Part shown: positions 1 through 64,000 of the stretch, in pieces
Layout of the letters: each line of letters starts with the position of its first letter
How positions within the stretch are numbered: position 1 is the first letter of the stretch
Origin: an uncultured Thermodesulfobacteriota bacterium
Lineage (GTDB): Bacteria > Desulfobacterota > Anaeroferrophillalia > Anaeroferrophillales > Tharpellaceae
Length of the DNA: 64,000 nucleotides
Direction of reading: 5' to 3'
Assembly: GCA_964457755.1 (NCBI GenBank)
Contig: CAYWGC010000001.1
Location: 64,332-128,331, forward strand
Notes under the pieces: model-generated
What the model saw: only the letters and a program-made list of their open reading frames with translations
Databases searched by the model: none
Told to the model about the DNA's origin: nothing
Program-made: the position numbers and the translations under genes

Positions 1-175
1 AGGTTGTATAAGTTGACTCTTTATAGACCTTAAGATAATCCGCGCGCAACATGTTCTGCGGAATCACGGTTCCGATAATCGATACTAGAGCTAAGGTTAT
101 GAGCAGAAATATCGTCAACTTCAACGACGAAAAGAAAGCCGCCAAGCCGCTACCCGAAGATCCTTTTTTATTCAT
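1..175 (-). CDS. resB: Cytochrome c biogenesis protein ResB/CcsB, N-terminal fragment (gene runs off the left edge)
   Basis: Minus-strand translation from ATG at 173-175 reads MNKKGSSGSGLAAFFSSLKLTIFLLITLALVSIIGTVIPQNMLRADYLKVYKE. This matches the conserved FFSS(V/L)K..I(F/W)L...A..S(I/A)IGT(I/V)(F/I)PQ N-terminal TM segment of ResB/Ccs1. Absent from the ORF track only because it is partial. Confidence 0.55.
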   Translation of the reverse strand, partial: MNKKGSSGSGLAAFFSSLKLTIFLLITLALVSIIGTVIPQNMLRADYLKVYKESTYTT

Positions 176-261
176 CTTTTTTTCACCCGCCAATTTCAGT
201 ACCTTTTCAGTATAGTTTCGCCACTTCTAACATAGCTTGATGCCTTCGTCAACAAAAAACG

Positions 262-300
262 CCCAATAAAAAAGGCACCCTGTGCCAGGGTGCCCTTTAT
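262..300 (-). terminator. Rho-independent terminator downstream of the cytochrome c gene 325..696
   Basis: Perfect 9-bp stem GGCACCCTG(274-282)/CAGGGTGCC(286-294) with a 3-nt loop. On the minus strand it is followed by TTTTTTATT. Confidence 0.7.
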
Positions 301-324
301 ATACAATCTTACTCTCTTGATCAA

Positions 325-696
325 CTATTTTTTATGACAGCCTTTACAGGGAGTCGGACCAGTTTTCTTACCAGCTTTTTTCATACCCCGGTGACAACCG
401 CGACAGGTTTTGTGAGCCGCATTCTTAATATCAAGCTTCTTGCCATCTTTTTTAAGCTTATGACACTCACTACATTTCTGCGGGGCACCTTCACCCTTAA
501 AGGTGTGGTGACAAATCTTACAATCAGGAGCTGGCACTATATGTTTGACATGACTGAATGTCACTACCGGCTTCTTTTCGGCACCTTTAGCCTTGACGAT
601 CTTAATATCACCCGCCGGACCAGCCGGAGTTCCAAAAGCGACCGCGGCTAAACCTAGAAACGCTACCATCGTTACCAACAACACAATCTTCTTCAT
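325..696 (-). CDS. Periplasmic tetraheme cytochrome c, cytochrome c3 (class III) family
   Basis: 123 aa with an N-terminal signal peptide (MKKIVLLVTMVAFLGLAAVAFG). Four CXXCH motifs (CKICH, CSECH, CRGCH, CKGCH). Lys-rich and about 100 aa mature, as in c3/c7-type cytochromes. Confidence 0.85.
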   Translation of the reverse strand: MKKIVLLVTMVAFLGLAAVAFGTPAGPAGDIKIVKAKGAEKKPVVTFSHVKHIVPAPDCKICHHTFKGEGAPQKCSECHKLKKDGKKLDIKNAAHKTCRGCHRGMKKAGKKTGPTPCKGCHKK

Positions 697-875
697 AACA
701 ACTCCCCTTTTTTCATTTTAATTAACAGATAAGATAACCGTGCAACTAAACTACAGTAAGTAAAACCTACAGACCACTAAAACCAACAAGCTCTCTAAGA
801 GTCCATCAGCCCCACCAAACTCACTACAGTCATTAACACCTATCACAGCAATATTTTTGCGTCAAGAAAAAAGCT

Positions 876-912
876 GGACAAACAAAAAGGCGCCATTTTC
901 GGGGCGCCTTTT
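876..912 (-). terminator. Rho-independent terminator downstream of the cytochrome c gene 939..1313
   Basis: AAGGCGCC(887-894)/GGCGCCTT(903-910) stem with an 8-nt loop. On the minus strand it is followed by TTTTTGTTTG. Confidence 0.65.
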
Positions 913-938
913 TGTTAAGCTGCTACAATTTAAATCGA

Positions 939-1313
939 CTATTTCACATGACAACCTTTACAGGAAGTCGGTCCCGTCTTTTTGCCGGCTTTTTTCAGAT
1001 CTTTATGACAATCTTTACAGGCTTTATGGAGAGCTTTCTTGCTACCCAGAGCCTTACCATCTTTTTTCGCCTTATGACACTCACTACATTTTTTCGGGGT
1101 GCCTTCACCGGCCCAAGTGTGATGACAGCTTTTACAATCGGGAGCCGCCGCCATATGCTTTACATGATTGTAGTTAACTGCCGGCTTTTTATCACAGCCT
1201 TCAGCTTTAACAATCTTGAGATCTCCAGCCGGGGGTGCCGGGTTTGCAAACGCGACCACAGCCATTCCCAAAAACGCCACCATCGCCACCAACACAATAA
1301 TCTTTTTCATCAC
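939..1313 (-). CDS. Periplasmic tetraheme cytochrome c, cytochrome c3 family (tandem paralog of 325..696)
   Basis: 124 aa with a signal peptide. Four CXXCH motifs (CKSCH, CSECH, CKDCH, CKGCH). Clearly alignable with the neighbouring 123-aa protein over its full length. Confidence 0.85.
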   Translation of the reverse strand: MMKKIIVLVAMVAFLGMAVVAFANPAPPAGDLKIVKAEGCDKKPAVNYNHVKHMAAAPDCKSCHHTWAGEGTPKKCSECHKAKKDGKALGSKKALHKACKDCHKDLKKAGKKTGPTSCKGCHVK

Positions 1314-1356
1314 AACTCCTCCATCCTTAAAGTTAAGTTAACTACAGGTACTGCAA

Positions 1357-1377
1357 CAGTTTCTACCTTAGAAACTG
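1357..1377. promoter_or_regulatory. Inverted repeat CAGTTTCTA-cct-TAGAAACTG, 45-65 bp upstream of the cytochrome gene 939..1313 (candidate operator)
   Basis: Perfect 9-bp arms with a 3-bp spacer, seen directly in the sequence. Located in the promoter region of the second cytochrome gene. No matching site upstream of the first copy. Confidence 0.3.
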
Positions 1378-1503
1378 CAATTAGTGATAAATAATACTTG
1401 GCTGAGCGAAAATCCGTATACAAAATATTGATAGCATTGTCAAGTTAATCTCATCGAAAAAAGGTAAAAAAACAAGACCCTTAAGTGAACCATAAAGATA
1501 TCC

Positions 1504-2160
1504 TTAAGAAGCCATATCAACGACCTGCTGCACTAATTTATCAATACCGACAGCAATCTCCCGCAAACCGGGCCCCAACATATAGGCCGGGGTCGTCACC
1601 AGACGATGGCACTGGTCTACAACGATATCATCAACCGGACAATTTTGATGCTGGGCGCCGAAAGATTCGAGCAGTTTTGCGGTTGCCAAGTCATTGCCGA
1701 TAGTGATCTCAGGCTGCAATTCACCTAAAACCCGAGCCAGTACAACGGGAGCGATACAGATAGCGCCAATCGGTTTTTTGGCTTTATGCATCTCCAGCAA
1801 AAGTCGTACAACCTCAGGGTGAACCACCGTCTGATCTCCAGCTAAAGCAAAATCACATAAATTTTTAGCCGCACCAAAACCACCCGGCAAAATTACGGCA
1901 TCGATATCAGCTGCCGAAATTTCTGCCAGGTCACTGATCTCACCCCGGGCAATCCGGGCTGACTCGACTAAAACGTTGCGAACCTCACCAACCGCTTCAC
2001 CAGAAAGATGGTTAACGACATCACGTTGTTCAATATTGGGGGCCATACAGAGCCGCTCAACCCCCAGACGATCCAGAGCCAGCATCGTCAAGACCGCTTC
2101 ATGAATCTCCGAACCATCATTAACCCCACAACCAGACAAGAGAATACCAATTTTCGCCAT
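1504..2160 (-). CDS. elbB: Isoprenoid biosynthesis glyoxalase ElbB (DJ-1/PfpI superfamily)
   Basis: 218 aa. MAKIGILLSGCGVNDGSEIHEAVL...VILPGGFGAAKNL...PVDDIVVD...VTTPAYM is near-collinear with E. coli ElbB/YhbL. Confidence 0.85.
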   Translation of the reverse strand: MAKIGILLSGCGVNDGSEIHEAVLTMLALDRLGVERLCMAPNIEQRDVVNHLSGEAVGEVRNVLVESARIARGEISDLAEISAADIDAVILPGGFGAAKNLCDFALAGDQTVVHPEVVRLLLEMHKAKKPIGAICIAPVVLARVLGELQPEITIGNDLATAKLLESFGAQHQNCPVDDIVVDQCHRLVTTPAYMLGPGLREIAVGIDKLVQQVVDMAS

Positions 2161-2243
2161 GATTCACTCCTACAATGTTTTATCGAAGGAAAAATTAAAT
2201 TTTCAACTATCACATCTTAACTTTAAGACAAAGATAACAACTA

Positions 2244-2289
2244 CGAACTTTGCTTCGCTCTCATAAATGGGGTCAAAGCTTGACAAAGG
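2244..2289. repeat. Dispersed intergenic repeat, family A copy 1 (cgaactttgcttcgc...ctcataaatggggtcaaagcttgacaaagg)
   Basis: Shares the cgaactttgcttcgcc core with 39968-40012 and the ctcataaa(c/t)gggg(c/t)caaagct(g/t)gacaaa module with 17051-17133. The core contains a CGAA(ctttgc)TTCG hairpin. Confidence 0.45.
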
Positions 2290-2399
2290 TTGTTTGAAGT
2301 TCCGTAACGTTTACATGCATCTTTATACGCCTTCATCAAGCAATGACCCCGCCATCGTTAGTTTGAAAAAAGTATGTTGCCTCTTCTTTACTGAAAAAA

Positions 2400-3131
2400 T
2401 CAATCCAGCTTTTCGGCCAGATAGAGAGTCGCTATACCAAAGGTCAAACTATGATAGCGGCAACGCTTAAACCCGGCCGCTTTAAGCCAGTCGGTAAATA
2501 CTTCCCGTGAAGGAAATTGGGCAACCGATTCGGGCAGATAACTATAGGCGCTGCGGCGGGCAAACAGACCACCAACCAATGGTAAAATCTTGAAAAAATA
2601 GAAATTATAGAGGCTTCTTAACCAAGCTATCTGGGGCTGAGAAAATTCGAGGATAGCAACTCTTCCCGAAGTTTTAAGAACTCGATAAAATTCTGCCAGA
2701 GCCTTTTTTTTGTCAACTACGTTGCGAATCCCAAAAGCAATTGTCACAAGTTCAAAATCGGCCTCAGGAAAAGGAAGCTCTTCGGCCGAAGCCGCAACCA
2801 GATCGATGTCGGCCCGCACCTTATCGAACTTGACTTTGGCCAGATCTAGCATCCCTTGGCTGAAATCAAGCCCGACAATCCGGGCCTGGGGAGCTTTCTG
2901 ACGCAAGGCCAAACTTATATCACCGGTACCGCAGGCAACATCGAGAATAGCGCTGTTCTCTTGGCGCAAGGCCATGCGGGCCAGCGTCCGCCGCCAACCC
3001 TGATCAATACCGAGACTTAAAAGTCGGTTCAGAAAGTCGTAACGCGGAGCAATCGCCGAAAACATATCACGAATCGCTCGCGCCCGACTTTCATTATCGG
3101 CACTCTGGCTTTGCTTGTCATTCATTATCAT
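2400..3131 (-). CDS. ubiE: Demethylmenaquinone/ubiquinone methyltransferase UbiE/MenG
   Basis: Class I SAM methyltransferase motif [10 protein letters not shown] and UbiE-type N- and C-terminal regions. The ORF is open to 3194, but the start was chosen at MIMN (about 3131) so it only slightly overlaps the gyrA stop. Confidence 0.8.
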
Positions 3132-5730
3132 TATTATCTTCTTTTTCGACTTCCGGCAATTGATTGTCGGTCGAAACTTCCTGCGCTGCGCCATCTTCCC
3201 CGACCTCGCCCCCGCTCAAGGCCAGAGCTTCGGAGGCTTCGGCGGCTTCAGCCAACTCTATACGCTCCTGAAAACTACGTTCGATCTCAACTCCTTCCGG
3301 CAGCAAGGCCACAGAAACCAGGTGCTCTTTCTCCTGGTCGATACGAAATACGCGAACGCCCATGGTGTTACGACCGACCACTGAGATATCGGCAACCCGG
3401 TTGCGGGTAATTTTCCCGGCATCGGTGATCATCATAATCTGATCAACGTCAGTCGCTTTAAGCACTGCAACAACATGACCATTTCTATCGTTGACCTTGA
3501 TCGTAATAACCCCTTTGCCGCCTCGAGAACGTAAAGGGTATTCTTGAATAAGACTACGCTTACCAAAACCATTCTCGGTAATCGTCAAAACCGTCGACTC
3601 TTCACCGGAAAAGATCTCAAGACCGACAATATGATCGTCAGCCGCCATGCGACAACCGATAACCCCTTGCGAAAGCCGACCGGTTGAACGAATTCTGGAG
3701 GCGGAAAAATGTACCGCCTGCCCTTGACTTGTCCCCATAAAGATTGAATCACCTTCGCGGGCAATTTTCGCCGCAATCATGACATCATCGGAGCGCAGTG
3801 TAATGCAGCGGATTCCACTTTTGCGAATATTTTCCAAAGCGCTAAGCTCAAGTTTTTTAATCAGGCCGGAACGGGTCGCCATAATGATAAAGCTATCTTC
3901 AGTAAACTCCCGCAAAGCTAAAACGACAGAGATCTCCTCCCCCTCTCCAAGTTGGAGAAGGTTGACCAAGGCTTTACCCCGTGAGGTTGTACCGCCTTCG
4001 GGCGCCTGATAGACTTTAAGACGAAAGGCCCGGCCCTGATTACTGAAAAAGGTCAGGTAATCGTGAGTCGAGGCGACAAACATGCGCTGGACAAAATCCC
4101 CATCCCGAGTCTCCATACCCAGGCGACCGCCGGCCCCGCGACTATAACTGCGATAAGTATTAAGCGCAGTTCTTTTGATATAGCCCTGACGCGAGATGGT
4201 AACCACCATCTCCTCCTCTTCAATCAGATCCTCAATCTGCAATTCACTACCGTCATCAACAATTTCACAACGGCGCTCATCACCATAAAGATCACGAATC
4301 TCATTAAGCTCGGTAACTATAATCTCTAAAACCAGTTTTTCACTGGCCAGGATCTCTTCCAGGCGAACAATCAGAGCCGTAACTTCAGCGTGTTCCTGGA
4401 TAATTTTATCCCGCTCCATACCGGTCAGACGCTGGAGACGAAGGTCGAGAATCGCCTGGGCCTGACGTTCCGTAAAACTGAAACGAGACTGCAACTCCTC
4501 CCGGGCTATCGCCGGTGAAGCCGCGGCCCGAATAATCTCGATAACCTCATCAAGATTGTCAAGCGCCAGTTTAAAACCCGCCAGCAGGTGGAGGCGTTCC
4601 CGAGCTTTGGCCAACTCGAAAGCAGTACGGCGCCGCACCACATCCTTGCGATGTTCAACAAAGTGAACCAGCATCTCTTTAAGATTTAAGACCAACGGCT
4701 GCCGGTCCACAATCGCCAGCAGGGTGATCCCAAAAGAGGTCTGCATATTGGTCTGTTTAAAGAGCTGGTTGAGAACAATCTCGCCTTGCGAGTCACGTTT
4801 TACTTCGATGACAATCCGCATCCCCTGGCGATCGGACTCATCGCGCAGATCTGAAATCCCTAAGAGCTTTTTATGACGCACAAGTTCGGCCATCTTCTCA
4901 AGCATCTTGGCTTTATTGACCTGATAGGGAATTTCGGTAACAATAATCCGTTCACGACCGCTCTTTTTATCAGTTTCAACTTCAGCCCGGGCCCGCAGTC
5001 GAATAATCCCACGTCCAGTCATATAAGCGGAAGCAATACCCTCTCGCCCATAGATGAAACCACCCGTCGGAAAGTCGGGCCCCGGAATGTGGGCCATCAG
5101 ATCAACCACGGCAATATCGGGATTTTCGACATATGCGATCAGAGCATTAACGACCTCAGAGAGGTTATGGGGTGGGATATTGGTCGCCATGCCGACCGCA
5201 ATTCCGGTCGAACCATTAACCAAAAGATTGGGAAAACGGGCCGGCAGAACCACCGGTTCCTTCAGAGACTCATCATAGTTAGCATCAAAATCGACCGTAT
5301 CTTTATTGATATCGGCCAACATTTCACCGGCCAGACGCGACATTCTGATCTCGGTATAACGCATCGCCGCCGGGGCATCGCCATCGACCGAACCGAAGTT
5401 ACCCTGCCCGTCAACCAGCGGATAACGCAAGGAAAACTCCTGAGCCATCCGCACAATGGTATCGTAGACCGCGCTGTCTCCATGCGGGTGGTATTTACCG
5501 ATAACATCACCAACCACGCGGGCCGATTTTTTATAAGCTTTATTCCAGGCGTTGCCAAGATCATGCATAGCAAAAAGCACTCGTCGATGCACCGGTTTCA
5601 AACCATCTCGAACATCGGGCAGGGCCCGGCCAATGATAACACTCATAGCATAAGCGAGGTATGAGCTTTTCATCTCATCCTCAATATTTACCGGCGTCGA
5701 CTCCGGTAGCAGAACCTCAGTTGGTTCCAT
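3118..5730 (-). CDS. gyrA: DNA gyrase subunit A
   Basis: 870 aa. N-terminus [16 protein letters not shown]...[12 protein letters not shown] is the canonical GyrA breakage-reunion domain. The C-terminal beta-pinwheel repeats are followed by an acidic tail. Confidence 0.95.
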
Positions 5731-5743
5731 ACAATATCTCCCT

Positions 5744-6559
5744 TTATTTCTGTTTTAAGCCTAACACATCCTGCATATCATAGAGACCAGGTTCACGCCC
5801 GGCAAGCCAGAGAGCGGCACGGACGGCGCCGGCGGCAAAATTATCCCGTGAATGGGCCCGATGGATGACTTCCAGACGTTCACCCATCCCCCCAAACATG
5901 ACTGTATGCTCACCCACGATATCGCCGGCCCGTAAAGTCTGCATACCAATTTCACGCTGGGTTCGTTCACCAGTAAATCCCTGCCGAGCAAAAACCGCGT
6001 CCTTTTCATAATCGCGCCCTAAAGTCTCAGCGACAATCTCGCCTAAGCGCACAGCCGTGCCGCTGGGAGCATCTTTCTTCAAACGATGGTGGGCTTCAAG
6101 GATTTCAACATCAAAATCATCCCCTAAAATAGCCGCCACTTCAGCGACAACCTTGAAAAGAACATTAACACCAACACTCATATTGGGGGCAAAAACGACG
6201 GGAATTTGACAAGCGGCCTCGGCCAATAAGCCCCGCTCAGCCACGCTCATACCGGTAGTTCCAATAACCATAGCGACCTTTTCGGCCACGGCCCATTCGA
6301 GATTGGCAAGGGTTGCCTGCGGAGCCGTAAAATCTATCATCACTTGCGCCCCGCAACCGGCTAGTTCCTGCAAACTACCAACCAAAGGCACATCCAGGTG
6401 CCCGATGCCTGCAACCTCGCCCGCATCTTTCCCTAAAAAAGGGTGTTTTGAATACTCGAGAGCGCCGACAACCTGGGTCTCGGGCTGAGCATTTACTAAA
6501 TCAACAAGCCGTTTCCCCATACGTCCGGCGGCACCGGCAACAACAACAGAGCGCATCAA
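5744..6559 (-). CDS. dapB: 4-hydroxy-tetrahydrodipicolinate reductase
   Basis: 271 aa. N-terminal Rossmann motif [14 protein letters not shown] and DapB-type C-terminal domain ([13 protein letters not shown]). Confidence 0.9.
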
Positions 6560-6656
6560 GATTCTCCCTTAAAATTCATATATTTCAACGTCTCGAAAAA
6601 GCGGTGTCACTTATAGAAAAAAAGGCGCAAAAAGTCAACCAATAGTTACAAAAACC

Positions 6657-6690
6657 AGTCGTCAGGAATCAGTCGTCAGTCGTCAGTAAA
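6657..6690. repeat. Short direct heptamer repeats (cagtcgt)n in the dapB upstream region
   Basis: cagtcgtcag-gaat-cagtcgtcagtcgtcagt. Four copies of gtcgtca within 34 bp, about 100 bp upstream of the dapB start. Confidence 0.35.
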
Positions 6691-6719
6691 ATCTTACAAT
6701 CTGCAATCTTCCGATTACC

Positions 6720-8033
6720 TCAGGGTCGCCTCCAACGATAGAGACGGGCCAGGTATTTTGACGGCACCCCGAGATAGTAGCCAACCATAATCAGCTGATT
6801 GATAAGAGTGGTAAACATAACTCCTAAATGCTGCCAGCGCCGGGCTGAGGTGACAACCTTTGCTGGCAGGATAAGCAGACGCCCCTCCTTTTTTATTTTC
6901 CGCAAAAAGTCGACATCTTCCAGGAGGGGCTCTGACCAGAAACCTCCGACCCGGTCAAACAATCTGCGGCTCACAAAAAGAGCCTGATCGCCATAGGGCA
7001 ATCCTAAAATACGACTCCGCCAGGAGATCAGTCTTTCGAGAAAGCGAAAAAGCGGTCGCCGATCGGCAACTACCAAAGAGAAAGCGCCAATCGCAACCCC
7101 GGGCCGCGCCAAACAGTGAGATACAAGCTCGAGATAAGCGGAGGGCAAAAGAGTATCGGCGTGCAAGAAAAGCAGAGACTCGCCCCGCGCTGCCCGCACC
7201 CCAATATTCATCTGCAAACCACGGCCCTCCACACTGGAAAGCACCCGGCAACCCGCATTTTCCGCCACCAGCAAAGAGTCATCTTCACTGCCGCCGTCAA
7301 CCACCAGAACCTCAACCACGCCAGGAAACTGCTTCACCGCAAGCGCCTTAAGTGTACGAGGTAGAGTTTCAGCCTCATTCAGAACCGGAATAATAACACT
7401 GAGCCGGGGCTCGGCCACCTGCCGCCACAAGAGCAAATCTTCAGGCCGATCAATATCAGCCAATGGCGGCAACTGCACGGTTTGCCAGCCCAATAAAGCG
7501 GCCGCCGCCAAGGTTGCGGCCAGGACCTTTTCCGTCCCCCAAGGCATTTTTTCAAAAAGAGCTGGAGCATCCCGATTCAGCCCAATCAGATAGTAACCAC
7601 CATCATACGCCGGCCCAAGAACCAGACCCACTCTGGAGGAAAGTGCTTTAGCAGCCTCTTCCAGGTAACCCACGGAGAGCGCTGGACAATCGCTGCCAAT
7701 CACAATTACCGAGGTCGCACCCCGAACAAAAGCGTCGGCGATGGATCGTTGCAGGCGCTCGCCGAGATCGCCTTCACCCTGATCTCTAAACTTAAGATCA
7801 AACCCGAGCCACTGCCCGAAAGCCCGAAAATCAGCCCCGGTTGCCCAGATCTCAAGGCGCCGGCCGGAAGTTGAGGCAAATTGCCGAGCCGTAGCCACAA
7901 CCTGTTCGCTCATCCGCTGCTGAACCGAAGCCGCCCCAGCCGCACCCAAAGCTGGAATCAAGCGGGTTTTGGTCTGTCCAGGATGGGGATAGCGGGTAAA
8001 AAGGAGTAGGGATACTGAAGGCATAGAAATCAA
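6720..8033 (-). CDS. Fused two-domain glycosyltransferase: DUF2064/TIGR04282-like N-terminal domain plus family-2 glycosyltransferase (TIGR04283-like) C-terminal domain
   Basis: N-terminus LLLFTRYPHPGQTKTRLIPALG is the DUF2064 signature. The C-terminal half, SVIIPVLNEAETLPRTLKAL...VVDGGSEDDS, is a GT-A/GT2 DxD-type domain. The two domains are usually encoded as adjacent separate genes. Confidence 0.65.
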   Translation of the reverse strand: MISMPSVSLLLFTRYPHPGQTKTRLIPALGAAGAASVQQRMSEQVVATARQFASTSGRRLEIWATGADFRAFGQWLGFDLKFRDQGEGDLGERLQRSIADAFVRGATSVIVIGSDCPALSVGYLEEAAKALSSRVGLVLGPAYDGGYYLIGLNRDAPALFEKMPWGTEKVLAATLAAAALLGWQTVQLPPLADIDRPEDLLLWRQVAEPRLSVIIPVLNEAETLPRTLKALAVKQFPGVVEVLVVDGGSEDDSLLVAENAGCRVLSSVEGRGLQMNIGVRAARGESLLFLHADTLLPSAYLELVSHCLARPGVAIGAFSLVVADRRPLFRFLERLISWRSRILGLPYGDQALFVSRRLFDRVGGFWSEPLLEDVDFLRKIKKEGRLLILPAKVVTSARRWQHLGVMFTTLINQLIMVGYYLGVPSKYLARLYRWRRP

Positions 8034-8034
8034 A

Positions 8035-9324
8035 TCAAGATGTCTGTTTACAATAGGTCTCTTGCGTAAAAAAGATCAAAATGGCGCTGATAATTGCCCA
8101 GGCCAGCATCAGGGAAAAACCTGAGCGAAAGGCATCAAAACCATAGACTTTAGCCCCATCAAGAAGCTCACCCTGCCAGCTCAGATCTAAAATCAAGCCG
8201 ACAGCCGGCTGCATAATCATCGGCCCCGACATTACCCCCATATTGATAATCCCGGATGCAGTTCCGCCCAGATGGGCGGGAACTGACTCTTTGACAAAGG
8301 CAAAACTGATAATCATGCCGCCCGAAGCCACTCCGGCAAGCAGCAGAAGTCCGATCAGCAGAACCAGAGGCAGAGCCGGAATAAAAATAATTACAGACCA
8401 AGCTCCGACCAGGATGATATTGCCCGCGATATAGAGAGGTTTTCGCAAACCAATACGATCGGAAAGGCCCCCAACCAACGGCCCGCCCAGAGCCCAGGCA
8501 ACCAGAATAGCTGAATTAAGGGCGGCCGCCTGAGCCGGAGTAAAGTGGTAATGGGTCACCAGAAAAGGGACCCCCCAGAGCCCGGAGAAGGTCAGGATAC
8601 AACCGACAACCCCGCCCGGAATAAAACACAGAAGCCAGGTATTACGATAACGAAAGATCTCTTTTATGCCTTGCCATATTGAACTTTTCGAGTCGCCGTC
8701 AACGTTTGTCTGGGCATAGCTTGAGTACCCTCTTTCGCTCGGGTCATCGCGCACAAAAAACCATATCGCCAGAGCCACTCCCAAGGTCAGCAAGGCTGAG
8801 ACCAGCATAACCGGCCGCCACCCCACCGAACTTACGACCAGACGCAATGGCACCCCGGCAAAAACGGCACCGATAATCCCGCAGAAAAGTGCCATCCCCG
8901 TGGCCAGAGCAAACTGGCGCGGCGCGAACCAGTGGCTGGCCAGTTTCAACATACCAACAAAAGCCACGGCCACCGAGCCGCCAATCAGAAGGCGACCAAA
9001 ACCGGCCCAGAACATCGTCGGCGCCAAGCCAAACATCAGACCGCCAACTCCGGCGACCAGAGCGCCCACCGCCAACAGACGCCGCGGGCCTAAGCGATCG
9101 GCAAGGATTCCGGTCGGCGCCTGCATCGCCACATAGCTGTAAAAATAGAACGCCGAAAGGTTCCCGAGTCCGGCCGCACCGATGGCAAAATCGTGCATCA
9201 GCTCAGTCGTCATCACAGCCGGTGCAACCCGATGATAAAAACCGATCAGATAGAGAATCGCTCCCAACCCCCACATAAACCAGGAGAGACGAGGCGGTGG
9301 ATAATTGATTTTCAGTTCTGTCAT
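8035..9324 (-). CDS. MFS transporter
   Basis: 429 aa with about 12 predicted TM helices and the GxLaDRxGxR-type MFS signature (GILADRLGPRR). Confidence 0.8.
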   Translation of the reverse strand: MTELKINYPPPRLSWFMWGLGAILYLIGFYHRVAPAVMTTELMHDFAIGAAGLGNLSAFYFYSYVAMQAPTGILADRLGPRRLLAVGALVAGVGGLMFGLAPTMFWAGFGRLLIGGSVAVAFVGMLKLASHWFAPRQFALATGMALFCGIIGAVFAGVPLRLVVSSVGWRPVMLVSALLTLGVALAIWFFVRDDPSERGYSSYAQTNVDGDSKSSIWQGIKEIFRYRNTWLLCFIPGGVVGCILTFSGLWGVPFLVTHYHFTPAQAAALNSAILVAWALGGPLVGGLSDRIGLRKPLYIAGNIILVGAWSVIIFIPALPLVLLIGLLLLAGVASGGMIISFAFVKESVPAHLGGTASGIINMGVMSGPMIMQPAVGLILDLSWQGELLDGAKVYGFDAFRSGFSLMLAWAIISAILIFFTQETYCKQTS

Positions 9325-9392
9325 TGACTTAAAAATACTCCACGAAAAGATAACCCGAACAATAAGTTACTCAACTTTCAGGATTGCTAAAA

Positions 9393-9607
9393 GACTAAAT
9401 TTACAAGTTTAATTAAACCACTTCAGGATATGACTTTATTTTGCCTTTCTCTGCGTCTTTGCGTCTCTGCGGGAAAATTCTTTTTATCTCCCGCAAAGAC
9501 GCAGAGACGCAGAGACGCAGAGACGCAGAGAAAAACCGCGATGTTAACAAACATCAAAATTTTTAAGTTTACATTTGATTAAGTTGGGTCAAATCAGAAA
9601 ATTGAGA
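9393..9607. repeat. About 200-bp structured intergenic repeat element, family B copy 1, with a long inverted repeat and (gacgcaga)x4 tandem tract
   Basis: Nearly identical to 14424-14621 (shared gactaaatttacaagtttaatta...tttattttgcctttctctgcgtctttgcgtctctgcgggaaaat.ctttttatctcccgcaaagacgcagag...cagaaaattgag). Arms ctctgcgtctttgcgtctctgcggga / tcccgcaaagacgcagagacgcagag form a roughly 26-bp hairpin. The copy number of the 8-bp unit gacgcaga differs between the two elements. Confidence 0.7.
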
Positions 9608-9720
9608 AAGCTGATAGATAGTTCACACTCAAAGCTTGACGTAGTCGAACAATCTCTATAAGCTCTGGCAAATTAACACATCAACGCCGCGATTACCAGC
9701 CGAGTTATGAGAACAAAAAC

Positions 9721-10371
9721 ATGGATCATTCTAAATATCTACAAGAAACACCCTTTATTGACATCAGCAGCCAAACCCTGCGCGAGCAAACCCAAAAACT
9801 GGTGACGGAGATAATCGACCCCCGAGAACAGATCAAAGCTATCTTCTTCTTCGTCCGGGATGAAATCAAGTACAATCCCTACACCTCTTTTTTCCACCCC
9901 GAAGATTATACCGCCAGCAAAGTCCTGAAAAGAGGCGAAGGTTTCTGCATTCCGAAAGCTTCTCTCTTTACCGCCATGATGCGGATCCTCAAAATCCCCG
10001 CCAAACTCTACTTTGCCGACATCAAAAACTACAAAGCCCCGAAGAAACTAACTGATATCATGGGTAATCTTTTTATTTTTCACTGCTATTGCGGCGTTTG
10101 GATCGACGATCGCTGGATTAAACTGGCCCCCACCTTCAACCGCGATATGTTTACAAAAATCGGGGTTGAAGCCAATGACTTTGATGGTTTTCATGATGCC
10201 ATCCTGCCGGCAACCAACCTTAACGGAGAAGTTTTCGTTGAATACGTCAAGGATCGGGGTGAAAATCATGACATTCCCTATAAAGAGATAATCGCTGCCT
10301 TCAGCCATAGCTACGACAAAGAAGTAATCAAAAAATTGGGTCTAAGCACCTTTCAGGATTGCCGCCCATAG
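9721..10371 (+). CDS. Transglutaminase-like superfamily protein (putative cysteine protease)
   Basis: GEGFCIPKASLFTAMMRILKIPAKLYF matches the transglutaminase-like core motif GxCxxxAxLFxAxxRxxGIPAR, which carries the catalytic Cys. Confidence 0.6.
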   Translation: MDHSKYLQETPFIDISSQTLREQTQKLVTEIIDPREQIKAIFFFVRDEIKYNPYTSFFHPEDYTASKVLKRGEGFCIPKASLFTAMMRILKIPAKLYFADIKNYKAPKKLTDIMGNLFIFHCYCGVWIDDRWIKLAPTFNRDMFTKIGVEANDFDGFHDAILPATNLNGEVFVEYVKDRGENHDIPYKEIIAAFSHSYDKEVIKKLGLSTFQDCRP

Positions 10372-10889
10372 AGGCATCCACCACCCGACTTCTTATATTA
10401 GGTTCCATGCCGGGGCAAGAGTCTTTGCGCCGGCAGCAATACTACGCCCATCCTCGTAATGCTTTCTGGTTCATCATGAACTCCCTCATCGACCTGAAAG
10501 AGGGTACGAGCTACATAGAGCGCCTGGATTTTCTGAAAAAAAACCAGATTTCACTCTGGGATGTTATCAGAAACTGCATCCGGCCCAGCAGCCTTGACAG
10601 TGATATTGTCAATTTAAGCGAAGTGCCAAACAAGCTTGATGAGTTTTGCCGGCGTCACCCCGAACTTGAGGCCATCGCTTTTAACGGGCGCAAAGCCCGG
10701 AACTCATTTACCCGCCACTTCCTGCGACCCAATAAAACCCGCTGGCAAAACCTTAAATTAATCGACCTTCCCTCAACCAGCCCGGCCCACGCCGCCCTAC
10801 GGCCGCCAGCAAAACTTAAACTCTGGCAAAAGAGCCTGATTCCCTTTCTGACTCCCTCACCTAAAACCAAACACCTCAGCAATTTGTAA
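10359..10889 (+). CDS. DNA-deoxyinosine (hypoxanthine) glycosylase, UDG family 6
   Basis: LLILGSMPGQESLRRQQYYAHPRNAFW is the signature N-terminal motif of the hypoxanthine-DNA glycosylase family. The annotated start overlaps the upstream gene by 13 nt. Confidence 0.7.
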   Translation: MPPIEASTTRLLILGSMPGQESLRRQQYYAHPRNAFWFIMNSLIDLKEGTSYIERLDFLKKNQISLWDVIRNCIRPSSLDSDIVNLSEVPNKLDEFCRRHPELEAIAFNGRKARNSFTRHFLRPNKTRWQNLKLIDLPSTSPAHAALRPPAKLKLWQKSLIPFLTPSPKTKHLSNL

Positions 10890-10910
10890 TTTTATCTGGT
10901 TTCCGCTATA

Positions 10911-12380
10911 TTGCTTTTCATGAAAGAACGAGAGATAGTCAGGCACAACCCTGCGACAAGATCCTGCCCGCATTTAAGGCTCACAGCCATCCTGTTCCTG
11001 ATTCTGCCTCTATGGCTTTCGGGCTGCGACTTTCCCAATCTGAACGCCCTGCTCAAACCGCTGACCCTTAAATCGGGCACCCTGAGCGTTATAACCCGCA
11101 ACATCCCCACGGCTTACTATCATGGCCCGGAAGGAGAGATGGGTTTTGAGTTTGAAATGGCTCAAGCTTTTGCCCAAGATCTCGGCCTTAAACTTGAAAT
11201 CAAGGTGGTCGATTCGATCAGCGACATCCTCTCAGCTATGGCAGAAAGCCGGGCCGATATCGCCGCTGGCGGCCTAACCAGAACCCCGGAGAGAGAAAGA
11301 CTTTTCATCTTCGGCCCTGACTATCTCACAGTTCAACAAAAACTGGTCTACCGTAAAAATAGCCCCCGGCCACGTGACCTAGAGGATTTGAAAAATTTTG
11401 ACCTAGTCGTCCTCGCCCGTAGCAGCTACGAAGAGCGTCTGCACGAATTGCGAAACCAATTTCCAGAACTTAAATGGCGGGCAACCGATACTTTCAGCAC
11501 TGACCAGCTCCTCGAACAAGTCTGGCTTAAAAAACTGTCCTGCACTATCGCTGACTCTAATATTCTCGCGGTCAACCGCCGCTACTACCCGGAATTAAAG
11601 GTCGCCTTTTCGATCAGCGAAGAACAACCACTGGCTTGGCTCCTCAACTCAAAACACAAAAAACTGCAGCAAAAACTGCAAAATTGGTTTAAAAAATTTC
11701 AAAAAAGTGGACGTTTTGAGGCTCTCAAAGAGCGTTACTACGGACATGCCGAGATCTTTGATTATGTCGACATCAAAATCTTTTTGCGCCGCATCAAAAC
11801 CCTGTTACCCACATATCGGCCTCTCTTTGAAAAATATGGCAAGAAGTTCGATATCCCTTGGACGCTGCTTGCGGCCAAAGCCTACCAGGAGTCCCATTGG
11901 AACCCCTTGGCAACCAGCCCCACCGGAGTTCGCGGTATCATGATGCTGACTCAAACTACAGCCGACCACTTGGGAGTTAAAGACCGCCTCGCAGTTAACG
12001 AAAGCATCGAAGGCGGGGCCCGCTATTTTCGCCAGCTACTGGACCGGGTTCCCGACTCCTACCCGGAAAAAGACCGGCAAAATGTCGCCATGGCCGCCTA
12101 TAATGTCGGCATGGGGCATATCTATGATGCCCGCCATCTGGCTCGAACCTTGAACAAAAACGCAAACCACTGGACCACCATTAAAGAGGTTTTACCGCTC
12201 TTAAGTCAAAGGAAGTACTATAAAAAGTTAAGGCGCGGCTACGCCCGGGGACAGGAACCCGTAAACTATGTCGAGAGGATCAATAATTACCGGGATATTC
12301 TAGAAAAAAAAATGGGACTTTTGGAGAGCGATCATTTTTCCTATGACCCTTTGCTTATCAGCCATACAGGGGAGTTGTAA
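10911..12380 (+). CDS. mltF: Membrane-bound lytic murein transglycosylase F (periplasmic substrate-binding-like domain plus SLT domain)
   Basis: Lipoprotein signal (LWLSGC). N-terminal type-3 solute-binding-protein-like domain. C-terminal SLT motif AKAYQESHWNPLATSPTGVRGIMMLTQTTA. Confidence 0.8.
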   Translation: MLFMKEREIVRHNPATRSCPHLRLTAILFLILPLWLSGCDFPNLNALLKPLTLKSGTLSVITRNIPTAYYHGPEGEMGFEFEMAQAFAQDLGLKLEIKVVDSISDILSAMAESRADIAAGGLTRTPERERLFIFGPDYLTVQQKLVYRKNSPRPRDLEDLKNFDLVVLARSSYEERLHELRNQFPELKWRATDTFSTDQLLEQVWLKKLSCTIADSNILAVNRRYYPELKVAFSISEEQPLAWLLNSKHKKLQQKLQNWFKKFQKSGRFEALKERYYGHAEIFDYVDIKIFLRRIKTLLPTYRPLFEKYGKKFDIPWTLLAAKAYQESHWNPLATSPTGVRGIMMLTQTTADHLGVKDRLAVNESIEGGARYFRQLLDRVPDSYPEKDRQNVAMAAYNVGMGHIYDARHLARTLNKNANHWTTIKEVLPLLSQRKYYKKLRRGYARGQEPVNYVERINNYRDILEKKMGLLESDHFSYDPLLISHTGEL

Positions 12381-12390
12381 ATGAATCAAC

Positions 12391-13254
12391 TTATGAGCCA
12401 TTATCGACACTCATCATCATATAACGATCCTGGCTGACATCGAGATGGATCAGGCGACCACGCTCATGCGTAAGAAAGCGATTCAAAATATATAGCGGTA
12501 AAGTTTCATAGTAGGCGCAGAAGGACTCATAAAGGTAGCGTTTACAGACATTATTAACGGCCATAATTTCTGCCACTTGAACAGCAGAAAAACGACTTGA
12601 AAAGGCCAGCCGGGTTCCGGCCTCAGCCGACAACAACAATTGCTTTAGTTGTGCTTCATTCAGGGCTTTGGGCTCTATCGCAAAGGTTCCGAGAGCGCCT
12701 TCGGCTGCGGCCTTTAACAACTGCCAGTTACTTCCCTCACCTAGTCTTGTCACTTCATCAACCCCCAAAAGTTTTTTAGCAAGTTCTGGTTTTGCAATCC
12801 ACTCATCAACACCGCCAACAAGTATCGCTCTCTCTTTGCCTGAAGTGATATCAATTAAGGCTAAAAGCAACGCCATCTGAACTGGGAAATGGTGGTGTTG
12901 CAAAAACAGGTTTTTACCATTGAGCCCAAGATGACTGGCCACGTAAAAACCGGCCGTATTGCTTGAGAGATTGACAAAATCGACCGGTTTCGACATCATT
13001 TTATCAAAATAACGCTGGCGCCTGACCCGGTCGAAAACCATTATATCACCCTGGCCCGAAGTCATATAGATCGCAGTCTCGGAAGAGATCTCGGACTCGG
13101 CTACAGCTTTATGGGCGCCAATGATTGCGAGCTCGACAAAATGGTCAAGGCGACGATAAACTTTACCACTTAAAATTTTAAGTTCGCTCTTAAGATCAGG
13201 TAATTGCTGGTCAGGAATAGTATTATGGAGACCGACTGCGTGGATATAGATCAT
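12391..13254 (-). CDS. Ketosynthase-like chain-length-factor (CLF) type protein lacking the active-site Cys
   Basis: 287 aa with thiolase-fold KS-like sequence. The position of the KS catalytic Cys reads SSNTAGF (no Cys). Overlaps the upstream KS gene by 4 nt (translational coupling), as in KS/CLF heterodimer pairs. Confidence 0.55.
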   Translation of the reverse strand: MIYIHAVGLHNTIPDQQLPDLKSELKILSGKVYRRLDHFVELAIIGAHKAVAESEISSETAIYMTSGQGDIMVFDRVRRQRYFDKMMSKPVDFVNLSSNTAGFYVASHLGLNGKNLFLQHHHFPVQMALLLALIDITSGKERAILVGGVDEWIAKPELAKKLLGVDEVTRLGEGSNWQLLKAAAEGALGTFAIEPKALNEAQLKQLLLSAEAGTRLAFSSRFSAVQVAEIMAVNNVCKRYLYESFCAYYETLPLYILNRFLTHERGRLIHLDVSQDRYMMMSVDNGS

Positions 13255-14393
13255 GACGCCATTTTCTCGATCACAAATGAAGTATTATTGCCACCGAAAC
13301 CGAAATAGTTAAGCATGAAATGGCCTGAAGTCAGAAACAGAGATTGAGTAACCGGCGAACTGGAAAATTCACAATCAAGAGTTTCGCAGTTGATTGATGC
13401 CGGGATAAAACCGGCATCAACACTCTCCATCAGCAGCAAAAGCTCGGCCACCCCGCAACCACCAAGCGTGTGGCCGATGTAAGGTTTCAAAGAAAGATAT
13501 GGTGGCAACGCGGCAAAAACCTGCTCCATACCGCGCATCTCAGCTTGATCGTTGAGATCGCTGGCGGTTCCGTGAGTTTTGATCGCAGTAATCGTTTCCG
13601 GCCCAATCACGGCATCAGCCAGAGCTGCCTGGATCACCTGAGCAATCCCGGCACCACTGGGATGGGCTCCGATCACGCTGAAGGTTTCGCAACTACTCCT
13701 ACCACCAAGATAGCACCATGCCGACGGCATAATATCATCCCGGCTGAGCAAAACGGCACTGACGGCCTCACCTAAGACAATACCGTTGCGATTTTGCGCG
13801 AAGGGGCGAATGGCTTCAGGGGAGAGCAGCTGCATCATCGCAAACCCTTCAAGAGTCGTCGGCGAATAGAGCTCTAGTCCCAGAACCAGGGCAAAATCGA
13901 TAATTTCACCTTCCAGCATTGAAACTGCGGCCAGCAAAGCGTTGGCGCTGGAGGTACAGGCCGTATTAAAGGTTAACGAAGGGCCGCTAAAAGCAAAGCG
14001 TTGACTCAAACTCTCAAGATAGTTACCACCCCCGACCCGTTTACGATCACACCTTAAGACAAAATCTTCAGCAACGCTCTCTTCAATTGGCCACGCCAAA
14101 GAGTAATCAATCGAGGAAGAACCGAGAAAAACTCCAACATTGTCAAGATCAGAAGCTTGCAATTTGAGCTTTCGCAACAAGCTGTTGACCACCCGGTCAA
14201 GATAATTATCGACAATCGCAGGGTCACTGAGGCGAGAGGTCTCATCAATACGGTAATAAGGATAAGTCACCTCAACCTGGCCGACATCAACCGTAACCGT
14301 CCCGATATTCGGTTTACCTCGGCGCAGGGCGGCAAGCCTTTCAGGGCCATCCCCCAGAGCGCAGAGCAATTCACCACCGACAATTGTAATCAT
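13251..14393 (-). CDS. Beta-ketoacyl-ACP synthase (KAS I/II-like)
   Basis: 380 aa. Cys-His-His triad motifs NTACTSSANAL, KTHGTASDLND, IGHTLGGCG. Confidence 0.8.
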   Translation of the reverse strand: MITIVGGELLCALGDGPERLAALRRGKPNIGTVTVDVGQVEVTYPYYRIDETSRLSDPAIVDNYLDRVVNSLLRKLKLQASDLDNVGVFLGSSSIDYSLAWPIEESVAEDFVLRCDRKRVGGGNYLESLSQRFAFSGPSLTFNTACTSSANALLAAVSMLEGEIIDFALVLGLELYSPTTLEGFAMMQLLSPEAIRPFAQNRNGIVLGEAVSAVLLSRDDIMPSAWCYLGGRSSCETFSVIGAHPSGAGIAQVIQAALADAVIGPETITAIKTHGTASDLNDQAEMRGMEQVFAALPPYLSLKPYIGHTLGGCGVAELLLLMESVDAGFIPASINCETLDCEFSSSPVTQSLFLTSGHFMLNYFGFGGNNTSFVIEKMAS

Positions 14394-14423
14394 TCAGCCT
14401 CAACTTCATGGATTTCTATAAAT

Positions 14424-14621
14424 GACTAAATTTACAAGTTTAATTACATCACTTCAGGATATAACTTTATTTTGCCTTTCTCTGCGTCTTTGCGTCTCTG
14501 CGGGAAAATGCTTTTTATCTCCCGCAAAGACGCAGAGGCGCAGAGAAAAACCGCAATGAAAACAAAGATCAATTTTTTTAGGATTACATATCAGAGATTA
14601 AGGTTAATTCAGAAAATTGAG
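14424..14621. repeat. About 200-bp structured intergenic repeat element, family B copy 2 (fills the ACP-KS intergenic gap)
   Basis: Collinear with 9393-9607. Carries the same roughly 26-bp hairpin, but only one or two copies of the gacgcaga unit. Confidence 0.7.
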
Positions 14622-14629
14622 ATTCAACC

Positions 14630-14899
14630 CTACTCCGGCTGGATGAAATCGGCCAGTTCATTGATCGTCGTTACATGGCGGCGAAAAGCCTTACTATCCG
14701 GTAAACGAATCCCAAACTGGCTCTGCAGTCCCATAAGAATCTGCAAAGCATCGAGTGAGTCGAGCTCAAGACCACTCGCATCAGAGAAGATCTGGACATC
14801 ATCAGCCACATCTTCAGGCCTAACCTCATCTTTCTCACACTCTTCAATAATCATCTCTTTCAAGCGCAGTTTCAGCGCCGCATCTTGAGACCCCTTCAT
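14630..14899 (-). CDS. Acyl carrier protein
   Basis: 89 aa. LELDSLDALQIL phosphopantetheine-attachment motif (DSL). Confidence 0.8.
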   Translation of the reverse strand: MKGSQDAALKLRLKEMIIEECEKDEVRPEDVADDVQIFSDASGLELDSLDALQILMGLQSQFGIRLPDSKAFRRHVTTINELADFIQPE

Positions 14900-16092
14900 A
14901 ACCCTCTATTCTGTTTATAGTTAAACACCATCCCGGCAATCAGCAGCAGCGCCACCCCAAAACCAGCTAATTTAAGCGAGTCGGCAAGCACCGCTTCCGG
15001 GCCCAAGCCACGCAGGAATATATCTAAAAAACCCTCGAGTCCCCAAGACATCGGAGAGAGATTGGCAAACTCCTGCATCGAGTGCGGCATATAGAATTTC
15101 GGCACCATAATGCCGCCAATGGCCCCCATCAGGATATTAATAATACCACCGACCGTGGTCGCCTGCTCCACGGTTACCGCCGTCACCGCGATTAAGATTG
15201 AAGTCCCCACCGCCGCCAGACTGAGTCCCAATGAGACCATGAGCAAGCCGACAAGCGAATCTCCTAGGGTCAAGGCATCAGCCCCGCAAAGCGGGACAAC
15301 AAAGATGCCGACCGCAATCATCAACCAGACCTGAATCTGGTTAATGACAATGTAGGGTGCTATTTTACCAGCGAAGAGAGCCGGTACCGAGATATTCATC
15401 GCACTCATACGCATCAAGGTATGCTGGCGGCGTTCATTGACAAAGATTGTCGACATCGGGATGATGATAAAAAACATCCCGAAAACTATCCACGACGGCA
15501 CACTTTGCTGGGTCGAGGTTGGTTTTTCGTCAGGTTGCCGGGTATTAAAGCGAACTTTAACGATACCCTCTCCATTAAAATCCAACACTTCAAGTTTTTG
15601 GGCCACCTCAGGTAAAAAGGGGGCGAGTTCGGTTTTCATCTTTGCGAACCGCAGCCGCATCACTCCGGTCACAACTTCCGTCTCAAATAGAGTCAGCATC
15701 TCCGGTCTGACATCGGCAGCGGCCGAAAGCAAGAGCAGGCTCCCGACAGGCTCATCTTGCGCATAGCTTTGGGCAAAACCTTTGGGAATCGTCAGAACAA
15801 ATTGCAGCTCTCCTGGAAAAACCCTCTTGTAACCGGCATCATCTGCAATTACCGCCGGTTGCTCTTGCAGCACTCTCTGGGCAACTAAAAATGTCCTTAA
15901 TTTGGCACTCTGAACACTCTGATCAAGGTCAACCACGGCATATTTCAGCAAGGCCCGTTCACTGTTAAACGTATCTTTAAGCGCCAACGACATAATCAAA
16001 ATAAAGATCGCAGGCATAATAAAGAGTGCGGCCAATGCATGTTTGTCACGAAAAACCAGCCGAAACTCTTTGCTCAACATTACCTTAAACAT
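14896..16092 (-). CDS. ABC-2 type transporter permease
   Basis: 398 aa. One N-terminal TM helix, a large periplasmic loop and five C-terminal TM helices, typical of ABC-2 exporter permeases. Overlaps the ATPase gene by 8 nt. Confidence 0.75.
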   Translation of the reverse strand: MFKVMLSKEFRLVFRDKHALAALFIMPAIFILIMSLALKDTFNSERALLKYAVVDLDQSVQSAKLRTFLVAQRVLQEQPAVIADDAGYKRVFPGELQFVLTIPKGFAQSYAQDEPVGSLLLLSAAADVRPEMLTLFETEVVTGVMRLRFAKMKTELAPFLPEVAQKLEVLDFNGEGIVKVRFNTRQPDEKPTSTQQSVPSWIVFGMFFIIIPMSTIFVNERRQHTLMRMSAMNISVPALFAGKIAPYIVINQIQVWLMIAVGIFVVPLCGADALTLGDSLVGLLMVSLGLSLAAVGTSILIAVTAVTVEQATTVGGIINILMGAIGGIMVPKFYMPHSMQEFANLSPMSWGLEGFLDIFLRGLGPEAVLADSLKLAGFGVALLLIAGMVFNYKQNRGL

Positions 16093-17008
16093 CGCTTACC
16101 CCGGATGAGGTCAAACGAATAAAAAGGGTTTCAAGATTTGTCGTGCCGTAACGAATCTGCTTGATGGCGATCTTTTCAGCTTCCAAGACGGTGAGCAAAG
16201 CCCCCATTTTGCTACTGTTATGACGATCTATCATCAATGTTGTAGCATCGACAAATTTCACATCTGCATATTTTTGAGTAAGCTCTCGGAGCTGAGCTTC
16301 ATTTGCATGCAGAAGTTCAATAACAACCGAATCGGCTCTTTCCTCTTGCAACAGGGTTTCAAGCAAGCCCTGACGAATGATGCGACCCTGATCAATGATA
16401 GCGACCTCATCACAAATCTTCTCAATCTCAGGCATATAATGGGAGGTATAGATGACTGTTTTGGCATCGTTTTTAAAAGCGCGGATGGTCTCTAAGATCT
16501 CGTTGCGACCGTCGGGGTCGATGCCGACGGTGGGTTCGTCAAAATAGAGAAGTTCAGGGTTATTAAGCAGCCCGATAGCGATATTGAGGCGGCGCTTCTG
16601 CCCGCCGGAGAGGATACCCGCTTTTTGCTTGAGCAGCGCCTGAAGCCGGTTGACAGAGATCGCATAATCAAGATTGTGCCGCAGCGTTCTGCCGGTAATT
16701 TTTTGAATCCCGGCAAAAAAACGCAAGTTTTCGATGACACTCAAATTTTCATAGAGCGCCAGAGTTTGAGGAATAAAAGCCGTGCGTCTGCGGATCTCGG
16801 CAAGCTCTTTAGACAACGACAATCCAAAAACTTCGATCTCGCCCGCTTGAAAACCGGTCAATCCATTAAGAATCGAGACCAGCGTCGTTTTCCCAGCCCC
16901 ATTGGGCCCCAGCAGGCCAAAGATGACACCTGTGCCAACCCTTAGATCGAGATGATCCAGAGCGAGAAGATCGTCGTAACGCTTGACGAGATTTTTGATT
17001 ACGATCAT
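16085..17008 (-). CDS. ABC transporter ATP-binding protein
   Basis: Walker A GPNGAGKTT, signature LSGGQKRRL, Walker B LLYFDEPT. Confidence 0.9.
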   Translation of the reverse strand: MIVIKNLVKRYDDLLALDHLDLRVGTGVIFGLLGPNGAGKTTLVSILNGLTGFQAGEIEVFGLSLSKELAEIRRRTAFIPQTLALYENLSVIENLRFFAGIQKITGRTLRHNLDYAISVNRLQALLKQKAGILSGGQKRRLNIAIGLLNNPELLYFDEPTVGIDPDGRNEILETIRAFKNDAKTVIYTSHYMPEIEKICDEVAIIDQGRIIRQGLLETLLQEERADSVVIELLHANEAQLRELTQKYADVKFVDATTLMIDRHNSSKMGALLTVLEAEKIAIKQIRYGTTNLETLFIRLTSSGVSDV

Positions 17009-17050
17009 GAAAGGGTCACTTTAATCAAGTTAAGACATTCGAGAACGCTA

Positions 17051-17133
17051 AGCTGCTTTGCTTCGCCGTGAGCACAGCGAGGAAGTGCCCTTGGGGTGCG
17101 CCCTCATAAACGGGGCCAAAGCTGGACAAATGG
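17051..17133. repeat. Dispersed intergenic repeat, family A copy 2 (longer variant), located between the BtrH-like and ABC ATPase genes
   Basis: agctgctttgcttcgccgtgagc...ccctcataaacggggccaaagctggacaaatgg. Shares the ttgcttcgccgtgagc module with 62162-62202 and the tcataaa.gggg.caaagct.gacaaa module with 2244-2289. Confidence 0.45.
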
Positions 17134-17222
17134 CAAGTCAAGATTTTGACTCACGCGATTATCCCGGTTGCCCTCTGTCCAGCAATGACCCCACCCGAGA
17201 CAGATCGGATATTTTAACACCT

Positions 17223-18254
17223 TCAAAGGAGTTTTTTGTAAACTTCAGCTTCGGCATTGGCAACGCTTTCGAGTTTAGTTTGCAAAGCTATAAAATCAAT
17301 TTTCTGGCTCTTTTTGCTGCGGATCGCTTTGGCTATCATCAGGGCAAATTCGCGCCACTGATCGCCGACAAGAGTCATTATCTGCGACGCCTCTTTAAGC
17401 TTATCACTCTCGATTATAGTACCCGCCTCCTGCAGAAATGAGGCATAGATAAAACGAAAACCCGCACCTCCCGTACCAATCTCTTCCTGCATCCTGACAA
17501 TATGACCCAAAAAGAGCTTCGCATAACGAAGCTCTTTTTTCTCCAGTTTGCCGATGGATTTCGCTAAAGCCCGGATCCCGCGTATGCCAGCAATCGGTAC
17601 CGGCGTTTTCAACATCGCCTTAGCAGTTTTCTTGACAACTTTCGAAATAATAATTTCATAATCGATGGTTTCAGGGACTTTCACCGGATAGTAGAGCAAA
17701 CCTTTCGGTGCCATCACCCCTTTGACAAAACGCGCCTTCTCCAACGCTTTAACCTGACAGCGCACCGGGGCCTCGAAAACCGGGTCGCTGATCAGATATT
17801 CAGCTCCCTCTTTACCGTAAACAATCAGGTTGTGAGCATTAAAATGAAAACGCATCTCCTCGGGGAAATAGGGGAGCCAAAAAACCGAACTCTGGACACC
17901 AATAATTTCACCTTGATCTAACAGATCATCCAGAGCTTTTGTCCCTTGTTGAGAATCGGCAAAGGTCTGCATCTTCATCTTGACCCCAAGATTTTTCTGC
18001 AACCCTTTAATAATCGCTTTCGGCATACTGCGATAGGCAATCAGCGGCATCCCGCCAAGTTTGACAAACGGGATATAGGCAAACATCAAGGCACCGGAGA
18101 GACCGAAGACCATCGCTTCGGATAGTGGCAAACCATGATGACGCATCATTGACGACATAACCCCACTCTCACAATGAGCTGAATGGGTATGTTCAAAAGT
18201 CTGGCTAGGCACCGCTCCCCCCTCGTTGCGGTAAGCGACAAAGTTCTTCCACAC
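17223..18254 (-). CDS. Hypothetical protein, possibly BtrH-N-like (papain-fold) acyl/aminoacyl-carrier-protein transferase
   Basis: 343 aa. N-terminal HCESGVMSSMMRHHGLPLSEAMVFGLSG resembles the Cys-containing core of BtrH_N/DUF4872-type proteins. The assignment is by motif recollection only. The start may be at a downstream Met, since the ORF overlaps the next gene by 50 nt. Confidence 0.3.
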   Translation of the reverse strand: MWKNFVAYRNEGGAVPSQTFEHTHSAHCESGVMSSMMRHHGLPLSEAMVFGLSGALMFAYIPFVKLGGMPLIAYRSMPKAIIKGLQKNLGVKMKMQTFADSQQGTKALDDLLDQGEIIGVQSSVFWLPYFPEEMRFHFNAHNLIVYGKEGAEYLISDPVFEAPVRCQVKALEKARFVKGVMAPKGLLYYPVKVPETIDYEIIISKVVKKTAKAMLKTPVPIAGIRGIRALAKSIGKLEKKELRYAKLFLGHIVRMQEEIGTGGAGFRFIYASFLQEAGTIIESDKLKEASQIMTLVGDQWREFALMIAKAIRSKKSQKIDFIALQTKLESVANAEAEVYKKLL

Positions 18255-18621
18255 TTAACCCCAGGGTCTCGGCATAACCCTCAATCAACTCTTGAGAAAG
18301 CTTGGCGAAAACCGACGGCTTGAGATGACGTTTAAGGCGCCACTTGAAAATTCCACTCGCCTGGGCCAGGGTCGACAGATCCATTCTTTGATTGTACATA
18401 TGAAAATACAATGGCGCGAATTTGCCGACAACCACAGACTCATAGGCTTCTTCCGCCAGACGCTCAAGTTCTTGAAGCGCCTGGGTTGTAACCTCGGCTT
18501 CTACTTGCCAACCGGACGATGCGACAATCGCATATTCACCCGTCACGCTGGTCGCGTAGATCGCTTTTTTATGGTTGGCGAGAGTCGAGACATTATCCTG
18601 AGGAACCGCTGCGCTCTCCAC
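18205..18621 (-). CDS. Hypothetical protein (138 aa) within the DAR-type cluster
   Basis: ORF immediately downstream of the darB-like gene (stop and start adjacent). No recognisable motif. Confidence 0.4.
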   Translation of the reverse strand: MESAAVPQDNVSTLANHKKAIYATSVTGEYAIVASSGWQVEAEVTTQALQELERLAEEAYESVVVGKFAPLYFHMYNQRMDLSTLAQASGIFKWRLKRHLKPSVFAKLSQELIEGYAETLGLSVEELCRLPQRGGSGA

Positions 18622-19782
18622 TCAGACCACCGTCAGATGCATAAATGCGGTTGAAAAACGGCCGCTTTCGGGAATAAAACAGAGCAGTTTCTCCCCTTTT
18701 TTCAAAGAACCTGAGTTAAAAAGTTCTTCCAGGATAATATAGATTGAGGCCGAACCCGTATTGCCTTTCGAACTTAAATTTGTAAACCACTTTGCTTGGG
18801 GAATATCGCAACCGGCCTCCAGCATCCCTTCGTAAACCTTGTCGCGAAAAAAACCTGACGAGTAATGCGGCAGGAGCCAGTCAACCCTTCCCGCATCAAC
18901 TTTACCTTGCCCCACAAGCTCTAAAAGAGGTTTCGTCACCGTATACTCAACAATCTTCTCATTGAGCAGTTTAACATCCTGTTTGATCGGGAAAATTGAC
19001 TGCTCCAACAGCTCTTGGGGAAGATACTCGCGCCATCCCTTTAAAGAACCATTTTCAAGTTTGTCGGCTCCAGCGTACATACAGGCTTCAAGCTCGTTGG
19101 CATAGGACTTCTGATAGATCCAATCAACCTGCAAGGAGAGCCCTTCGGAATTTGGTCTATCACTCATCCAGACCGCCCCGGCACCATCACTCAACATCCA
19201 ACGCAAAAAATCTTTCTCGAAAGCAATTGCCGGATTTTTCTCGAGCTGAGCGACACGTGAATCGATCTCTTCTGCGAAACTTGAGCCGCGCATCATCGAT
19301 GAGATATTCTCCGAACCGGTAGCCACCGCATTTTTACTCTGCCCCGAAAGAATCGCAAGATAGCCATATTTCAGTGACATGGTTCCGGCCAAACAGATTC
19401 CGGCGGTCGCAACAACTTCACAGGAAGGAATAGCAAGTTCTCCGTGAACCATCAAAGCGTGATTCGGCATTAGCTGGTCCGGCAAAGCCGTACCACAAGC
19501 CAGTAACGCTATTTCATCGATGGCACAGCCCTGCTCGCCAAGTTTACGAATAGCTTGAGCTGCAAGCTCAGCATTAGTATGGGTCGCTGCGCCCGTATCC
19601 GGGTCAACTGCGTAATATCTGGAAGTAATCTGGTTGCTGCGCAAAATCAGTTTACGAACCCGTGAGGGCCGTTCACCCACCTGCCCTAAAACCGACTCCA
19701 TCGCCTCATTTGAAACCGGCTGGTTCGGCAAAAAAGCCGCAACCTTATTGATATAAACCTTTTGTAACATATATTCTCTCAA
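18622..19782 (-). CDS. darB: FabH/KAS III-like condensing enzyme, DarB-like (dialkylresorcinol/cyclohexanedione-forming ketosynthase)
   Basis: 386 aa thiolase-fold KAS III-like protein (…ALLACGTALPDQ…, …SDGAGAVW…). Sits directly downstream of a DarA-like gene. The stop codon of the upstream gene abuts its start (19783/19782). Confidence 0.6.
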   Translation of the reverse strand: MREYMLQKVYINKVAAFLPNQPVSNEAMESVLGQVGERPSRVRKLILRSNQITSRYYAVDPDTGAATHTNAELAAQAIRKLGEQGCAIDEIALLACGTALPDQLMPNHALMVHGELAIPSCEVVATAGICLAGTMSLKYGYLAILSGQSKNAVATGSENISSMMRGSSFAEEIDSRVAQLEKNPAIAFEKDFLRWMLSDGAGAVWMSDRPNSEGLSLQVDWIYQKSYANELEACMYAGADKLENGSLKGWREYLPQELLEQSIFPIKQDVKLLNEKIVEYTVTKPLLELVGQGKVDAGRVDWLLPHYSSGFFRDKVYEGMLEAGCDIPQAKWFTNLSSKGNTGSASIYIILEELFNSGSLKKGEKLLCFIPESGRFSTAFMHLTVV

Positions 19783-20694
19783 TTATTTACCTGAAGGCTG
19801 TTCATAGTAAGTGACGGCTTCGTCAATAGTATTTTTTTTAAAAGGATAGATGAGCTTACGTATCAACAGGTTCAAAGGCACAACCGTCACTATCAAGAGC
19901 AGTAGAAAAATCGCATAGATCGTAATCACTATATTGCGCCCTCGGGAATTTGGAGGACCCGCTTTTTTAATCAAACGACTCCAAATCAAAAAACTGCGGT
20001 GAGCGATACGCTCGGACGCTATCAGTTTTCCGTTGACATCAACGGCCCCCAGATTGCACAACATCGAAGCACCACTTATCTCTTCGTCTTTGTGTAAAGC
20101 CTTGCACAAACGTTCGCCGAAACGTGAAGCCGCAACAATGACCGCCTCAGAAATCCCAGCTTTGGGAAAAAACCAGAAAGCATCTTTTTTCCCAGTCAAG
20201 AGCCACCGCGGCGTCGTCACGAAGGTGTAGAGCGATCTCCCTTGATCCGTCAGCACCACGTTATCGACAAGCCGGGCCCCAAGATCATCAAGCAATGATT
20301 TCATTTTCTCCTGGGCGAGCAACCACATATCACGACAGGCGATTACGGTCACAACCGGCTTATTTTTAAAGATGCGTCGAGCCGCTTGACTCTGCAAGAA
20401 ACCGGTCACCGGTATCGAAGGCGAGAGAAACCAGACAGTGTAACCCAGAATAATTAAATCGTACTCTTTGTCAAACTCGAACGCTTCCACAGCGCAGCCA
20501 TCAAGATAGACCGCTTCGGGAAAAGTATTGAAAAATTTATAAAAAGGCCAGGGGTAAGGATATGGACTCAGCGGCTTGATTTCACAATAATCACACTCTA
20601 CCCTATCATCTTGCTCCAGGGGTGAAACAATCCGCTTCAAAACCTTTTCAAGTTGGCCGCTTTGCGAATAGTAAAGTACTAAAACTTTTTTCAT
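19783..20694 (-). CDS. darA: DarA-like protein (dialkylresorcinol biosynthesis partner of DarB) with a C-terminal membrane anchor
   Basis: 303 aa. N-terminus MKKVLVLYYSQSGQLEKVL is the flavodoxin-like start typical of DarA-family proteins. C-terminal TM segment IVITIYAIFLLLLIVTVVPL. Adjacent to the KAS III-like gene, as in darAB(C) loci. Confidence 0.5.
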   Translation of the reverse strand: MKKVLVLYYSQSGQLEKVLKRIVSPLEQDDRVECDYCEIKPLSPYPYPWPFYKFFNTFPEAVYLDGCAVEAFEFDKEYDLIILGYTVWFLSPSIPVTGFLQSQAARRIFKNKPVVTVIACRDMWLLAQEKMKSLLDDLGARLVDNVVLTDQGRSLYTFVTTPRWLLTGKKDAFWFFPKAGISEAVIVAASRFGERLCKALHKDEEISGASMLCNLGAVDVNGKLIASERIAHRSFLIWSRLIKKAGPPNSRGRNIVITIYAIFLLLLIVTVVPLNLLIRKLIYPFKKNTIDEAVTYYEQPSGK

Positions 20695-20712
20695 AAAACC
20701 TTGACTCTTATT

Positions 20713-21297
20713 TTACAACAGCCAGGGAATAAACATCCGCGTCCGCTGCATGTAATCGGCATATTCCGGGCCAAAAAAGATTACATTTTCACGTTCCTCA
20801 ACCTTTGCTGCCACTATGAGGAATGCACTGACCAAAAGAACTATGATAAGATTCAAAAAATTAACCTGTTTGAAAAAAGCCCCCCACCCTAAAAAGAGAA
20901 GCGAGGCATACATCGGATGTCGGACATGGCGATAGAGACCCTCTTCGACCACCGCAACCGTATTTTCAAAAGAGTGGTTCTCCGGCACCTCCTCACGTTC
21001 GGCATGGCCGCCGCACCGTCTTAGAAGGAAAAAAGAGTAAGCCACAAAAAAAACCGAGACCAACAAAAGAGACCAGGAGATGAGCTGCAGAAAAGAAAAT
21101 GGATTTTCAAACCAGTAGGGCTGATTTCGCAAAACTAAAATCAGAAGCCCTTCGAAGACAAAGAAGCGATAGAAACCGTGACTCCCCGGATTAGTTAAGG
21201 CGCGCCGGGAAAAACGCACAAAAAAGATAGTACAGAGGATAAAAAGGGCAATCCGTAACATTAGAGCTTGGCACTTTCCAAAAAGGCATTGTCCCAA
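20713..21297 (-). CDS. Isoprenylcysteine carboxyl methyltransferase (ICMT)/phospholipid methyltransferase family membrane protein
   Basis: 194 aa polytopic protein with the ICMT C-terminal motif EEGLYRHVRHPMY and a downstream Glu. Overlaps the thiH stop. The real start may be Met13. Confidence 0.65.
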   Translation of the reverse strand: MGQCLFGKCQALMLRIALFILCTIFFVRFSRRALTNPGSHGFYRFFVFEGLLILVLRNQPYWFENPFSFLQLISWSLLLVSVFFVAYSFFLLRRCGGHAEREEVPENHSFENTVAVVEEGLYRHVRHPMYASLLFLGWGAFFKQVNFLNLIIVLLVSAFLIVAAKVEERENVIFFGPEYADYMQRTRMFIPWLL

Positions 21298-22388
21298 TCT
21301 TTCCAGACCGCTTCATAACCACGCGCGGCGAGCAATTTCGCGAACTCCGCCGGACTACGCTCATCACTAATGGCAAATTGTTGACCTTCATCACTCTCAT
21401 CACTGTAACCACCTGGGGCCGTACAGGAACCGGAACTCATCTGAGTAATCCCCAAAGGCAGTAGATTATCACGCAACTCAGAACTTTCCCGGGTTGAAAG
21501 AATTAGCCCGGCATCGTGAATCAGGAGGCGTAAAGCACAGATAAACTGGGTCAGTTGCCGATCAGAAACCAGACTGCGCGGCTGAAAACCGCCCTCTGCC
21601 GGACACAAGCGTGGAAAAGAGATGGTAACCTGGGTACGCCAGAAACGCCGGGCCAGATAGAGGGCGTGCAGACCAGTATAGAAGACATCGGTCAAACAGT
21701 CACCCAAACCCAACAGAGCCCCAACCCCAATCCGCCGCAGACCCGCTTCGCCGGCCGCTTCCGGCGCCTGCAGACGAAATTCATAATTACTTTTCGGACC
21801 GTAGGGATGCAGTTCCCGGTAGAGTTCAATATTATAGGTCTCCTGATAGACTGTTAAACCATCAACGCCAGCCTTTACCATCCGCACATAACCGTCAAAA
21901 TCCATGGGGAAAACCTCGATTGAGATCGAGCCACAGAGCGGTTTAATCTGCTTGATGGCCGCTTCCAGAAAATCGATGCCAGCCACTTTCGGAGCCTCTC
22001 CGGTAAGCAGTAAGAGGTGCCGAAAACCATGCTGGCGCAAGACCTGAGCCTCAGCTTCAATTTCAGGCATAGTCAAGGTTCTTCGCGGCATATCATTATC
22101 AGCATTAAAACCACAATATTTACAGCCGTTATGACACTCATTTGAAAGATAGAGAGGGGCATAGAGTTGAATGATACGGCCAAAACGCTGAGAGGTGATG
22201 CGATGGGCCTGGCTCGCCATCTCTTCAAGCTGGTCATCACTGACCTGCGGTGAGAGCAGAGAGGCAAAATCTTCGGGGCTTAAACGAGGCCGTCGTAAAG
22301 CTTGATCTATTTGGGCCGGGGTCGTAGCCAGAATGCGCTCACGCAATTGGGTTTGCGGATATTGCTGAAGTTCTTGCAGAAAACTCAT
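21261..22388 (-). CDS. thiH: 2-iminoacetate synthase ThiH (radical SAM tyrosine lyase)
   Basis: 375 aa. Radical SAM cluster motif YLSNECHNGCKYCGF, characteristic of ThiH. Located in a thiS-thiG-thiH arrangement. Confidence 0.85.
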   Translation of the reverse strand: MSFLQELQQYPQTQLRERILATTPAQIDQALRRPRLSPEDFASLLSPQVSDDQLEEMASQAHRITSQRFGRIIQLYAPLYLSNECHNGCKYCGFNADNDMPRRTLTMPEIEAEAQVLRQHGFRHLLLLTGEAPKVAGIDFLEAAIKQIKPLCGSISIEVFPMDFDGYVRMVKAGVDGLTVYQETYNIELYRELHPYGPKSNYEFRLQAPEAAGEAGLRRIGVGALLGLGDCLTDVFYTGLHALYLARRFWRTQVTISFPRLCPAEGGFQPRSLVSDRQLTQFICALRLLIHDAGLILSTRESSELRDNLLPLGITQMSSGSCTAPGGYSDESDEGQQFAISDERSPAEFAKLLAARGYEAVWKDWDNAFLESAKL

Positions 22389-23161
22389 TATTTGTCCCTC
22401 AAAAATCCGGTTAAAGGGCTTGAGGCTTGGGCTTTCTGGCGCTGTGGACCGAGCCCTGCAAGATAGGCTTGGCGACCGGCTTCAACTCCTTTGCGAAAAG
22501 CCGAAGCCATGGCTGCCGGATCCGGGGTGTCAGCTAGAGCGGTATTGACAAGAACTGCATCAGCGCCCATCTCCATCGCTTCGGCCGCATGCGAGGGAGC
22601 ACCAAGACCGGCATCGACAACCACCGGCACCGTCGCCTGTTCAATGATTATAGCAATCAGATCGCGCATGCGGACCCCGCGATTGCTACCGATCGGGGCG
22701 CCTAAAGGCATTAAGGTGGCAACCCCAACCTCTTCCAGATGCTTGGCTAAAACTGGATCGGCCGGCATATAGGGGAGTACAATAAAACCATCCTTAACCA
22801 GGATTTCCGCCGCTTTCAAGGTCTCGATTGGATCTGGAAGCAGATAGTAGGGATCAGGCGTAACCTCCAACTTTATCCAGGGCTCACATCCGGCCGCCCG
22901 AGCCAGACGGGCTAATCGCACCGCCTCTGAAGCATCGCGGGCCCCACTGGTGTTAGGTAAAAGCAGATAACGTTGACGATCGATATGGGAGAGCAGCGAA
23001 TCCTCGGGGTTGTCAATATCAACCCGACGTAGGGCAACCGTAACAATTTCTGAGCCCGAATGTTCCATGGCCGCAACCATCGCCTGATTCGAGGCAAATT
23101 TTCCAGTTCCAACTAAAAGTCTTGAGTTGAAGGAACGGCCCGCGATTATTAATTTATCCAT
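22388..23161 (-). CDS. thiG: Thiazole synthase ThiG
   Basis: 257 aa. [12 protein letters not shown]...VTVALRR N-terminus and TIM-barrel ThiG family features. Confidence 0.9.
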
Positions 23162-23198
23162 AATAAGAATATCCCGTAGTTTCTAAAAATAATTGACT

Positions 23199-23399
23199 TC
23201 AACCACCACCAACGAACTGGATCAACTCCAAAGTATCACCATCCCTAAGCCGGGTATCAGCATATCTATCGGCTGTCAAAATATCCCGGTTCAGCTCAAC
23301 CACGACCCGCTCAGGATTAAGCTCCAGGGTTTCAAGCAGCTCCAAGATATTGATAAGCTCCGGAGATTCCCGGTTTTGACCGTTGACAGACAAACGCAT
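23199..23399 (-). CDS. thiS: Sulfur carrier protein ThiS
   Basis: 66 aa beta-grasp protein ending in the GlyGly C-terminus (…IQFVGGG). Lies between thiF and thiG. Confidence 0.8.
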   Translation of the reverse strand: MRLSVNGQNRESPELINILELLETLELNPERVVVELNRDILTADRYADTRLRDGDTLELIQFVGGG

Positions 23400-23413
23400 A
23401 GATCTTCGTTCCT

Positions 23414-24217
23414 TTAAGGTTCTTCACCAAGCAGTAGTCTTAAAACCGCATTGGCTTGATGATGTGCGGCAATCCCGACCCGGGGAGCCAGCAAACCCTG
23501 ACCCGGCTCTACGGCAGTCACAGCGTCACCACAGATATAGAGATTTTCAGCTGCTTTACGGGTCGTAATACTGTTTGCAGGTTCATAGCCAGCCATCCCC
23601 GAAGCCGCCACCAACGGTATCTGCGGAAAGTTACTTAAAAAATGGCTGACCAACATGGTTTTCTGAGCGACCACATCAAAAGCTTCAACCATAACATCAA
23701 CCCCGGAAAAATAAGTTGGCAGATTGACGGAAGTAATTTTTTCATGAATAGCTTTTAGCTCAACGAAGGGATTGATACGCGCTATAAGATCCCGCAAAGC
23801 CAGCACTTTCGGCAGACCGATCTGATCGATAAAATAGTGCTGCCGATTCAGGTTGGAAGGCTCAACCAGATCAAAATCAGCAACCACCAGTTTTCCAACC
23901 CCGACCCGGGCCAAAGCGACCGCAATGTTTGAACCAAGCCCACCGACACCGGCAATACCGACACAGCTGTTTTTGATTTTTTCGTGTACACCTGGCGTAT
24001 GACGAGCCCGCATCAGGGCTTCAAGATCCGTTGCTGTCGGCTGTTCGCCGTGACAAAGCAAAACCACTCGATCGCCATCTTTGAGTTTTTGGTCCTCATC
24101 AACCGGATAACCGTTGACAATTACCAGATCGGCATTCGGTTTCTGGCAATCACGCAGTTCAAAAAGAGAGACCCCGGCCTCAACTTGGAAAAACTCTTCA
24201 TTAACAACTATCTGCAT
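23414..24217 (-). CDS. thiF: ThiF (sulfur-carrier adenylyltransferase, E1-like) with an N-terminal ThiS/MoaD-like beta-grasp domain
   Basis: 267 aa. Residues about 1-65 (MQIVVNEEFFQVEAGVSLFELRD...DGDRVVLL) look like a ThiS-like domain. The remainder, GVGGLGSNIAVALARVGVGKLVVADFDLVEPSNLNRQ, is the ThiF/MoeB nucleotide-binding fold. Confidence 0.8.
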   Translation of the reverse strand: MQIVVNEEFFQVEAGVSLFELRDCQKPNADLVIVNGYPVDEDQKLKDGDRVVLLCHGEQPTATDLEALMRARHTPGVHEKIKNSCVGIAGVGGLGSNIAVALARVGVGKLVVADFDLVEPSNLNRQHYFIDQIGLPKVLALRDLIARINPFVELKAIHEKITSVNLPTYFSGVDVMVEAFDVVAQKTMLVSHFLSNFPQIPLVAASGMAGYEPANSITTRKAAENLYICGDAVTAVEPGQGLLAPRVGIAAHHQANAVLRLLLGEEP

Positions 24218-24517
24218 AAATTAAAAAAGGCCACCATACGGCGGCCGCTATGGCTCTTTTCCACAAAAGGGTTCACAGACGCATACTGCCTGCAGGATCA
24301 CCACTGCAAATATCATAATATATCTACTATATCAATGGCAAAAAAGCCGTTCCTGATCTGAGCGGCAACTACCAGATCAGAAAACGACCCCAGACTGATC
24401 GTCCAGACGAGCCAAAAAAGTAAAAACATATTTTCCCCGGAGTACAATCCATCGCGAAAAATCACTTCATCTTTACTCTAAAAAAAGATCGTGTTATACT
24501 TTTTCTGAATTTTGCGC

Positions 24518-25798
24518 TTACACCGGAAGCCGCTGGAGCAGCGCCTCCAGATAACGCGATTTAAGCTGACGACTGGCCAGAACTTTTTTCACGGGTGGAA
24601 ATTTCAGGATAACCCCCAAAACTGCGGCCAGCGCCCGATGATTCCAGAGCAGACGGTTGTCAAATATAAGATTCTGAAGCTGACCTCTCTCAAGAGCCAT
24701 AACCACAGCCCGATGGGTACCGTCAAACGGCGTAATCACCCGCTTTGGCCGCGATTGCAGAATAATCTTTTTCTCACTGCAGGCCCTGACACAAAGCCCG
24801 CACCCGAGGCAGAGTTTCTCCTCGAAACGGACTACCCTTCTCTTTTTATCATTGGGATCATTGGCACTGGCCAGTGAGAGCGCCTGCACCGGGCAGACAT
24901 TAACGCATTTTCCACATAGCGTACAATTTTCATGATCGATTTCAGGGATAAAATTGGTCGTGTGCACTGGATTGAGAAAAGCGAAGCGGCGGGCGGCAAT
25001 CATTGCCTCACAACAACAACTGCAGCAGTTACAGATAAAGTTGACTTGTTGTCTGACATTTTCACCAAACTGGACAAGCTCATACTCGTAAGCTTTTTGC
25101 AGCAGATCAATACCCTCCTGACGCTCAACCGGGCGGGCAATCTTGTGTTTGATAAGGGAGGCGGCGCTACTGTTAAAGGTCATGCAGATATCGAGTGGCG
25201 CCTTGCAGGCTTTACCCAGATGTTCCATCTTATGACGGCAGTAGCAGAGCCCTACAGCCATATGGCTGGCCGTCTCAATGACCTCAGTCGCCCGTTCATA
25301 ATCGAGAACATAGAGAGCATTATCTGAAGAGAGCGCCGGTTCATGGACAAAGGTGCGGCCGAGCTGGGTTTCGCCCTGGACAAAAAGTTCGCGGACAAAA
25401 TCTTCTTCTACATTAAGATATTGATAAAAAAGTTCACTCAAATATTTCTGATCGATATCGGTGCGCGTCCGCATCAGAGAAAATTCAAAAAAACCAGCCA
25501 TCGGCGGTGGTAGTACATAGACGGATTGACCATCTTCATCAATATCAACGAGCAGGCCACGATCGGCCAGTTCATCAAGAATTTTGCGAGCCCCATTGAG
25601 CTCCATCTTCCAGATGGTTGCCGCTTTTTCCGCCTTAAAAGGTTTTATCGGTAACAACGAAACCAGAGCCGCTTCCCGTTCATTAAAAAGCACCTTGAGA
25701 ATCTTGAAGAGGAGCTCTGAAACCGGAGCCCCTTGCGGAAAATGATTGAGACGCTCAGCCAGTTCTGGGTATCCCGATTTAAGTGTTTTATGAGCCAT
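24518..25798 (-). CDS. 4Fe-4S dicluster domain-containing protein of unknown function
   Basis: 426 aa. Two ferredoxin-type motifs, CTLCGKCVNVCP and CLGCGLCVRAC, plus an extra Cys cluster, CNCCSCCCE. Confidence 0.6.
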   Translation of the reverse strand: MAHKTLKSGYPELAERLNHFPQGAPVSELLFKILKVLFNEREAALVSLLPIKPFKAEKAATIWKMELNGARKILDELADRGLLVDIDEDGQSVYVLPPPMAGFFEFSLMRTRTDIDQKYLSELFYQYLNVEEDFVRELFVQGETQLGRTFVHEPALSSDNALYVLDYERATEVIETASHMAVGLCYCRHKMEHLGKACKAPLDICMTFNSSAASLIKHKIARPVERQEGIDLLQKAYEYELVQFGENVRQQVNFICNCCSCCCEAMIAARRFAFLNPVHTTNFIPEIDHENCTLCGKCVNVCPVQALSLASANDPNDKKRRVVRFEEKLCLGCGLCVRACSEKKIILQSRPKRVITPFDGTHRAVVMALERGQLQNLIFDNRLLWNHRALAAVLGVILKFPPVKKVLASRQLKSRYLEALLQRLPV

Positions 25799-25854
25799 TT
25801 TTTATCCCCCTAAAATCATAGAGACCAAACCAGAACAGATTAAGGAAACCCACA

Positions 25855-27051
25855 ATGAACCAAAACAAGCCACCTTATTTCAGGAGCAAACTGCCCTGGA
25901 TACTATTTCTAACTTCACTTTTCCTGCTTAATTTTCTCGCCCGCGTCCTTTTCTCACCGTTGCTTCCGATCCTTGAAGAGGAGTTAAAAATCGGCCATGC
26001 GGCGGCGGCGTCTCTCTTTATCTACCTTTCCTGCGGCTATTTCGCGGCCCTTTTAGGATCAAGCTTTCTCTCGGCCCGATTGCCTCACCGACTGATTCTG
26101 GCCGGTAGCGCCATCGCCACCGGCAGCGTCCTGTTGCTGGGCGCCACCTGCCAGAGCCTCAACACTCTGCGCCTGATCGCCTTGTTCCTGGGTCTTAGCT
26201 GCGGGCCCTATCTGCCCAGCGCCATCGCCACCTTAACCGACAAGATTGAAAAACAACATTGGGGTAAAGCTCTGGCCATTCACGAACTCGCCCCCAATCT
26301 GGCTTTTACCCTGGCCCCCTTGATCACAGCCATGATGATTGGCCACCTCTCCTGGCGCATGGTTCTGGTAGCTCCGGGAATTATCTCAATTACTCTCGGC
26401 CTGTTATTTCTTAAGTTCAGCTCCGGGGGGCGCTTTTACAGCGAGGCGCCCCGGCTTGAAACCTTTCGCACCCTGGTCACCATGCCGAGCCTCTGGATCA
26501 TGGTCTTTCTTTTTACTCTCGGGATCGCCTCAACCATGGGCCTCTTCAATATGCTGCCCGCCTATCTGGTCAGCCATTTTGGTATGGTTCATGAATCCGC
26601 CAACAAACTGATCAGTCTGTCGCGCGGCTTTACCGTAATCACCGTTTTTTTCGGCGGCTGGGCTACAGACCACATCGGCGCCCGCCGTACTCTGATTTTA
26701 GTTTTAAGCATTACCGGAATCATAACCTTCACCCTGGGCCTGGTTCCCGGACCAGCTCTTAACCTGGCCAAAGCCATGGTTTTTCTGCAGCCCCTTCTGG
26801 CTGTATCTTTTTTCCCGGCCGCTTTTGCCCTGCTTGCCAGCAGCGCTCCAGCTGCATCTCGCAATATTGTCGTGGCCATGACAATTTCGCTGGCTTTTCT
26901 GCTCGGCGGTGGCGTGGTTCCCTATATGATTGGCTTATGCGGCGATGCCGGCCATTTCGGCTTAGGCTTTGCCGTGACCGGTATCTTCATCGCCTCAGGT
27001 GCCGTAATTACACCATTCCTTCGAGTTGGCCAAAATCATAAGACCCCGTAA
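25855..27051 (+). CDS. MFS transporter
   Basis: 398 aa with 12 predicted TM helices. Divergent from the 4Fe-4S protein gene. Confidence 0.8.
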   Translation: MNQNKPPYFRSKLPWILFLTSLFLLNFLARVLFSPLLPILEEELKIGHAAAASLFIYLSCGYFAALLGSSFLSARLPHRLILAGSAIATGSVLLLGATCQSLNTLRLIALFLGLSCGPYLPSAIATLTDKIEKQHWGKALAIHELAPNLAFTLAPLITAMMIGHLSWRMVLVAPGIISITLGLLFLKFSSGGRFYSEAPRLETFRTLVTMPSLWIMVFLFTLGIASTMGLFNMLPAYLVSHFGMVHESANKLISLSRGFTVITVFFGGWATDHIGARRTLILVLSITGIITFTLGLVPGPALNLAKAMVFLQPLLAVSFFPAAFALLASSAPAASRNIVVAMTISLAFLLGGGVVPYMIGLCGDAGHFGLGFAVTGIFIASGAVITPFLRVGQNHKTP

Positions 27052-30000
27052 CCCCCGCCCCCCGGAGTTTCAATGCGCAGACGATCACCGACCATGGCTT
27101 TGACCTCATTTTTACCGCCTAAATTAACTTTGCGGCCGTCGGCCCGAATAAAAGTATTGCGCCCCCGTTCTCCAGGACTGCCTCCATTAAGACCATAGGG
27201 CGCAAAGACCCGACGTTCGGAAAGAATTGCGGCATTTAAGGGGGCTAGAAATTCGATCTCCCGGATAAGACCATCACCGCCGCGAAATTGCCCGGCACCG
27301 CCCGAATCGGAACGTAAAGAGAACTTGCGCAAGAGAACCGGATAGCGACGTTCCAAAATTTCGGGATCGGTAATCCGGGTATTAGTCATATGGGAATGAA
27401 CCCCGGATTGCCCGTGCCAACCGGGACCGGCCCCGGCCCCACCACCTAAAGTTTCGTAATAACCGAAGTTCTGATTCCCGAAGGTCAGATTGTTCATACA
27501 ACCTTGGGATGCTGCAGCAACCCCGAAAGCTTTTAAGATAACATCAACAACCCGTTGTGATGTCAAAACATTACCGCCAACCACCGCCGCTTCGGGATCG
27601 GGATCAAGCAGGCAGCCGGGTTCAACCCGAATCGTAATCGGCACCAATACTCCATGATTTAAAGGGAGCTCCTCTTTGATCAGGCAGCGCAGGGCATAAA
27701 GAATCGCCGATTTGGTGACCGCTAAGGGGGCATTGGTGTTGCCCCAGACCTGGAGGCCGGTTCCGGCAAAATCAAAAATACCGCTGCCCTCTTTGCGATC
27801 AATCGTCAAGGTCAGACAAATCGGCGTCCCGTCATCCATAAAGTCCTGAGCCCGGATCACGGCAGACTGCAATTTGTCGTCGTCGCCACCAACAACCGTA
27901 GCGGCCAAATCTTTAAGACTTTTACGCACGGCCAACTCAGCCCTCTCCTGCACATGTTTCATATAGGCCTGAACCACGGCATAAGAGTAGTGCTCAACCA
28001 TCTCAAAAACAAGTTCAATGCCTTTGCGGTTGGCGGCAACCTGGGCCTTGAGATCGGAGAGGTTATCGGCCAGGGTCCGGGTGCCGCTGATCTGCTTCTC
28101 GTCAGCGGCCCGTGATAAGCCACCAGGCGCTTTCAACAAGGCGCTGATCCCCTCTTCCTGAAAAATCCCACCCTTAACCAGCTTAAAGGATTTAATCGCG
28201 GCCCCCTCCTCCGCCAGAGAGCGCGAAAAAGGCGGCATTGATCCCGGTGAGATACCGCCAATATCGGCATGATGACCACGGCTGGCAACAAAAAAGATCG
28301 CTCTGCCATCTTTTAAGACTGGAGTAATAACCGTAATATCGGGCAGATGACTGCCCCCGGTAGCAGGATGATTGGAAACTAAGACATCGCCTTCTTGAAA
28401 AATCCCGTTATGCAGACGGATCTGGGCTTTAACAGCTTCGCTCATGGCCCCTAAATGAACCGGCAGATGCGGAGCATTGGCGACCAGTTCACCACCGGGA
28501 CCGAAAAGGGCACAGGAAAAATCGAGACGCTCCTTGATATTAGTCGAAATCGAGGTCTTCTGCAGGGTGCGGCCCATCTGTTCGGCAATTGACATGAAAA
28601 GATTGCTGAAGATCGCCAGCTGGACCGGATCGACGGCAGTTGCCGCTGTAAGCTTAACCGCCCCGCCGCCAACCTCAATCTCGATATCACCGCTGGAACT
28701 TATTCGAGCCTGCGACTCCGGCTCGATCAGCACCGTAGCAGTATCATGCATAATCAGAGCGGGACCTGAAATTTCATCGCCGGCCAAAAGCTTTTCAAGA
28801 CGGTAAACCGGAGTTTGTAACCAGCCCTCGGCAAAATAACAGGAGACTGAGCGCTCAGGCAGAGCCGGGGCCACCGACACCATCAATTCATGACTGCGAA
28901 GACCGGCCCCGGCGGCAACTGAACGTACCCTTATATCATCAACTACAATCTCACGGCCACTTAAGACAAAACCAAATTCACGTTGATAGAGATTGGCAAA
29001 TTTCCCGGCAAAATCGCCATCCTCAGGAACAGCTACCATCAAAGCGGTGTCGGTTCCCTGATAACGCAGATTCAGATAGAGGGTTGAACTGATTAGAGCC
29101 AAGGCAAAACCCTGACTTGCAAGTTCAGCTTCTCCATCCTGGCGTAGTTCGGCAAGGCTGTCAAATAAGCCGGGCCGACTCTCATCCGAAAAAATCCCGG
29201 CTGCCGGGCGCTGCCTTTCAACGACAACATCTGCCAATCCCATACCGTAAGCTGATAAAATCCCGGCATAACGGTGGATCACAATCTTTTTGATACCTAA
29301 AGCCCGGGCCACGGCGACCGCGTGCTGCGGCCCGGCACCACCAAAAGTCGCTAAAACATGCTCTTTTATATCGAAACCGCGCAAGACCGAAATCTCGTGA
29401 ATCGGCCGCACCATCACCTCATTGGCAACCTGAATAAATCCGAGGGCAACCTCTTCGAGAGTCATGGGACGACGGCCTTGTTTAGCATAATCCCGATTAA
29501 TAACTTCGGTCAAACTGGCAAAAGCCCGGCGCGAAGCCTCAAGATCTAAGGCCAAATCCTCATCAGGGCCAAAAATATGGGGGAAATCATCCGGCTGCAA
29601 TCTTCCCAGAACCAGATTGGCATCGGTCAACGCCAGATACCCACCTTTGCGATAACAGACCGGCCCCGGATGGGCTCCAGCCGATTCCGGCCCGACCTTA
29701 AGCATGCCATTATCATAGAAGAGGCGCGAGCCGCCCCCGGCAGCCACGGTTTTAATATGAAGCTGCGGCGCCTGCACCCGAACCCCGGCGGTTTCAGTCT
29801 CATGCACCAGTTCATAATCACCCCCAAACCGGGAAACATCGGTTGAAGTCCCGCCCATGTCAAAACCTATAACCTGAGTTTTAAGGCCCTCTTTGGTAAA
29901 AGCACTGGAGGTCTTGGCATAACCCACAACCCCACCAGCCGGTCCCGAAAGAATCGCCCGACTGCCGGTAAAATCATGCGCTGCTGTCAAACCACCATCA

Positions 30001-30821
30001 GAGCGCATAAACTGCAGATTACAACCGGCCAGCCCATCCTTGAAACCCCGACGAAAACTTTCAAGATAAGTCCGGATATGAGGGGTCAGGTAGGCATCAA
30101 CCATTGCCGTATCACCACGCGGTACCATTCTGACCATCGCCATCACCTGGGAAGAGAGAGAAATCTGGCTAAAACCGACCTCACGGGCCAGCTCACCAAT
30201 CAGCAACTCGTGTTCGGACCAGGCATAAGCGTGGATCAAGACCACCGCCAGGCTCTCTATCCCTTTGGCCTTTAAGGCCCGCAAAGCCACCTTTATTTTA
30301 TCGGGATCGGGTTTTGCCAAAACCCCAAGCCGCTCTCCAGTAATCCCGGTAACGACCCTCAGACCCTCAAGAATTTTTGGATCTTCATCATCACGCAGCA
30401 ATCGGAGCCTCTCATCGACCTCGACGACCTCTTCATAAAGCAGCTCCGGTTTTCTGATCTCAAGATCAAAAAGCAGTGGCCGATCCTGGTTACCAATTTT
30501 AAGGATATCGCGAAACCCTCGGGTGACCAGTAGAGCGCAACGGGCCCCCTCTCTTTCAAGTAAGGCATTGGTCGCGACCGTAGTCCCCATGCGAATCCAT
30601 TCGATCTCTTGGGTCGGCAACTCTTGGGCCTTGAGATCCCGACCTTTAACCGCAGAGATAATCCGGCGAATCCCTTCGCGCGGGGCATCAGGATAGTTCT
30701 TAGGATCTTCAGAGAGCAGTTTCACAACCCGGACTCCAGACTCCCCCGGCACCTCGGCATAGATATCGGTAAAGGTGCCACCCCGGTCAATAGCAAAACG
30801 AAATTTGTCCGCTTTAAACAT
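27036..30821 (-). CDS. 5-oxoprolinase (ATP-hydrolysing), fused hydantoinase A/B (HyuA-HyuB) type
   Basis: About 1260 aa. N-terminal hydantoinase A motif [13 protein letters not shown] and a C-terminal hydantoinase B domain. The ORF is open to 30890. The start was chosen at MFKADKFRF. Confidence 0.85.
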
Positions 30822-31161
30822 TATTTTTACAATTTTGATGACACAACAGAAAACTACAAGAAGAGAGTGTAAACTGCAATCGGAGAGCAACTACGTTTAT
30901 CAAAAATCGCGTTCCATGAATTAGTCGTTAAGCTCAGAAATCTGACTCAACGCCCTAAACCATTCAAACCTTTACCAACAACAAGAATTTTTCAGCCTTG
31001 AAAAAATACTATACAAAAAGAGCTGCCTGTTTCAAAGGGGACCCATCAACCAACCTTATGGATATAATAACCCACAGTTTATTTTCCACTCTCATCAAGA
31101 GAGTAATAATACGTGGCAAATTATAAGTCAATATTAAACCTCAAATAAGAATAATGATAAC

Positions 31162-32223
31162 TCAATTATCTTTGGTTGAGTGACAAATAAAACAACCGCT
31201 GCTACTCTCCCCTCCACCGGCAGTAATAGCTGTATAATCCCAACGCAAAATATCAGGGTAATCTGACCCATGTGCCTTATGACATGAAAGACAGGTTACG
31301 ATGTCAGTGCCCGGAGTTACAATATTATTATCTCCACCTGAAACTGCCGGCACTATTTCCCGACCCACGGGGGCATCAATATTATAGGTTGTATAACTAG
31401 CATATTCTCCTGCATCAGGAATGATAATATCTGAAGGGTGGCGGATCCATATACCATCCCCTGCAGTGTCAATATCATGCATCTTCCAGTGACATTTAGT
31501 ACAGAAATCAGAGATAGTTGAATGTATCGGCAAACCATCTGCAGCACCATGATGCGCACTATGACAATTTGTACAAAGGAGTCCTGAATAGGGCTCCTTG
31601 TGGCCGTGGTATTCATTGTGATGGGAACTGTCCCGATTCTCCCAGTCATCAATTTCTCCACCGACAACCCTGTCAATAAAGCGGTAACTGGTACCAACGC
31701 TTCGACCGTCGATGACACTACTGACTTCGTGATGGGCCCCTGATAGCGAAATCAAGGCATCAGTCTCAGCAACCGACCCGTGACAACCATTCAAGCCAGC
31801 GCAGGTCAGTTTTTCTCGCAGTGGCGCGTGGCCACCTCCTGGAGGTTTCTCCAAGACATTCTCCAGGTAGCCAAAATCTATAACGTTATGCCCTTTAGCA
31901 TCGTCTGCCCCAGACCCCTTACCCCCCCATATATAGGCAAAATTTCCGGCGGCGAGGTCCGTCGCATCAATATGACTGACCTGAGGCATACCATCTACAA
32001 TCCGAGAACTCCCACCCTGGGCATGACACCCGAGACAGGTACCACGGAGAAGGAATGAATTTGGAGTTGCACTGCTATCGAAAGTCATCGCTAAATTGTT
32101 TTGGGAATTGTGCATAGTATGACAATCTGAACAGGGACCGGTTACTTGAGAGGCAGCGGCAGAAGCCATCATGAACACTATAAACAAAACACAGCCTAGT
32201 TTTAACTGTATCTCCTTAAGCAT
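31162..32223 (-). CDS. Secreted multiheme cytochrome c
   Basis: 353 aa with a signal peptide. Six CXXCH motifs (CSDCH, CLGCH, CTNCH, CTKCH, CLSCH, CFICH) and one possible non-canonical CX5CH (CAGLNGCH). Gly/Asp-rich. Confidence 0.85.
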   Translation of the reverse strand: MLKEIQLKLGCVLFIVFMMASAAASQVTGPCSDCHTMHNSQNNLAMTFDSSATPNSFLLRGTCLGCHAQGGSSRIVDGMPQVSHIDATDLAAGNFAYIWGGKGSGADDAKGHNVIDFGYLENVLEKPPGGGHAPLREKLTCAGLNGCHGSVAETDALISLSGAHHEVSSVIDGRSVGTSYRFIDRVVGGEIDDWENRDSSHHNEYHGHKEPYSGLLCTNCHSAHHGAADGLPIHSTISDFCTKCHWKMHDIDTAGDGIWIRHPSDIIIPDAGEYASYTTYNIDAPVGREIVPAVSGGDNNIVTPGTDIVTCLSCHKAHGSDYPDILRWDYTAITAGGGESSSGCFICHSTKDN

Positions 32224-32448
32224 GGCAATACCCCTAAAGCAAACGTGTTATGCTATTGTTAAATACTACACTAGCATAACCAAGTCTTTTAGTAAAGTAT
32301 TACTTGCCCCACAATTCACAATACCTGCAAAAGCCAAACAAAACGAAAGAATGCTGGAGGACTAAACCATAATCCGGAAGACACGCATTGCTGATCTGCC
32401 TGAATTTGACATGGCCAGCCAGCTAAAAGATAAAGAGAGCAGCGCCGC

Positions 32449-32470
32449 CTCGATAACCATGGTTATCGAG
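32449..32470. promoter_or_regulatory. Perfect 22-bp palindrome CTCGATAACCATGGTTATCGAG, about 225 bp upstream of the multiheme cytochrome gene (candidate operator)
   Basis: Exact reverse-complement symmetry, seen directly. GC-rich flanks gcgccgc/gacgccgcc. Lies in the 360-bp pepA-to-cytochrome intergenic region. No U-tract on either strand, so not a terminator. Confidence 0.35.
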
Positions 32471-32585
32471 GATGGAGACGCCGCCGAGTTTGCTCAGAGT
32501 AGAGCGCCGACATGCAGCCAGAGGTTGTTTACCACCCTAGAGGTGGACGGTATAAAATCCTGACTTTTTGTGGAAACTCTAGATA

Positions 32586-34073
32586 TCACTGCGCCAGATT
32601 TTTGACCAATCCGGCCATAAGCCGGGCTCCAAAACCGGTGGCACCGGGAGCGAAATATTTCCATTTTTTTCCGGGATAGGCGGGACCGGCGATATCGAGA
32701 TGAGCCCAAGGGATATCTTCGGGAACAAATTCGCTTAAAAAAAGTGATGCCGTAATCGTCCCGCCATAGGCGCTATTACCGATATTGGAGATATCGGCAA
32801 AATCGGATTTCATATCTTCGAGGTAGGCTTTTTCAAGCGGCAACTCCCAGATAATCTCGCCACTCTCCTCACCCGACTTGATAAGGCGCTCAATCAGCTC
32901 CCGATCACGCCCTAAAACGGCAGCCACCTGAATCCCCAAAGCCACGCGGCAGGCCCCAGTCAGGGTTGCGGCATCGACCATGTAATCGGGTTGTAAAGAG
33001 GCCCCGAGCTGCAGGGCATCAACCAGAATAAGACGACCCTCAGCGTCAGTATTTTTAACTTCCACCGATTTGCCATTTTTCATAACAATAATATCGCCCG
33101 GCGCCTGGGCCTCACCACTCGGCATATTTTCCGCCAGCGCTAAGATCCCGGTAACCTTGACCTGGGCCCCGAGCTGACCGATAATCTCTAAGGCGCCAAG
33201 CACAGCGGCGGCCCCGGCCATATCAGATTTCATATCGACCATAGAGGCTCCCGGTTTGAGCGAAAGTCCACCGGAATCAAAAGTAATCCCTTTACCCACC
33301 AGAACCACATGGGGGATAGCCACGGATTTTGACTCTAAAGCTTCCGGTTCATAGGTCAGCGTTACCATGCGCGGAGGCTTACAACTGCCCCGGCCAACCG
33401 CTAAAAGACCATTATAACCCTCTTTTAAGAGACGATTTTCATCCCAAAGATCGATCTGCAAACCATATCTACCGGCGCTTTTTACCGCCTCATCAACAAA
33501 CTCTTCCGGTCCCAAAAAAGCGGGTGGATGGTTAACCAGATCACGCACCCGATTAACCGTCAAAGAGACCGTTTCAATCCGTTGCAAATCCGCCTGAATA
33601 AGAGGCAGATCGAGACCACCGACCACAAAAACCACCTCCGGATAAAAAGCCACTTTCGCTTTGTCTTTTGTTGCGGCCTTAAATTGCTCATAAACATAGG
33701 CACCGAGAACAATCCCTTCCAGCGCTTTTTTATGAAAACCACTGGCATCCGGTGCATCAAGGACCAGCATCAAGGGCGAAATTTTAAGCGCTACAGCCTC
33801 TTTATAAGCCTGCAGAGCCCCGCATTTTACGGCTTCCCAGATATTGAGATGTTTAAATTGATTAAGCGGCACGAAGAAGTCAGCTGAGATTAGTTGCGGA
33901 CCACTCAAAAGGAGAGATTTATCAAGTTCACGCTCCTTGAAAACCTTTAATTTTTCTGCCAACTCCTGATAATGCGTAAAAAATTCATGTTTTTCAGAAA
34001 TAAGAAAAGCCCGCAGGCCCGGATCTGCAACAGGTAACGATTTTTCGACCCGCCAAACAATTTGCTTTGCCAT
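32586..34073 (-). CDS. pepA: Leucyl aminopeptidase (M17 family)
   Basis: 495 aa. Catalytic-domain motifs NTDAEGRL and VVLVGKGITFDSGG. Confidence 0.9.
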   Translation of the reverse strand: MAKQIVWRVEKSLPVADPGLRAFLISEKHEFFTHYQELAEKLKVFKERELDKSLLLSGPQLISADFFVPLNQFKHLNIWEAVKCGALQAYKEAVALKISPLMLVLDAPDASGFHKKALEGIVLGAYVYEQFKAATKDKAKVAFYPEVVFVVGGLDLPLIQADLQRIETVSLTVNRVRDLVNHPPAFLGPEEFVDEAVKSAGRYGLQIDLWDENRLLKEGYNGLLAVGRGSCKPPRMVTLTYEPEALESKSVAIPHVVLVGKGITFDSGGLSLKPGASMVDMKSDMAGAAAVLGALEIIGQLGAQVKVTGILALAENMPSGEAQAPGDIIVMKNGKSVEVKNTDAEGRLILVDALQLGASLQPDYMVDAATLTGACRVALGIQVAAVLGRDRELIERLIKSGEESGEIIWELPLEKAYLEDMKSDFADISNIGNSAYGGTITASLFLSEFVPEDIPWAHLDIAGPAYPGKKWKYFAPGATGFGARLMAGLVKNLAQ

Positions 34074-34074
34074 A

Positions 34075-34785
34075 TTACTCCCCTAAATAGGCCTCTTTGA
34101 CCCGTTCATCACACAATAATTCTTGCGCCGGCGCCTCCAGAATGATCTTGCCGGTCTCCATCACATAACCATAATCCGCCAGATTAAGGGCGGCGTGAGC
34201 GTTCTGTTCAACCAATAGGATGGTAATTCCCTCCCCGGCAATGCGCTCAATAATCGAAAAGATCTTTTCCACCATCAGAGGGGCAAGCCCGAGAGATGGT
34301 TCATCGAGCAGTAACAACTGCGGCTGCGACATCAGAGCGCGACCAATCGCCAGCATCTGCTGTTCACCTCCGGAAAGCGTACCCCCAGCTTGCCGACGCC
34401 GTTCGCCTAAGACCGGAAAGAGATCATAAACCATCTCAAGATCTGCCGCAATCGCCGATTTTACGCGCCGGCAATAGGCTCCCATCTCAAGATTTTCCTG
34501 AATTGTCAAGCCCGGGAAGATGCGCCGCCCCTCCGGGACCTGACAGAGCCCGGCTTTGACAATATCGTCGGGCGCCCGGCCTTTAAGGGTCGTCCCATGA
34601 TAAAAAACTTCGCCTTGCTGGGGTTTAAAGATCGCACTGATCGCCATCAAGGTTGTCGATTTACCCGCCCCATTGGCCCCGATCAGGGTTCTGATCTCGC
34701 CGGCATAAACCTCAAGGTTAACCCCCTTCAAAGCATGGATATTGCCATAATAGTAATGAATATCTTTAAGCTTCAGCAGCGGCAT
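34075..34785 (-). CDS. livF: Branched-chain amino acid ABC transporter ATP-binding protein LivF
   Basis: 236 aa. GANGAGKST, LSGGEQQMLAIGRAL, LLLDEPSLGLAP. Confidence 0.85.
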   Translation of the reverse strand: MPLLKLKDIHYYYGNIHALKGVNLEVYAGEIRTLIGANGAGKSTTLMAISAIFKPQQGEVFYHGTTLKGRAPDDIVKAGLCQVPEGRRIFPGLTIQENLEMGAYCRRVKSAIAADLEMVYDLFPVLGERRRQAGGTLSGGEQQMLAIGRALMSQPQLLLLDEPSLGLAPLMVEKIFSIIERIAGEGITILLVEQNAHAALNLADYGYVMETGKIILEAPAQELLCDERVKEAYLGE

Positions 34786-35998
34786 GCTGGGCTCCTAAAT
34801 AGGCTTCAATAACTTTAGGGTTGCGGCGCACTTCAGACGGGGTACCGGAAGCGATCAACTCACCATGATCAAGAACATAGATACGATCGGCCAGATTCAT
34901 TATCACCTTCATATCATGTTCAATAATCAGAACTGCAATTCCGGCCTGACTGATCCGACGCACCAGAGTAATAAGCGCGGCCGATTCGGTCGGATTCATC
35001 CCGGCCGCCGGTTCATCTAAAAGCAGCAGTTTAGGTTCAGTGGCCAACGCCCGGGCAATTTCAAGGCGACGTTGATCTCCGTAAGGCAACGAACCGGCCC
35101 GACTCTTAAGCTGTTCACCAAGACCGACAAACTTTAAACACTCCGTTGCTTTCGCAACTGAATCGCGCTCCTCTTTACGGGCCTGAGGCAGGCCCAGAAC
35201 AATACCGAAGAAATTGGCTCGGGTCCGGCAGTGACGCCCCAACTTGACATTATCAAGAGCCGAAAGGGAAGAGAAAAGCCGGATATTCTGAAAGGTGCGA
35301 CCAATCCCCAAGCGCGTGATAACATCGGCCCGCACATGTTGGCCAAAAGCTTCTTTGACCCGGGGCAGATTAAAGAGAAGAAGGAAAACCGGCGTTATAG
35401 TTAGAAGCACAAGGGCTCCCGGAACAAGCATTGGATAAAAAGGAAAAAGATCGAAAAAAGTAATCTCTGAAAAATCGGGACTGTGCCAAAGCCAGGAAGC
35501 GGCACAAACCCCATCAACCAAGGTAAAAATAATCAGCAACAGCCGACTCCAGGGCCGGAAATGCCTTAGAGGTTTAAGCAGATATATGCGAAAAAGGGCC
35601 AGCGTTGAGAGTGCCAGAACCGCTTCCATACGAAAAAAGGTCTCCGGCCAAACCACCCCTAAAGCCAGCGGCAGCCAGAGGAGAGAGAGCAGAGCAAAGA
35701 GCAGAGAGAAGCGGAAAATCAAGCGACCGGTCGCCGGAGTGACCTGGCTGACCAAACTGTGACCGGCAAAGGTGATCTCTCCCGAAGTCGGTACGGCAAC
35801 CGCATTGAGACAGTTAAAAAAAGTGGTTTTCCCAGCCCCGTTGGGACCGATCAGGCCGACAATTTCGCCGGCCCGAACCTCAAGCGAAACCTCTTTGACA
35901 GCTGTCAGGCCACCAAATCTTTTGACCACTTTTTGAGCCTTTAAAAGGAGCTCACCGGTTTTAGGTTCGGCCATCATCAGACCTTTACTCTTTTTCAA
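34766..35998 (-). CDS. livG: LivG-type ABC ATP-binding protein carrying a roughly 130-aa polytopic membrane insertion inside the ATPase domain
   Basis: 410 aa versus about 255 aa for canonical LivG. Walker A GPNGAGKTTFFN is followed by a hydrophobic block (…LIFRFSLLFALLSLLWLPLALGVVW…LLFNLP…) of about 4 predicted TM helices. The LivG motifs then resume: ITRLGIGRTFQNIRLF, signature YGDQRRLEIARAL, Walker B LLLLDEP. Confidence 0.8.
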   Translation of the reverse strand: MKKSKGLMMAEPKTGELLLKAQKVVKRFGGLTAVKEVSLEVRAGEIVGLIGPNGAGKTTFFNCLNAVAVPTSGEITFAGHSLVSQVTPATGRLIFRFSLLFALLSLLWLPLALGVVWPETFFRMEAVLALSTLALFRIYLLKPLRHFRPWSRLLLIIFTLVDGVCAASWLWHSPDFSEITFFDLFPFYPMLVPGALVLLTITPVFLLLFNLPRVKEAFGQHVRADVITRLGIGRTFQNIRLFSSLSALDNVKLGRHCRTRANFFGIVLGLPQARKEERDSVAKATECLKFVGLGEQLKSRAGSLPYGDQRRLEIARALATEPKLLLLDEPAAGMNPTESAALITLVRRISQAGIAVLIIEHDMKVIMNLADRIYVLDHGELIASGTPSEVRRNPKVIEAYLGAQHAAAEA

Positions 35999-36941
35999 CC
36001 GGCAGAAGGCCTGCCGGTCGCCACCGCATCATGAAGACGATAATCAGACCAAAAAGAAGATAGCGGGCGTTACTGAGTTCAGCCGGCAGGACAATTCTTA
36101 AAACTTCAGTTAAGGGAATCAAAACCAGAGCGCCCAGCAGGGCTCCGGTGATACTCCCCATACCCCCGAAAACGATGAGGCAGAGGATCAGGATTGATTC
36201 CCAGAATTTAAACATATCGGGATGAATAAAACGGAACCAGCGGGCATAAAAAGCCCCCGCCAGAGCCCCGATCGCGGCACTCAAAGCAAAAGCAATAATT
36301 TTATAGGTAGCGACATTGACACCGACACATTCGGCCGCAATCTCATCCTCGCGCACGGCAAACCAGGCCCGCCCCAAACGCGAGCTGCGAATCTTGACCA
36401 CCACCCATAAAACCAGAAGCAGGAAAAATAGAATCAGATAAAACGCCTGCCAGGGCTGATCAAGAACTCTGCCAAAGATATCGGGCCGCGCAATCCCCGG
36501 AACCCCCATGGGCCCCCGGGTCAACCAGAGCTCATTCCGAATAACCAGAATAATCAGCTCAGAGAAACCAAAGGTGACAATGGCAAAGTAATCATCAGAG
36601 AGCCTTAAAGTCGGAGCCCCGCGCAAGACGCCCCAGAAAGCGCCGTTAAGCGCCGCCAGAGGCAGTACCAGCCAGATACTCCATTGATAATGAACCGTCA
36701 AAAGACCGGCGGTATAGGCCCCCAGGCCAAAAAAACCGACGTATCCGAGATCGAGCAGACCGGTAAATCCGGGCACTACGTTAAGTCCTAAGGCGAGAAC
36801 CATATAGACCAGGGTTAAAGTAGCAACCCGGAGCACATAAGGCCCAGCACTCCCCATCGGCAGCCAGGGCAGAATTAGAACGACGGCCAGCAGTGGCAGG
36901 TAAAGTCTTTTATCGTTAAAGAGACGATCGTCTAAGTGCAT
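35985..36941 (-). CDS. livM: Branched-chain amino acid ABC transporter permease LivM
   Basis: 318 aa polytopic permease within the liv gene order. Confidence 0.8.
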   Translation of the reverse strand: MHLDDRLFNDKRLYLPLLAVVLILPWLPMGSAGPYVLRVATLTLVYMVLALGLNVVPGFTGLLDLGYVGFFGLGAYTAGLLTVHYQWSIWLVLPLAALNGAFWGVLRGAPTLRLSDDYFAIVTFGFSELIILVIRNELWLTRGPMGVPGIARPDIFGRVLDQPWQAFYLILFFLLLVLWVVVKIRSSRLGRAWFAVREDEIAAECVGVNVATYKIIAFALSAAIGALAGAFYARWFRFIHPDMFKFWESILILCLIVFGGMGSITGALLGALVLIPLTEVLRIVLPAELSNARYLLFGLIIVFMMRWRPAGLLPVEKE

Positions 36942-36952
36942 GGGTCAGTCAC

Positions 36953-37879
36953 CTAAGCTTTATCCCGTTGGTGGCGGCCAAAAAGACCGGTGGGTTTGAC
37001 CAGAATGACCAGAATCATCACCGCATAAGCGATACCGTTGCTGTAAGAGGATGAGATATAGCCACCGCCAAAAACTTCGGCCAGGCCCAAGATACCACCT
37101 CCTAAAATAGCCCCCGGAATACTGCCGATCCCCCCTAAAACAGCGGCGGCAAAGGCTTTGATGCCGGCAAAATAACCCATCGTCGGATAGACGGCATTAT
37201 AGTAAAGGCCGACCAGAATTCCGGCCACCCCGCCAAGACCGGATCCGATCGCAAAGGTATAGGAGACAACTCTATCAACGTTGACTCCCATCAAGGCTGC
37301 AGCTGTCTTATCCTGAGATATGGCCCGCATGGCCCGACCGATTCTCGTATAGTGAACAATCAGATGTAGAGCCAACATTAAAAAAATCGCTGTCGACAAA
37401 ATGACCACCTGTAACCAGCTGATCACCACATCACCTAGCAGCAATGCCGGTTCTGAAAAAAAAACGGGAATAGAGTTCTGGGGAAATGCCTGAATCTGTC
37501 CTCCCCAGATCAACAGGGCCAGATTCTGGAGGAAAATAGACATACCGATAGCCGTTATCAAAGCTGCCAGGCGGGGCGCCCGACGCAAAGGGCGATAAGC
37601 GACAATATCGAGCAAAACCCCGGCCAAGGCACAAGCTAATACAGATAAGACGACAGCCAGGCCGAAAGGCAATCCGAAACCAAAAAATCCGGAAAGCAGA
37701 GAAAAGCTGAGAAAGGCGCCCATCATATAAATTTCACCATGGGCAAAATTTATGAGCTGAATAACCCCATAGACCATCGTATAGCCGACAGCAATCAGGG
37801 CATAGATACTCCCTAAGGTTATGCCGTTAACCAATTGCTGAAGAAAAAGGGAAGATTGTTCTAAAATTGCAGCAAGCAT
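36953..37879 (-). CDS. livH: Branched-chain amino acid ABC transporter permease LivH
   Basis: 308 aa polytopic permease. N-terminal LQQLVNGITLGSIYALIAVGYTMVYG is a typical LivH start. Confidence 0.85.
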   Translation of the reverse strand: MLAAILEQSSLFLQQLVNGITLGSIYALIAVGYTMVYGVIQLINFAHGEIYMMGAFLSFSLLSGFFGFGLPFGLAVVLSVLACALAGVLLDIVAYRPLRRAPRLAALITAIGMSIFLQNLALLIWGGQIQAFPQNSIPVFFSEPALLLGDVVISWLQVVILSTAIFLMLALHLIVHYTRIGRAMRAISQDKTAAALMGVNVDRVVSYTFAIGSGLGGVAGILVGLYYNAVYPTMGYFAGIKAFAAAVLGGIGSIPGAILGGGILGLAEVFGGGYISSSYSNGIAYAVMILVILVKPTGLFGRHQRDKA

Positions 37880-37885
37880 AAAAAT

Positions 37886-39016
37886 CTACTGAAGTTGCTC
37901 TTCAGCACTAACCCATTGACCATTTTTAACGACTTTAACAAAAGCGGCTTTCAGGCAATCACCATTCTCGTCAAAGTAGGTCGCCCCGGTAATCCCTTGG
38001 TAGGCTTTCTCTTCTGAAGATATCCCGGCCAGATAGGCCCGCACCTTCTCGCGATCAAGTCCGGCTGCAGCAATCGCCGCAACCGCTAAGCCAACAGCGT
38101 CGTAGGTGTTGGCGGCAAACCAGTTGGGTTCAATTGCAAACTTCTGCCGGTAGCGTTCAACAAAATCTTTAACCATCACCCCGCCTCGATCAACCAGAAA
38201 AGGGGTGGTCACAAAGAGGCCATCGGCGGCAGGATTTTTCAGCATAATCTCATCATCAAGACCATCCGCCCCGAAAAAAGCACACTTAATCCCTAAACTT
38301 CGGGCCTGGGAGATCAGCAGGGTCGCCTGCGGAGCGTAACCCGGAATAAAGATGGCATCAGGACGCATCATCTTGAATTTTGACAGTGAAGCCTTAAAAT
38401 CGATTGTTTCCGACATATAAGCTTCGGCCCCGATCACCTGTAGACCAAGTTTTTTGGCCTGCCTGACAAAAGCATCCTTGAGCCCCATAGCATAGTCATT
38501 AACTTCATAAAAAATGGCTATTTTCTTAAAATTACGCACCTTTTTGGCATAACGAGCAAGAAAATCACCTTGAAAATCGTCCTTGTAGACATTGCGAAAA
38601 TAGTAAGGACTGGATTTGCCAATTTCAGGATTGGTCGAGGCTGGAGTAATTGCGGCAAGTCCGGCCTCTTTGTAGATCGGTAGAGCCGCCAGGGTTGCTG
38701 AACTACAAAGATGACCAACCACAATCGCAACCTTGGGATCACTGGCAAAACGGGTCGCCACGGCCGCGGCTTCCTTGGGATCACAAAGTTCGTCACCTAA
38801 AACAATCTCGATCTGCTGGCCATTAATGCCGCCCCCCGCGTTAATCTCTTCGGCTTTAAGCAGGGCCCCATTCTTGACCCCTTCACCAAAAGAGGCGAGC
38901 GGCCCGGTAAAAGGAGAGGCCACTGGAATCTTGATGGTTTCTGCTTGAATTAGAGAGACTGAAAAAAAACTGGTCAGAAAAAAACCGGCCGCAAGCAACA
39001 TCAATAATCTCTTCAT
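37886..39016 (-). CDS. livK: Branched-chain amino acid ABC transporter substrate-binding protein (LivK/LivJ family)
   Basis: 376 aa with a signal peptide and a type-I periplasmic binding fold. Confidence 0.8.
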   Translation of the reverse strand: MKRLLMLLAAGFFLTSFFSVSLIQAETIKIPVASPFTGPLASFGEGVKNGALLKAEEINAGGGINGQQIEIVLGDELCDPKEAAAVATRFASDPKVAIVVGHLCSSATLAALPIYKEAGLAAITPASTNPEIGKSSPYYFRNVYKDDFQGDFLARYAKKVRNFKKIAIFYEVNDYAMGLKDAFVRQAKKLGLQVIGAEAYMSETIDFKASLSKFKMMRPDAIFIPGYAPQATLLISQARSLGIKCAFFGADGLDDEIMLKNPAADGLFVTTPFLVDRGGVMVKDFVERYRQKFAIEPNWFAANTYDAVGLAVAAIAAAGLDREKVRAYLAGISSEEKAYQGITGATYFDENGDCLKAAFVKVVKNGQWVSAEEQLQ

Positions 39017-39619
39017 CTACTGCTCTCCTCTACCCTTTTTACCATTGACCCACCACTCATTGCTATCTTTACTGAACCACCAGGAAGCCCAGTCACTCTC
39101 ATAGAGACCTTTGGCTAAAGCCCGCCCCGACTCAGTCAAAAGACGCTGCCGGGCTACAGTCAACCATTTTCTAGCATAAGGATTGCCAAGATCATGCTGC
39201 TCCTTGACCAGAACCATCAGGGCCAATTGATCAGCATCGGCCGCCAGTTGCGCCTCAGAACTCGCTTTCTCTTCAAATTCTTGCACCAGAGCCGCTACCT
39301 CAGCCCCAAAAAACAGGGGCCGACACATATCTTCAAGAGCACCTGCTTCGTCAACTTTAACATATTTTTTATTGACGTAGTTATGATCTCCGGTACGAGC
39401 CTCAAGCAGATCATGCAGCAGGCAGAGTTGTAAAAGCCGTTTTTCATCGACTTCGACCCCGTTTTCAAGCTCCATCTTCGCCAAAACATATCCGGCAATC
39501 ATGGTCTGAAAAACGTGCTCGGCCACCGACTCCCGACCACTGCCGAGAAACTGTAGGCCGCTGCGCGGTGTGCGCCGCAACATCGCAGCCGTAAAAAGAA
39601 ACTCGGCCATATCCTTCAC
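39017..39619 (-). CDS. HD domain-containing phosphohydrolase (YfbR-like 5'-deoxynucleotidase family)
   Basis: 200 aa. HD motif residues in …AEHVFQ…LLHDLLEARTGD…. Confidence 0.6.
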   Translation of the reverse strand: MKDMAEFLFTAAMLRRTPRSGLQFLGSGRESVAEHVFQTMIAGYVLAKMELENGVEVDEKRLLQLCLLHDLLEARTGDHNYVNKKYVKVDEAGALEDMCRPLFFGAEVAALVQEFEEKASSEAQLAADADQLALMVLVKEQHDLGNPYARKWLTVARQRLLTESGRALAKGLYESDWASWWFSKDSNEWWVNGKKGRGEQ

Positions 39620-39906
39620 AGCTGTAGGGCCTCAAGTTCTCTTAATCTCTCAAGAATCATATTCTTTTTGATTTTGGCAGCCTGATAAGCCATCTCATCG
39701 CCCGCATCAAAAGCCTCTTTTACCTCTTTTTCTATCTGAGCCACCCCGGCCGCCATCTGGGTGTATGATTTCTTCAATTCATCGGTAACTGATTCCAGAT
39801 TATCATCCAGTTCGCCCAATGTTTTCTGCATCCAGGCGGGATCGTTAAGACGCTCAACTTCAGCCGCATCCTCAGGCATTTCAAACTCTGCTTTATCACT
39901 GCTCAT
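39616..39906 (-). CDS. Hypothetical acidic coiled-coil protein (96 aa)
   Basis: ORF overlaps the HD-domain gene by 4 nt (ATGA coupling). No recognisable motif. Confidence 0.4.
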   Translation of the reverse strand: MSSDKAEFEMPEDAAEVERLNDPAWMQKTLGELDDNLESVTDELKKSYTQMAAGVAQIEKEVKEAFDAGDEMAYQAAKIKKNMILERLRELEALQL

Positions 39907-39967
39907 AACAATTATTCTCTTAATAGTTTTTAACTATTCAGTTCCCTCATAAAGCTACTACAGAAGG

Positions 39968-40012
39968 CGTCGAACTTTGCTTCGCCTACTTCGAAGGGGA
40001 CAGTTTGAGCTG
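39968..40012. repeat. Dispersed intergenic repeat, family A copy 3 (downstream of yraN)
   Basis: cgtcgaactttgcttcgcctacttcgaaggggacag. Shares the cgtcgaac…ttgcttcgcc core with copies at 2244 and 62162. Confidence 0.45.
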
Positions 40013-40021
40013 AATAGTTGA

Positions 40022-40393
40022 TTATTCCCAGACAAAAGCGTCCTGGATCCACTCAATTTTGGGTTCTCCGCCTGCCGGAGCTAGGATTGCAATCACATCG
40101 AAACGTAGTTCACCATCCCAGGAGTGTTGATTGAGATACCAACCGGCCGTCTTGACCAAACGTTTCTGCTTCGACCATGAGACCGCTTCCTGGGGTGCGC
40201 CGAAGGTCTCCCGCCGGCGGGTTTTGACCTCACAGAAAACCAAAACTTCAGAAATCTGCGCAATGATATCTATCTCACCAAAACGACAACGGAAACCGCG
40301 CTCAACGACTCTCAGTCCCTGCTTCTCCAAGTAGGAAGCCGCAAGCGCCTCTCCCCAACATCCGAGTTTATGGCGTTGATCTTCACTCATCAC
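40022..40393 (-). CDS. yraN: YraN family (UPF0102) endonuclease-like protein
   Basis: 123 aa. GEALAASYLEKQGLRVVERGFRCRFGEIDIIA…VFCEVKTR is the YraN signature. Conserved position downstream of rnhB. Confidence 0.85.
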   Translation of the reverse strand: MMSEDQRHKLGCWGEALAASYLEKQGLRVVERGFRCRFGEIDIIAQISEVLVFCEVKTRRRETFGAPQEAVSWSKQKRLVKTAGWYLNQHSWDGELRFDVIAILAPAGGEPKIEWIQDAFVWE

Positions 40394-41000
40394 ACACTAT
40401 GTCCTTACAACGAAAACTGCGACGATGCAAGAGGCAAGGTCCGTGACGAGCCAGAGCCCGGCGATGAACTATTGTCCCATAACCTTTATTACGGGCAAAA
40501 CCATATTCGGGGAAACGGCGATCATAGTAGAGCATTTGACGATCACGAACGACTTTTGCAATAATCGATGCGGCCGCAACAGGCAGGCAGAGGGAGTCAC
40601 CCTTGACCAAAGGGTATTGAGGAAGGTGCAAAGGCAAACGTTGACGACCGTCAACCACCACGAGGTCAAAAACCTGACGCATTGCTGTCAGAGCTTTGAC
40701 CATAGCTTTCAGTGACGCCTGCAGAATATTAATTTGGTCTATCTCCTCAACGGAGACCACGCCAAGGCCAAAGAGAATACTGGAGTTCACTAATTGATTA
40801 AAAATCAGCTCCCGTTGCTCTGGACTTAATTTTTTAGAATCGTCCACCCCGGCTATGGAAAAATCAGGGGGTAACAGAGCCGCAGCCGCGACCACTGGTC
40901 CCGCTAAACACCCCCGGCCAACCTCATCAACCCCAACCACCAAAGGCCGTCCAAGACGGGTCATGATATTGACTATGGCTTCTTTCGGGGAATCACTCAT
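40383..41000 (-). CDS. rnhB: Ribonuclease HII
   Basis: 205 aa. VGVDEVGRGCLAGPVVAAA active-site motif. Confidence 0.9.
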   Translation of the reverse strand: MSDSPKEAIVNIMTRLGRPLVVGVDEVGRGCLAGPVVAAAALLPPDFSIAGVDDSKKLSPEQRELIFNQLVNSSILFGLGVVSVEEIDQINILQASLKAMVKALTAMRQVFDLVVVDGRQRLPLHLPQYPLVKGDSLCLPVAAASIIAKVVRDRQMLYYDRRFPEYGFARNKGYGTIVHRRALARHGPCLLHRRSFRCKDIVCDE

Positions 41001-41080
41001 GAAAAGAGGGTTTAGCTATCAGGCATAGATAGCAGTTAATATAACCAGAAGCTATGCCTGATTCCATAGATCCCCGCAAA

Positions 41081-41422
41081 TCAGTTGATAGTTCTGATCC
41101 GTGCTGCCTTACCACGCAAGTTACGCATATAGTAAAGCTTGGCCCGACGTACGCGACCGCGATTAACCAGTTCAATCTTGTCAACCATCGGTGAATGCAG
41201 GGGAAAAGTCCGCTCGACGCCAATACCAGCCGAAACTTTACGCACGGTAAAGGTCTCGCGACTGCTCTCTCCCTGACGACGCAAGACAAAGCCCTGAAAA
41301 ATCTGAATCCGCTGTTTTTCACCTTCACGAATCTTGACATGAACTTTCAAGGTATCTCCCGCCTTAAAAAGAGGGATATCCATACGCATACTGTTTTGTT
41401 CAATCTGTGCAATTGTGTTCAT
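41081..41422 (-). CDS. rplS: 50S ribosomal protein L19
   Basis: MNTIAQIEQ…[32 protein letters not shown]…[10 protein letters not shown] is canonical L19. The ORF is open to 41470, but the start was chosen at MNTI. Confidence 0.9.
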
Positions 41423-41502
41423 TGGCTCTCTCCAGAAAAAATAATAGATGGCTGCCAGAGGGCAATCCATCCTCCATATTCACACTTAATTATTTATATA
41501 AA

Positions 41503-42252
41503 TCAACCCTTATCGAGCTTATCACTATGGCCCTGCTGCTGCCATTGGGACAATAGATCTTCTTCTACAACACTCAGTTTAGCTTGAACCAGAAGATCGG
41601 GACGCCGTTCAAAGGTTCGCCTTAAAGCCTGCAATCGCCGCCATTCATTGATTCTGGCATGGTGGCCCGAAAGCAATATTTCAGGCACCTTAAGACCGGA
41701 AAATTCAGCCGGCCGGGTATAGTGAGGATACTCCAGTAAGGGAGAAAAACTCTCCTCGTCAAGCGATGCCGCAGACCCCAAGACTCCGGGCAACAACCTG
41801 ACCACCGCATCAATCATAACCATAGCCGGCAATTCACCACCGGTCAGGATATAGTCTCCGAGACTGATCTCCCGGTCAACCAAGGTGTTGACCCGTTCAT
41901 CAAGTCCCTCATAATGAGGACAGAATATAACCAGCTGTTCCAAGGTAGTGAGTTTTTCGGCCAGCGCCTGCGTAAAGGGCTCACCTGCGGGTGACGGGAG
42001 TAGCACTTCACCAATAACGTTTGCATCTCGAAGATCGGCTAGAGCCCTGAAAGCCGGCTCAGGCCGCATCACCATGCCGGCTCCGCCACCATAAGGGTAG
42101 TCATCAACCACCCGATGGCGATCATGACAATAATCTCTGAGATTGTGAACCCGTAATTGAAACTGACCTTTCTCCCGGGCGCGAGACATTATACTCTCGG
42201 CAAAAGGAGAATCAAACATCTTCGGGAAAATGGTTACTACATCAATAATCAT
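41503..42252 (-). CDS. trmD: tRNA (guanine37-N1)-methyltransferase
   Basis: 249 aa SPOUT fold. Conserved rimM-trmD-rplS order. Confidence 0.9.
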   Translation of the reverse strand: MIIDVVTIFPKMFDSPFAESIMSRAREKGQFQLRVHNLRDYCHDRHRVVDDYPYGGGAGMVMRPEPAFRALADLRDANVIGEVLLPSPAGEPFTQALAEKLTTLEQLVIFCPHYEGLDERVNTLVDREISLGDYILTGGELPAMVMIDAVVRLLPGVLGSAASLDEESFSPLLEYPHYTRPAEFSGLKVPEILLSGHHARINEWRRLQALRRTFERRPDLLVQAKLSVVEEDLLSQWQQQGHSDKLDKG

Positions 42253-42798
42253 TTAAGATGACAATTCCGCTCTATCAGCTACCGGAACCCCACCTTGACC
42301 GCTGGGGTCGACAACAATCTTGCCAGCGCGCAAATCAATCTCTATTATATAAGCAGCGACCACGGGAAGTAGAAGTTCATCCTGACCCTGAGATGCAGGT
42401 TCAACCACATATATTTCGTGGGCCGCAGTCACCATGATTTCCGTTAATTGACCCAGTTTTTCACCCTGGCAATCAAAAACCGGCAACCCGATTAACTGAA
42501 AATGGTAATACTCACCGTCAGCTAAAAGAGGTAACTGGCTGCTGCGACAAATAAGCTCACAGCCAAGCAAAGCTTGGGCTTGATCAATCGAGTCACATCC
42601 AGCCAGAGTGAGGACAAAGCCACCTTTATGCGGCCTGTACCTCTGAACCACGACAGGCTTTAAATCATCACCACAACGTAAGCTGATATCCGGTAAAAGG
42701 AAATTTTCAGGATCCTCAATCTCTGATCGAACCTTGACCTCGCCGCGCAAACCTTGAGCTTTAACAAACTCGCCTAAAACCACCCAGGAATCTCTCAT
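42253..42798 (-). CDS. rimM: Ribosome maturation factor RimM
   Basis: 181 aa. VLGEFVKAQGLRGEVKV N-terminus and PRC barrel. Confidence 0.85.
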   Translation of the reverse strand: MRDSWVVLGEFVKAQGLRGEVKVRSEIEDPENFLLPDISLRCGDDLKPVVVQRYRPHKGGFVLTLAGCDSIDQAQALLGCELICRSSQLPLLADGEYYHFQLIGLPVFDCQGEKLGQLTEIMVTAAHEIYVVEPASQGQDELLLPVVAAYIIEIDLRAGKIVVDPSGQGGVPVADRAELSS

Positions 42799-42817
42799 GA
42801 GCCGAAATAGAGATCGA

Positions 42818-43051
42818 TCATTCGACTATTTCGAGGCTGGCCCGGCGTCCTTCTTTAGCAGCAGCTGCCCCTAAAATAGTACGCATGGCCCGCGCGGTTT
42901 TGCCTTGGCGACCGATCACCTTACCGAGATCCTGCTGGTTGACACAGAGCTCCAACTGCACTGAATTTTCCTCTTCACGCTCCCGAACCTCAACTTCATC
43001 AGGATTATCAACCAAGGACTTAGCCAAGTACTCAATTAAATCTTTGTACAT
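42818..43051 (-). CDS. KH domain RNA-binding protein (YlqC/UPF0109 family)
   Basis: 77 aa. VIGRQGKTARAMRTIL KH GXXG motif. Conserved between rpsP and rimM. Confidence 0.85.
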   Translation of the reverse strand: MYKDLIEYLAKSLVDNPDEVEVREREEENSVQLELCVNQQDLGKVIGRQGKTARAMRTILGAAAAKEGRRASLEIVE

Positions 43052-43086
43052 TGCTTTTCTCCGGGCACCTTATATAGTGGTAAGGA

Positions 43087-43347
43087 CTATGCTGATGTTT
43101 CCGCAGCGGCTTTTTGAGTTTTTTTAATAAGGTTCGCTACGGTCGCGGTTGGCTGAGCCCCCTGATCGAGCCAGTATTTCAATTTGTCATCATGTAAAAC
43201 GACAACGCCCGGATCGAGGTTGGGATCATAGGTTCCGACAATTTCAAGAAAGCGGCCATCTCTGGGTGCTTGTGTGTCTGCCGCCACAATGCGATAAAAA
43301 GGCTTTTTTTTCGCCCCTCTACGCGTCAATCTAATTTTTACTGCCAT
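43087..43347 (-). CDS. rpsP: 30S ribosomal protein S16
   Basis: [42 protein letters not shown] is canonical S16. Confidence 0.95.
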
Positions 43348-43421
43348 CTGTCTCTTTCTCCTTCTGTTAATAAAAATTGAAGTCCCTTAAGACTTCAGCT
43401 GAATTAAAAATCATCTATAAG

Positions 43422-44762
43422 TCATCCACCTAACTGGCCCATCATGCGCTTCAACCCTTTAGGCCCCATCTTGTTGAACTTTTTCATCATTTTCTTCATT
43501 TCGAGAAAATTCTTGAGCAGACGGTTAACATCCTGAACCGTGGTACCGCTGCCTTTGGCGATCCGTTTGCGACGACTGCCGTTAATCAACTTATGATCAT
43601 GGCGCTCTTTATCGGTCATCGAGTTGATAACCGCCTCGATAACGACCAGCTCCTTCTCATTAATCGCTTCATCGCCAATTTTCTCTTTCAGCTTACCCAT
43701 GCCGGGAATCATCTTCATGATTCCCCCAACTGATCCAAGTTTCTTGATTTGATGCAACTGCGAACGAAAATCATCGAGAGAAAATTCATTCTTACGCAGT
43801 TTGCGGGCCAGTTCTTCGGCTTTTTTCTGATCGACACCATCCTGGGCTTTCTCGATCAGGGTCAGCATATCCCCCATCCCGAGAATCCGCGAAGCCATGC
43901 GGTCAGGATGAAAAATATCCAGGGCGCTGAGTTTCTCCCCTTCACCCACAAACTTAATCGGTTTTCCGGTTACAGCTTTTATTGAAAGGGCGGCGCCGCC
44001 GCGGGCATCACCATCAAGCTTGGTCAGGACAACCCCGGTGATATCAAGGGTGTCGTTGAAGGTTTTGGCGATATTTACGGCTTCCTGACCAGTCATTGCA
44101 TCAGCTACCAAGAGGATTTCATGGACCTTGACAGCAGCTTTAATTTTTTCAAGCTCAGCCATCAATTTTTCGTCAATCTGCAAACGCCCGGCCGTATCGA
44201 TAATCACGGTATCATAGCCCTGCTGCTTTGCCATCTCTAGGGCTTTGCGGCTGATTTTAACCGGATCCTGTTTGATCTCAGAAGGATAAACCGGCACATC
44301 AATCTGACGCCCGAGACTCTGTAATTGATCTATCGCCGCTGGCCGATAGACATCAACCGGCACGAGCAAAGGTTTGCGCTTCATTTTTTTAAGCGAGAGG
44401 GCCAATTTGCCCGAAGAAGTTGTCTTCCCGGAACCCTGGAGGCCAACCATCATTATAACAACCGGCGGAGCCGCGTTAAAATCAAGCCCGACCGCTCCCC
44501 CACCCATCAGGGCAACCATCTCTTCATTAACGATTTTGACAAACTGCTGGGCCGGAGTCAAGCTCTCCAGGACTTCACTGCCCATAGCGCGCTCGCGCAC
44601 GGCTTTAACAAACTGCTTGACAACCAGAAAATTAACGTCCGCTTCGAGCAGGGTCAGACGCACTTCGCGCAAGGCATCCTTGACATTATCTTCCGTCAAG
44701 CGCCCCTGACCGCGGAGTTTTTTGAAGGTTACATCAAGTTTGTCGGACAGCGACTCAAACAT
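43422..44762 (-). CDS. ffh: Signal recognition particle protein Ffh
   Basis: 446 aa. NG domain GLQGSGKTT, DTAGR, and a Met-rich M domain. Confidence 0.95.
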   Translation of the reverse strand: MFESLSDKLDVTFKKLRGQGRLTEDNVKDALREVRLTLLEADVNFLVVKQFVKAVRERAMGSEVLESLTPAQQFVKIVNEEMVALMGGGAVGLDFNAAPPVVIMMVGLQGSGKTTSSGKLALSLKKMKRKPLLVPVDVYRPAAIDQLQSLGRQIDVPVYPSEIKQDPVKISRKALEMAKQQGYDTVIIDTAGRLQIDEKLMAELEKIKAAVKVHEILLVADAMTGQEAVNIAKTFNDTLDITGVVLTKLDGDARGGAALSIKAVTGKPIKFVGEGEKLSALDIFHPDRMASRILGMGDMLTLIEKAQDGVDQKKAEELARKLRKNEFSLDDFRSQLHQIKKLGSVGGIMKMIPGMGKLKEKIGDEAINEKELVVIEAVINSMTDKERHDHKLINGSRRKRIAKGSGTTVQDVNRLLKNFLEMKKMMKKFNKMGPKGLKRMMGQLGG

Positions 44763-44905
44763 CAGCAGGAGATTTCCTTAAGAACCGTTCTTTGTAAATT
44801 TAATACGCAGGCCACGAGGCGCACCTCTCCTGACAGGCAAATTATGAGAGCGCAGGATATTAGCCTACCTGGCATAGTAAAGTCAAACAAAAAAACCAAT
44901 CACAC

Positions 44906-47161
44906 TCAACCCAGCTTTTTGAGGTTGGCAAACTTGAGCAGCAGAAGTTTGCGTCCACGATCACGAAAGATGATATCGAGCTTAGCCCCTTCTCCAGAAC
45001 CTTTAACCCCGGCCACGACACCGGGGCCAAATACCGCATGCTCGACATGGCAACCCTGCGGGAAAGATCCTTGGACAGCCCCTACCGGCATGCTCTTTTT
45101 AGAGGCCCCAAGCCGGAATGAAGGCTGCGGCCACACGCTTTTTTGCGCACGAAAACCCGAGCCCGCAAAAGACTCTTTTGGAGATCCACCAAAAGAGTCT
45201 TCAGATTTCAGTTTGGAACTGCGATGCTGATCTTCACGTTGCAAAAGTTCTAAAGGAATCTCCATCAAAAATCGTGAGGGACGACTATCTTTTAGCTGAC
45301 CATAGAGGCGCCGAACCCGACAGGCTGACATATGCAGTTTTTCCCGAGCCCGGGTCATACCGACATAACAGAGCCGGCGTTCCTCCTCTAAAAGCTCCGG
45401 TTTTTCATAACTGCGCTGCCCGGGAAAGAGCCCCTCTTCAAGACCCACGAGAAAGACCTCGTCAAACTCCAAGCCCTTGGCCCGATGAATTGTCATCAAC
45501 GTGACCCGGGAGGCCGCTTCATTTGAGAGACGATCATCGTTAATCAAAGCCACATTCTCCAGATAGGCGGCCAGGGTCGGCTTCTCCTGTTCGTTCTCCC
45601 AGAGTTCAATGGCATTTAAAAGTTCAGCCACATTCTCACCCCGGGTCTGAGCCTGGACCGAGTCGTTATTTTTCTGCAGCCACTCGGCAAAACCGATTTC
45701 AGCAATAATTTTAGCACACAGCTGGCTGGGTTTACAATTCTCCTGATCCCGGCGCCACTGCCTGATCATATCCCGCAAACCCAGTAAAGCTTTGCGCGCG
45801 CCCCCCCGAACCAGAGCCTCAGAATCCAACCTTTCCAGGGTTTCCCAACCACTCAACTGGTTCTCTTGCGCATAAACTTGGAGATGTTCAATTGAGGTCT
45901 TACCAACCCCACGCGTCGGCACGTTAAGAGTACGCAGGAGGCTGATTCCATCACGCTCATTATTGACAACCTTAAGATAGGAGAGAAGATCGCGGATCTC
46001 GGCCCGATCATAGAACTTCGTGCCGCCGACAATCACATAGGGAATTCCGCGACGGCTCAACCCCTCTTCAAAGATTCGAGACTGGGCATTAGTGCGGTAG
46101 AAAATGGCAAAATCACCAGGCTGCCGCACCGAAGTAGAGATCCGTTTGACCACATAACTGCATTCCTCAGCCTCGTTCGCACCAAGGAAAAGAGAAACCA
46201 ACTCACCTGAACTATTTTTTGTCCAGAGGTCCTTACCTTTACGTTTCCGGTTACCGGCAATCACCTGATTGGCAGCGGCCAGGATAGTCGCAGTCGAACG
46301 ATAATTCTCTTCGAGGCGGACGACTTTGGCTTCAGGATAATCTGACTCAAAATCGAGAATATTTTTTATCTGGGCCCCGCGCCAGCTATAGATCGACTGA
46401 TCATCATCACCAACCACACAGAGGTTGCGGCGGGGTTCGGCCAGCATACTGATGAGACGATACTGAACTTCATTGGTATCCTGGTACTCATCAACCAGGA
46501 TATATTGGAAACGCTGGCGATAGGATTCCAACACATCAGGATGCTGATCAAACAGAGCCACAGTCTGAGAAAGGAGATCACCAAAATCAAGCGCATCATT
46601 CTCCTTCATACTATCCTGATAGAGCTTGTAAGCGTCAGCCGCCCGCCGGGTCTTAGGATTTTGCGCCTGGCTCGCCTCCAGAGCATACTCATCCGGATTA
46701 ACCCCGCGATTTTTCGCATCATCGATCACCGAACGTAGATACTCAACCGGAAACATCGTCGCGGAGAGGTTAAGTTTACGGGAGACCTCTTTAAGTAGGG
46801 CAATCTGCTCTTTATCAGAGTAGATCGAGAATTTGACAGAGAACCCTAAAAGTTCACCATGATTGCGAAGAATTCGAGCACAGCTCGAATGAAAGGTCGA
46901 GATCCACATACTCTGAGCCACCGGCCCGATCATCTCCCGCACCCGCTCACGCATCTCCTGAGAGGCTTTATTGGTAAAGGTAACCGCCATAATCTCCTGC
47001 GGTGCCACCCCTGAAACCGCAATCAGGTAAGCAATGCGATGGACAATGACCCGGGTCTTGCCACTACCCGCACCCGCCAGGATCAACAAGGGCCCCTGAC
47101 TATTAATTACAGCTTCCCGCTGCACCGGATTAAGTCCGGCGACAATATTTTCTGCATTCAT
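44906..47161 (-). CDS. pcrA: ATP-dependent DNA helicase PcrA/UvrD
   Basis: 751 aa SF1 helicase. AGAGSGKT, TFTNKA, VDEYQDTN and the C-terminal UvrD Tudor-like tail. Confidence 0.9.
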   Translation of the reverse strand: MNAENIVAGLNPVQREAVINSQGPLLILAGAGSGKTRVIVHRIAYLIAVSGVAPQEIMAVTFTNKASQEMRERVREMIGPVAQSMWISTFHSSCARILRNHGELLGFSVKFSIYSDKEQIALLKEVSRKLNLSATMFPVEYLRSVIDDAKNRGVNPDEYALEASQAQNPKTRRAADAYKLYQDSMKENDALDFGDLLSQTVALFDQHPDVLESYRQRFQYILVDEYQDTNEVQYRLISMLAEPRRNLCVVGDDDQSIYSWRGAQIKNILDFESDYPEAKVVRLEENYRSTATILAAANQVIAGNRKRKGKDLWTKNSSGELVSLFLGANEAEECSYVVKRISTSVRQPGDFAIFYRTNAQSRIFEEGLSRRGIPYVIVGGTKFYDRAEIRDLLSYLKVVNNERDGISLLRTLNVPTRGVGKTSIEHLQVYAQENQLSGWETLERLDSEALVRGGARKALLGLRDMIRQWRRDQENCKPSQLCAKIIAEIGFAEWLQKNNDSVQAQTRGENVAELLNAIELWENEQEKPTLAAYLENVALINDDRLSNEAASRVTLMTIHRAKGLEFDEVFLVGLEEGLFPGQRSYEKPELLEEERRLCYVGMTRAREKLHMSACRVRRLYGQLKDSRPSRFLMEIPLELLQREDQHRSSKLKSEDSFGGSPKESFAGSGFRAQKSVWPQPSFRLGASKKSMPVGAVQGSFPQGCHVEHAVFGPGVVAGVKGSGEGAKLDIIFRDRGRKLLLLKFANLKKLG

Positions 47162-47410
47162 ATTATTATTTATTAACGTGAGGGAATAACAAACCGGGCT
47201 GAGCCGTGGTTTTTTTGAAATGATTCACTTAACATGGGGGGCTGTTTATAAACCATTGAAGCATCAAAGTAAATACGGAAATTGTCTAAATCTACAATAT
47301 CGAACGGACAAGGAGAACCAAAGCACACAAAAAAGTGTAAGGGTAGACTTTCCGTAGAAAATGTTGTTTACTGGTAAAAACTGACATTTCTGATAATAGG
47401 AGAAATAACA

Positions 47411-49075
47411 ATGTTTGGCAAATCTTTGGTAAAAATATTTTTGATCTTTCTGTTTAGTAATTGTTTGACTCTTGCCAGCGCTGATACAGTAGTGGTCAGC
47501 CAAAAGCATTTTTTCGGCAATAACGAGAGTACTGACAACTTCCCAAAAAACTCGACCAAACCCGCTTGGCCAGAGCTGGGCAAGGGGAGCTCTGGCCAAG
47601 CCAACAAAAGACCCGACTATCGAAAACTACTCCCCGACCTAAAGAAACTTCCAAAATCAGAAGCAGGCTACATCCTCTACACCCACTACGAAACCATCAC
47701 AGAAACCCTTCTGGGAAAAGAGATCTCCATTCCTGTAACCCGAATCCATATCATGAACGGTAACGGAGAGCGGCAAAGCCATCTCATCAACCCCGGCCGC
47801 TACCGCCAGGCGCAATCCCCCTGGTGGTCGGCCGAGGGCCGCAAAATTGTCTTTGCCAGCGACCATAAGATGGCCAAAAGCGCCCTCTACATGGATATCT
47901 TTGTCGCTGATCTGGATAAACATAAGGTTACCCGCATCACCGGAAATGACTGGCAACCGGGGAAAAAGCAGGGCAAGGGCACCATCTTCGGGATGATTAT
48001 GGAAAATGGCTGCAGCTTTCCGGGAGGTTCCAGCGAAATCAATATCACCTGCCAGGGTCTAAACGGCGCTATCCACCACATTCACGGCCAGGTTCAGATC
48101 AACCCAGCCAACCCTAACCACCCCAAGCTCCCGCAAAATGAAGCCGTGGTCACCGTTGTCGGTTCTGGAGCCCAGCCCGACTTGACCGGCTTTCAGGCTA
48201 CAGGCTACAATTATACGATCACCGATGTGCCGGCCGGGCCGGTCTGGGTCAAGTGCTGGTTCTCCAAACATCTGGGCGATCTCAAGCTGGTTAATGTCCC
48301 GATTAACGGTGAGGCTCAGGTCGAAACCATGAATCTGGCCCAAGGGAACTTTCTCGTCAGCCACCCAAGTCTTTCGCCGAACGGGCGCTACCTGGTGGTT
48401 CTTTCCGAAAACCCTTTTACCCAACCGGCAGCGAAATTTGCCGGCCAACCGCAAAAACAACTGGGTTTTGATACCGTAGCGGTGGTCGATTGTCAAAAAC
48501 CTGGAGCCTCAGCAAAACTCTGGAATCCAACCCAGATGGGAGGTCAATACGCTAAAGATCCAAAGATCTCACCAGATGGTAAATGGATCGCTCTGGCTCT
48601 GGGGGAGACCGGGGTCGAGTCCCTGGCCGTCACCTCTTTGAGCAGCCTGCTCAAGGGTCAGCCCGACATCAGGATAATCAAGTCGGGGCAAAAGTTCTTC
48701 GGCAGTCACAGCTTAGGCAACGTCAATCCGGCTTGGTCACCCGACGGTAAAAGTTTAAGCTTCGTCCACTATAAAATGACCACCGCAGGCCTCAACGGCA
48801 ACCTCTGCCGCATCAACCTCGACGGCAGCAATTTCCAGAGGCTTACCGAGCTGGCTGCCAACCAGTCCCCGGCAAACTCATCATGGTCGCCCGATGGTCT
48901 AAAGATAGCATACCAATTGGTCTCCAGTCGCGGCCCCCGGTTACATGTCAATGATCTTATACTGCGCAATATAAAATCGGATATCTGGGTGATAAATGGG
49001 GACGGTTCTCAAAACCAGACGCTGACTAAAGATGGTAAAAGCGGTGAGCCGGCCTGGGGACAACCCGATAGTTGA
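47411..49075 (+). CDS. Secreted TolB-like/PD40 beta-propeller repeat protein
   Basis: 554 aa with a signal peptide. Repeated SPDGK/SPNGRY/WSPDG PD40-type blades. Confidence 0.6.
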   Translation: MFGKSLVKIFLIFLFSNCLTLASADTVVVSQKHFFGNNESTDNFPKNSTKPAWPELGKGSSGQANKRPDYRKLLPDLKKLPKSEAGYILYTHYETITETLLGKEISIPVTRIHIMNGNGERQSHLINPGRYRQAQSPWWSAEGRKIVFASDHKMAKSALYMDIFVADLDKHKVTRITGNDWQPGKKQGKGTIFGMIMENGCSFPGGSSEINITCQGLNGAIHHIHGQVQINPANPNHPKLPQNEAVVTVVGSGAQPDLTGFQATGYNYTITDVPAGPVWVKCWFSKHLGDLKLVNVPINGEAQVETMNLAQGNFLVSHPSLSPNGRYLVVLSENPFTQPAAKFAGQPQKQLGFDTVAVVDCQKPGASAKLWNPTQMGGQYAKDPKISPDGKWIALALGETGVESLAVTSLSSLLKGQPDIRIIKSGQKFFGSHSLGNVNPAWSPDGKSLSFVHYKMTTAGLNGNLCRINLDGSNFQRLTELAANQSPANSSWSPDGLKIAYQLVSSRGPRLHVNDLILRNIKSDIWVINGDGSQNQTLTKDGKSGEPAWGQPDS

Positions 49076-49222
49076 TTTTTTTACAGACAGCATCTCTGGC
49101 TGCAGCTCTAACCAGTCCCGACAAAGCGCGGCGGCGCAAACTTTTAGAGCTACTCAATTTTACAATTTTGTGGTATTAGTCCGCGCTTAACTGTTCTAAT
49201 CTTTTTTGGAGTAACCCCCGCC

Positions 49223-50974
49223 ATGTTATCATTTGCCGAACTGGGCCTCAACCCCGACCTGCTGAAAGGCCTTGACAAACTGGGCTTTGCCACCCCGACA
49301 CCAGTCCAGGAGGAGGTTATCCCCCGGCTTCTCAAACTGGAAGACGATCTCATCGGCCTCTCCCAGACCGGAACCGGCAAAACCGCGGCCTTCGGCCTCC
49401 CCATCATTCAGATATTAGAGCGCAACCAAAAAAAAACTCAAGCTTTAATCCTCTGCCCAACCCGGGAACTCTGCGTGCAAGTAACCAAAGATCTTAACAC
49501 TTATGCTCATTTCCTTCCCGAAACCAAAATTGTCGCTGTTTACGGCGGTGCCAGCATCGTCACCCAGAGCCGCCAATTACAACGGGGAGCTCATATTATT
49601 GTGGCCACACCGGGGCGTCTGCTGGCCTTCATCAGACAAGGCGAAGTTGATATTTCATCTATCCGGGCGGTCATTCTGGACGAAGCTGATGAGATGTTGC
49701 AGATGGGTTTCCAGGAGGATCTTAACGATATTCTGGCCGCCACCCCAACAAGTAAAAAAACCGTCCTCTTCTCGGCGACAATGCCGCGTGAAGTTATCTC
49801 AATCTCTAAACGCTACATGAAAAATCCGGTCGAGGTGACCATCGGCGAACGTAATCAGGGAATCGAAAATGTCCGCCATATCTACTATCTGGTCGCCGCC
49901 AAAAATCGTTACCAGACTTTGAAAAGAATCGCCGACAGTAACCCCGATATCTACGCCATTATCTTCTGCCGCACCCGGCAGGAAACCAAAGATGTCGCCG
50001 AAAAACTGATAAGCGACGGTTATAACGCCGACGCCCTGCATGGTGAACTCGCCCAAGGCCAGCGCGATTTTGTCATGAACAAGTTCAGACGCCGCAATCT
50101 GCAGCTCTTAGTCGCCACTGATGTTGCGGCCCGGGGCCTCGATGTCAAGAACTTAAGCCATGTCATCAACTACAATCTACCCGATGATATCGCCAGCTAT
50201 ACACATCGCAGCGGCCGCACCGGGCGGGCCGGCAAAGAGGGAATTTCAATCGCCATCGCCCATCTGCGGGAGAAGTACAAAATCAAACAGATCGAAAGAC
50301 AACTCAAGAGAACTTTTGAACCAGGCCGCGTCCCCTCCGGCCCGGAGATCTGCCGACAACGCATCCTGCACCATCTCGACCTTCTTAAAAAGAGTGAACA
50401 TGACACCACTTACATGAAGCCCTTCCTGCCGGCCATCTTCGAAAGCCTCGCACCGTTAGAGCGCGAGGAGCTTATTGAACGCTTTATCCTGGCCAAATTC
50501 GCCCCCATGCTGGATTATTACCGCAAAGCTCCAGATCTCAACGAGAAAGAACCTGAGAGTAAAGGGCGTTATGAACGCGGCCCGCGCAGTGACCGAAAAA
50601 CCGGTGACAGCCGCCCCCGTAAAGGGATAAGGGGTGACGATGCAAAAGGTCAGGAAGAGTTTACCCGCTTCCATCTCAATGTCGGCAAAAAAGATGGGGT
50701 CAACGCCGGGCGCCTGATTGGCGAAATCAACGATGCCGCCGGCAGAGGTGTCAGAATCCAGGTTGGCCGCATCGAACTTAAGGGAGACTCCTGCCTGCTT
50801 GAGGCTGAAAGTCGTTTTGCCAACGATATCATCCGCACCTTTTCCAATCTCCAGATCAATGGCCGTAAGGTCGTGGCCCGAGTCTGCAGTGAAAATGAAA
50901 AGATGACCCCCAGGTCAAGACCTAAAGCACCCCACCCCATCCGCAAAAAAAGTACAACTAAAAAACGTTACTAA
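49223..50974 (+). CDS. DEAD-box ATP-dependent RNA helicase with C-terminal DbpA-type RNA-binding domain (DeaD/CsdA-like)
   Basis: [32 protein letters not shown] Lys/Arg-rich linker is followed by a DbpA-like RBD (FTRFHLNVGKKDGV…). Confidence 0.85.
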   Translation: MLSFAELGLNPDLLKGLDKLGFATPTPVQEEVIPRLLKLEDDLIGLSQTGTGKTAAFGLPIIQILERNQKKTQALILCPTRELCVQVTKDLNTYAHFLPETKIVAVYGGASIVTQSRQLQRGAHIIVATPGRLLAFIRQGEVDISSIRAVILDEADEMLQMGFQEDLNDILAATPTSKKTVLFSATMPREVISISKRYMKNPVEVTIGERNQGIENVRHIYYLVAAKNRYQTLKRIADSNPDIYAIIFCRTRQETKDVAEKLISDGYNADALHGELAQGQRDFVMNKFRRRNLQLLVATDVAARGLDVKNLSHVINYNLPDDIASYTHRSGRTGRAGKEGISIAIAHLREKYKIKQIERQLKRTFEPGRVPSGPEICRQRILHHLDLLKKSEHDTTYMKPFLPAIFESLAPLEREELIERFILAKFAPMLDYYRKAPDLNEKEPESKGRYERGPRSDRKTGDSRPRKGIRGDDAKGQEEFTRFHLNVGKKDGVNAGRLIGEINDAAGRGVRIQVGRIELKGDSCLLEAESRFANDIIRTFSNLQINGRKVVARVCSENEKMTPRSRPKAPHPIRKKSTTKKRY

Positions 50975-51059
50975 AAAGAACAATTAAAAAACACGAACAA
51001 GATACTTCTAAGAAATGCCCACAAGCAGAGCTTAAGAGAGGATCAAGATAGAGGTTTAA

Positions 51060-52319
51060 ATGCTGGAAAAACAATTACCTTTCTCACTCAACCAGATTAA
51101 TGAGATCGCCAAAACCCATCCCACCCCCTTTTATATCTATGATGAGGCAGCGATAATAAAAAATCTTGAAGCCCTGCATGAAGCTTTTGCCTGGGCTGAT
51201 TTCAAGGAGTATTTCGCAGTCAAGGCGACACCTAACCCTTTTCTCATGAAACTCATGAAAAAGCTCAAAGTCGGGGCCGATTGCTCATCTTTGCCGGAGC
51301 TTCTCCTTGCGGAAAAGGTCGGAAACGTTGGTGAAGAGATCATGTTCACTTCAAATAATACACCCGCCTCCGAGTATCGCCAGGCGAGCAATCTCGGAGC
51401 CATTATAAACTTTGATGATATCAGCCACTTAGCGTTCTATGAAGAGCAGGTTGGCAAACTACCGGAACTGGTCTGTTTTCGCTATAATCCGGGCCAGGCC
51501 AAAGAGGGAAACTTGATTATCGGCCATCCCGAAGAGGCTAAGTACGGCTTTACCAGAGAGCAGCTCTTCGCCGGCTATCGCTACTGCAAAGAGAGAGGCG
51601 TCAAACGTTTCGGCATCCATACGATGGTCGCCTCAAACGAGCTTGACTACACCTATTTCATCGAGACGGCTGAGATTCTTTTTACCCTGGTCAAGGAGAT
51701 CTCGCAAGAGCTTGGGATCTCCTTCGAGTTTGTCAATCTCGGGGGCGGCATCGGGATCCCCTATCGGCCTGAAGATAAGGCCGTAGACCTCGTTAAAACC
51801 GGAACCGGCATCAGATCCAGATATGAAGAGATTATCTTAGATGCCGAATTGCCGCCCGTAAAAATCTACCTGGAGTGCGGCCGTATGGTGACCGGCCCTT
51901 ACGGTTATTTGATTACCAAGGCCCAGCACCTCAAAAAAACCTACAAGACCTATCTTGGGGTTGACGCGACCATGGCCAATCTCATGCGCCCGGCTCTGTA
52001 CGGGGCTTACCACCATATAACCGTCCTCGGACGTGAAAAACAAAGCCCTAAAGTGCTCTATGATGTAACCGGCTCACTTTGCGAAAACAATGATAAGTTC
52101 GCTATCGATCGCGAACTGCCGGAGGTTAAGATCGGTGACTATCTGGTTATTCACGACGCCGGTGCCCATGGTCACGCCATGGGCTTTAATTATAACGGTA
52201 AAATGCGCTCAGCCGAAATTCTACTGCGCCCCGACGGCTCTATAAAACTGATTCGCCGGGCCGAAAACCTGGCCGACCTCTTCGCCACCCTCGATTTCGA
52301 AGATCTGGAAAAATTTTAG
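51060..52319 (+). CDS. Fold-III PLP-dependent decarboxylase (Orn/DAP/Arg decarboxylase family; diaminopimelate decarboxylase-like)
   Basis: 419 aa. N-terminal TIM-barrel region with the PLP-Lys context FAVKA. C-terminal beta-domain with the conserved Cys, GSLCENND. The exact substrate is not assignable from sequence. Confidence 0.6.
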   Translation: MLEKQLPFSLNQINEIAKTHPTPFYIYDEAAIIKNLEALHEAFAWADFKEYFAVKATPNPFLMKLMKKLKVGADCSSLPELLLAEKVGNVGEEIMFTSNNTPASEYRQASNLGAIINFDDISHLAFYEEQVGKLPELVCFRYNPGQAKEGNLIIGHPEEAKYGFTREQLFAGYRYCKERGVKRFGIHTMVASNELDYTYFIETAEILFTLVKEISQELGISFEFVNLGGGIGIPYRPEDKAVDLVKTGTGIRSRYEEIILDAELPPVKIYLECGRMVTGPYGYLITKAQHLKKTYKTYLGVDATMANLMRPALYGAYHHITVLGREKQSPKVLYDVTGSLCENNDKFAIDRELPEVKIGDYLVIHDAGAHGHAMGFNYNGKMRSAEILLRPDGSIKLIRRAENLADLFATLDFEDLEKF

Positions 52320-53710
52320 CCAAAACTTGATCCGTCAAAACAGTGCGTACAGAGCTTCTCTTTAGGCAGGCCGATGGCCGCAACCAGATCTTCAAGACGC
52401 TGGTAACGCAGTGTCGTCAACTGTAGGCGTTGCCGGATTATCTCAACCATCGCCAGATTCTTTTCTGAGCCGGCCGTCGCGTATTGATCCAGATATTTAT
52501 CCTCAGCCCCCTCCAACTCCTTAATGACGCTGCGACCAATCAAATCCAGAGTCGACCGGGAAGCGGAAAAATTGAGATATTCACAAGGAAATATCAAGGT
52601 CGGGCAGGCGGGCCTCATATGTACCTCCCGGGCGCCAAAGTCGAATAAAACTTTGACATTTTCTCTGAGTTGCGTCCCCCGCACAATTGAATCATCACAG
52701 AACAACAGGCGTTTGCCTTCAATCAACCGGGGCACCGGGATAAGCTTCATCTTGGCGACCAGATTCCGCAAGGATTGCTCTTGGGGCATAAAACTGCGCG
52801 GCCAAGTCGGGGTATATTTGACAAAAGGCCGCCGATAAGGAACTTTTTTGGCGTCGGCATAACCGATTGCATGACCGACCCCTGAATCAGGAATACCACC
52901 GACACAGTCGCAGACAGCATCATCGTTTTTAGCCAGACAAGCGCCACAGTTATTTCTGACATATTCAACATTGATCCCTTCATAGTCCGATGCCGGATAA
53001 CCGAAATAGACCCAGAGAAAAGAGCATATCTGCATCTTATCACCTGGCGGCAGCCTTTGTTCCCAGCCTTCAGCGGTTATAAAAACAACCTCTCCGGGGC
53101 CGATGAAATGGTCGGTTTCAAAACCCAGATTACTGAAAGCACATGATTCTGAACTGACTGCGATAGCATTGTCCCGCCGGCCCAGAACTAATGGTGTCCG
53201 GCCCAGTTTATCCCGGGCTGCATAAATACCATCATCGGTGAGCAGAAGCAGAGAGCACGATCCTTTAATGGAATCCTGAACATTACGAATACCGTCAACA
53301 AAATTCTCCTCATCACAAATCAGTTTGGCCACCACCTCGGTAGGATTCATGACCCCGTTAGTCGTATCGGAGAAATAGTGACGATCGGAGTAAGCTTTGG
53401 CAACCAGCTCTTCCATATTATTAATCTTGCCGACCGTAACAATCCCAAAGGTTCCCATATGAGAGCCAATAATCAAAGGTTGGGGGTCAGTGTCACTGAT
53501 CACGCCGATCCCCTTTTTACCCTCAAAAGAGTTCAGCTCCGACTCGAACTTGGTGCGAAAGTAATTATTCTCGAGATTGTGGATAGAGCGCTGAATACCT
53601 TGGGAGTTACAGATCCCCATGCCACCGCGCTTGGTCCCCAGATGAGAATGATAATCAGTCCCGTAAAAAAGCTCAGTCACACAATCTTCCCTGGAAACCA
53701 GACCAAACAT
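52316..53710 (-). CDS. Amidophosphoribosyltransferase (PurF)-like protein lacking the N-terminal Cys nucleophile
   Basis: Ntn-glutaminase-like N-domain plus a PRTase domain (LLFCDDSIVRGTQL). The N-terminus is MFGLVS (or MGGMFGLVS) instead of PurF MCGIVG, so Cys1 is replaced by Phe. Confidence 0.6.
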   Translation of the reverse strand: MFGLVSREDCVTELFYGTDYHSHLGTKRGGMGICNSQGIQRSIHNLENNYFRTKFESELNSFEGKKGIGVISDTDPQPLIIGSHMGTFGIVTVGKINNMEELVAKAYSDRHYFSDTTNGVMNPTEVVAKLICDEENFVDGIRNVQDSIKGSCSLLLLTDDGIYAARDKLGRTPLVLGRRDNAIAVSSESCAFSNLGFETDHFIGPGEVVFITAEGWEQRLPPGDKMQICSFLWVYFGYPASDYEGINVEYVRNNCGACLAKNDDAVCDCVGGIPDSGVGHAIGYADAKKVPYRRPFVKYTPTWPRSFMPQEQSLRNLVAKMKLIPVPRLIEGKRLLFCDDSIVRGTQLRENVKVLFDFGAREVHMRPACPTLIFPCEYLNFSASRSTLDLIGRSVIKELEGAEDKYLDQYATAGSEKNLAMVEIIRQRLQLTTLRYQRLEDLVAAIGLPKEKLCTHCFDGSSFG

Positions 53711-53784
53711 ACCACCCATGAAGTTCTCCCTTCGTTAATTTTATCAAGCTGTTAATTTAAGTTACTAACCTAACCGGAAAACCA

Positions 53785-55485
53785 TCACAATTCTATCTCG
53801 ACAAGGTTTCCGGCTTGAAGTTCAAAGGACTCGACTATAGTTATTTTTGCCGAGCTATGTTGTTTCTGCTGATAGTTGATTTTATAGGTTCCGGGGGCTA
53901 GGGCTATAGGACCAAAATTACCTTTTAGGTAACTGCCATTAAGCTGCACCTTACGACCCTGATCTGAAGACTTGTCAAGATCCACAAATTCAATAAGATA
54001 TGGTGGAGCAACCCCTACCGGCAGAATAAAGGCAACCCCAGTGTTTAGCGAAAACTCATTCATCTCTCCGGCTGCAACCTCCACTGCACCAAGAAATGAG
54101 GAGGTACTGCCATGTTCTGAAAAATGATATGAAAGTTGATATCTACCGGCCGGAACCAGTTGCGGTGCAAACTGCCCCATAAATTTTAAAACAACTCTGT
54201 CAGAATTTTGGGCATCAATTTTTTTTAGTTCCCAATAATAAATCTTTTTTTGGACCCAGTCAGCTGGCACCGGATTGAAAGCTGTGCTGACCTCAACATC
54301 ATTGAGTTTGTCCGGTTCAAGATTAACCCGTTGCAGGATAACACTTGGTGCATAATGTTCGCTCTGCTGCCAGATGAGATCATATGCGCCGGCAGGCACG
54401 AGAAAGGGCTCAAATTTTTGGAATCTAACCACAACTTCCCCGCTTTGCGGATCACGCAGGGCCCAAAAATAAGGTTTTTTTACCCAAGCTGGCCGATTCA
54501 GGCGCAGGGCCGTAAAAAGCGGAATTTCAACCTCTTCTCCAGATCTGATTTTTACAACCTCTGCGAGGGTGACTTCAGAACTATAATGCTCATACTGTTT
54601 CCAGGCTATCTGATACTCGCCAACCGGAACGATGGTGGTCTCCAGGGTCTGAAATGAGCCTTTTTCCACACCGGTTTCCGGATCAATCAGTTTCCAGTAA
54701 TACGGTTTCTTCAGCCAGGGCTGATATTTGAATGAGATACGCCCCGGCCGGTCTATTTTAATCTTGATTGACTTAGAAGATCCCGCGGCTGATACCTGCT
54801 GTTTAATCTCTTCTGGTTCCGGGACCGACTCCGGCACAACTATCGGAGTCTTACTGACAATACTTTTCTGCACCGAAGAGAGGGTATCAAGCAGTTCACC
54901 GGCATTGGCAACTGAAAAATAGCTTCCCCCGCCGGCTGCAGCGATACAGGCAAGTTGCTCCGAGGCCTCTTTATCAACATCGAGACCGACCGTATGGATG
55001 ATAAATTTAATCCCCGACTCTTTTAAGGTTTTTGTCAGGGCGCAGGGATCTCCACCACAGGTTTCGATACCGTCACTAACCAGAATAATGGTCGTTTCCG
55101 ACTCTTGATCTCGCAATTGTTCTGCCACCTGTTTGATGCTTGCCGCAATCGGGGTTTTCCCTTTTGGTTTTATCAAACCGATAGCGTTAATAGCCTTTTC
55201 CCGATCAAGTGGACCAAGAGCTATGATTTCCGTAATATCTGAACAATCGCCTTTTCGCCGATGACCATAAACCGTCAATCCGGAATCGACCCCAGCTGGC
55301 ATCTTCGAGATCAGGCGGGTCATAACTCTTTTGGCGGCGACAATTTTCATTTCACCATCAATCCGCCCCCACATGGAGCCCGAACCATCGAGAATATAGT
55401 AGAGCGATGCGGCCCCAGCCAAACTATAAAACGCAAAGCAAAATAAGAGTGTAAAAAGGAAGAGTATTTTTCGCTTCAACATCAT
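53785..55485 (-). CDS. Secreted von Willebrand factor type A domain protein with C-terminal repeated domains
   Basis: 566 aa with a signal peptide. VWA MIDAS-type start YYILDGSGSM. At least three repeats follow, each anchored by WVKKPYYW(A/K)L-DP-tG. Confidence 0.7.
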   Translation of the reverse strand: MMLKRKILFLFTLLFCFAFYSLAGAASLYYILDGSGSMWGRIDGEMKIVAAKRVMTRLISKMPAGVDSGLTVYGHRRKGDCSDITEIIALGPLDREKAINAIGLIKPKGKTPIAASIKQVAEQLRDQESETTIILVSDGIETCGGDPCALTKTLKESGIKFIIHTVGLDVDKEASEQLACIAAAGGGSYFSVANAGELLDTLSSVQKSIVSKTPIVVPESVPEPEEIKQQVSAAGSSKSIKIKIDRPGRISFKYQPWLKKPYYWKLIDPETGVEKGSFQTLETTIVPVGEYQIAWKQYEHYSSEVTLAEVVKIRSGEEVEIPLFTALRLNRPAWVKKPYFWALRDPQSGEVVVRFQKFEPFLVPAGAYDLIWQQSEHYAPSVILQRVNLEPDKLNDVEVSTAFNPVPADWVQKKIYYWELKKIDAQNSDRVVLKFMGQFAPQLVPAGRYQLSYHFSEHGSTSSFLGAVEVAAGEMNEFSLNTGVAFILPVGVAPPYLIEFVDLDKSSDQGRKVQLNGSYLKGNFGPIALAPGTYKINYQQKQHSSAKITIVESFELQAGNLVEIEL

Positions 55486-55650
55486 TTTCTCCTTTACAGG
55501 TATTGAAATTTTAACAAATACTTGACTGCATCATAAAAAATCCGACTTCCCCCAAGAATCCCTACCAGCCATAATAAATACTGTCAAACATTTTAAAAGG
55601 ATAAAGGATGAAGGATGAAAACCACTAAAACTCACATAGAGAAAGCTTGT

Positions 55651-55745
55651 TATTTTGCTTCGCCCTGCTTCGCAAGAGGACACGACCCAGCTCGGCTCGG
55701 GCTAAAGCCCTGCCTGGAGACATGTCCCCGACCCGAGACAGAGCG
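55651..55745. repeat. Dispersed intergenic repeat, family A copy 4 (between the VWA and radical SAM genes)
   Basis: ttattttgcttcgccctgcttcgcaag… followed by a GC-rich palindromic segment cccagctcggctcgggctaaagccc…ccccgacccgagacag. Confidence 0.4.
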
Positions 55746-55772
55746 AAATAATACATAGCAGTCCTGGGATCT

Positions 55773-57404
55773 TTATTTTACTGAACTCTTAAAAAAATCT
55801 CGGAGAAACTTCCTGGTTAATACCAGCGCGGTCGGATGTTCATAAACCTCACCCTCAGGCGTAATCCCGCGAATTACGCCATCATTAAAGAACCAACTGA
55901 GCAGCAAAAGTCCCCTCTCGTGACGTTCAGAATAAGCGGAGAGATCAAGATCACAAAAGGGCTCAGGCGAAGGCAGGGTAACCTGCTCTTTTTGCAGGGA
56001 TTTAATAAAATTTATTATACGGCTCAACCGCAGCAGGGTTACGCTCTCCAAGCGACTTGTCGTATGGTTGAGAGGGAGAGCGCTGGAACGCATCAGGGAG
56101 AGGTGCAAGGGCAGGAGACCAAGGTCAGCGGCGCGACTGTAATCAAGACTGCCCGGAGCCGGATAGAAAACCGACAGTCCGGCAATCGTATTTTGCCGGG
56201 CCAGACGCAAAAGATCATCAAGCGAAGTTTCAGCCTGCTGCCCGGGAGCCCCGGCAATAATGTAGGATACTGCCTCAAGTCTGTGTTTTTGGCAAAGTTG
56301 CAAAACCCGAGCGTGGGCCCGACCGACATCCGGACGGCGAAACTGTTTAAGTTGTTTGCTGTCAAAACTGCCGACCGCTAAATTTAGGGTTTTAAATCCG
56401 GCATCTCGCATAGCCACAATCATCGCTTCATCAAGCGACGGTGGATAGAGCCCGTTCATAGCCCGCAACTCAAAATTCCGCATCTTTCGCAACTCTGAAA
56501 TCCCGGCTATCAGATCCATAAACCAGACCCGATCTAGGGTCAGGTTCTCATCTTCAAAATCGATAAAACCGACATTTTCAGCCCCAACAGCCCGCTCAAT
56601 TTCGCGCAGAACTGACGCCACTCCTCGCTTCCGGTAAGGCAGTCCTGTATCTGCACTAACCGCACAATAACTGCAACACAAAGGACAACCCCGACTCGCC
56701 ATAATCACCGCACTTCCCTGCTGCTTGCGCTGGTAGAAAGAGCTCTTCACGAGATGGGTTGCCGGCAAAGGCAATGCGTCTGGAGCATCTATAACTGCGG
56801 GCTCGGCAATCTTCAGAGAACCATCCTGGCGCCGAAAAACAAGTCCCAAAATCCGACTTAAGAGATCATCGTCAGCCGCCCGCCCCTCTTTCAGCGCGGC
56901 CGCCAATTTAGGCATCGCAATCTCACCTTCGCCGCGGATGACATAATCGACTGCAGCACATTCCATAACCATCTCCGGCATGGCCGTGGCATGGTGACCA
57001 CCAACCACGATGCAACAGCCGGGGTATTGCTTTTTTATGGCCGCCGCAGTCTGCAGAGCACTCTCGCAGTAAGGCGTAAACAGGGCTGAAATCCCCACCA
57101 GAAAAGCCCCGGACTGGCGAGCCAACATCCCAAGATGGGAAAAACTGTAACCAAAATGGCGATAATTATGGAAAAGCGCGAAGGGCGAGGTGTCCGCCCT
57201 GCCGTAATGCGGCTCAAGATAGGCCATCTCTGCCGGCCAGGGTATAACTTTACTCTTGTTTGTCGCCAGGCCATCAATAATCGATACTGCAAACCCCTGC
57301 GCTTCGAGATTTGCGGCAATGCAGGCCAAACCATAAGGAATGGTTCGTTTAGCAGTCAGGAAAAAATCCTCGATCGGGGGTTGGACCAGAACAATATCAG
57401 GCAT
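55773..57404 (-). CDS. B12-binding domain-containing radical SAM protein (class B)
   Basis: 543 aa. N-terminal cobalamin-binding Rossmann-like region (MPDIVLVQPP…GGHHAT). Radical SAM cluster motif CPLCCSYC (CX3CX2C). Confidence 0.8.
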   Translation of the reverse strand: MPDIVLVQPPIEDFFLTAKRTIPYGLACIAANLEAQGFAVSIIDGLATNKSKVIPWPAEMAYLEPHYGRADTSPFALFHNYRHFGYSFSHLGMLARQSGAFLVGISALFTPYCESALQTAAAIKKQYPGCCIVVGGHHATAMPEMVMECAAVDYVIRGEGEIAMPKLAAALKEGRAADDDLLSRILGLVFRRQDGSLKIAEPAVIDAPDALPLPATHLVKSSFYQRKQQGSAVIMASRGCPLCCSYCAVSADTGLPYRKRGVASVLREIERAVGAENVGFIDFEDENLTLDRVWFMDLIAGISELRKMRNFELRAMNGLYPPSLDEAMIVAMRDAGFKTLNLAVGSFDSKQLKQFRRPDVGRAHARVLQLCQKHRLEAVSYIIAGAPGQQAETSLDDLLRLARQNTIAGLSVFYPAPGSLDYSRAADLGLLPLHLSLMRSSALPLNHTTSRLESVTLLRLSRIINFIKSLQKEQVTLPSPEPFCDLDLSAYSERHERGLLLLSWFFNDGVIRGITPEGEVYEHPTALVLTRKFLRDFFKSSVK

Positions 57405-57502
57405 AGAAATTAATGGCGTCCTTACAACAATAAATGTCAGAGATGGTAAATTAATAAAGATAACTTTTGCTAAAGAACTACTCCAGCTGACAATCCAAAC
57501 AT

Positions 57503-58210
57503 CTACTCATCATGATCCCCTGATTTTAATTCGCCGCGCAATAGCAACGGCATAATTTCGGGGTTACTTAAGAAAAAACGATATGCCATAACCGCAAAAC
57601 GGTCAGGATTAGCGGCCCACACAAACACGTTGATGTTTTCAAACCCTGATAGAACTTCGCCCGGCCAAAGGTCAAGAACTTTTGTCTTTTCCGGCTCTTT
57701 CATTGTCTTGATCTGGACTACGTAGGCAACAAATTCATGCAATGACCGGTCAACGCCTTGATTATGCTGCTTCAGGATGAGATGGTAAAGGTGATGGGCC
57801 GCTTCATGGGTTATTGTCGAGATGTGAAATTCATTTGTAATATTACAACCGAAAATTTTTTTACCCTGCAGTACTCTTCTGTAAGGGATCTCACACCATC
57901 CTGTTCTGGGATCATACAATCCGTGAGTCTCTTGTTGTTGAGCTGAATTTTCTGCCAGCGCAGCCTGCACACTCTTTTTGAACTTAACGTTAACCGACTG
58001 ATTAAAGACATATCCGTACAATTTAAAAAAGTTCTCAGCCCTTCTTATTGCTTCTGTGGCGGCATCACAGTCAGACTGTTCATCACAAATAACCAGTCCA
58101 CCCTGTCCCCGCAAATCAGAATAGATCTCAGTGGCGAACACACTCTCTACAGGCATACTATAAAGCAATGCCAGAATTGTCGCAGCAAGAATGTTTAGCA
58201 GAAAGAACAT
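57503..58210 (-). CDS. Secreted hypothetical protein with HExxH zinc-metallopeptidase-like motif
   Basis: 235 aa with a signal peptide. THEAAHHLYH (HEXXH) is the only recognisable motif. Confidence 0.5.
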   Translation of the reverse strand: MFFLLNILAATILALLYSMPVESVFATEIYSDLRGQGGLVICDEQSDCDAATEAIRRAENFFKLYGYVFNQSVNVKFKKSVQAALAENSAQQQETHGLYDPRTGWCEIPYRRVLQGKKIFGCNITNEFHISTITHEAAHHLYHLILKQHNQGVDRSLHEFVAYVVQIKTMKEPEKTKVLDLWPGEVLSGFENINVFVWAANPDRFAVMAYRFFLSNPEIMPLLLRGELKSGDHDE

Positions 58211-58337
58211 AATGCTCCGCCAGCCCGAAAGATGTTGAGCTATTTATTTCCATGCCACTCCACGACAAAAACATAGAACCACAACTCTTGACCTGCTAAA
58301 GGTTCTCGGATTTGGAAGTCGCATCATGTAAATCCGA

Positions 58338-59723
58338 TCAAAAACAATCAACCCTCCCAAAAGCTGCGGCAAAGGTCGCCAGGTCTTCGTCGTCCACATC
58401 GTTATCATTATCAAAGTCACCCTTGCAGGGATCACCAACATCACAGTTTGCGCGATCAAAATCCGCTATAAAGACCACAAAATCGGAACCATCGACGTCA
58501 CTGTCTATATCAAAGTCACCTTCACACTCCGGCACTGATACGATCGCCGGGCCACCTGGTTCAACAATTTCTCCATTTAAAGAGAGATCATCATCACCCC
58601 GCTGACCATCAACAAAATAGAGCGTAATCTCATTGCCATTGATCTGCGCACCGGTTTGCGATGGCGCATCATAGAGAAATTCATACCAGTGATCGCTGGG
58701 ATTGCCAATGGTTGAGCCATATTTATAGAAAGTATCATAGGTCGCACCCTCAGGCCCGAATAGTGTCACAATCGCCGAGCCGCCAATACCAACTCCATTT
58801 ATTATAAAACCAAAGCAACCATATTCCAGCTCTACACCATCCGGCGACGGCGCTGGGGGAGCGATACTCTGGACCTCACTTAAAGCGGTTCCCGGAGAAG
58901 ATGCCAGCGTAACATACCCAGTATCATCATATGTATGCGTTGATGTCACACTATTTTGCTGACTGTCAGGAATCATATCATCATTACCATCATAGCTTGA
59001 ATCATAACCATCCGGACCCATTTCCTCAGAATTCTGAACCCCATCGCTATCAGTATCGATATACTCATCAGCCCCGATATCGACTCTTGCACCGCCACTG
59101 TTGTCACCATCCAAGATCCTCCCGTCTTCATCCATATCAGTGGTGACCCCAGAGGGCACGGCGCTGTCATTTCCGGCATCAATACAGGGCGAACCAGGTT
59201 GAAGATGAAGGTTCCAAGCATACGGGTCAATGCCGGCGACATTCACAAAAAGAGGATCTTGGCGAATAATATGAAGAGCCTCGCCGAGATCTTCCTCCCA
59301 GGTTTTCTGGGCATCAAATGGGGCACCGGTCTGCTGCATATCAATGTAGGTGTAGTGAATCTGGTCAATGGAGTAGATGGGAGGCTCCCAGTAACCATAA
59401 TATTCATCAAGTTTATAGCTGCGAATATCGGGCTTGGCCCAGGCAGAATTCCCCCAGAAGACGCAATTAGTGATGGTAACTACATACCAGGAAGAATCAT
59501 CATTATAAATTGCCCCGCCACCACTGGGGTCTCCAGCAGACACAGGACTAACCTTATTCCCATAAAATGTACAATTAATGATTTTGGTACCGTTGTCATC
59601 ATCATTATATATTGCTCCTCCGGCCGTCATTGTATCCCTTCCGTTGCCGGCAAAAAGACAATTGCTAATAGTCGGAAGGGCTCTTTGATTATATATAGCG
59701 CCGCCGTCTTCATAGGCATACAT
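58338..59723 (-). CDS. C-terminal portion of a secreted right-handed parallel beta-helix repeat protein with dockerin-like Ca-binding repeats (frame continues upstream to 59846)
   Basis: Repeated GGAIYN / INC.F.GN beta-helix turns. C-terminus GDFDIDSDVDGSDFVVF and GDFDNDNDVDDEDLATF are dockerin/EF-hand-like. The same reading frame is open upstream of the first Met and overlaps the preceding ORF. Confidence 0.6.
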   Translation of the reverse strand: MYAYEDGGAIYNQRALPTISNCLFAGNGRDTMTAGGAIYNDDDNGTKIINCTFYGNKVSPVSAGDPSGGGAIYNDDSSWYVVTITNCVFWGNSAWAKPDIRSYKLDEYYGYWEPPIYSIDQIHYTYIDMQQTGAPFDAQKTWEEDLGEALHIIRQDPLFVNVAGIDPYAWNLHLQPGSPCIDAGNDSAVPSGVTTDMDEDGRILDGDNSGGARVDIGADEYIDTDSDGVQNSEEMGPDGYDSSYDGNDDMIPDSQQNSVTSTHTYDDTGYVTLASSPGTALSEVQSIAPPAPSPDGVELEYGCFGFIINGVGIGGSAIVTLFGPEGATYDTFYKYGSTIGNPSDHWYEFLYDAPSQTGAQINGNEITLYFVDGQRGDDDLSLNGEIVEPGGPAIVSVPECEGDFDIDSDVDGSDFVVFIADFDRANCDVGDPCKGDFDNDNDVDDEDLATFAAAFGRVDCF

Positions 59724-59787
59724 TCCAGACTCTACATAATTTCCAATGAAGGTGCATTTTGTGATCTCACATTCTGAATCAGGACCA

Positions 59788-60966
59788 TTATAGATCGCCC
59801 CACCTTCGAGAGCCAGAAGGGGCCGAATTCCCTGTGAATCGACATTCTATAATCTGGGTTTGAGAGCCTCCTCCATTTAAGATAGCCGCGCCGGATCCGC
59901 TATTATTACTGAAATCACAGCGCCGGATCACGGGTGAAGCCGATGGATCGTAGACGTTGACGATAGCTTGGTAATTGTTGGAAAAACTGCACTCCTCGAT
60001 AGTGGGCGAGGAGGACCGATTCCAGATGCCACCCCCTTCAGGGTAATTTAAGTAAGCCATATTGTTATTCGAAAATGTGGAACGACGAATGGTGCAATCG
60101 GACAAAGAGTTTGCAATTCCGGCTCCCCGATAGGTGTTGTTTTCAACAAAAGAGCAGTCTGATATGGTAACACTATCGGACTGCTCATTGTAGATTCCTC
60201 CGCCATAACCATAGGGCGGGACCTCTGTATTTTCTAAAAACAGACAATCTGTAATGGTGGCGGACGCATAATGACCCAGGGATGTATCTGAGTAGTTACA
60301 GATTCCGGAACCATATCGAGCTCTATTTGCGGAAAAAGTACAATCGGTCACCATGATCGAAGAATACTCATTTAGAATACCACCACCGGCATTTCCAGGT
60401 AAGGTATCTCCGAAGGCATAGCCCTGGATTACGTTGAAACCATCGATTGTTACTAAACTGTCGGAACGGACATGGAAGCACCGTACAAACCCATTCGGAT
60501 TATTACCATCAACAGCAGTCACGTATGTACCCCCATCCCTATCCGTCCAAACCGGCGCTGAGAGAGTGTCAGGAAAGCCCCCATAAATGGCAACGCCTTT
60601 ATCTATGTTGATTGTAGATAAAGGCGTGTATTGCCCCTGCATGACCCAGATTTCATCAAGCTCAACAGCCGCATCGACAGCCTTCTGAATGGTCTGAAAA
60701 GCGGCGCTCCAACTCGACCCCGTATTGCTGTCTAAGCCATTGCTCTTCACATACCAAACCTCGGCTTGTACTGGTTTTAGATAGCATATTGAAAAAACAC
60801 AAAGTAATAACAACCCCAAACCTAACTGCTTTACACCTTGGTTTACATTAAATTTAGACGACCTCCTGCTCAGCCAATGCATAAAAACCTCCTTTTTCAT
60901 AAGGTGAATAGAGTTTCTATTTTTATTTATTTCTACATGAACCAGGACATAAGTGAATAACTCCAT
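59788..60966 (-). CDS. N-terminal portion of the same beta-helix repeat protein (signal peptide present), separated from 58338..59723 by an apparent frameshift
   Basis: Signal peptide (…LLLLCVFSICYLKPVQAEV) followed by beta-helix repeats. Ends …CRFTGNSAPSGSRRWGDL*, while the other frame continues …LEGGAIYNGPDSECEITKCTFIGN. The switch occurs at a GGGG/CCCC run at 59819-59822. Confidence 0.55.
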   Translation of the reverse strand: MELFTYVLVHVEINKNRNSIHLMKKEVFMHWLSRRSSKFNVNQGVKQLGLGLLLLCVFSICYLKPVQAEVWYVKSNGLDSNTGSSWSAAFQTIQKAVDAAVELDEIWVMQGQYTPLSTINIDKGVAIYGGFPDTLSAPVWTDRDGGTYVTAVDGNNPNGFVRCFHVRSDSLVTIDGFNVIQGYAFGDTLPGNAGGGILNEYSSIMVTDCTFSANRARYGSGICNYSDTSLGHYASATITDCLFLENTEVPPYGYGGGIYNEQSDSVTISDCSFVENNTYRGAGIANSLSDCTIRRSTFSNNNMAYLNYPEGGGIWNRSSSPTIEECSFSNNYQAIVNVYDPSASPVIRRCDFSNNSGSGAAILNGGGSQTQIIECRFTGNSAPSGSRRWGDL

Positions 60967-61247
60967 CTTTATTCATTTAAAAGTGAGCTTTTTTTGTGTA
61001 GTTTTTTATTAGTCTAACCGACCATCTGACCCAAGTCAATAAGACGCCGATTAAAAACCGATGGATCATATTCTAGACTGAATATCCCCCCACAAAGATA
61101 ATTGTTGCTCTCCTCCCTCAACTCAATCTTCAAGAAAACTCAAAAACTGGATAGCATAGTTATTTTATGCTATCCAAAAACCTATTAAAATAGTATGACA
61201 ACAAAAAAGTTTTGGACAAAACCCAAATCATTTAAGGAGAGAACTAA

Positions 61248-62063
61248 ATGAACCTGCAAAAGCTTTACGATATAGAACCTTGGGAGTGGCCGGAAGGGTC
61301 TGCAGAACTGATTTTCACAACTCTCAACGACTGCAATAGCGATCTTTCAACGCGCTTAATGGCGGCTGAAATGGCCGGTGATTATGTGGTCGCTAACGAC
61401 AAACTCGCCCAAGCTTTACTTGACATCCTCAACAATAACACTGAGGACACTAAACTGCGCTCGCAAGCCGCAATCTCCTTAGGACCAGCCTTAGAACATG
61501 CCGACATCTATGAATTTGACGACCCGGAAGACATTGTCCTCTCGGAAGAGGTCTTTCAAATGATTCTGGCCTCGTTGCAAAGAGCCTATCATGACGCAGA
61601 GATCCCAAATGATGTCCGCCGCTCAGTTCTTGAAGCCGCCATTCGGGCGCCACAAGCCTGGCAAGAGGGGGCGGTTCGAGCAGCCTATCAAAGTGACGAC
61701 AAGCAGTGGCAACTTACAGCCGTATTCTGCATGAGTTATATTGGTGGCTTTAAACCTCAAATCCTGGAAGCTCTTGAAAGCGGCAACCCAGACATTCACT
61801 ATCAGGCAGTGCTGGCGGCCGGTCACCAAGAGATAGAAGAAGCCTGGCCACACATTAAAACCCTGCTAATGTCGACAAAAATTGAGAAACCGCTGATTTT
61901 TGCCGCCATTGAGGCCGCCGTTGTTTTCGGCACCCCCGAAGCCATGAACTCCTTAGAAAAACTCCTTGATGCAAATGACGATGAAATCGTCGATGCCATC
62001 CATGAAGCTATGGCAATGCTGGAAGCACTTGAAAGCGAAGAAGTGGAAGAAGCAGAAGAGTAA
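61248..62063 (+). CDS. HEAT-repeat protein with acidic C-terminus
   Basis: 271 aa, all-helical with repeating LxxL…DxxVRxxAaxAL-type HEAT units. No catalytic motif. Confidence 0.5.
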   Translation: MNLQKLYDIEPWEWPEGSAELIFTTLNDCNSDLSTRLMAAEMAGDYVVANDKLAQALLDILNNNTEDTKLRSQAAISLGPALEHADIYEFDDPEDIVLSEEVFQMILASLQRAYHDAEIPNDVRRSVLEAAIRAPQAWQEGAVRAAYQSDDKQWQLTAVFCMSYIGGFKPQILEALESGNPDIHYQAVLAAGHQEIEEAWPHIKTLLMSTKIEKPLIFAAIEAAVVFGTPEAMNSLEKLLDANDDEIVDAIHEAMAMLEALESEEVEEAEE

Positions 62064-62085
62064 TAATCAACCGTTCCGCTTAAAA

Positions 62086-62127
62086 AAAGAAAAGGCCGTT
62101 CTCTATAAAGAAAACGGCCTTTTTATT
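62086..62127. terminator. Bidirectional rho-independent terminator between the convergent HEAT-repeat and rhlE genes
   Basis: aaaGGCCGTTctctataaagaAAACGGCCttttt: 7-10 bp stem flanked by an A-tract on one side and a T-tract on the other. Confidence 0.65.
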
Positions 62128-62161
62128 ATCTAAACAAGCCACGACAAAGCTATAACAATAA

Positions 62162-62202
62162 CGTCGAACCTCGCTTCGCCGTGAGCGCTACCTGAAAGCT
62201 AC
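62162..62202. repeat. Dispersed intergenic repeat, family A copy 5 (downstream of rhlE)
   Basis: cgtcgaacctcgcttcgccgtgagcgctacctgaaagctac. Shares the cgtcgaac module with copy 3 and cttcgccgtgagc with copy 2. Confidence 0.4.
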
Positions 62203-62209
62203 ATCTCTT

Positions 62210-63484
62210 TTACCGTCCAGCGGCTGCACGATTCGAGGATCCATTGCTGCGACGGGGTGCCCCACCGCTGCGAGATTTTGAAAATCCTCTATTATTATGC
62301 TTTGGCCCACTCCGACGAAAATCGACAAAGGTCTCTTCGTCTTTATCCGCCTGAATCTGCTCGAAACCATCAATAATCTCGACCGGAATCTGCTTGCCGA
62401 GCAGGCGTTCGATGGGCCGTAACAACTTCTGTTCATCGGCACTGACCAACGAAATCGCATTGCCACTACAACCCGCCCGGCCGGTACGGCCAATACGATG
62501 CACATAGTCTTCGGCGACGTTGGGCAGATCAAAATTTACAACAAAGGGCAGTTTATCGATATCCAATCCCCGGGCGGCAATATCAGTAGCTACCAGGATC
62601 TTAACCTTACCCGCTTTAAACTCCGCCAGAGCCCGGGTTCTCGCTGTTTGACTTTTATTACCATGAATGGCGGCTGCACCGATACCACTTTTCTCCAAGT
62701 AGGTGGCCAAGCGATTGGCACCATGCTTGGTACGGGTAAAAACCAGCGCCTTCTGCCAATCTCCTTCGTTAACAAGTTGGGCCAAAAGCACCCGCTTGGC
62801 TTTAAGCCCCACCGGATGGACCACTTGATCAACTTTTTCGGCAGCAGTATTTCTGCGGGCGACTTCGATCATCGCCGGATTGTCTAAAAAATTATCGGTC
62901 AAGCGCTTTATTTCGTCTGAATAGGTGGCGGAAAAGAGCAGGTTCTGGCGCTTCTTCGGCAAGAGTTTCAAGACTCGTTTAATATCATGGATGAAACCCA
63001 TATCGAGCATCCGATCGGCTTCGTCCAGAACCAGTATCTCAACTTCAGAAAGGTCGACCGTGCCCTGACCAACGTGATCTAAAAGTCGTCCCGGGGTGGC
63101 TACAAGGATATCGACACCCCTTCTCAGCTTATCAATCTGCGGGTTGATGCCAACCCCACCGAAAACCACGGTCGAGCGCAGGGTCAGGTTTTTACCGTAG
63201 TTGGCTATAAATTCACCTACCTGAGCCGCCAATTCCCGGGTCGGAGCCAATACCAGACAGCGCGGCTTACGACTTTTACTACTCCCTCTTTGACTCAGGT
63301 TTTGCAGGATCGGCAGAGCAAAGGCCGCCGTTTTTCCGGTTCCCGTCTGAGCTCCACCCACAACATCCCGGCCCGCTAAAATCGCCGGAATTGCCTGGGC
63401 TTGAATCGGGGTGGGGATGGTATAGCCCTCATCGGCTACAGCTTGCAATAATCTGGGCATCAGGCCCAGTTGTTCAAATGACAT
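62210..63484 (-). CDS. rhlE: DEAD-box ATP-dependent RNA helicase RhlE-like
   Basis: 424 aa. [31 protein letters not shown]. Basic Gly/Arg-rich C-terminal tail. Confidence 0.85.
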
Positions 63485-64000
63485 ATAACGTTACTCCAAA
63501 ATTCGCCTGGCCACTTTAATAGCACCGATCCCAAGCGAAATAGCTTAATATTGTTTTAAATTACTCGATAATTTGAGGCTAATGCAGACTTGAAGCCCGC
63601 AAATAAGTGCTCTTACCAGAACGTTTTCTTGTTTTTTCAAAACAGAAAACAACCTGTAAGGCACTAAACTGCAGCAAGCACCGACCGGTTAGTACTCAAA
63701 GCGAAAGATTGTTGTCACGACCATTTCACTTGCCATCCCAACTACCGTCAACCATTTTCTATGGTTGCCAAAAAAATTATTCCCAAAAAAAGAAACGGCT
63801 GTCTTCGTCACCGAAAACAGCCGTCTTGATATCCGGCTTTACTTGCTACACTCATTTTCAGAACATATCAAAAACCACAAAAGAGATCATAAAAATTGCT
63901 GAAATCGATTTTTAAAAAGCGGCTTCTTGCTTGCTCCGCCATCGACAGGTGAGACCTTATAACATTAATAGCTGCCTTACGTCCACTCTTTAATTATTTT

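Follow-up and report, generated by a model that had tools for sequence, protein, structure and literature searches.

Organization of the gene cluster

The 64-kb window, which is the whole stretch of DNA that was analyzed, carries ten intact open reading frames (ORFs) on its minus strand between positions 21261 and 12391. In this order, they encode an ICMT/PEMT-like methyltransferase, DarA, DarB, DarG, DarH, the ATP-binding and permease subunits of an ABC-2 type exporter, the acyl carrier protein (ACP) DarC, a ketosynthase (KS), and the chain-length-factor-like (CLF-like) protein DarK. The original prediction of ten tightly packed minus-strand genes is borne out, with an ORF in the ORF list of the window for every one of them, and each ORF has the median length of its own family. 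The genes overlap by 4 nt at the DarK/KS and ACP/permease junctions and by 8 nt at the permease/ATPase junction. When the longest ORFs are taken, the spacing is 0 nt for DarG/DarB and DarB/DarA, and that between DarA and the methyltransferase gene is 18 nt. The synteny is kept in most of 80 related loci, and the arrangement is therefore judged not to be due to chance.

There are only two large gaps in the module, and both had been proposed to be filled by repeats. The first gap (14394..14629, 236 nt) contains a repeat element, within which a long hairpin is predicted (14473-14552, below the threshold of the hairpin search), and blastn finds another copy of the element at 9370-9607 (81% over 244 nt). 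The second gap (17009..17222, 214 nt) appears to hold a short intergenic repeat in a divergent form, for which the case is weaker. About 110 nt are recognizably similar to positions 2161-2399, which are also intergenic, and 11 nt are identical to sequences at 2248 and 39975, while blastn with this gap finds no match elsewhere.

The array had been thought to end at 21297, with a TTG at this position as the start of the methyltransferase gene. This start is probably wrong. The proteins of this family have a uniform length of 182 aa, and the start is most likely the ATG at 21261, which overlaps the stop codon of thiH by 1 nt (TAATG). As a result, the co-directional array does not end at 21297 but runs on, unbroken, into thiH-thiG-thiS-thiSF. 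These thiamine genes immediately precede the dar module, with which they may share a transcript.

The core enzymes DarB and DarA

DarB (18622..19782, minus strand; probable start at 19770, giving 382 aa, versus 19782 for the longest ORF) is a predicted head-to-head condensing ketosynthase of the StlD/DarB family. It scores 603 bits against the NCBIfam model NF005293 (cut-off 450), but only 50-68 bits against the NCBIfam FabH models. Likewise, the match to StlD (PDB 5gk0) reaches 460 bits, compared to roughly 49 bits for the best FabH. The protein shares about 58% identity with Photorhabdus StlD, the crystal structure of which aligns with it end to end, and the Cys-His-Asn triad (C130/H306/N341) is conserved in this alignment. 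These comparisons confirm the assignment at the sequence level. The score against the narrower NCBIfam resorcinol_DarB model is 515.8, under its cut-off of 550, an observation that was counted against a dialkylresorcinol lipid as the product.

DarA (19783..20694, minus strand, 303 aa) is the dialkylresorcinol 'aromatase', with a flavodoxin-like N-terminal domain and a C-terminal membrane helix. The Pfam and NCBIfam sets offered no curated DarA model, and no curated HMM in them matched the protein. Its close homologs carry the NCBI name 'dialkylresorcinol condensing enzyme', and it is 48% identical, over the full length, to the gene product in the darA position of the darA-darB-acpP trio on a B. 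pseudomallei plasmid. The AF2 model (pLDDT 81) has a flavodoxin/WrbA-like fold in the N-terminal region, followed by a long helix (residues 251-297). The sequence match to FMN flavoproteins is weak. Together, the homologs and the model confirm the protein as DarA, membrane-anchored and flavodoxin-like.

DarG, DarH, the exporter and the ACP

The 138-aa protein following DarB (18205..18621, minus strand), originally a hypothetical protein, belongs to the DarG family and corresponds to Azoarcus DarD. It scores 160.5 bits against NCBIfam NF053536 (DarG_fam, cut-off 70), and no match was found among PDB sequences. In nearly all loci, this gene follows darB. DarH (17223..18254, minus strand; probable start at 18212, giving 329 aa), the counterpart of Azoarcus DarE, is a BtrH-related acyltransferase by its score of 502.7 bits against NCBIfam NF053550 (DarH_acyl, cut-off 300). 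In Pfam it matches BtrH_N (169.5 bits) and DUF4872 (184 bits), and its N-terminal cysteine is C28, in agreement with the Cys-containing, BtrH-like protein that had been predicted.

The ABC-2 type exporter and the ACP were also recognized correctly. The ATP-binding subunit (16085..17008, minus strand) matches Pfam ABC_tran and is under the cut-off of the NCBIfam DrrA subfamily, at 228 bits; its place within the module is conserved across loci. The permease (14896..16092, minus strand) matches ABC2_membrane_3 (103 bits) and ABC2_membrane (75 bits). DarC, the dedicated ACP (14630..14899, minus strand, 89 aa), scores 33 bits against Pfam PP-binding and has S48 in its DSL motif.

The ketosynthase and its CLF-like partner

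The KS (13251..14393, minus strand, 380 aa; DarJ in Azoarcus, DarD in C. pinensis) is a FabF/type II PKS-like enzyme that matches the N- and C-terminal ketoacyl-synt domains of Pfam. It has a Cys-His-His triad (C146/H274/H308), and its best relatives in the PDB include 6qsp_A (127 bits) and the ishigamide KS 6kxd_A. DarK (12391..13254, minus strand, 287 aa), the equivalent of Azoarcus DarK, starts within the last 4 nt of the KS gene. Its cysteines are at positions 237 and 246 only, with none at the active-site position. The AF2 model (pLDDT 90.4) has 6kxe_B, 6kxd_B and 6kxf_B as its top Foldseek matches in the PDB (TM 0.73, E 4e-12), chains that we take, from the entry title only, to be the CLF subunit of the ishigamide KS/CLF. 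The predicted pair of a Cys-His-His KS and a coupled, Cys-less CLF-like protein is thus present.

The pair resembles ishigamide Iga11/Iga12 (PDB 6kxd) in combining such a KS with a partner of thiolase fold that is shorter and has no catalytic Cys, and its translational coupling is like that of the KS/CLF of highly reducing type II PKSs. However, the ishigamide CLF has about 360 residues, as compared to 287 in DarK, and the two are only about 14% identical. Moreover, in contrast to the highly reducing type II PKSs, the module encodes no KR or DH partner, and iterative polyene synthesis is therefore not expected from it alone. The KS/CLF pair is wholly absent from many dar loci of Desulfobulbales, an observation also counted against the dialkylresorcinol-lipid reading.

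The ICMT/PEMT-like methyltransferase

The 182-aa protein encoded at 20713..21261 (minus strand) scores above the cut-off for Pfam PEMT (26.9 bits, cut-off 25), just below it for ICMT (22.1, cut-off 24), and far under that of the NCBIfam isoprenylcysteine methyltransferase model (48.5, cut-off 160). In its C-terminal part, which binds the cofactor in this family, it aligns with the ICMT of M. acetivorans (PDB 4a2n, E 7.8e-6). The earlier assignment to the ICMT-family membrane methyltransferases is supported, and the protein is best described as ICMT/PEMT-like.

Comparison with known dar systems

The original prediction of a reduced, possibly new variant is not upheld, since the same genes are already known in the same order from Azoarcus sp. 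BH72, C. pinensis and F. johnsoniae, and curated DarG and DarH models exist. The cluster azo0283-0293 of Azoarcus (darA, B, D, E, F, [G, H], I, C, J, K) contributes to the biosynthesis of arcuflavin (Schöner et al. 2014, PMC3949708). It shares with the window, in order, DarA, DarB, a conserved hypothetical protein, a BtrH-like protein, the ABC ATPase, the permease, the ACP, the KS, and a hypothetical (CLF-like) protein, and in both the module is physically apart from polyene genes (PMC3949708). There are several differences, however. A Phd/PilT toxin-antitoxin pair lies between the ATPase and permease genes in Azoarcus, whereas the repeat-filled gaps of the window are at other junctions, and no ICMT-like gene is found beside Azoarcus darA. 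Azoarcus is an aerobic/microaerobic betaproteobacterium with known polyene clusters, while no polyene partner is known for the organism of the window.

In the flexirubin producers C. pinensis and F. johnsoniae, the module is darA, B, G, H, I, J, C, D (PMC12968099), followed by darE in the flexirubin gene set (Fjoh_1095-1103; PMC3992019; PMC12968099). DarA, DarB, DarG, DarH (BtrH_N), the ABC ATPase, the permease, the ACP and the KS are common to these clusters and the window, and the NCBIfam DarG and DarH models passed by the window proteins bear the flexirubin-cluster gene names. Against the 'flexirubin DarG' model, the window DarG scores 117.6 bits and so fails the cut-off of 170, and the M14 peptidase (darE) is missing from the window.

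The minimal darABC type, found in Pseudomonas aurantiaca/chlororaphis (2-hexyl-5-propylresorcinol) and as the B. pseudomallei trio on plasmid NZ_CP009155, has DarA (48% identical), DarB (51% identical) and the ACP in common with the window. The same core chemistry is expected, but this type makes free 2,5-dialkylresorcinol (DAR) and lacks DarG, DarH, the ABC pump and the KS/CLF pair. StlC/StlD of Photorhabdus (stilbene, cyclohexanedione) and BrtC/BrtD of Synechocystis (bartolosides) likewise pair an StlD/DarB enzyme with a DarA-type aromatase. The brt accessory genes are for glycosyltransferases, a halogenase and a DevBCA exporter, and neither stl nor brt has DarG, DarH or KS/CLF.

No KR, DH, TE or adenylating enzyme was found in or near the module with Pfam and NCBIfam, and no aryl-polyene-type gene in the 64-kb window or in about 5 kb beyond its start. 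In Azoarcus and the flexirubin producers, the dar module works beside aryl-polyene genes that are sometimes unlinked (PMC3949708; PMC12968099), so a module without KR, DH and TE is normal.

Dozens of genomes, which belong to several phyla, have the same gene order, and the nine-gene synteny recurs in Desulfobulbales, Campylobacterota, Gammaproteobacteria, Gemmatimonadota and Natronospirales. The closest loci are from Desulfobulbales, Desulfocapsa and Thermodesulfobacteriota MAGs, and cytochrome c3 genes adjoin the window. The host is accordingly placed, by its sequence relatives, as a Desulfobulbales-like anaerobic sulfur bacterium, consistent with the anaerobic 'deltaproteobacterial' host proposed at first. 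By gene content and order, the window carries an intact copy of the known extended dar module. Specific to it are this host, the ICMT/PEMT-like gene, and a 64-kb neighborhood free of aryl-polyene genes.

Proposed pathway

The chemistry of DarB and DarA is established for the family (PMC6836626). [quoted passage not shown] DarA, as a membrane-anchored flavodoxin-like oxidoreductase, would decarboxylate and aromatize this intermediate to the resorcinol. DAR is formed in E. coli from the Azoarcus DAR-biosynthesis proteins (PMC3949708) and from C. pinensis darA and darB alone (PMC3992019). Because the latter two genes sufficed, the KS/CLF, ACP, DarG, DarH and pump are not needed for the core reaction.

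The roles of the accessory steps are drawn from fold, family and synteny only, and those given to the KS/CLF, ACP, DarH and pump are guesses. The KS and its Cys-less partner may supply the β-ketoacyl substrate by elongating a primer on the dedicated ACP, separately from fatty-acid synthesis. DarH, as a BtrH-type ACP-dependent acyltransferase or hydrolase, could transfer an acyl group from the ACP to an acceptor, for which a resorcinol hydroxyl is the most plausible candidate, or release the ACP-bound product. The ABC-2 pump would move the lipid out of the inner membrane, and the ICMT/PEMT-like enzyme might methylate it.

Alternative explanations and the likely product

The resorcinol may be only half of the final molecule. 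As is the case for flexirubin and arcuflavin, it would then form an ester, plausibly through DarH, with an acyl or aryl-polyene chain whose genes are located elsewhere in the genome. All extended-module hosts with a known product esterify DAR to a polyene (PMC3992019; PMC3949708), free DAR being the product of the minimal type (PMC6836626), and the dar and polyene clusters of Azoarcus are separate as well (PMC3949708). In many related loci the module lies amid TAL/HAL, KS, KR, DH, TE, LolA, MMPL-exporter and deacetylase genes, and in four (L005, L009, L014, L041) it abuts ICMT, CrtI-like and radical-SAM genes. The partner in this clade could be the cluster of ACP, KS-CLF, KR, ApeP-like dehydratase, LolA, AMP-ligase, B12 radical-SAM and CrtI-like oxidase genes that is the normal home of the ICMT-like gene. 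Set against this are the lack of polyene-type genes in and just before the window and the closest relatives (L002, L034, L040), which also have the module and the ICMT-like gene alone. Such a hybrid lipid or pigment is a real possibility, at somewhat under even chances, and it refines, and agrees with, the DAR lipid. A diffusible cyclohexanedione/resorcinol signal, resembling the DAR/CHD quorum signals of Photorhabdus and exported by the ABC pump, is in comparison improbable. The literature discusses DARs and CHDs as signals (e.g., PMC7154725), and the similarity to StlD and the dedicated exporter point the same way. However, no LuxR-solo or PauR-type receptor gene is in the neighborhood, DarA is membrane-anchored, and in characterized hosts the extended module goes with outer-membrane pigments (PMC3992019). 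The proposal that a private KS/CLF and exporter replace the aryl-polyene machinery draws on the missing KR, DH, TE and adenylating enzyme, but is very improbable. Exactly these genes had been reported in this order in 2014, and in dozens of genomes the set stands beside polyene genes rather than replacing them. The novelty of a 'reduced variant' is refuted by the published Azoarcus and Chitinophaga clusters.

Whether the methyltransferase acts on the resorcinol is a separate matter. The gene could be a remnant of a CrtI-like oxidase and radical-SAM lipid cluster, or the last gene of the thiamine operon. It follows CrtI-like oxidase and B12 radical-SAM genes, its usual partners, in six of six long contigs reached from its side, so its substrate may not be a resorcinol. 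Three of these (L082, L084, L090) have no dar gene within 10 kb, the dar loci of Campylobacterota and Gammaproteobacteria lack the gene, and its start overlaps the thiH stop. On the other hand, it adjoins dar genes in 15 related loci with at least four arrangements. It stays beside darA in a clade from which the CrtI-like neighbor has been lost (the window, L001, L002, L004, L028, L034, L040), is inside the module in L037, and is next to a DarB homolog in the other three long contigs (L083, L088, L089). The thi adjacency occurs only in L028 and L034 among the related loci, and nine others have, in the corresponding slot upstream of darA, a class I methyltransferase instead. The gene is a clade-specific accessory that is elsewhere the terminal gene of a radical-SAM/CrtI-like lipid cluster. 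A place outside the resorcinol pathway is rather unlikely, and the earlier suggestion of methylation gains some support from the dar adjacency and the shared slot.

The region is probably an intact extended dar module for a membrane-associated DAR lipid. Its product would most likely be a 2,5-dialkylresorcinol lipid, which may in addition be methylated and may be acylated.

Overall organization of the dar module

The locus is an intact member of the known, published dar module for 2,5-dialkylresorcinol (DAR) biosynthesis, with a clade-specific methyltransferase gene as its neighbor and no visible polyene partner. Ten successive ORFs are found on the minus strand in 12391-21297, encoding, in the direction of transcription, an ICMT/PEMT-like membrane methyltransferase (20713..21261), DarA, DarB, DarG, DarH, the ATPase and permease of an ABC-2 exporter, an ACP (DarC), a ketosynthase (KS) and DarK. 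The ORF list and the junction lengths agree with the original prediction of ten consecutive, tightly spaced genes. DarK and KS overlap by 4 nt, the ACP and permease also by 4 nt, and the permease and ATPase by 8 nt. The DarG/DarB and DarB/DarA junctions are 0 nt in length, and 18 nt separate DarA from the methyltransferase gene. All the ORFs have the median length of their own family across the related loci, and therefore there is no sign of decay. For the methyltransferase gene, the start codon is almost certainly ATG 21261 (giving 182 residues, the uniform length of this family) and not 21297, and the starts of DarH and DarB are probably at 18212 and 19770, respectively.

There are only two large gaps in the array, at 14394-14629 (236 nt, gap 1) and 17009-17222 (214 nt, gap 2), both of which had been described as filled by repeat elements. 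This description is solid for gap 1, whose repeat occurs again at 9370-9607 (81% over 244 nt). It is weak, and defensible, for gap 2, which is unique by blastn, has roughly 110 nt of recognizable similarity to the intergenic region 2161-2399, and contains an exact 11-mer common to two other intergenic sites. The intergenic element of gap 1, about 240 nt in length with its two copies 81% identical, contains a long imperfect hairpin (14473-14552) and resembles MITE or REP sequences. A search of 12000-25000 against Rfam gave only sub-threshold microRNA-hairpin matches for this hairpin. The second, shorter intergenic repeat family is found at 2161-2399, 17009-17222, 39971-40002, and also 870-899, with the common sequence GGGGTCATTGCT...CATTTGTCCAGCTTTG.CCCC.TTTATGAG.GCGAAGCAAAG. 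The 11-mer GCGAAGCAAAG is present in three exact copies, every one of them on the minus strand.

The array had been given a boundary at 21297, which does not hold. ATG 21261 overlaps the stop codon of thiH by one base (TAATG), and the co-directional genes therefore pass this position, running on unbroken into thiH, thiG, thiS, and a thiS-thiF fusion. These four genes constitute a thiamine thiazole operon (21261-24217), arranged head to tail with the methyltransferase gene and the dar array. The region upstream of the thi genes gave no TPP riboswitch match at E ≤ 1 (Rfam, 12000-25000). Among the related loci, the ICMT-like gene adjoins thiamine genes in two close relatives only (L028 and L034), and this adjacency looks incidental. 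On the downstream side, the dar module is followed by an mltF gene in convergent orientation. Promoter and terminator scans were uninformative, with terminator-like sites being no more common than in shuffled sequence.

DarA and DarB

The identities of DarA and DarB, as originally proposed, are borne out by database comparisons. DarB (386 residues, KAS III-like) has a score of 603 bits with the NCBIfam model for the StlD/DarB subfamily (NF005293, cut-off 450), as compared to only 50-68 bits with the FabH models. It can be aligned end to end with the crystal structure of StlD (5gk0) with a score of 460 bits, where the top-scoring FabH reaches about 49 bits, and the residues of the Cys-His-Asn triad (C130, H306, and N341) are kept. 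The score with the exception model NF053539 ('dialkylresorcinol biosynthesis protein DarB') is 515.8 bits, under the cut-off of 550. DarB is therefore a member of the family, without assignment at the narrowest level.

DarA (303 residues) is encoded directly upstream of darB. No curated DarA model was matched in Pfam or NCBIfam, where a weak flavodoxin match was the only one observed, and as a result its membership is based on the names of its homologs, the plasmid darABC trio, and the predicted fold. Close homologs carry the NCBI name 'dialkylresorcinol condensing enzyme'. The protein is 48% identical, over the full length, to that encoded at the darA position of a Burkholderia pseudomallei plasmid that carries a minimal darA-darB-acpP trio. 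In the predicted structure (pLDDT 81), a long helix at the C-terminus comes after a flavodoxin/WrbA-like domain.

Accessory proteins and the KS/DarK pair

BtrH, the namesake of DarH, is an ACP-dependent acyltransferase. DarH passes the NCBIfam model DarH_acyl (502.7 bits, cut-off 300) as well as the Pfam models BtrH_N and DUF4872, which confirms its assignment as a BtrH-like protein. DarG (138 residues) has a score of 160.5 bits with the NCBIfam model DarG_fam (cut-off 70). The ACP matches the Pfam PP-binding model with 33 bits and contains a DSL motif, with Ser48 as the phosphopantetheine-attachment residue. The exporter consists of an ABC-2 ATPase and permease pair (Pfam).

The KS (380 residues) has a Cys-His-His triad, formed by C146, H274, and H308. 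Its nearest solved structures in the PDB are stand-alone KSs, the ishigamide KS among them. No PDB entry matches DarK (287 residues) in sequence, and searches there with DarK, DarH, and DarG gave nothing useful. DarK was therefore resolved through structure prediction alone. The model shows a thiolase fold (pLDDT 90.4), and its best structural matches (TM 0.73, E 4e-12) are to the ishigamide KS/CLF entry, in its chain B, which is assumed to be the chain-length factor (CLF) subunit. There is no cysteine near the active-site position of DarK. A Cys-His-His KS, a Cys-less partner with the thiolase fold, and adjacent genes coupled by overlap are the features of a type II PKS KS/CLF pair. They are all observed here, in support of the coupled pair of the original prediction, and KS and DarK are a putative KS/CLF-type heterodimer.

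Comparison with published systems

The private KS/CLF pair, ACP, exporter, and BtrH-like protein were originally thought to mark a reduced, possibly new variant. This inference fails because the same gene set and order are known from Azoarcus sp. BH72 (2014), Chitinophaga pinensis, and Flavobacterium johnsoniae, and the window has the ordinary extended module. The dar cluster of Azoarcus, tabulated in 2014, contains darA, B, D, E, F, I, C, J, and K (PMC3949708). The order in the window (DarA, DarB, small hypothetical protein, BtrH-like protein, ATPase, permease, ACP, KS, hypothetical protein) is identical to it, with the difference that Azoarcus has a toxin-antitoxin pair between F and I (PMC3949708). 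In the flexirubin producers C. pinensis and F. johnsoniae, the same functions as in the window are listed as darA, B, G, H, I, J, C, and D (PMC12968099), and the NCBIfam names DarG and DarH probably come from the gene naming in these two organisms. All three species make an ester of the resorcinol with an aryl-polyene that is the product of other genes, and the aryl-polyene genes of Azoarcus and C. pinensis are not contiguous with the dar genes. An ornithine-lipid or lipid A pathway, an alternative to a DAR pathway, was rejected, its sole trace being a 19-bit match of the ACP.

The module is textbook to specialists on flexirubins and dialkylresorcinols, and standard genome-mining tools would probably call the locus a resorcinol cluster. 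Literature searches revealed no publication that deals with dar or aryl-polyene clusters in Desulfobulbales, nor any experimental study of DarG or DarH.

Distribution of the module in other genomes

A scan with DarA, using one genome per species, identified 80 related loci (designated by L numbers), and was followed by tblastn with all the window proteins and by unbiased gene-family maps. The published order is kept in most of these loci. The nine-gene module is found in MAGs of Desulfobulbales/Desulfocapsa, and in Campylobacterota, Gammaproteobacteria, Gemmatimonadota, and Natronospirales. The half of the module with the transporter, ACP, KS, and DarK is inverted in the last three of these groups, yet is still next to the other half. 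In many related loci the module is located among flexirubin-like or aryl-polyene-like genes (TAL/HAL, an extra KS and CLF, KR, dehydratases, thioesterase, LolA, MMPL exporter, polysaccharide deacetylase, halogenase, and glycosyltransferase).

In about 14 Desulfobulbales loci, with several kb of flank available, the module ends at the ACP and does not include the KS/DarK pair (L003, L005, L006, L008, L009, L012, L014, L015, L024, L027, L029, L032, L041, and L050). The pair is therefore dispensable to the module. At one locus labeled Sulfurimonadaceae (L011, JBNKLF010000003.1), DarA is 75% identical to the Desulfobulbales-type protein, as compared to 54-62% in other Campylobacterota, which suggests a binning error or a recent horizontal transfer.

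The ICMT/PEMT-like methyltransferase

The methyltransferase is the sole clade-specific part of the dar module. Its predicted membership in the ICMT family is supported by a marginal pass with the Pfam PEMT model (26.9 bits, cut-off 25) and by the alignment of residues 103-179 to the structure of an archaeal ICMT (4a2n), including the RHPMY and EE..FG..Y..Y segment of the C-terminal cofactor-binding region. The Pfam ICMT score is below the cut-off (22.1 bits, cut-off 24). A true protein-S-isoprenylcysteine O-methyltransferase is rejected, with a score of 48.5 bits against the isoprenylcysteine methyltransferase equivalog NF040696, far under its cut-off of 160.

The ICMT-like gene is present in 15 of the related loci found from the dar side, in at least four arrangements. 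It is located immediately upstream of darA in the same orientation (the window and seven related loci), in convergent orientation after the ACP gene (four loci), in divergent orientation upstream (two loci), or between the DarH and ATPase genes (one locus). In nine Desulfocapsa loci (L016, L017, L018, L021, L022, L025, L030, L032, and L050), the slot directly upstream of darA, at a position about 620 nt before it, is occupied by the gene for a 206-residue class I SAM methyltransferase, which looks like a non-orthologous replacement of the ICMT-like gene.

Six long contigs (L082-L084 and L088-L090) were reached from the ICMT-like gene. All of them have this gene as the last of a cluster that includes an ACP and a KS, where it is preceded by genes for a CrtI-like amine oxidase and a B12 radical-SAM protein. 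In five (L082-L084, L088, and L089), the cluster adds a KS-CLF fusion, KR, ApeP-like dehydratase, LolA, and AMP-ligase. The order there is AMP-ligase, B12 radical-SAM, LolA, KR, and ApeP-like dehydratase, and then ACP, fused KS-CLF (about 725 residues), B12 radical-SAM, CrtI-like amine oxidase, and ICMT-like protein. The variant in L090 has ACP, a 411-residue KS, acyltransferase, B12 radical-SAM, SPASM radical-SAM, CrtI-like oxidase, and ICMT-like protein. This lipid or polyene-like cluster occupies approximately positions 1-13000 of each locus (L082-L084 and L088-L090), in Desulforhopalus, Desulfopila, and related MAGs, and recurs in Desulfobulbales. Half of the six contigs (L083, L088, and L089) also carry, convergent to the ICMT-like gene, genes for a DarB homolog (51% identical, as measured in L083) and a further B12 radical-SAM protein, with no DarA.

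The ICMT-like gene is found beside the dar genes and beside the CrtI-like/radical-SAM cluster, and is thus linked to both. In the loci examined, the two are adjacent wherever both occur. The CrtI-like/radical-SAM cluster possibly represents a form of aryl-polyene/resorcinol chemistry that does not depend on oxygen.

Surroundings of the module in the window

No homolog of the polyene-type families was found in the 64 kb window, by tblastn with 15 neighbor families and by Pfam searches of the remaining large ORFs; the aryl-polyene genes sought were KR, DH, TE, TAL or XanB2, AMP-ligase, LolA, MMPL, and deacetylase. The approximately 5 kb gained beyond the start of the window from short assemblies of the same sample (SRR8862235) also contain no polyene genes. 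The rest of the window has housekeeping genes, including gyrA, dapB, ffh, uvrD, lysA, a branched-chain amino-acid transporter, and cytochromes. Just outside its start are two cytochrome c3 genes and the cytochrome c maturation genes ResB and CcsA, and the cytochrome c3 and maturation genes fit a sulfur-cycling anaerobe.

Several other features of the window were observed. A 300-nt direct repeat (288-587 and 902-1201, 71% identical) corresponds to two tandem genes for 123-residue class III cytochromes c3. A single ORF of 1284 residues (27036-30890) has the A and B subunits of a hydantoinase/oxoprolinase fused, similar to caprolactamase or acetophenone carboxylase, and adjoins genes for an MFS transporter and a ferredoxin-domain protein. 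A B12-binding radical-SAM protein of 543 residues (55773-57404) has for neighbors a DUF6639 protein, an unannotated 461-residue protein, and a beta-helix protein. Its identity to the dar-associated radical-SAM family is only 27%, and it appears unrelated to the dar module.

Proposed pathway and implications

In characterized systems, DarB joins a β-ketoacyl thioester and a 2-enoyl thioester to give a carboxy-cyclohexanedione, which DarA decarboxylates and aromatizes to the resorcinol (PMC6836626). DarB and DarA of the window would carry out the same family chemistry. The flavodoxin/WrbA-like predicted fold and the membrane anchor of DarA are consistent with a flavin-dependent dehydrogenation at the membrane. 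The DAR-biosynthesis proteins of Azoarcus produce DAR in E. coli, and so do darA and darB of C. pinensis alone. As these two genes suffice, the others act in precursor supply or downstream.

Fold and synteny suggest possible roles for these other proteins. The KS/CLF pair would put the β-ketoacyl chain on the dedicated ACP, DarH could acylate the resorcinol or free an ACP-bound intermediate, the ABC-2 pump would export the lipid, and the ICMT/PEMT-like enzyme would methylate it. The end product may be the resorcinol itself, in free or methylated form, or its ester with a chain synthesized elsewhere.

In sulfur-cycling anaerobes, for which literature searches gave no resorcinol lipid or aryl-polyene pigment, the extended dar module is both intact and conserved. 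We consider it rather unlikely that strictly anaerobic Desulfobulbales-type bacteria use the module for an unseen class of envelope lipid. This would be a free methylated DAR, or a resorcinol ester with its acyl half from the oxygen-independent B12 radical-SAM and CrtI-like enzymes, and the ICMT-like enzyme would be a shared tailoring step linking the two clusters. If true, such a lipid would be an anaerobic counterpart of the flexirubin-type pigments. With only the methyltransferase attached and no polyene genes nearby, the standalone copy of the module would be a clean minimal system for the roles of the accessory genes, those for DarG, DarH, the ABC pump, the KS, and the CLF-like protein (five of the nine conserved genes).
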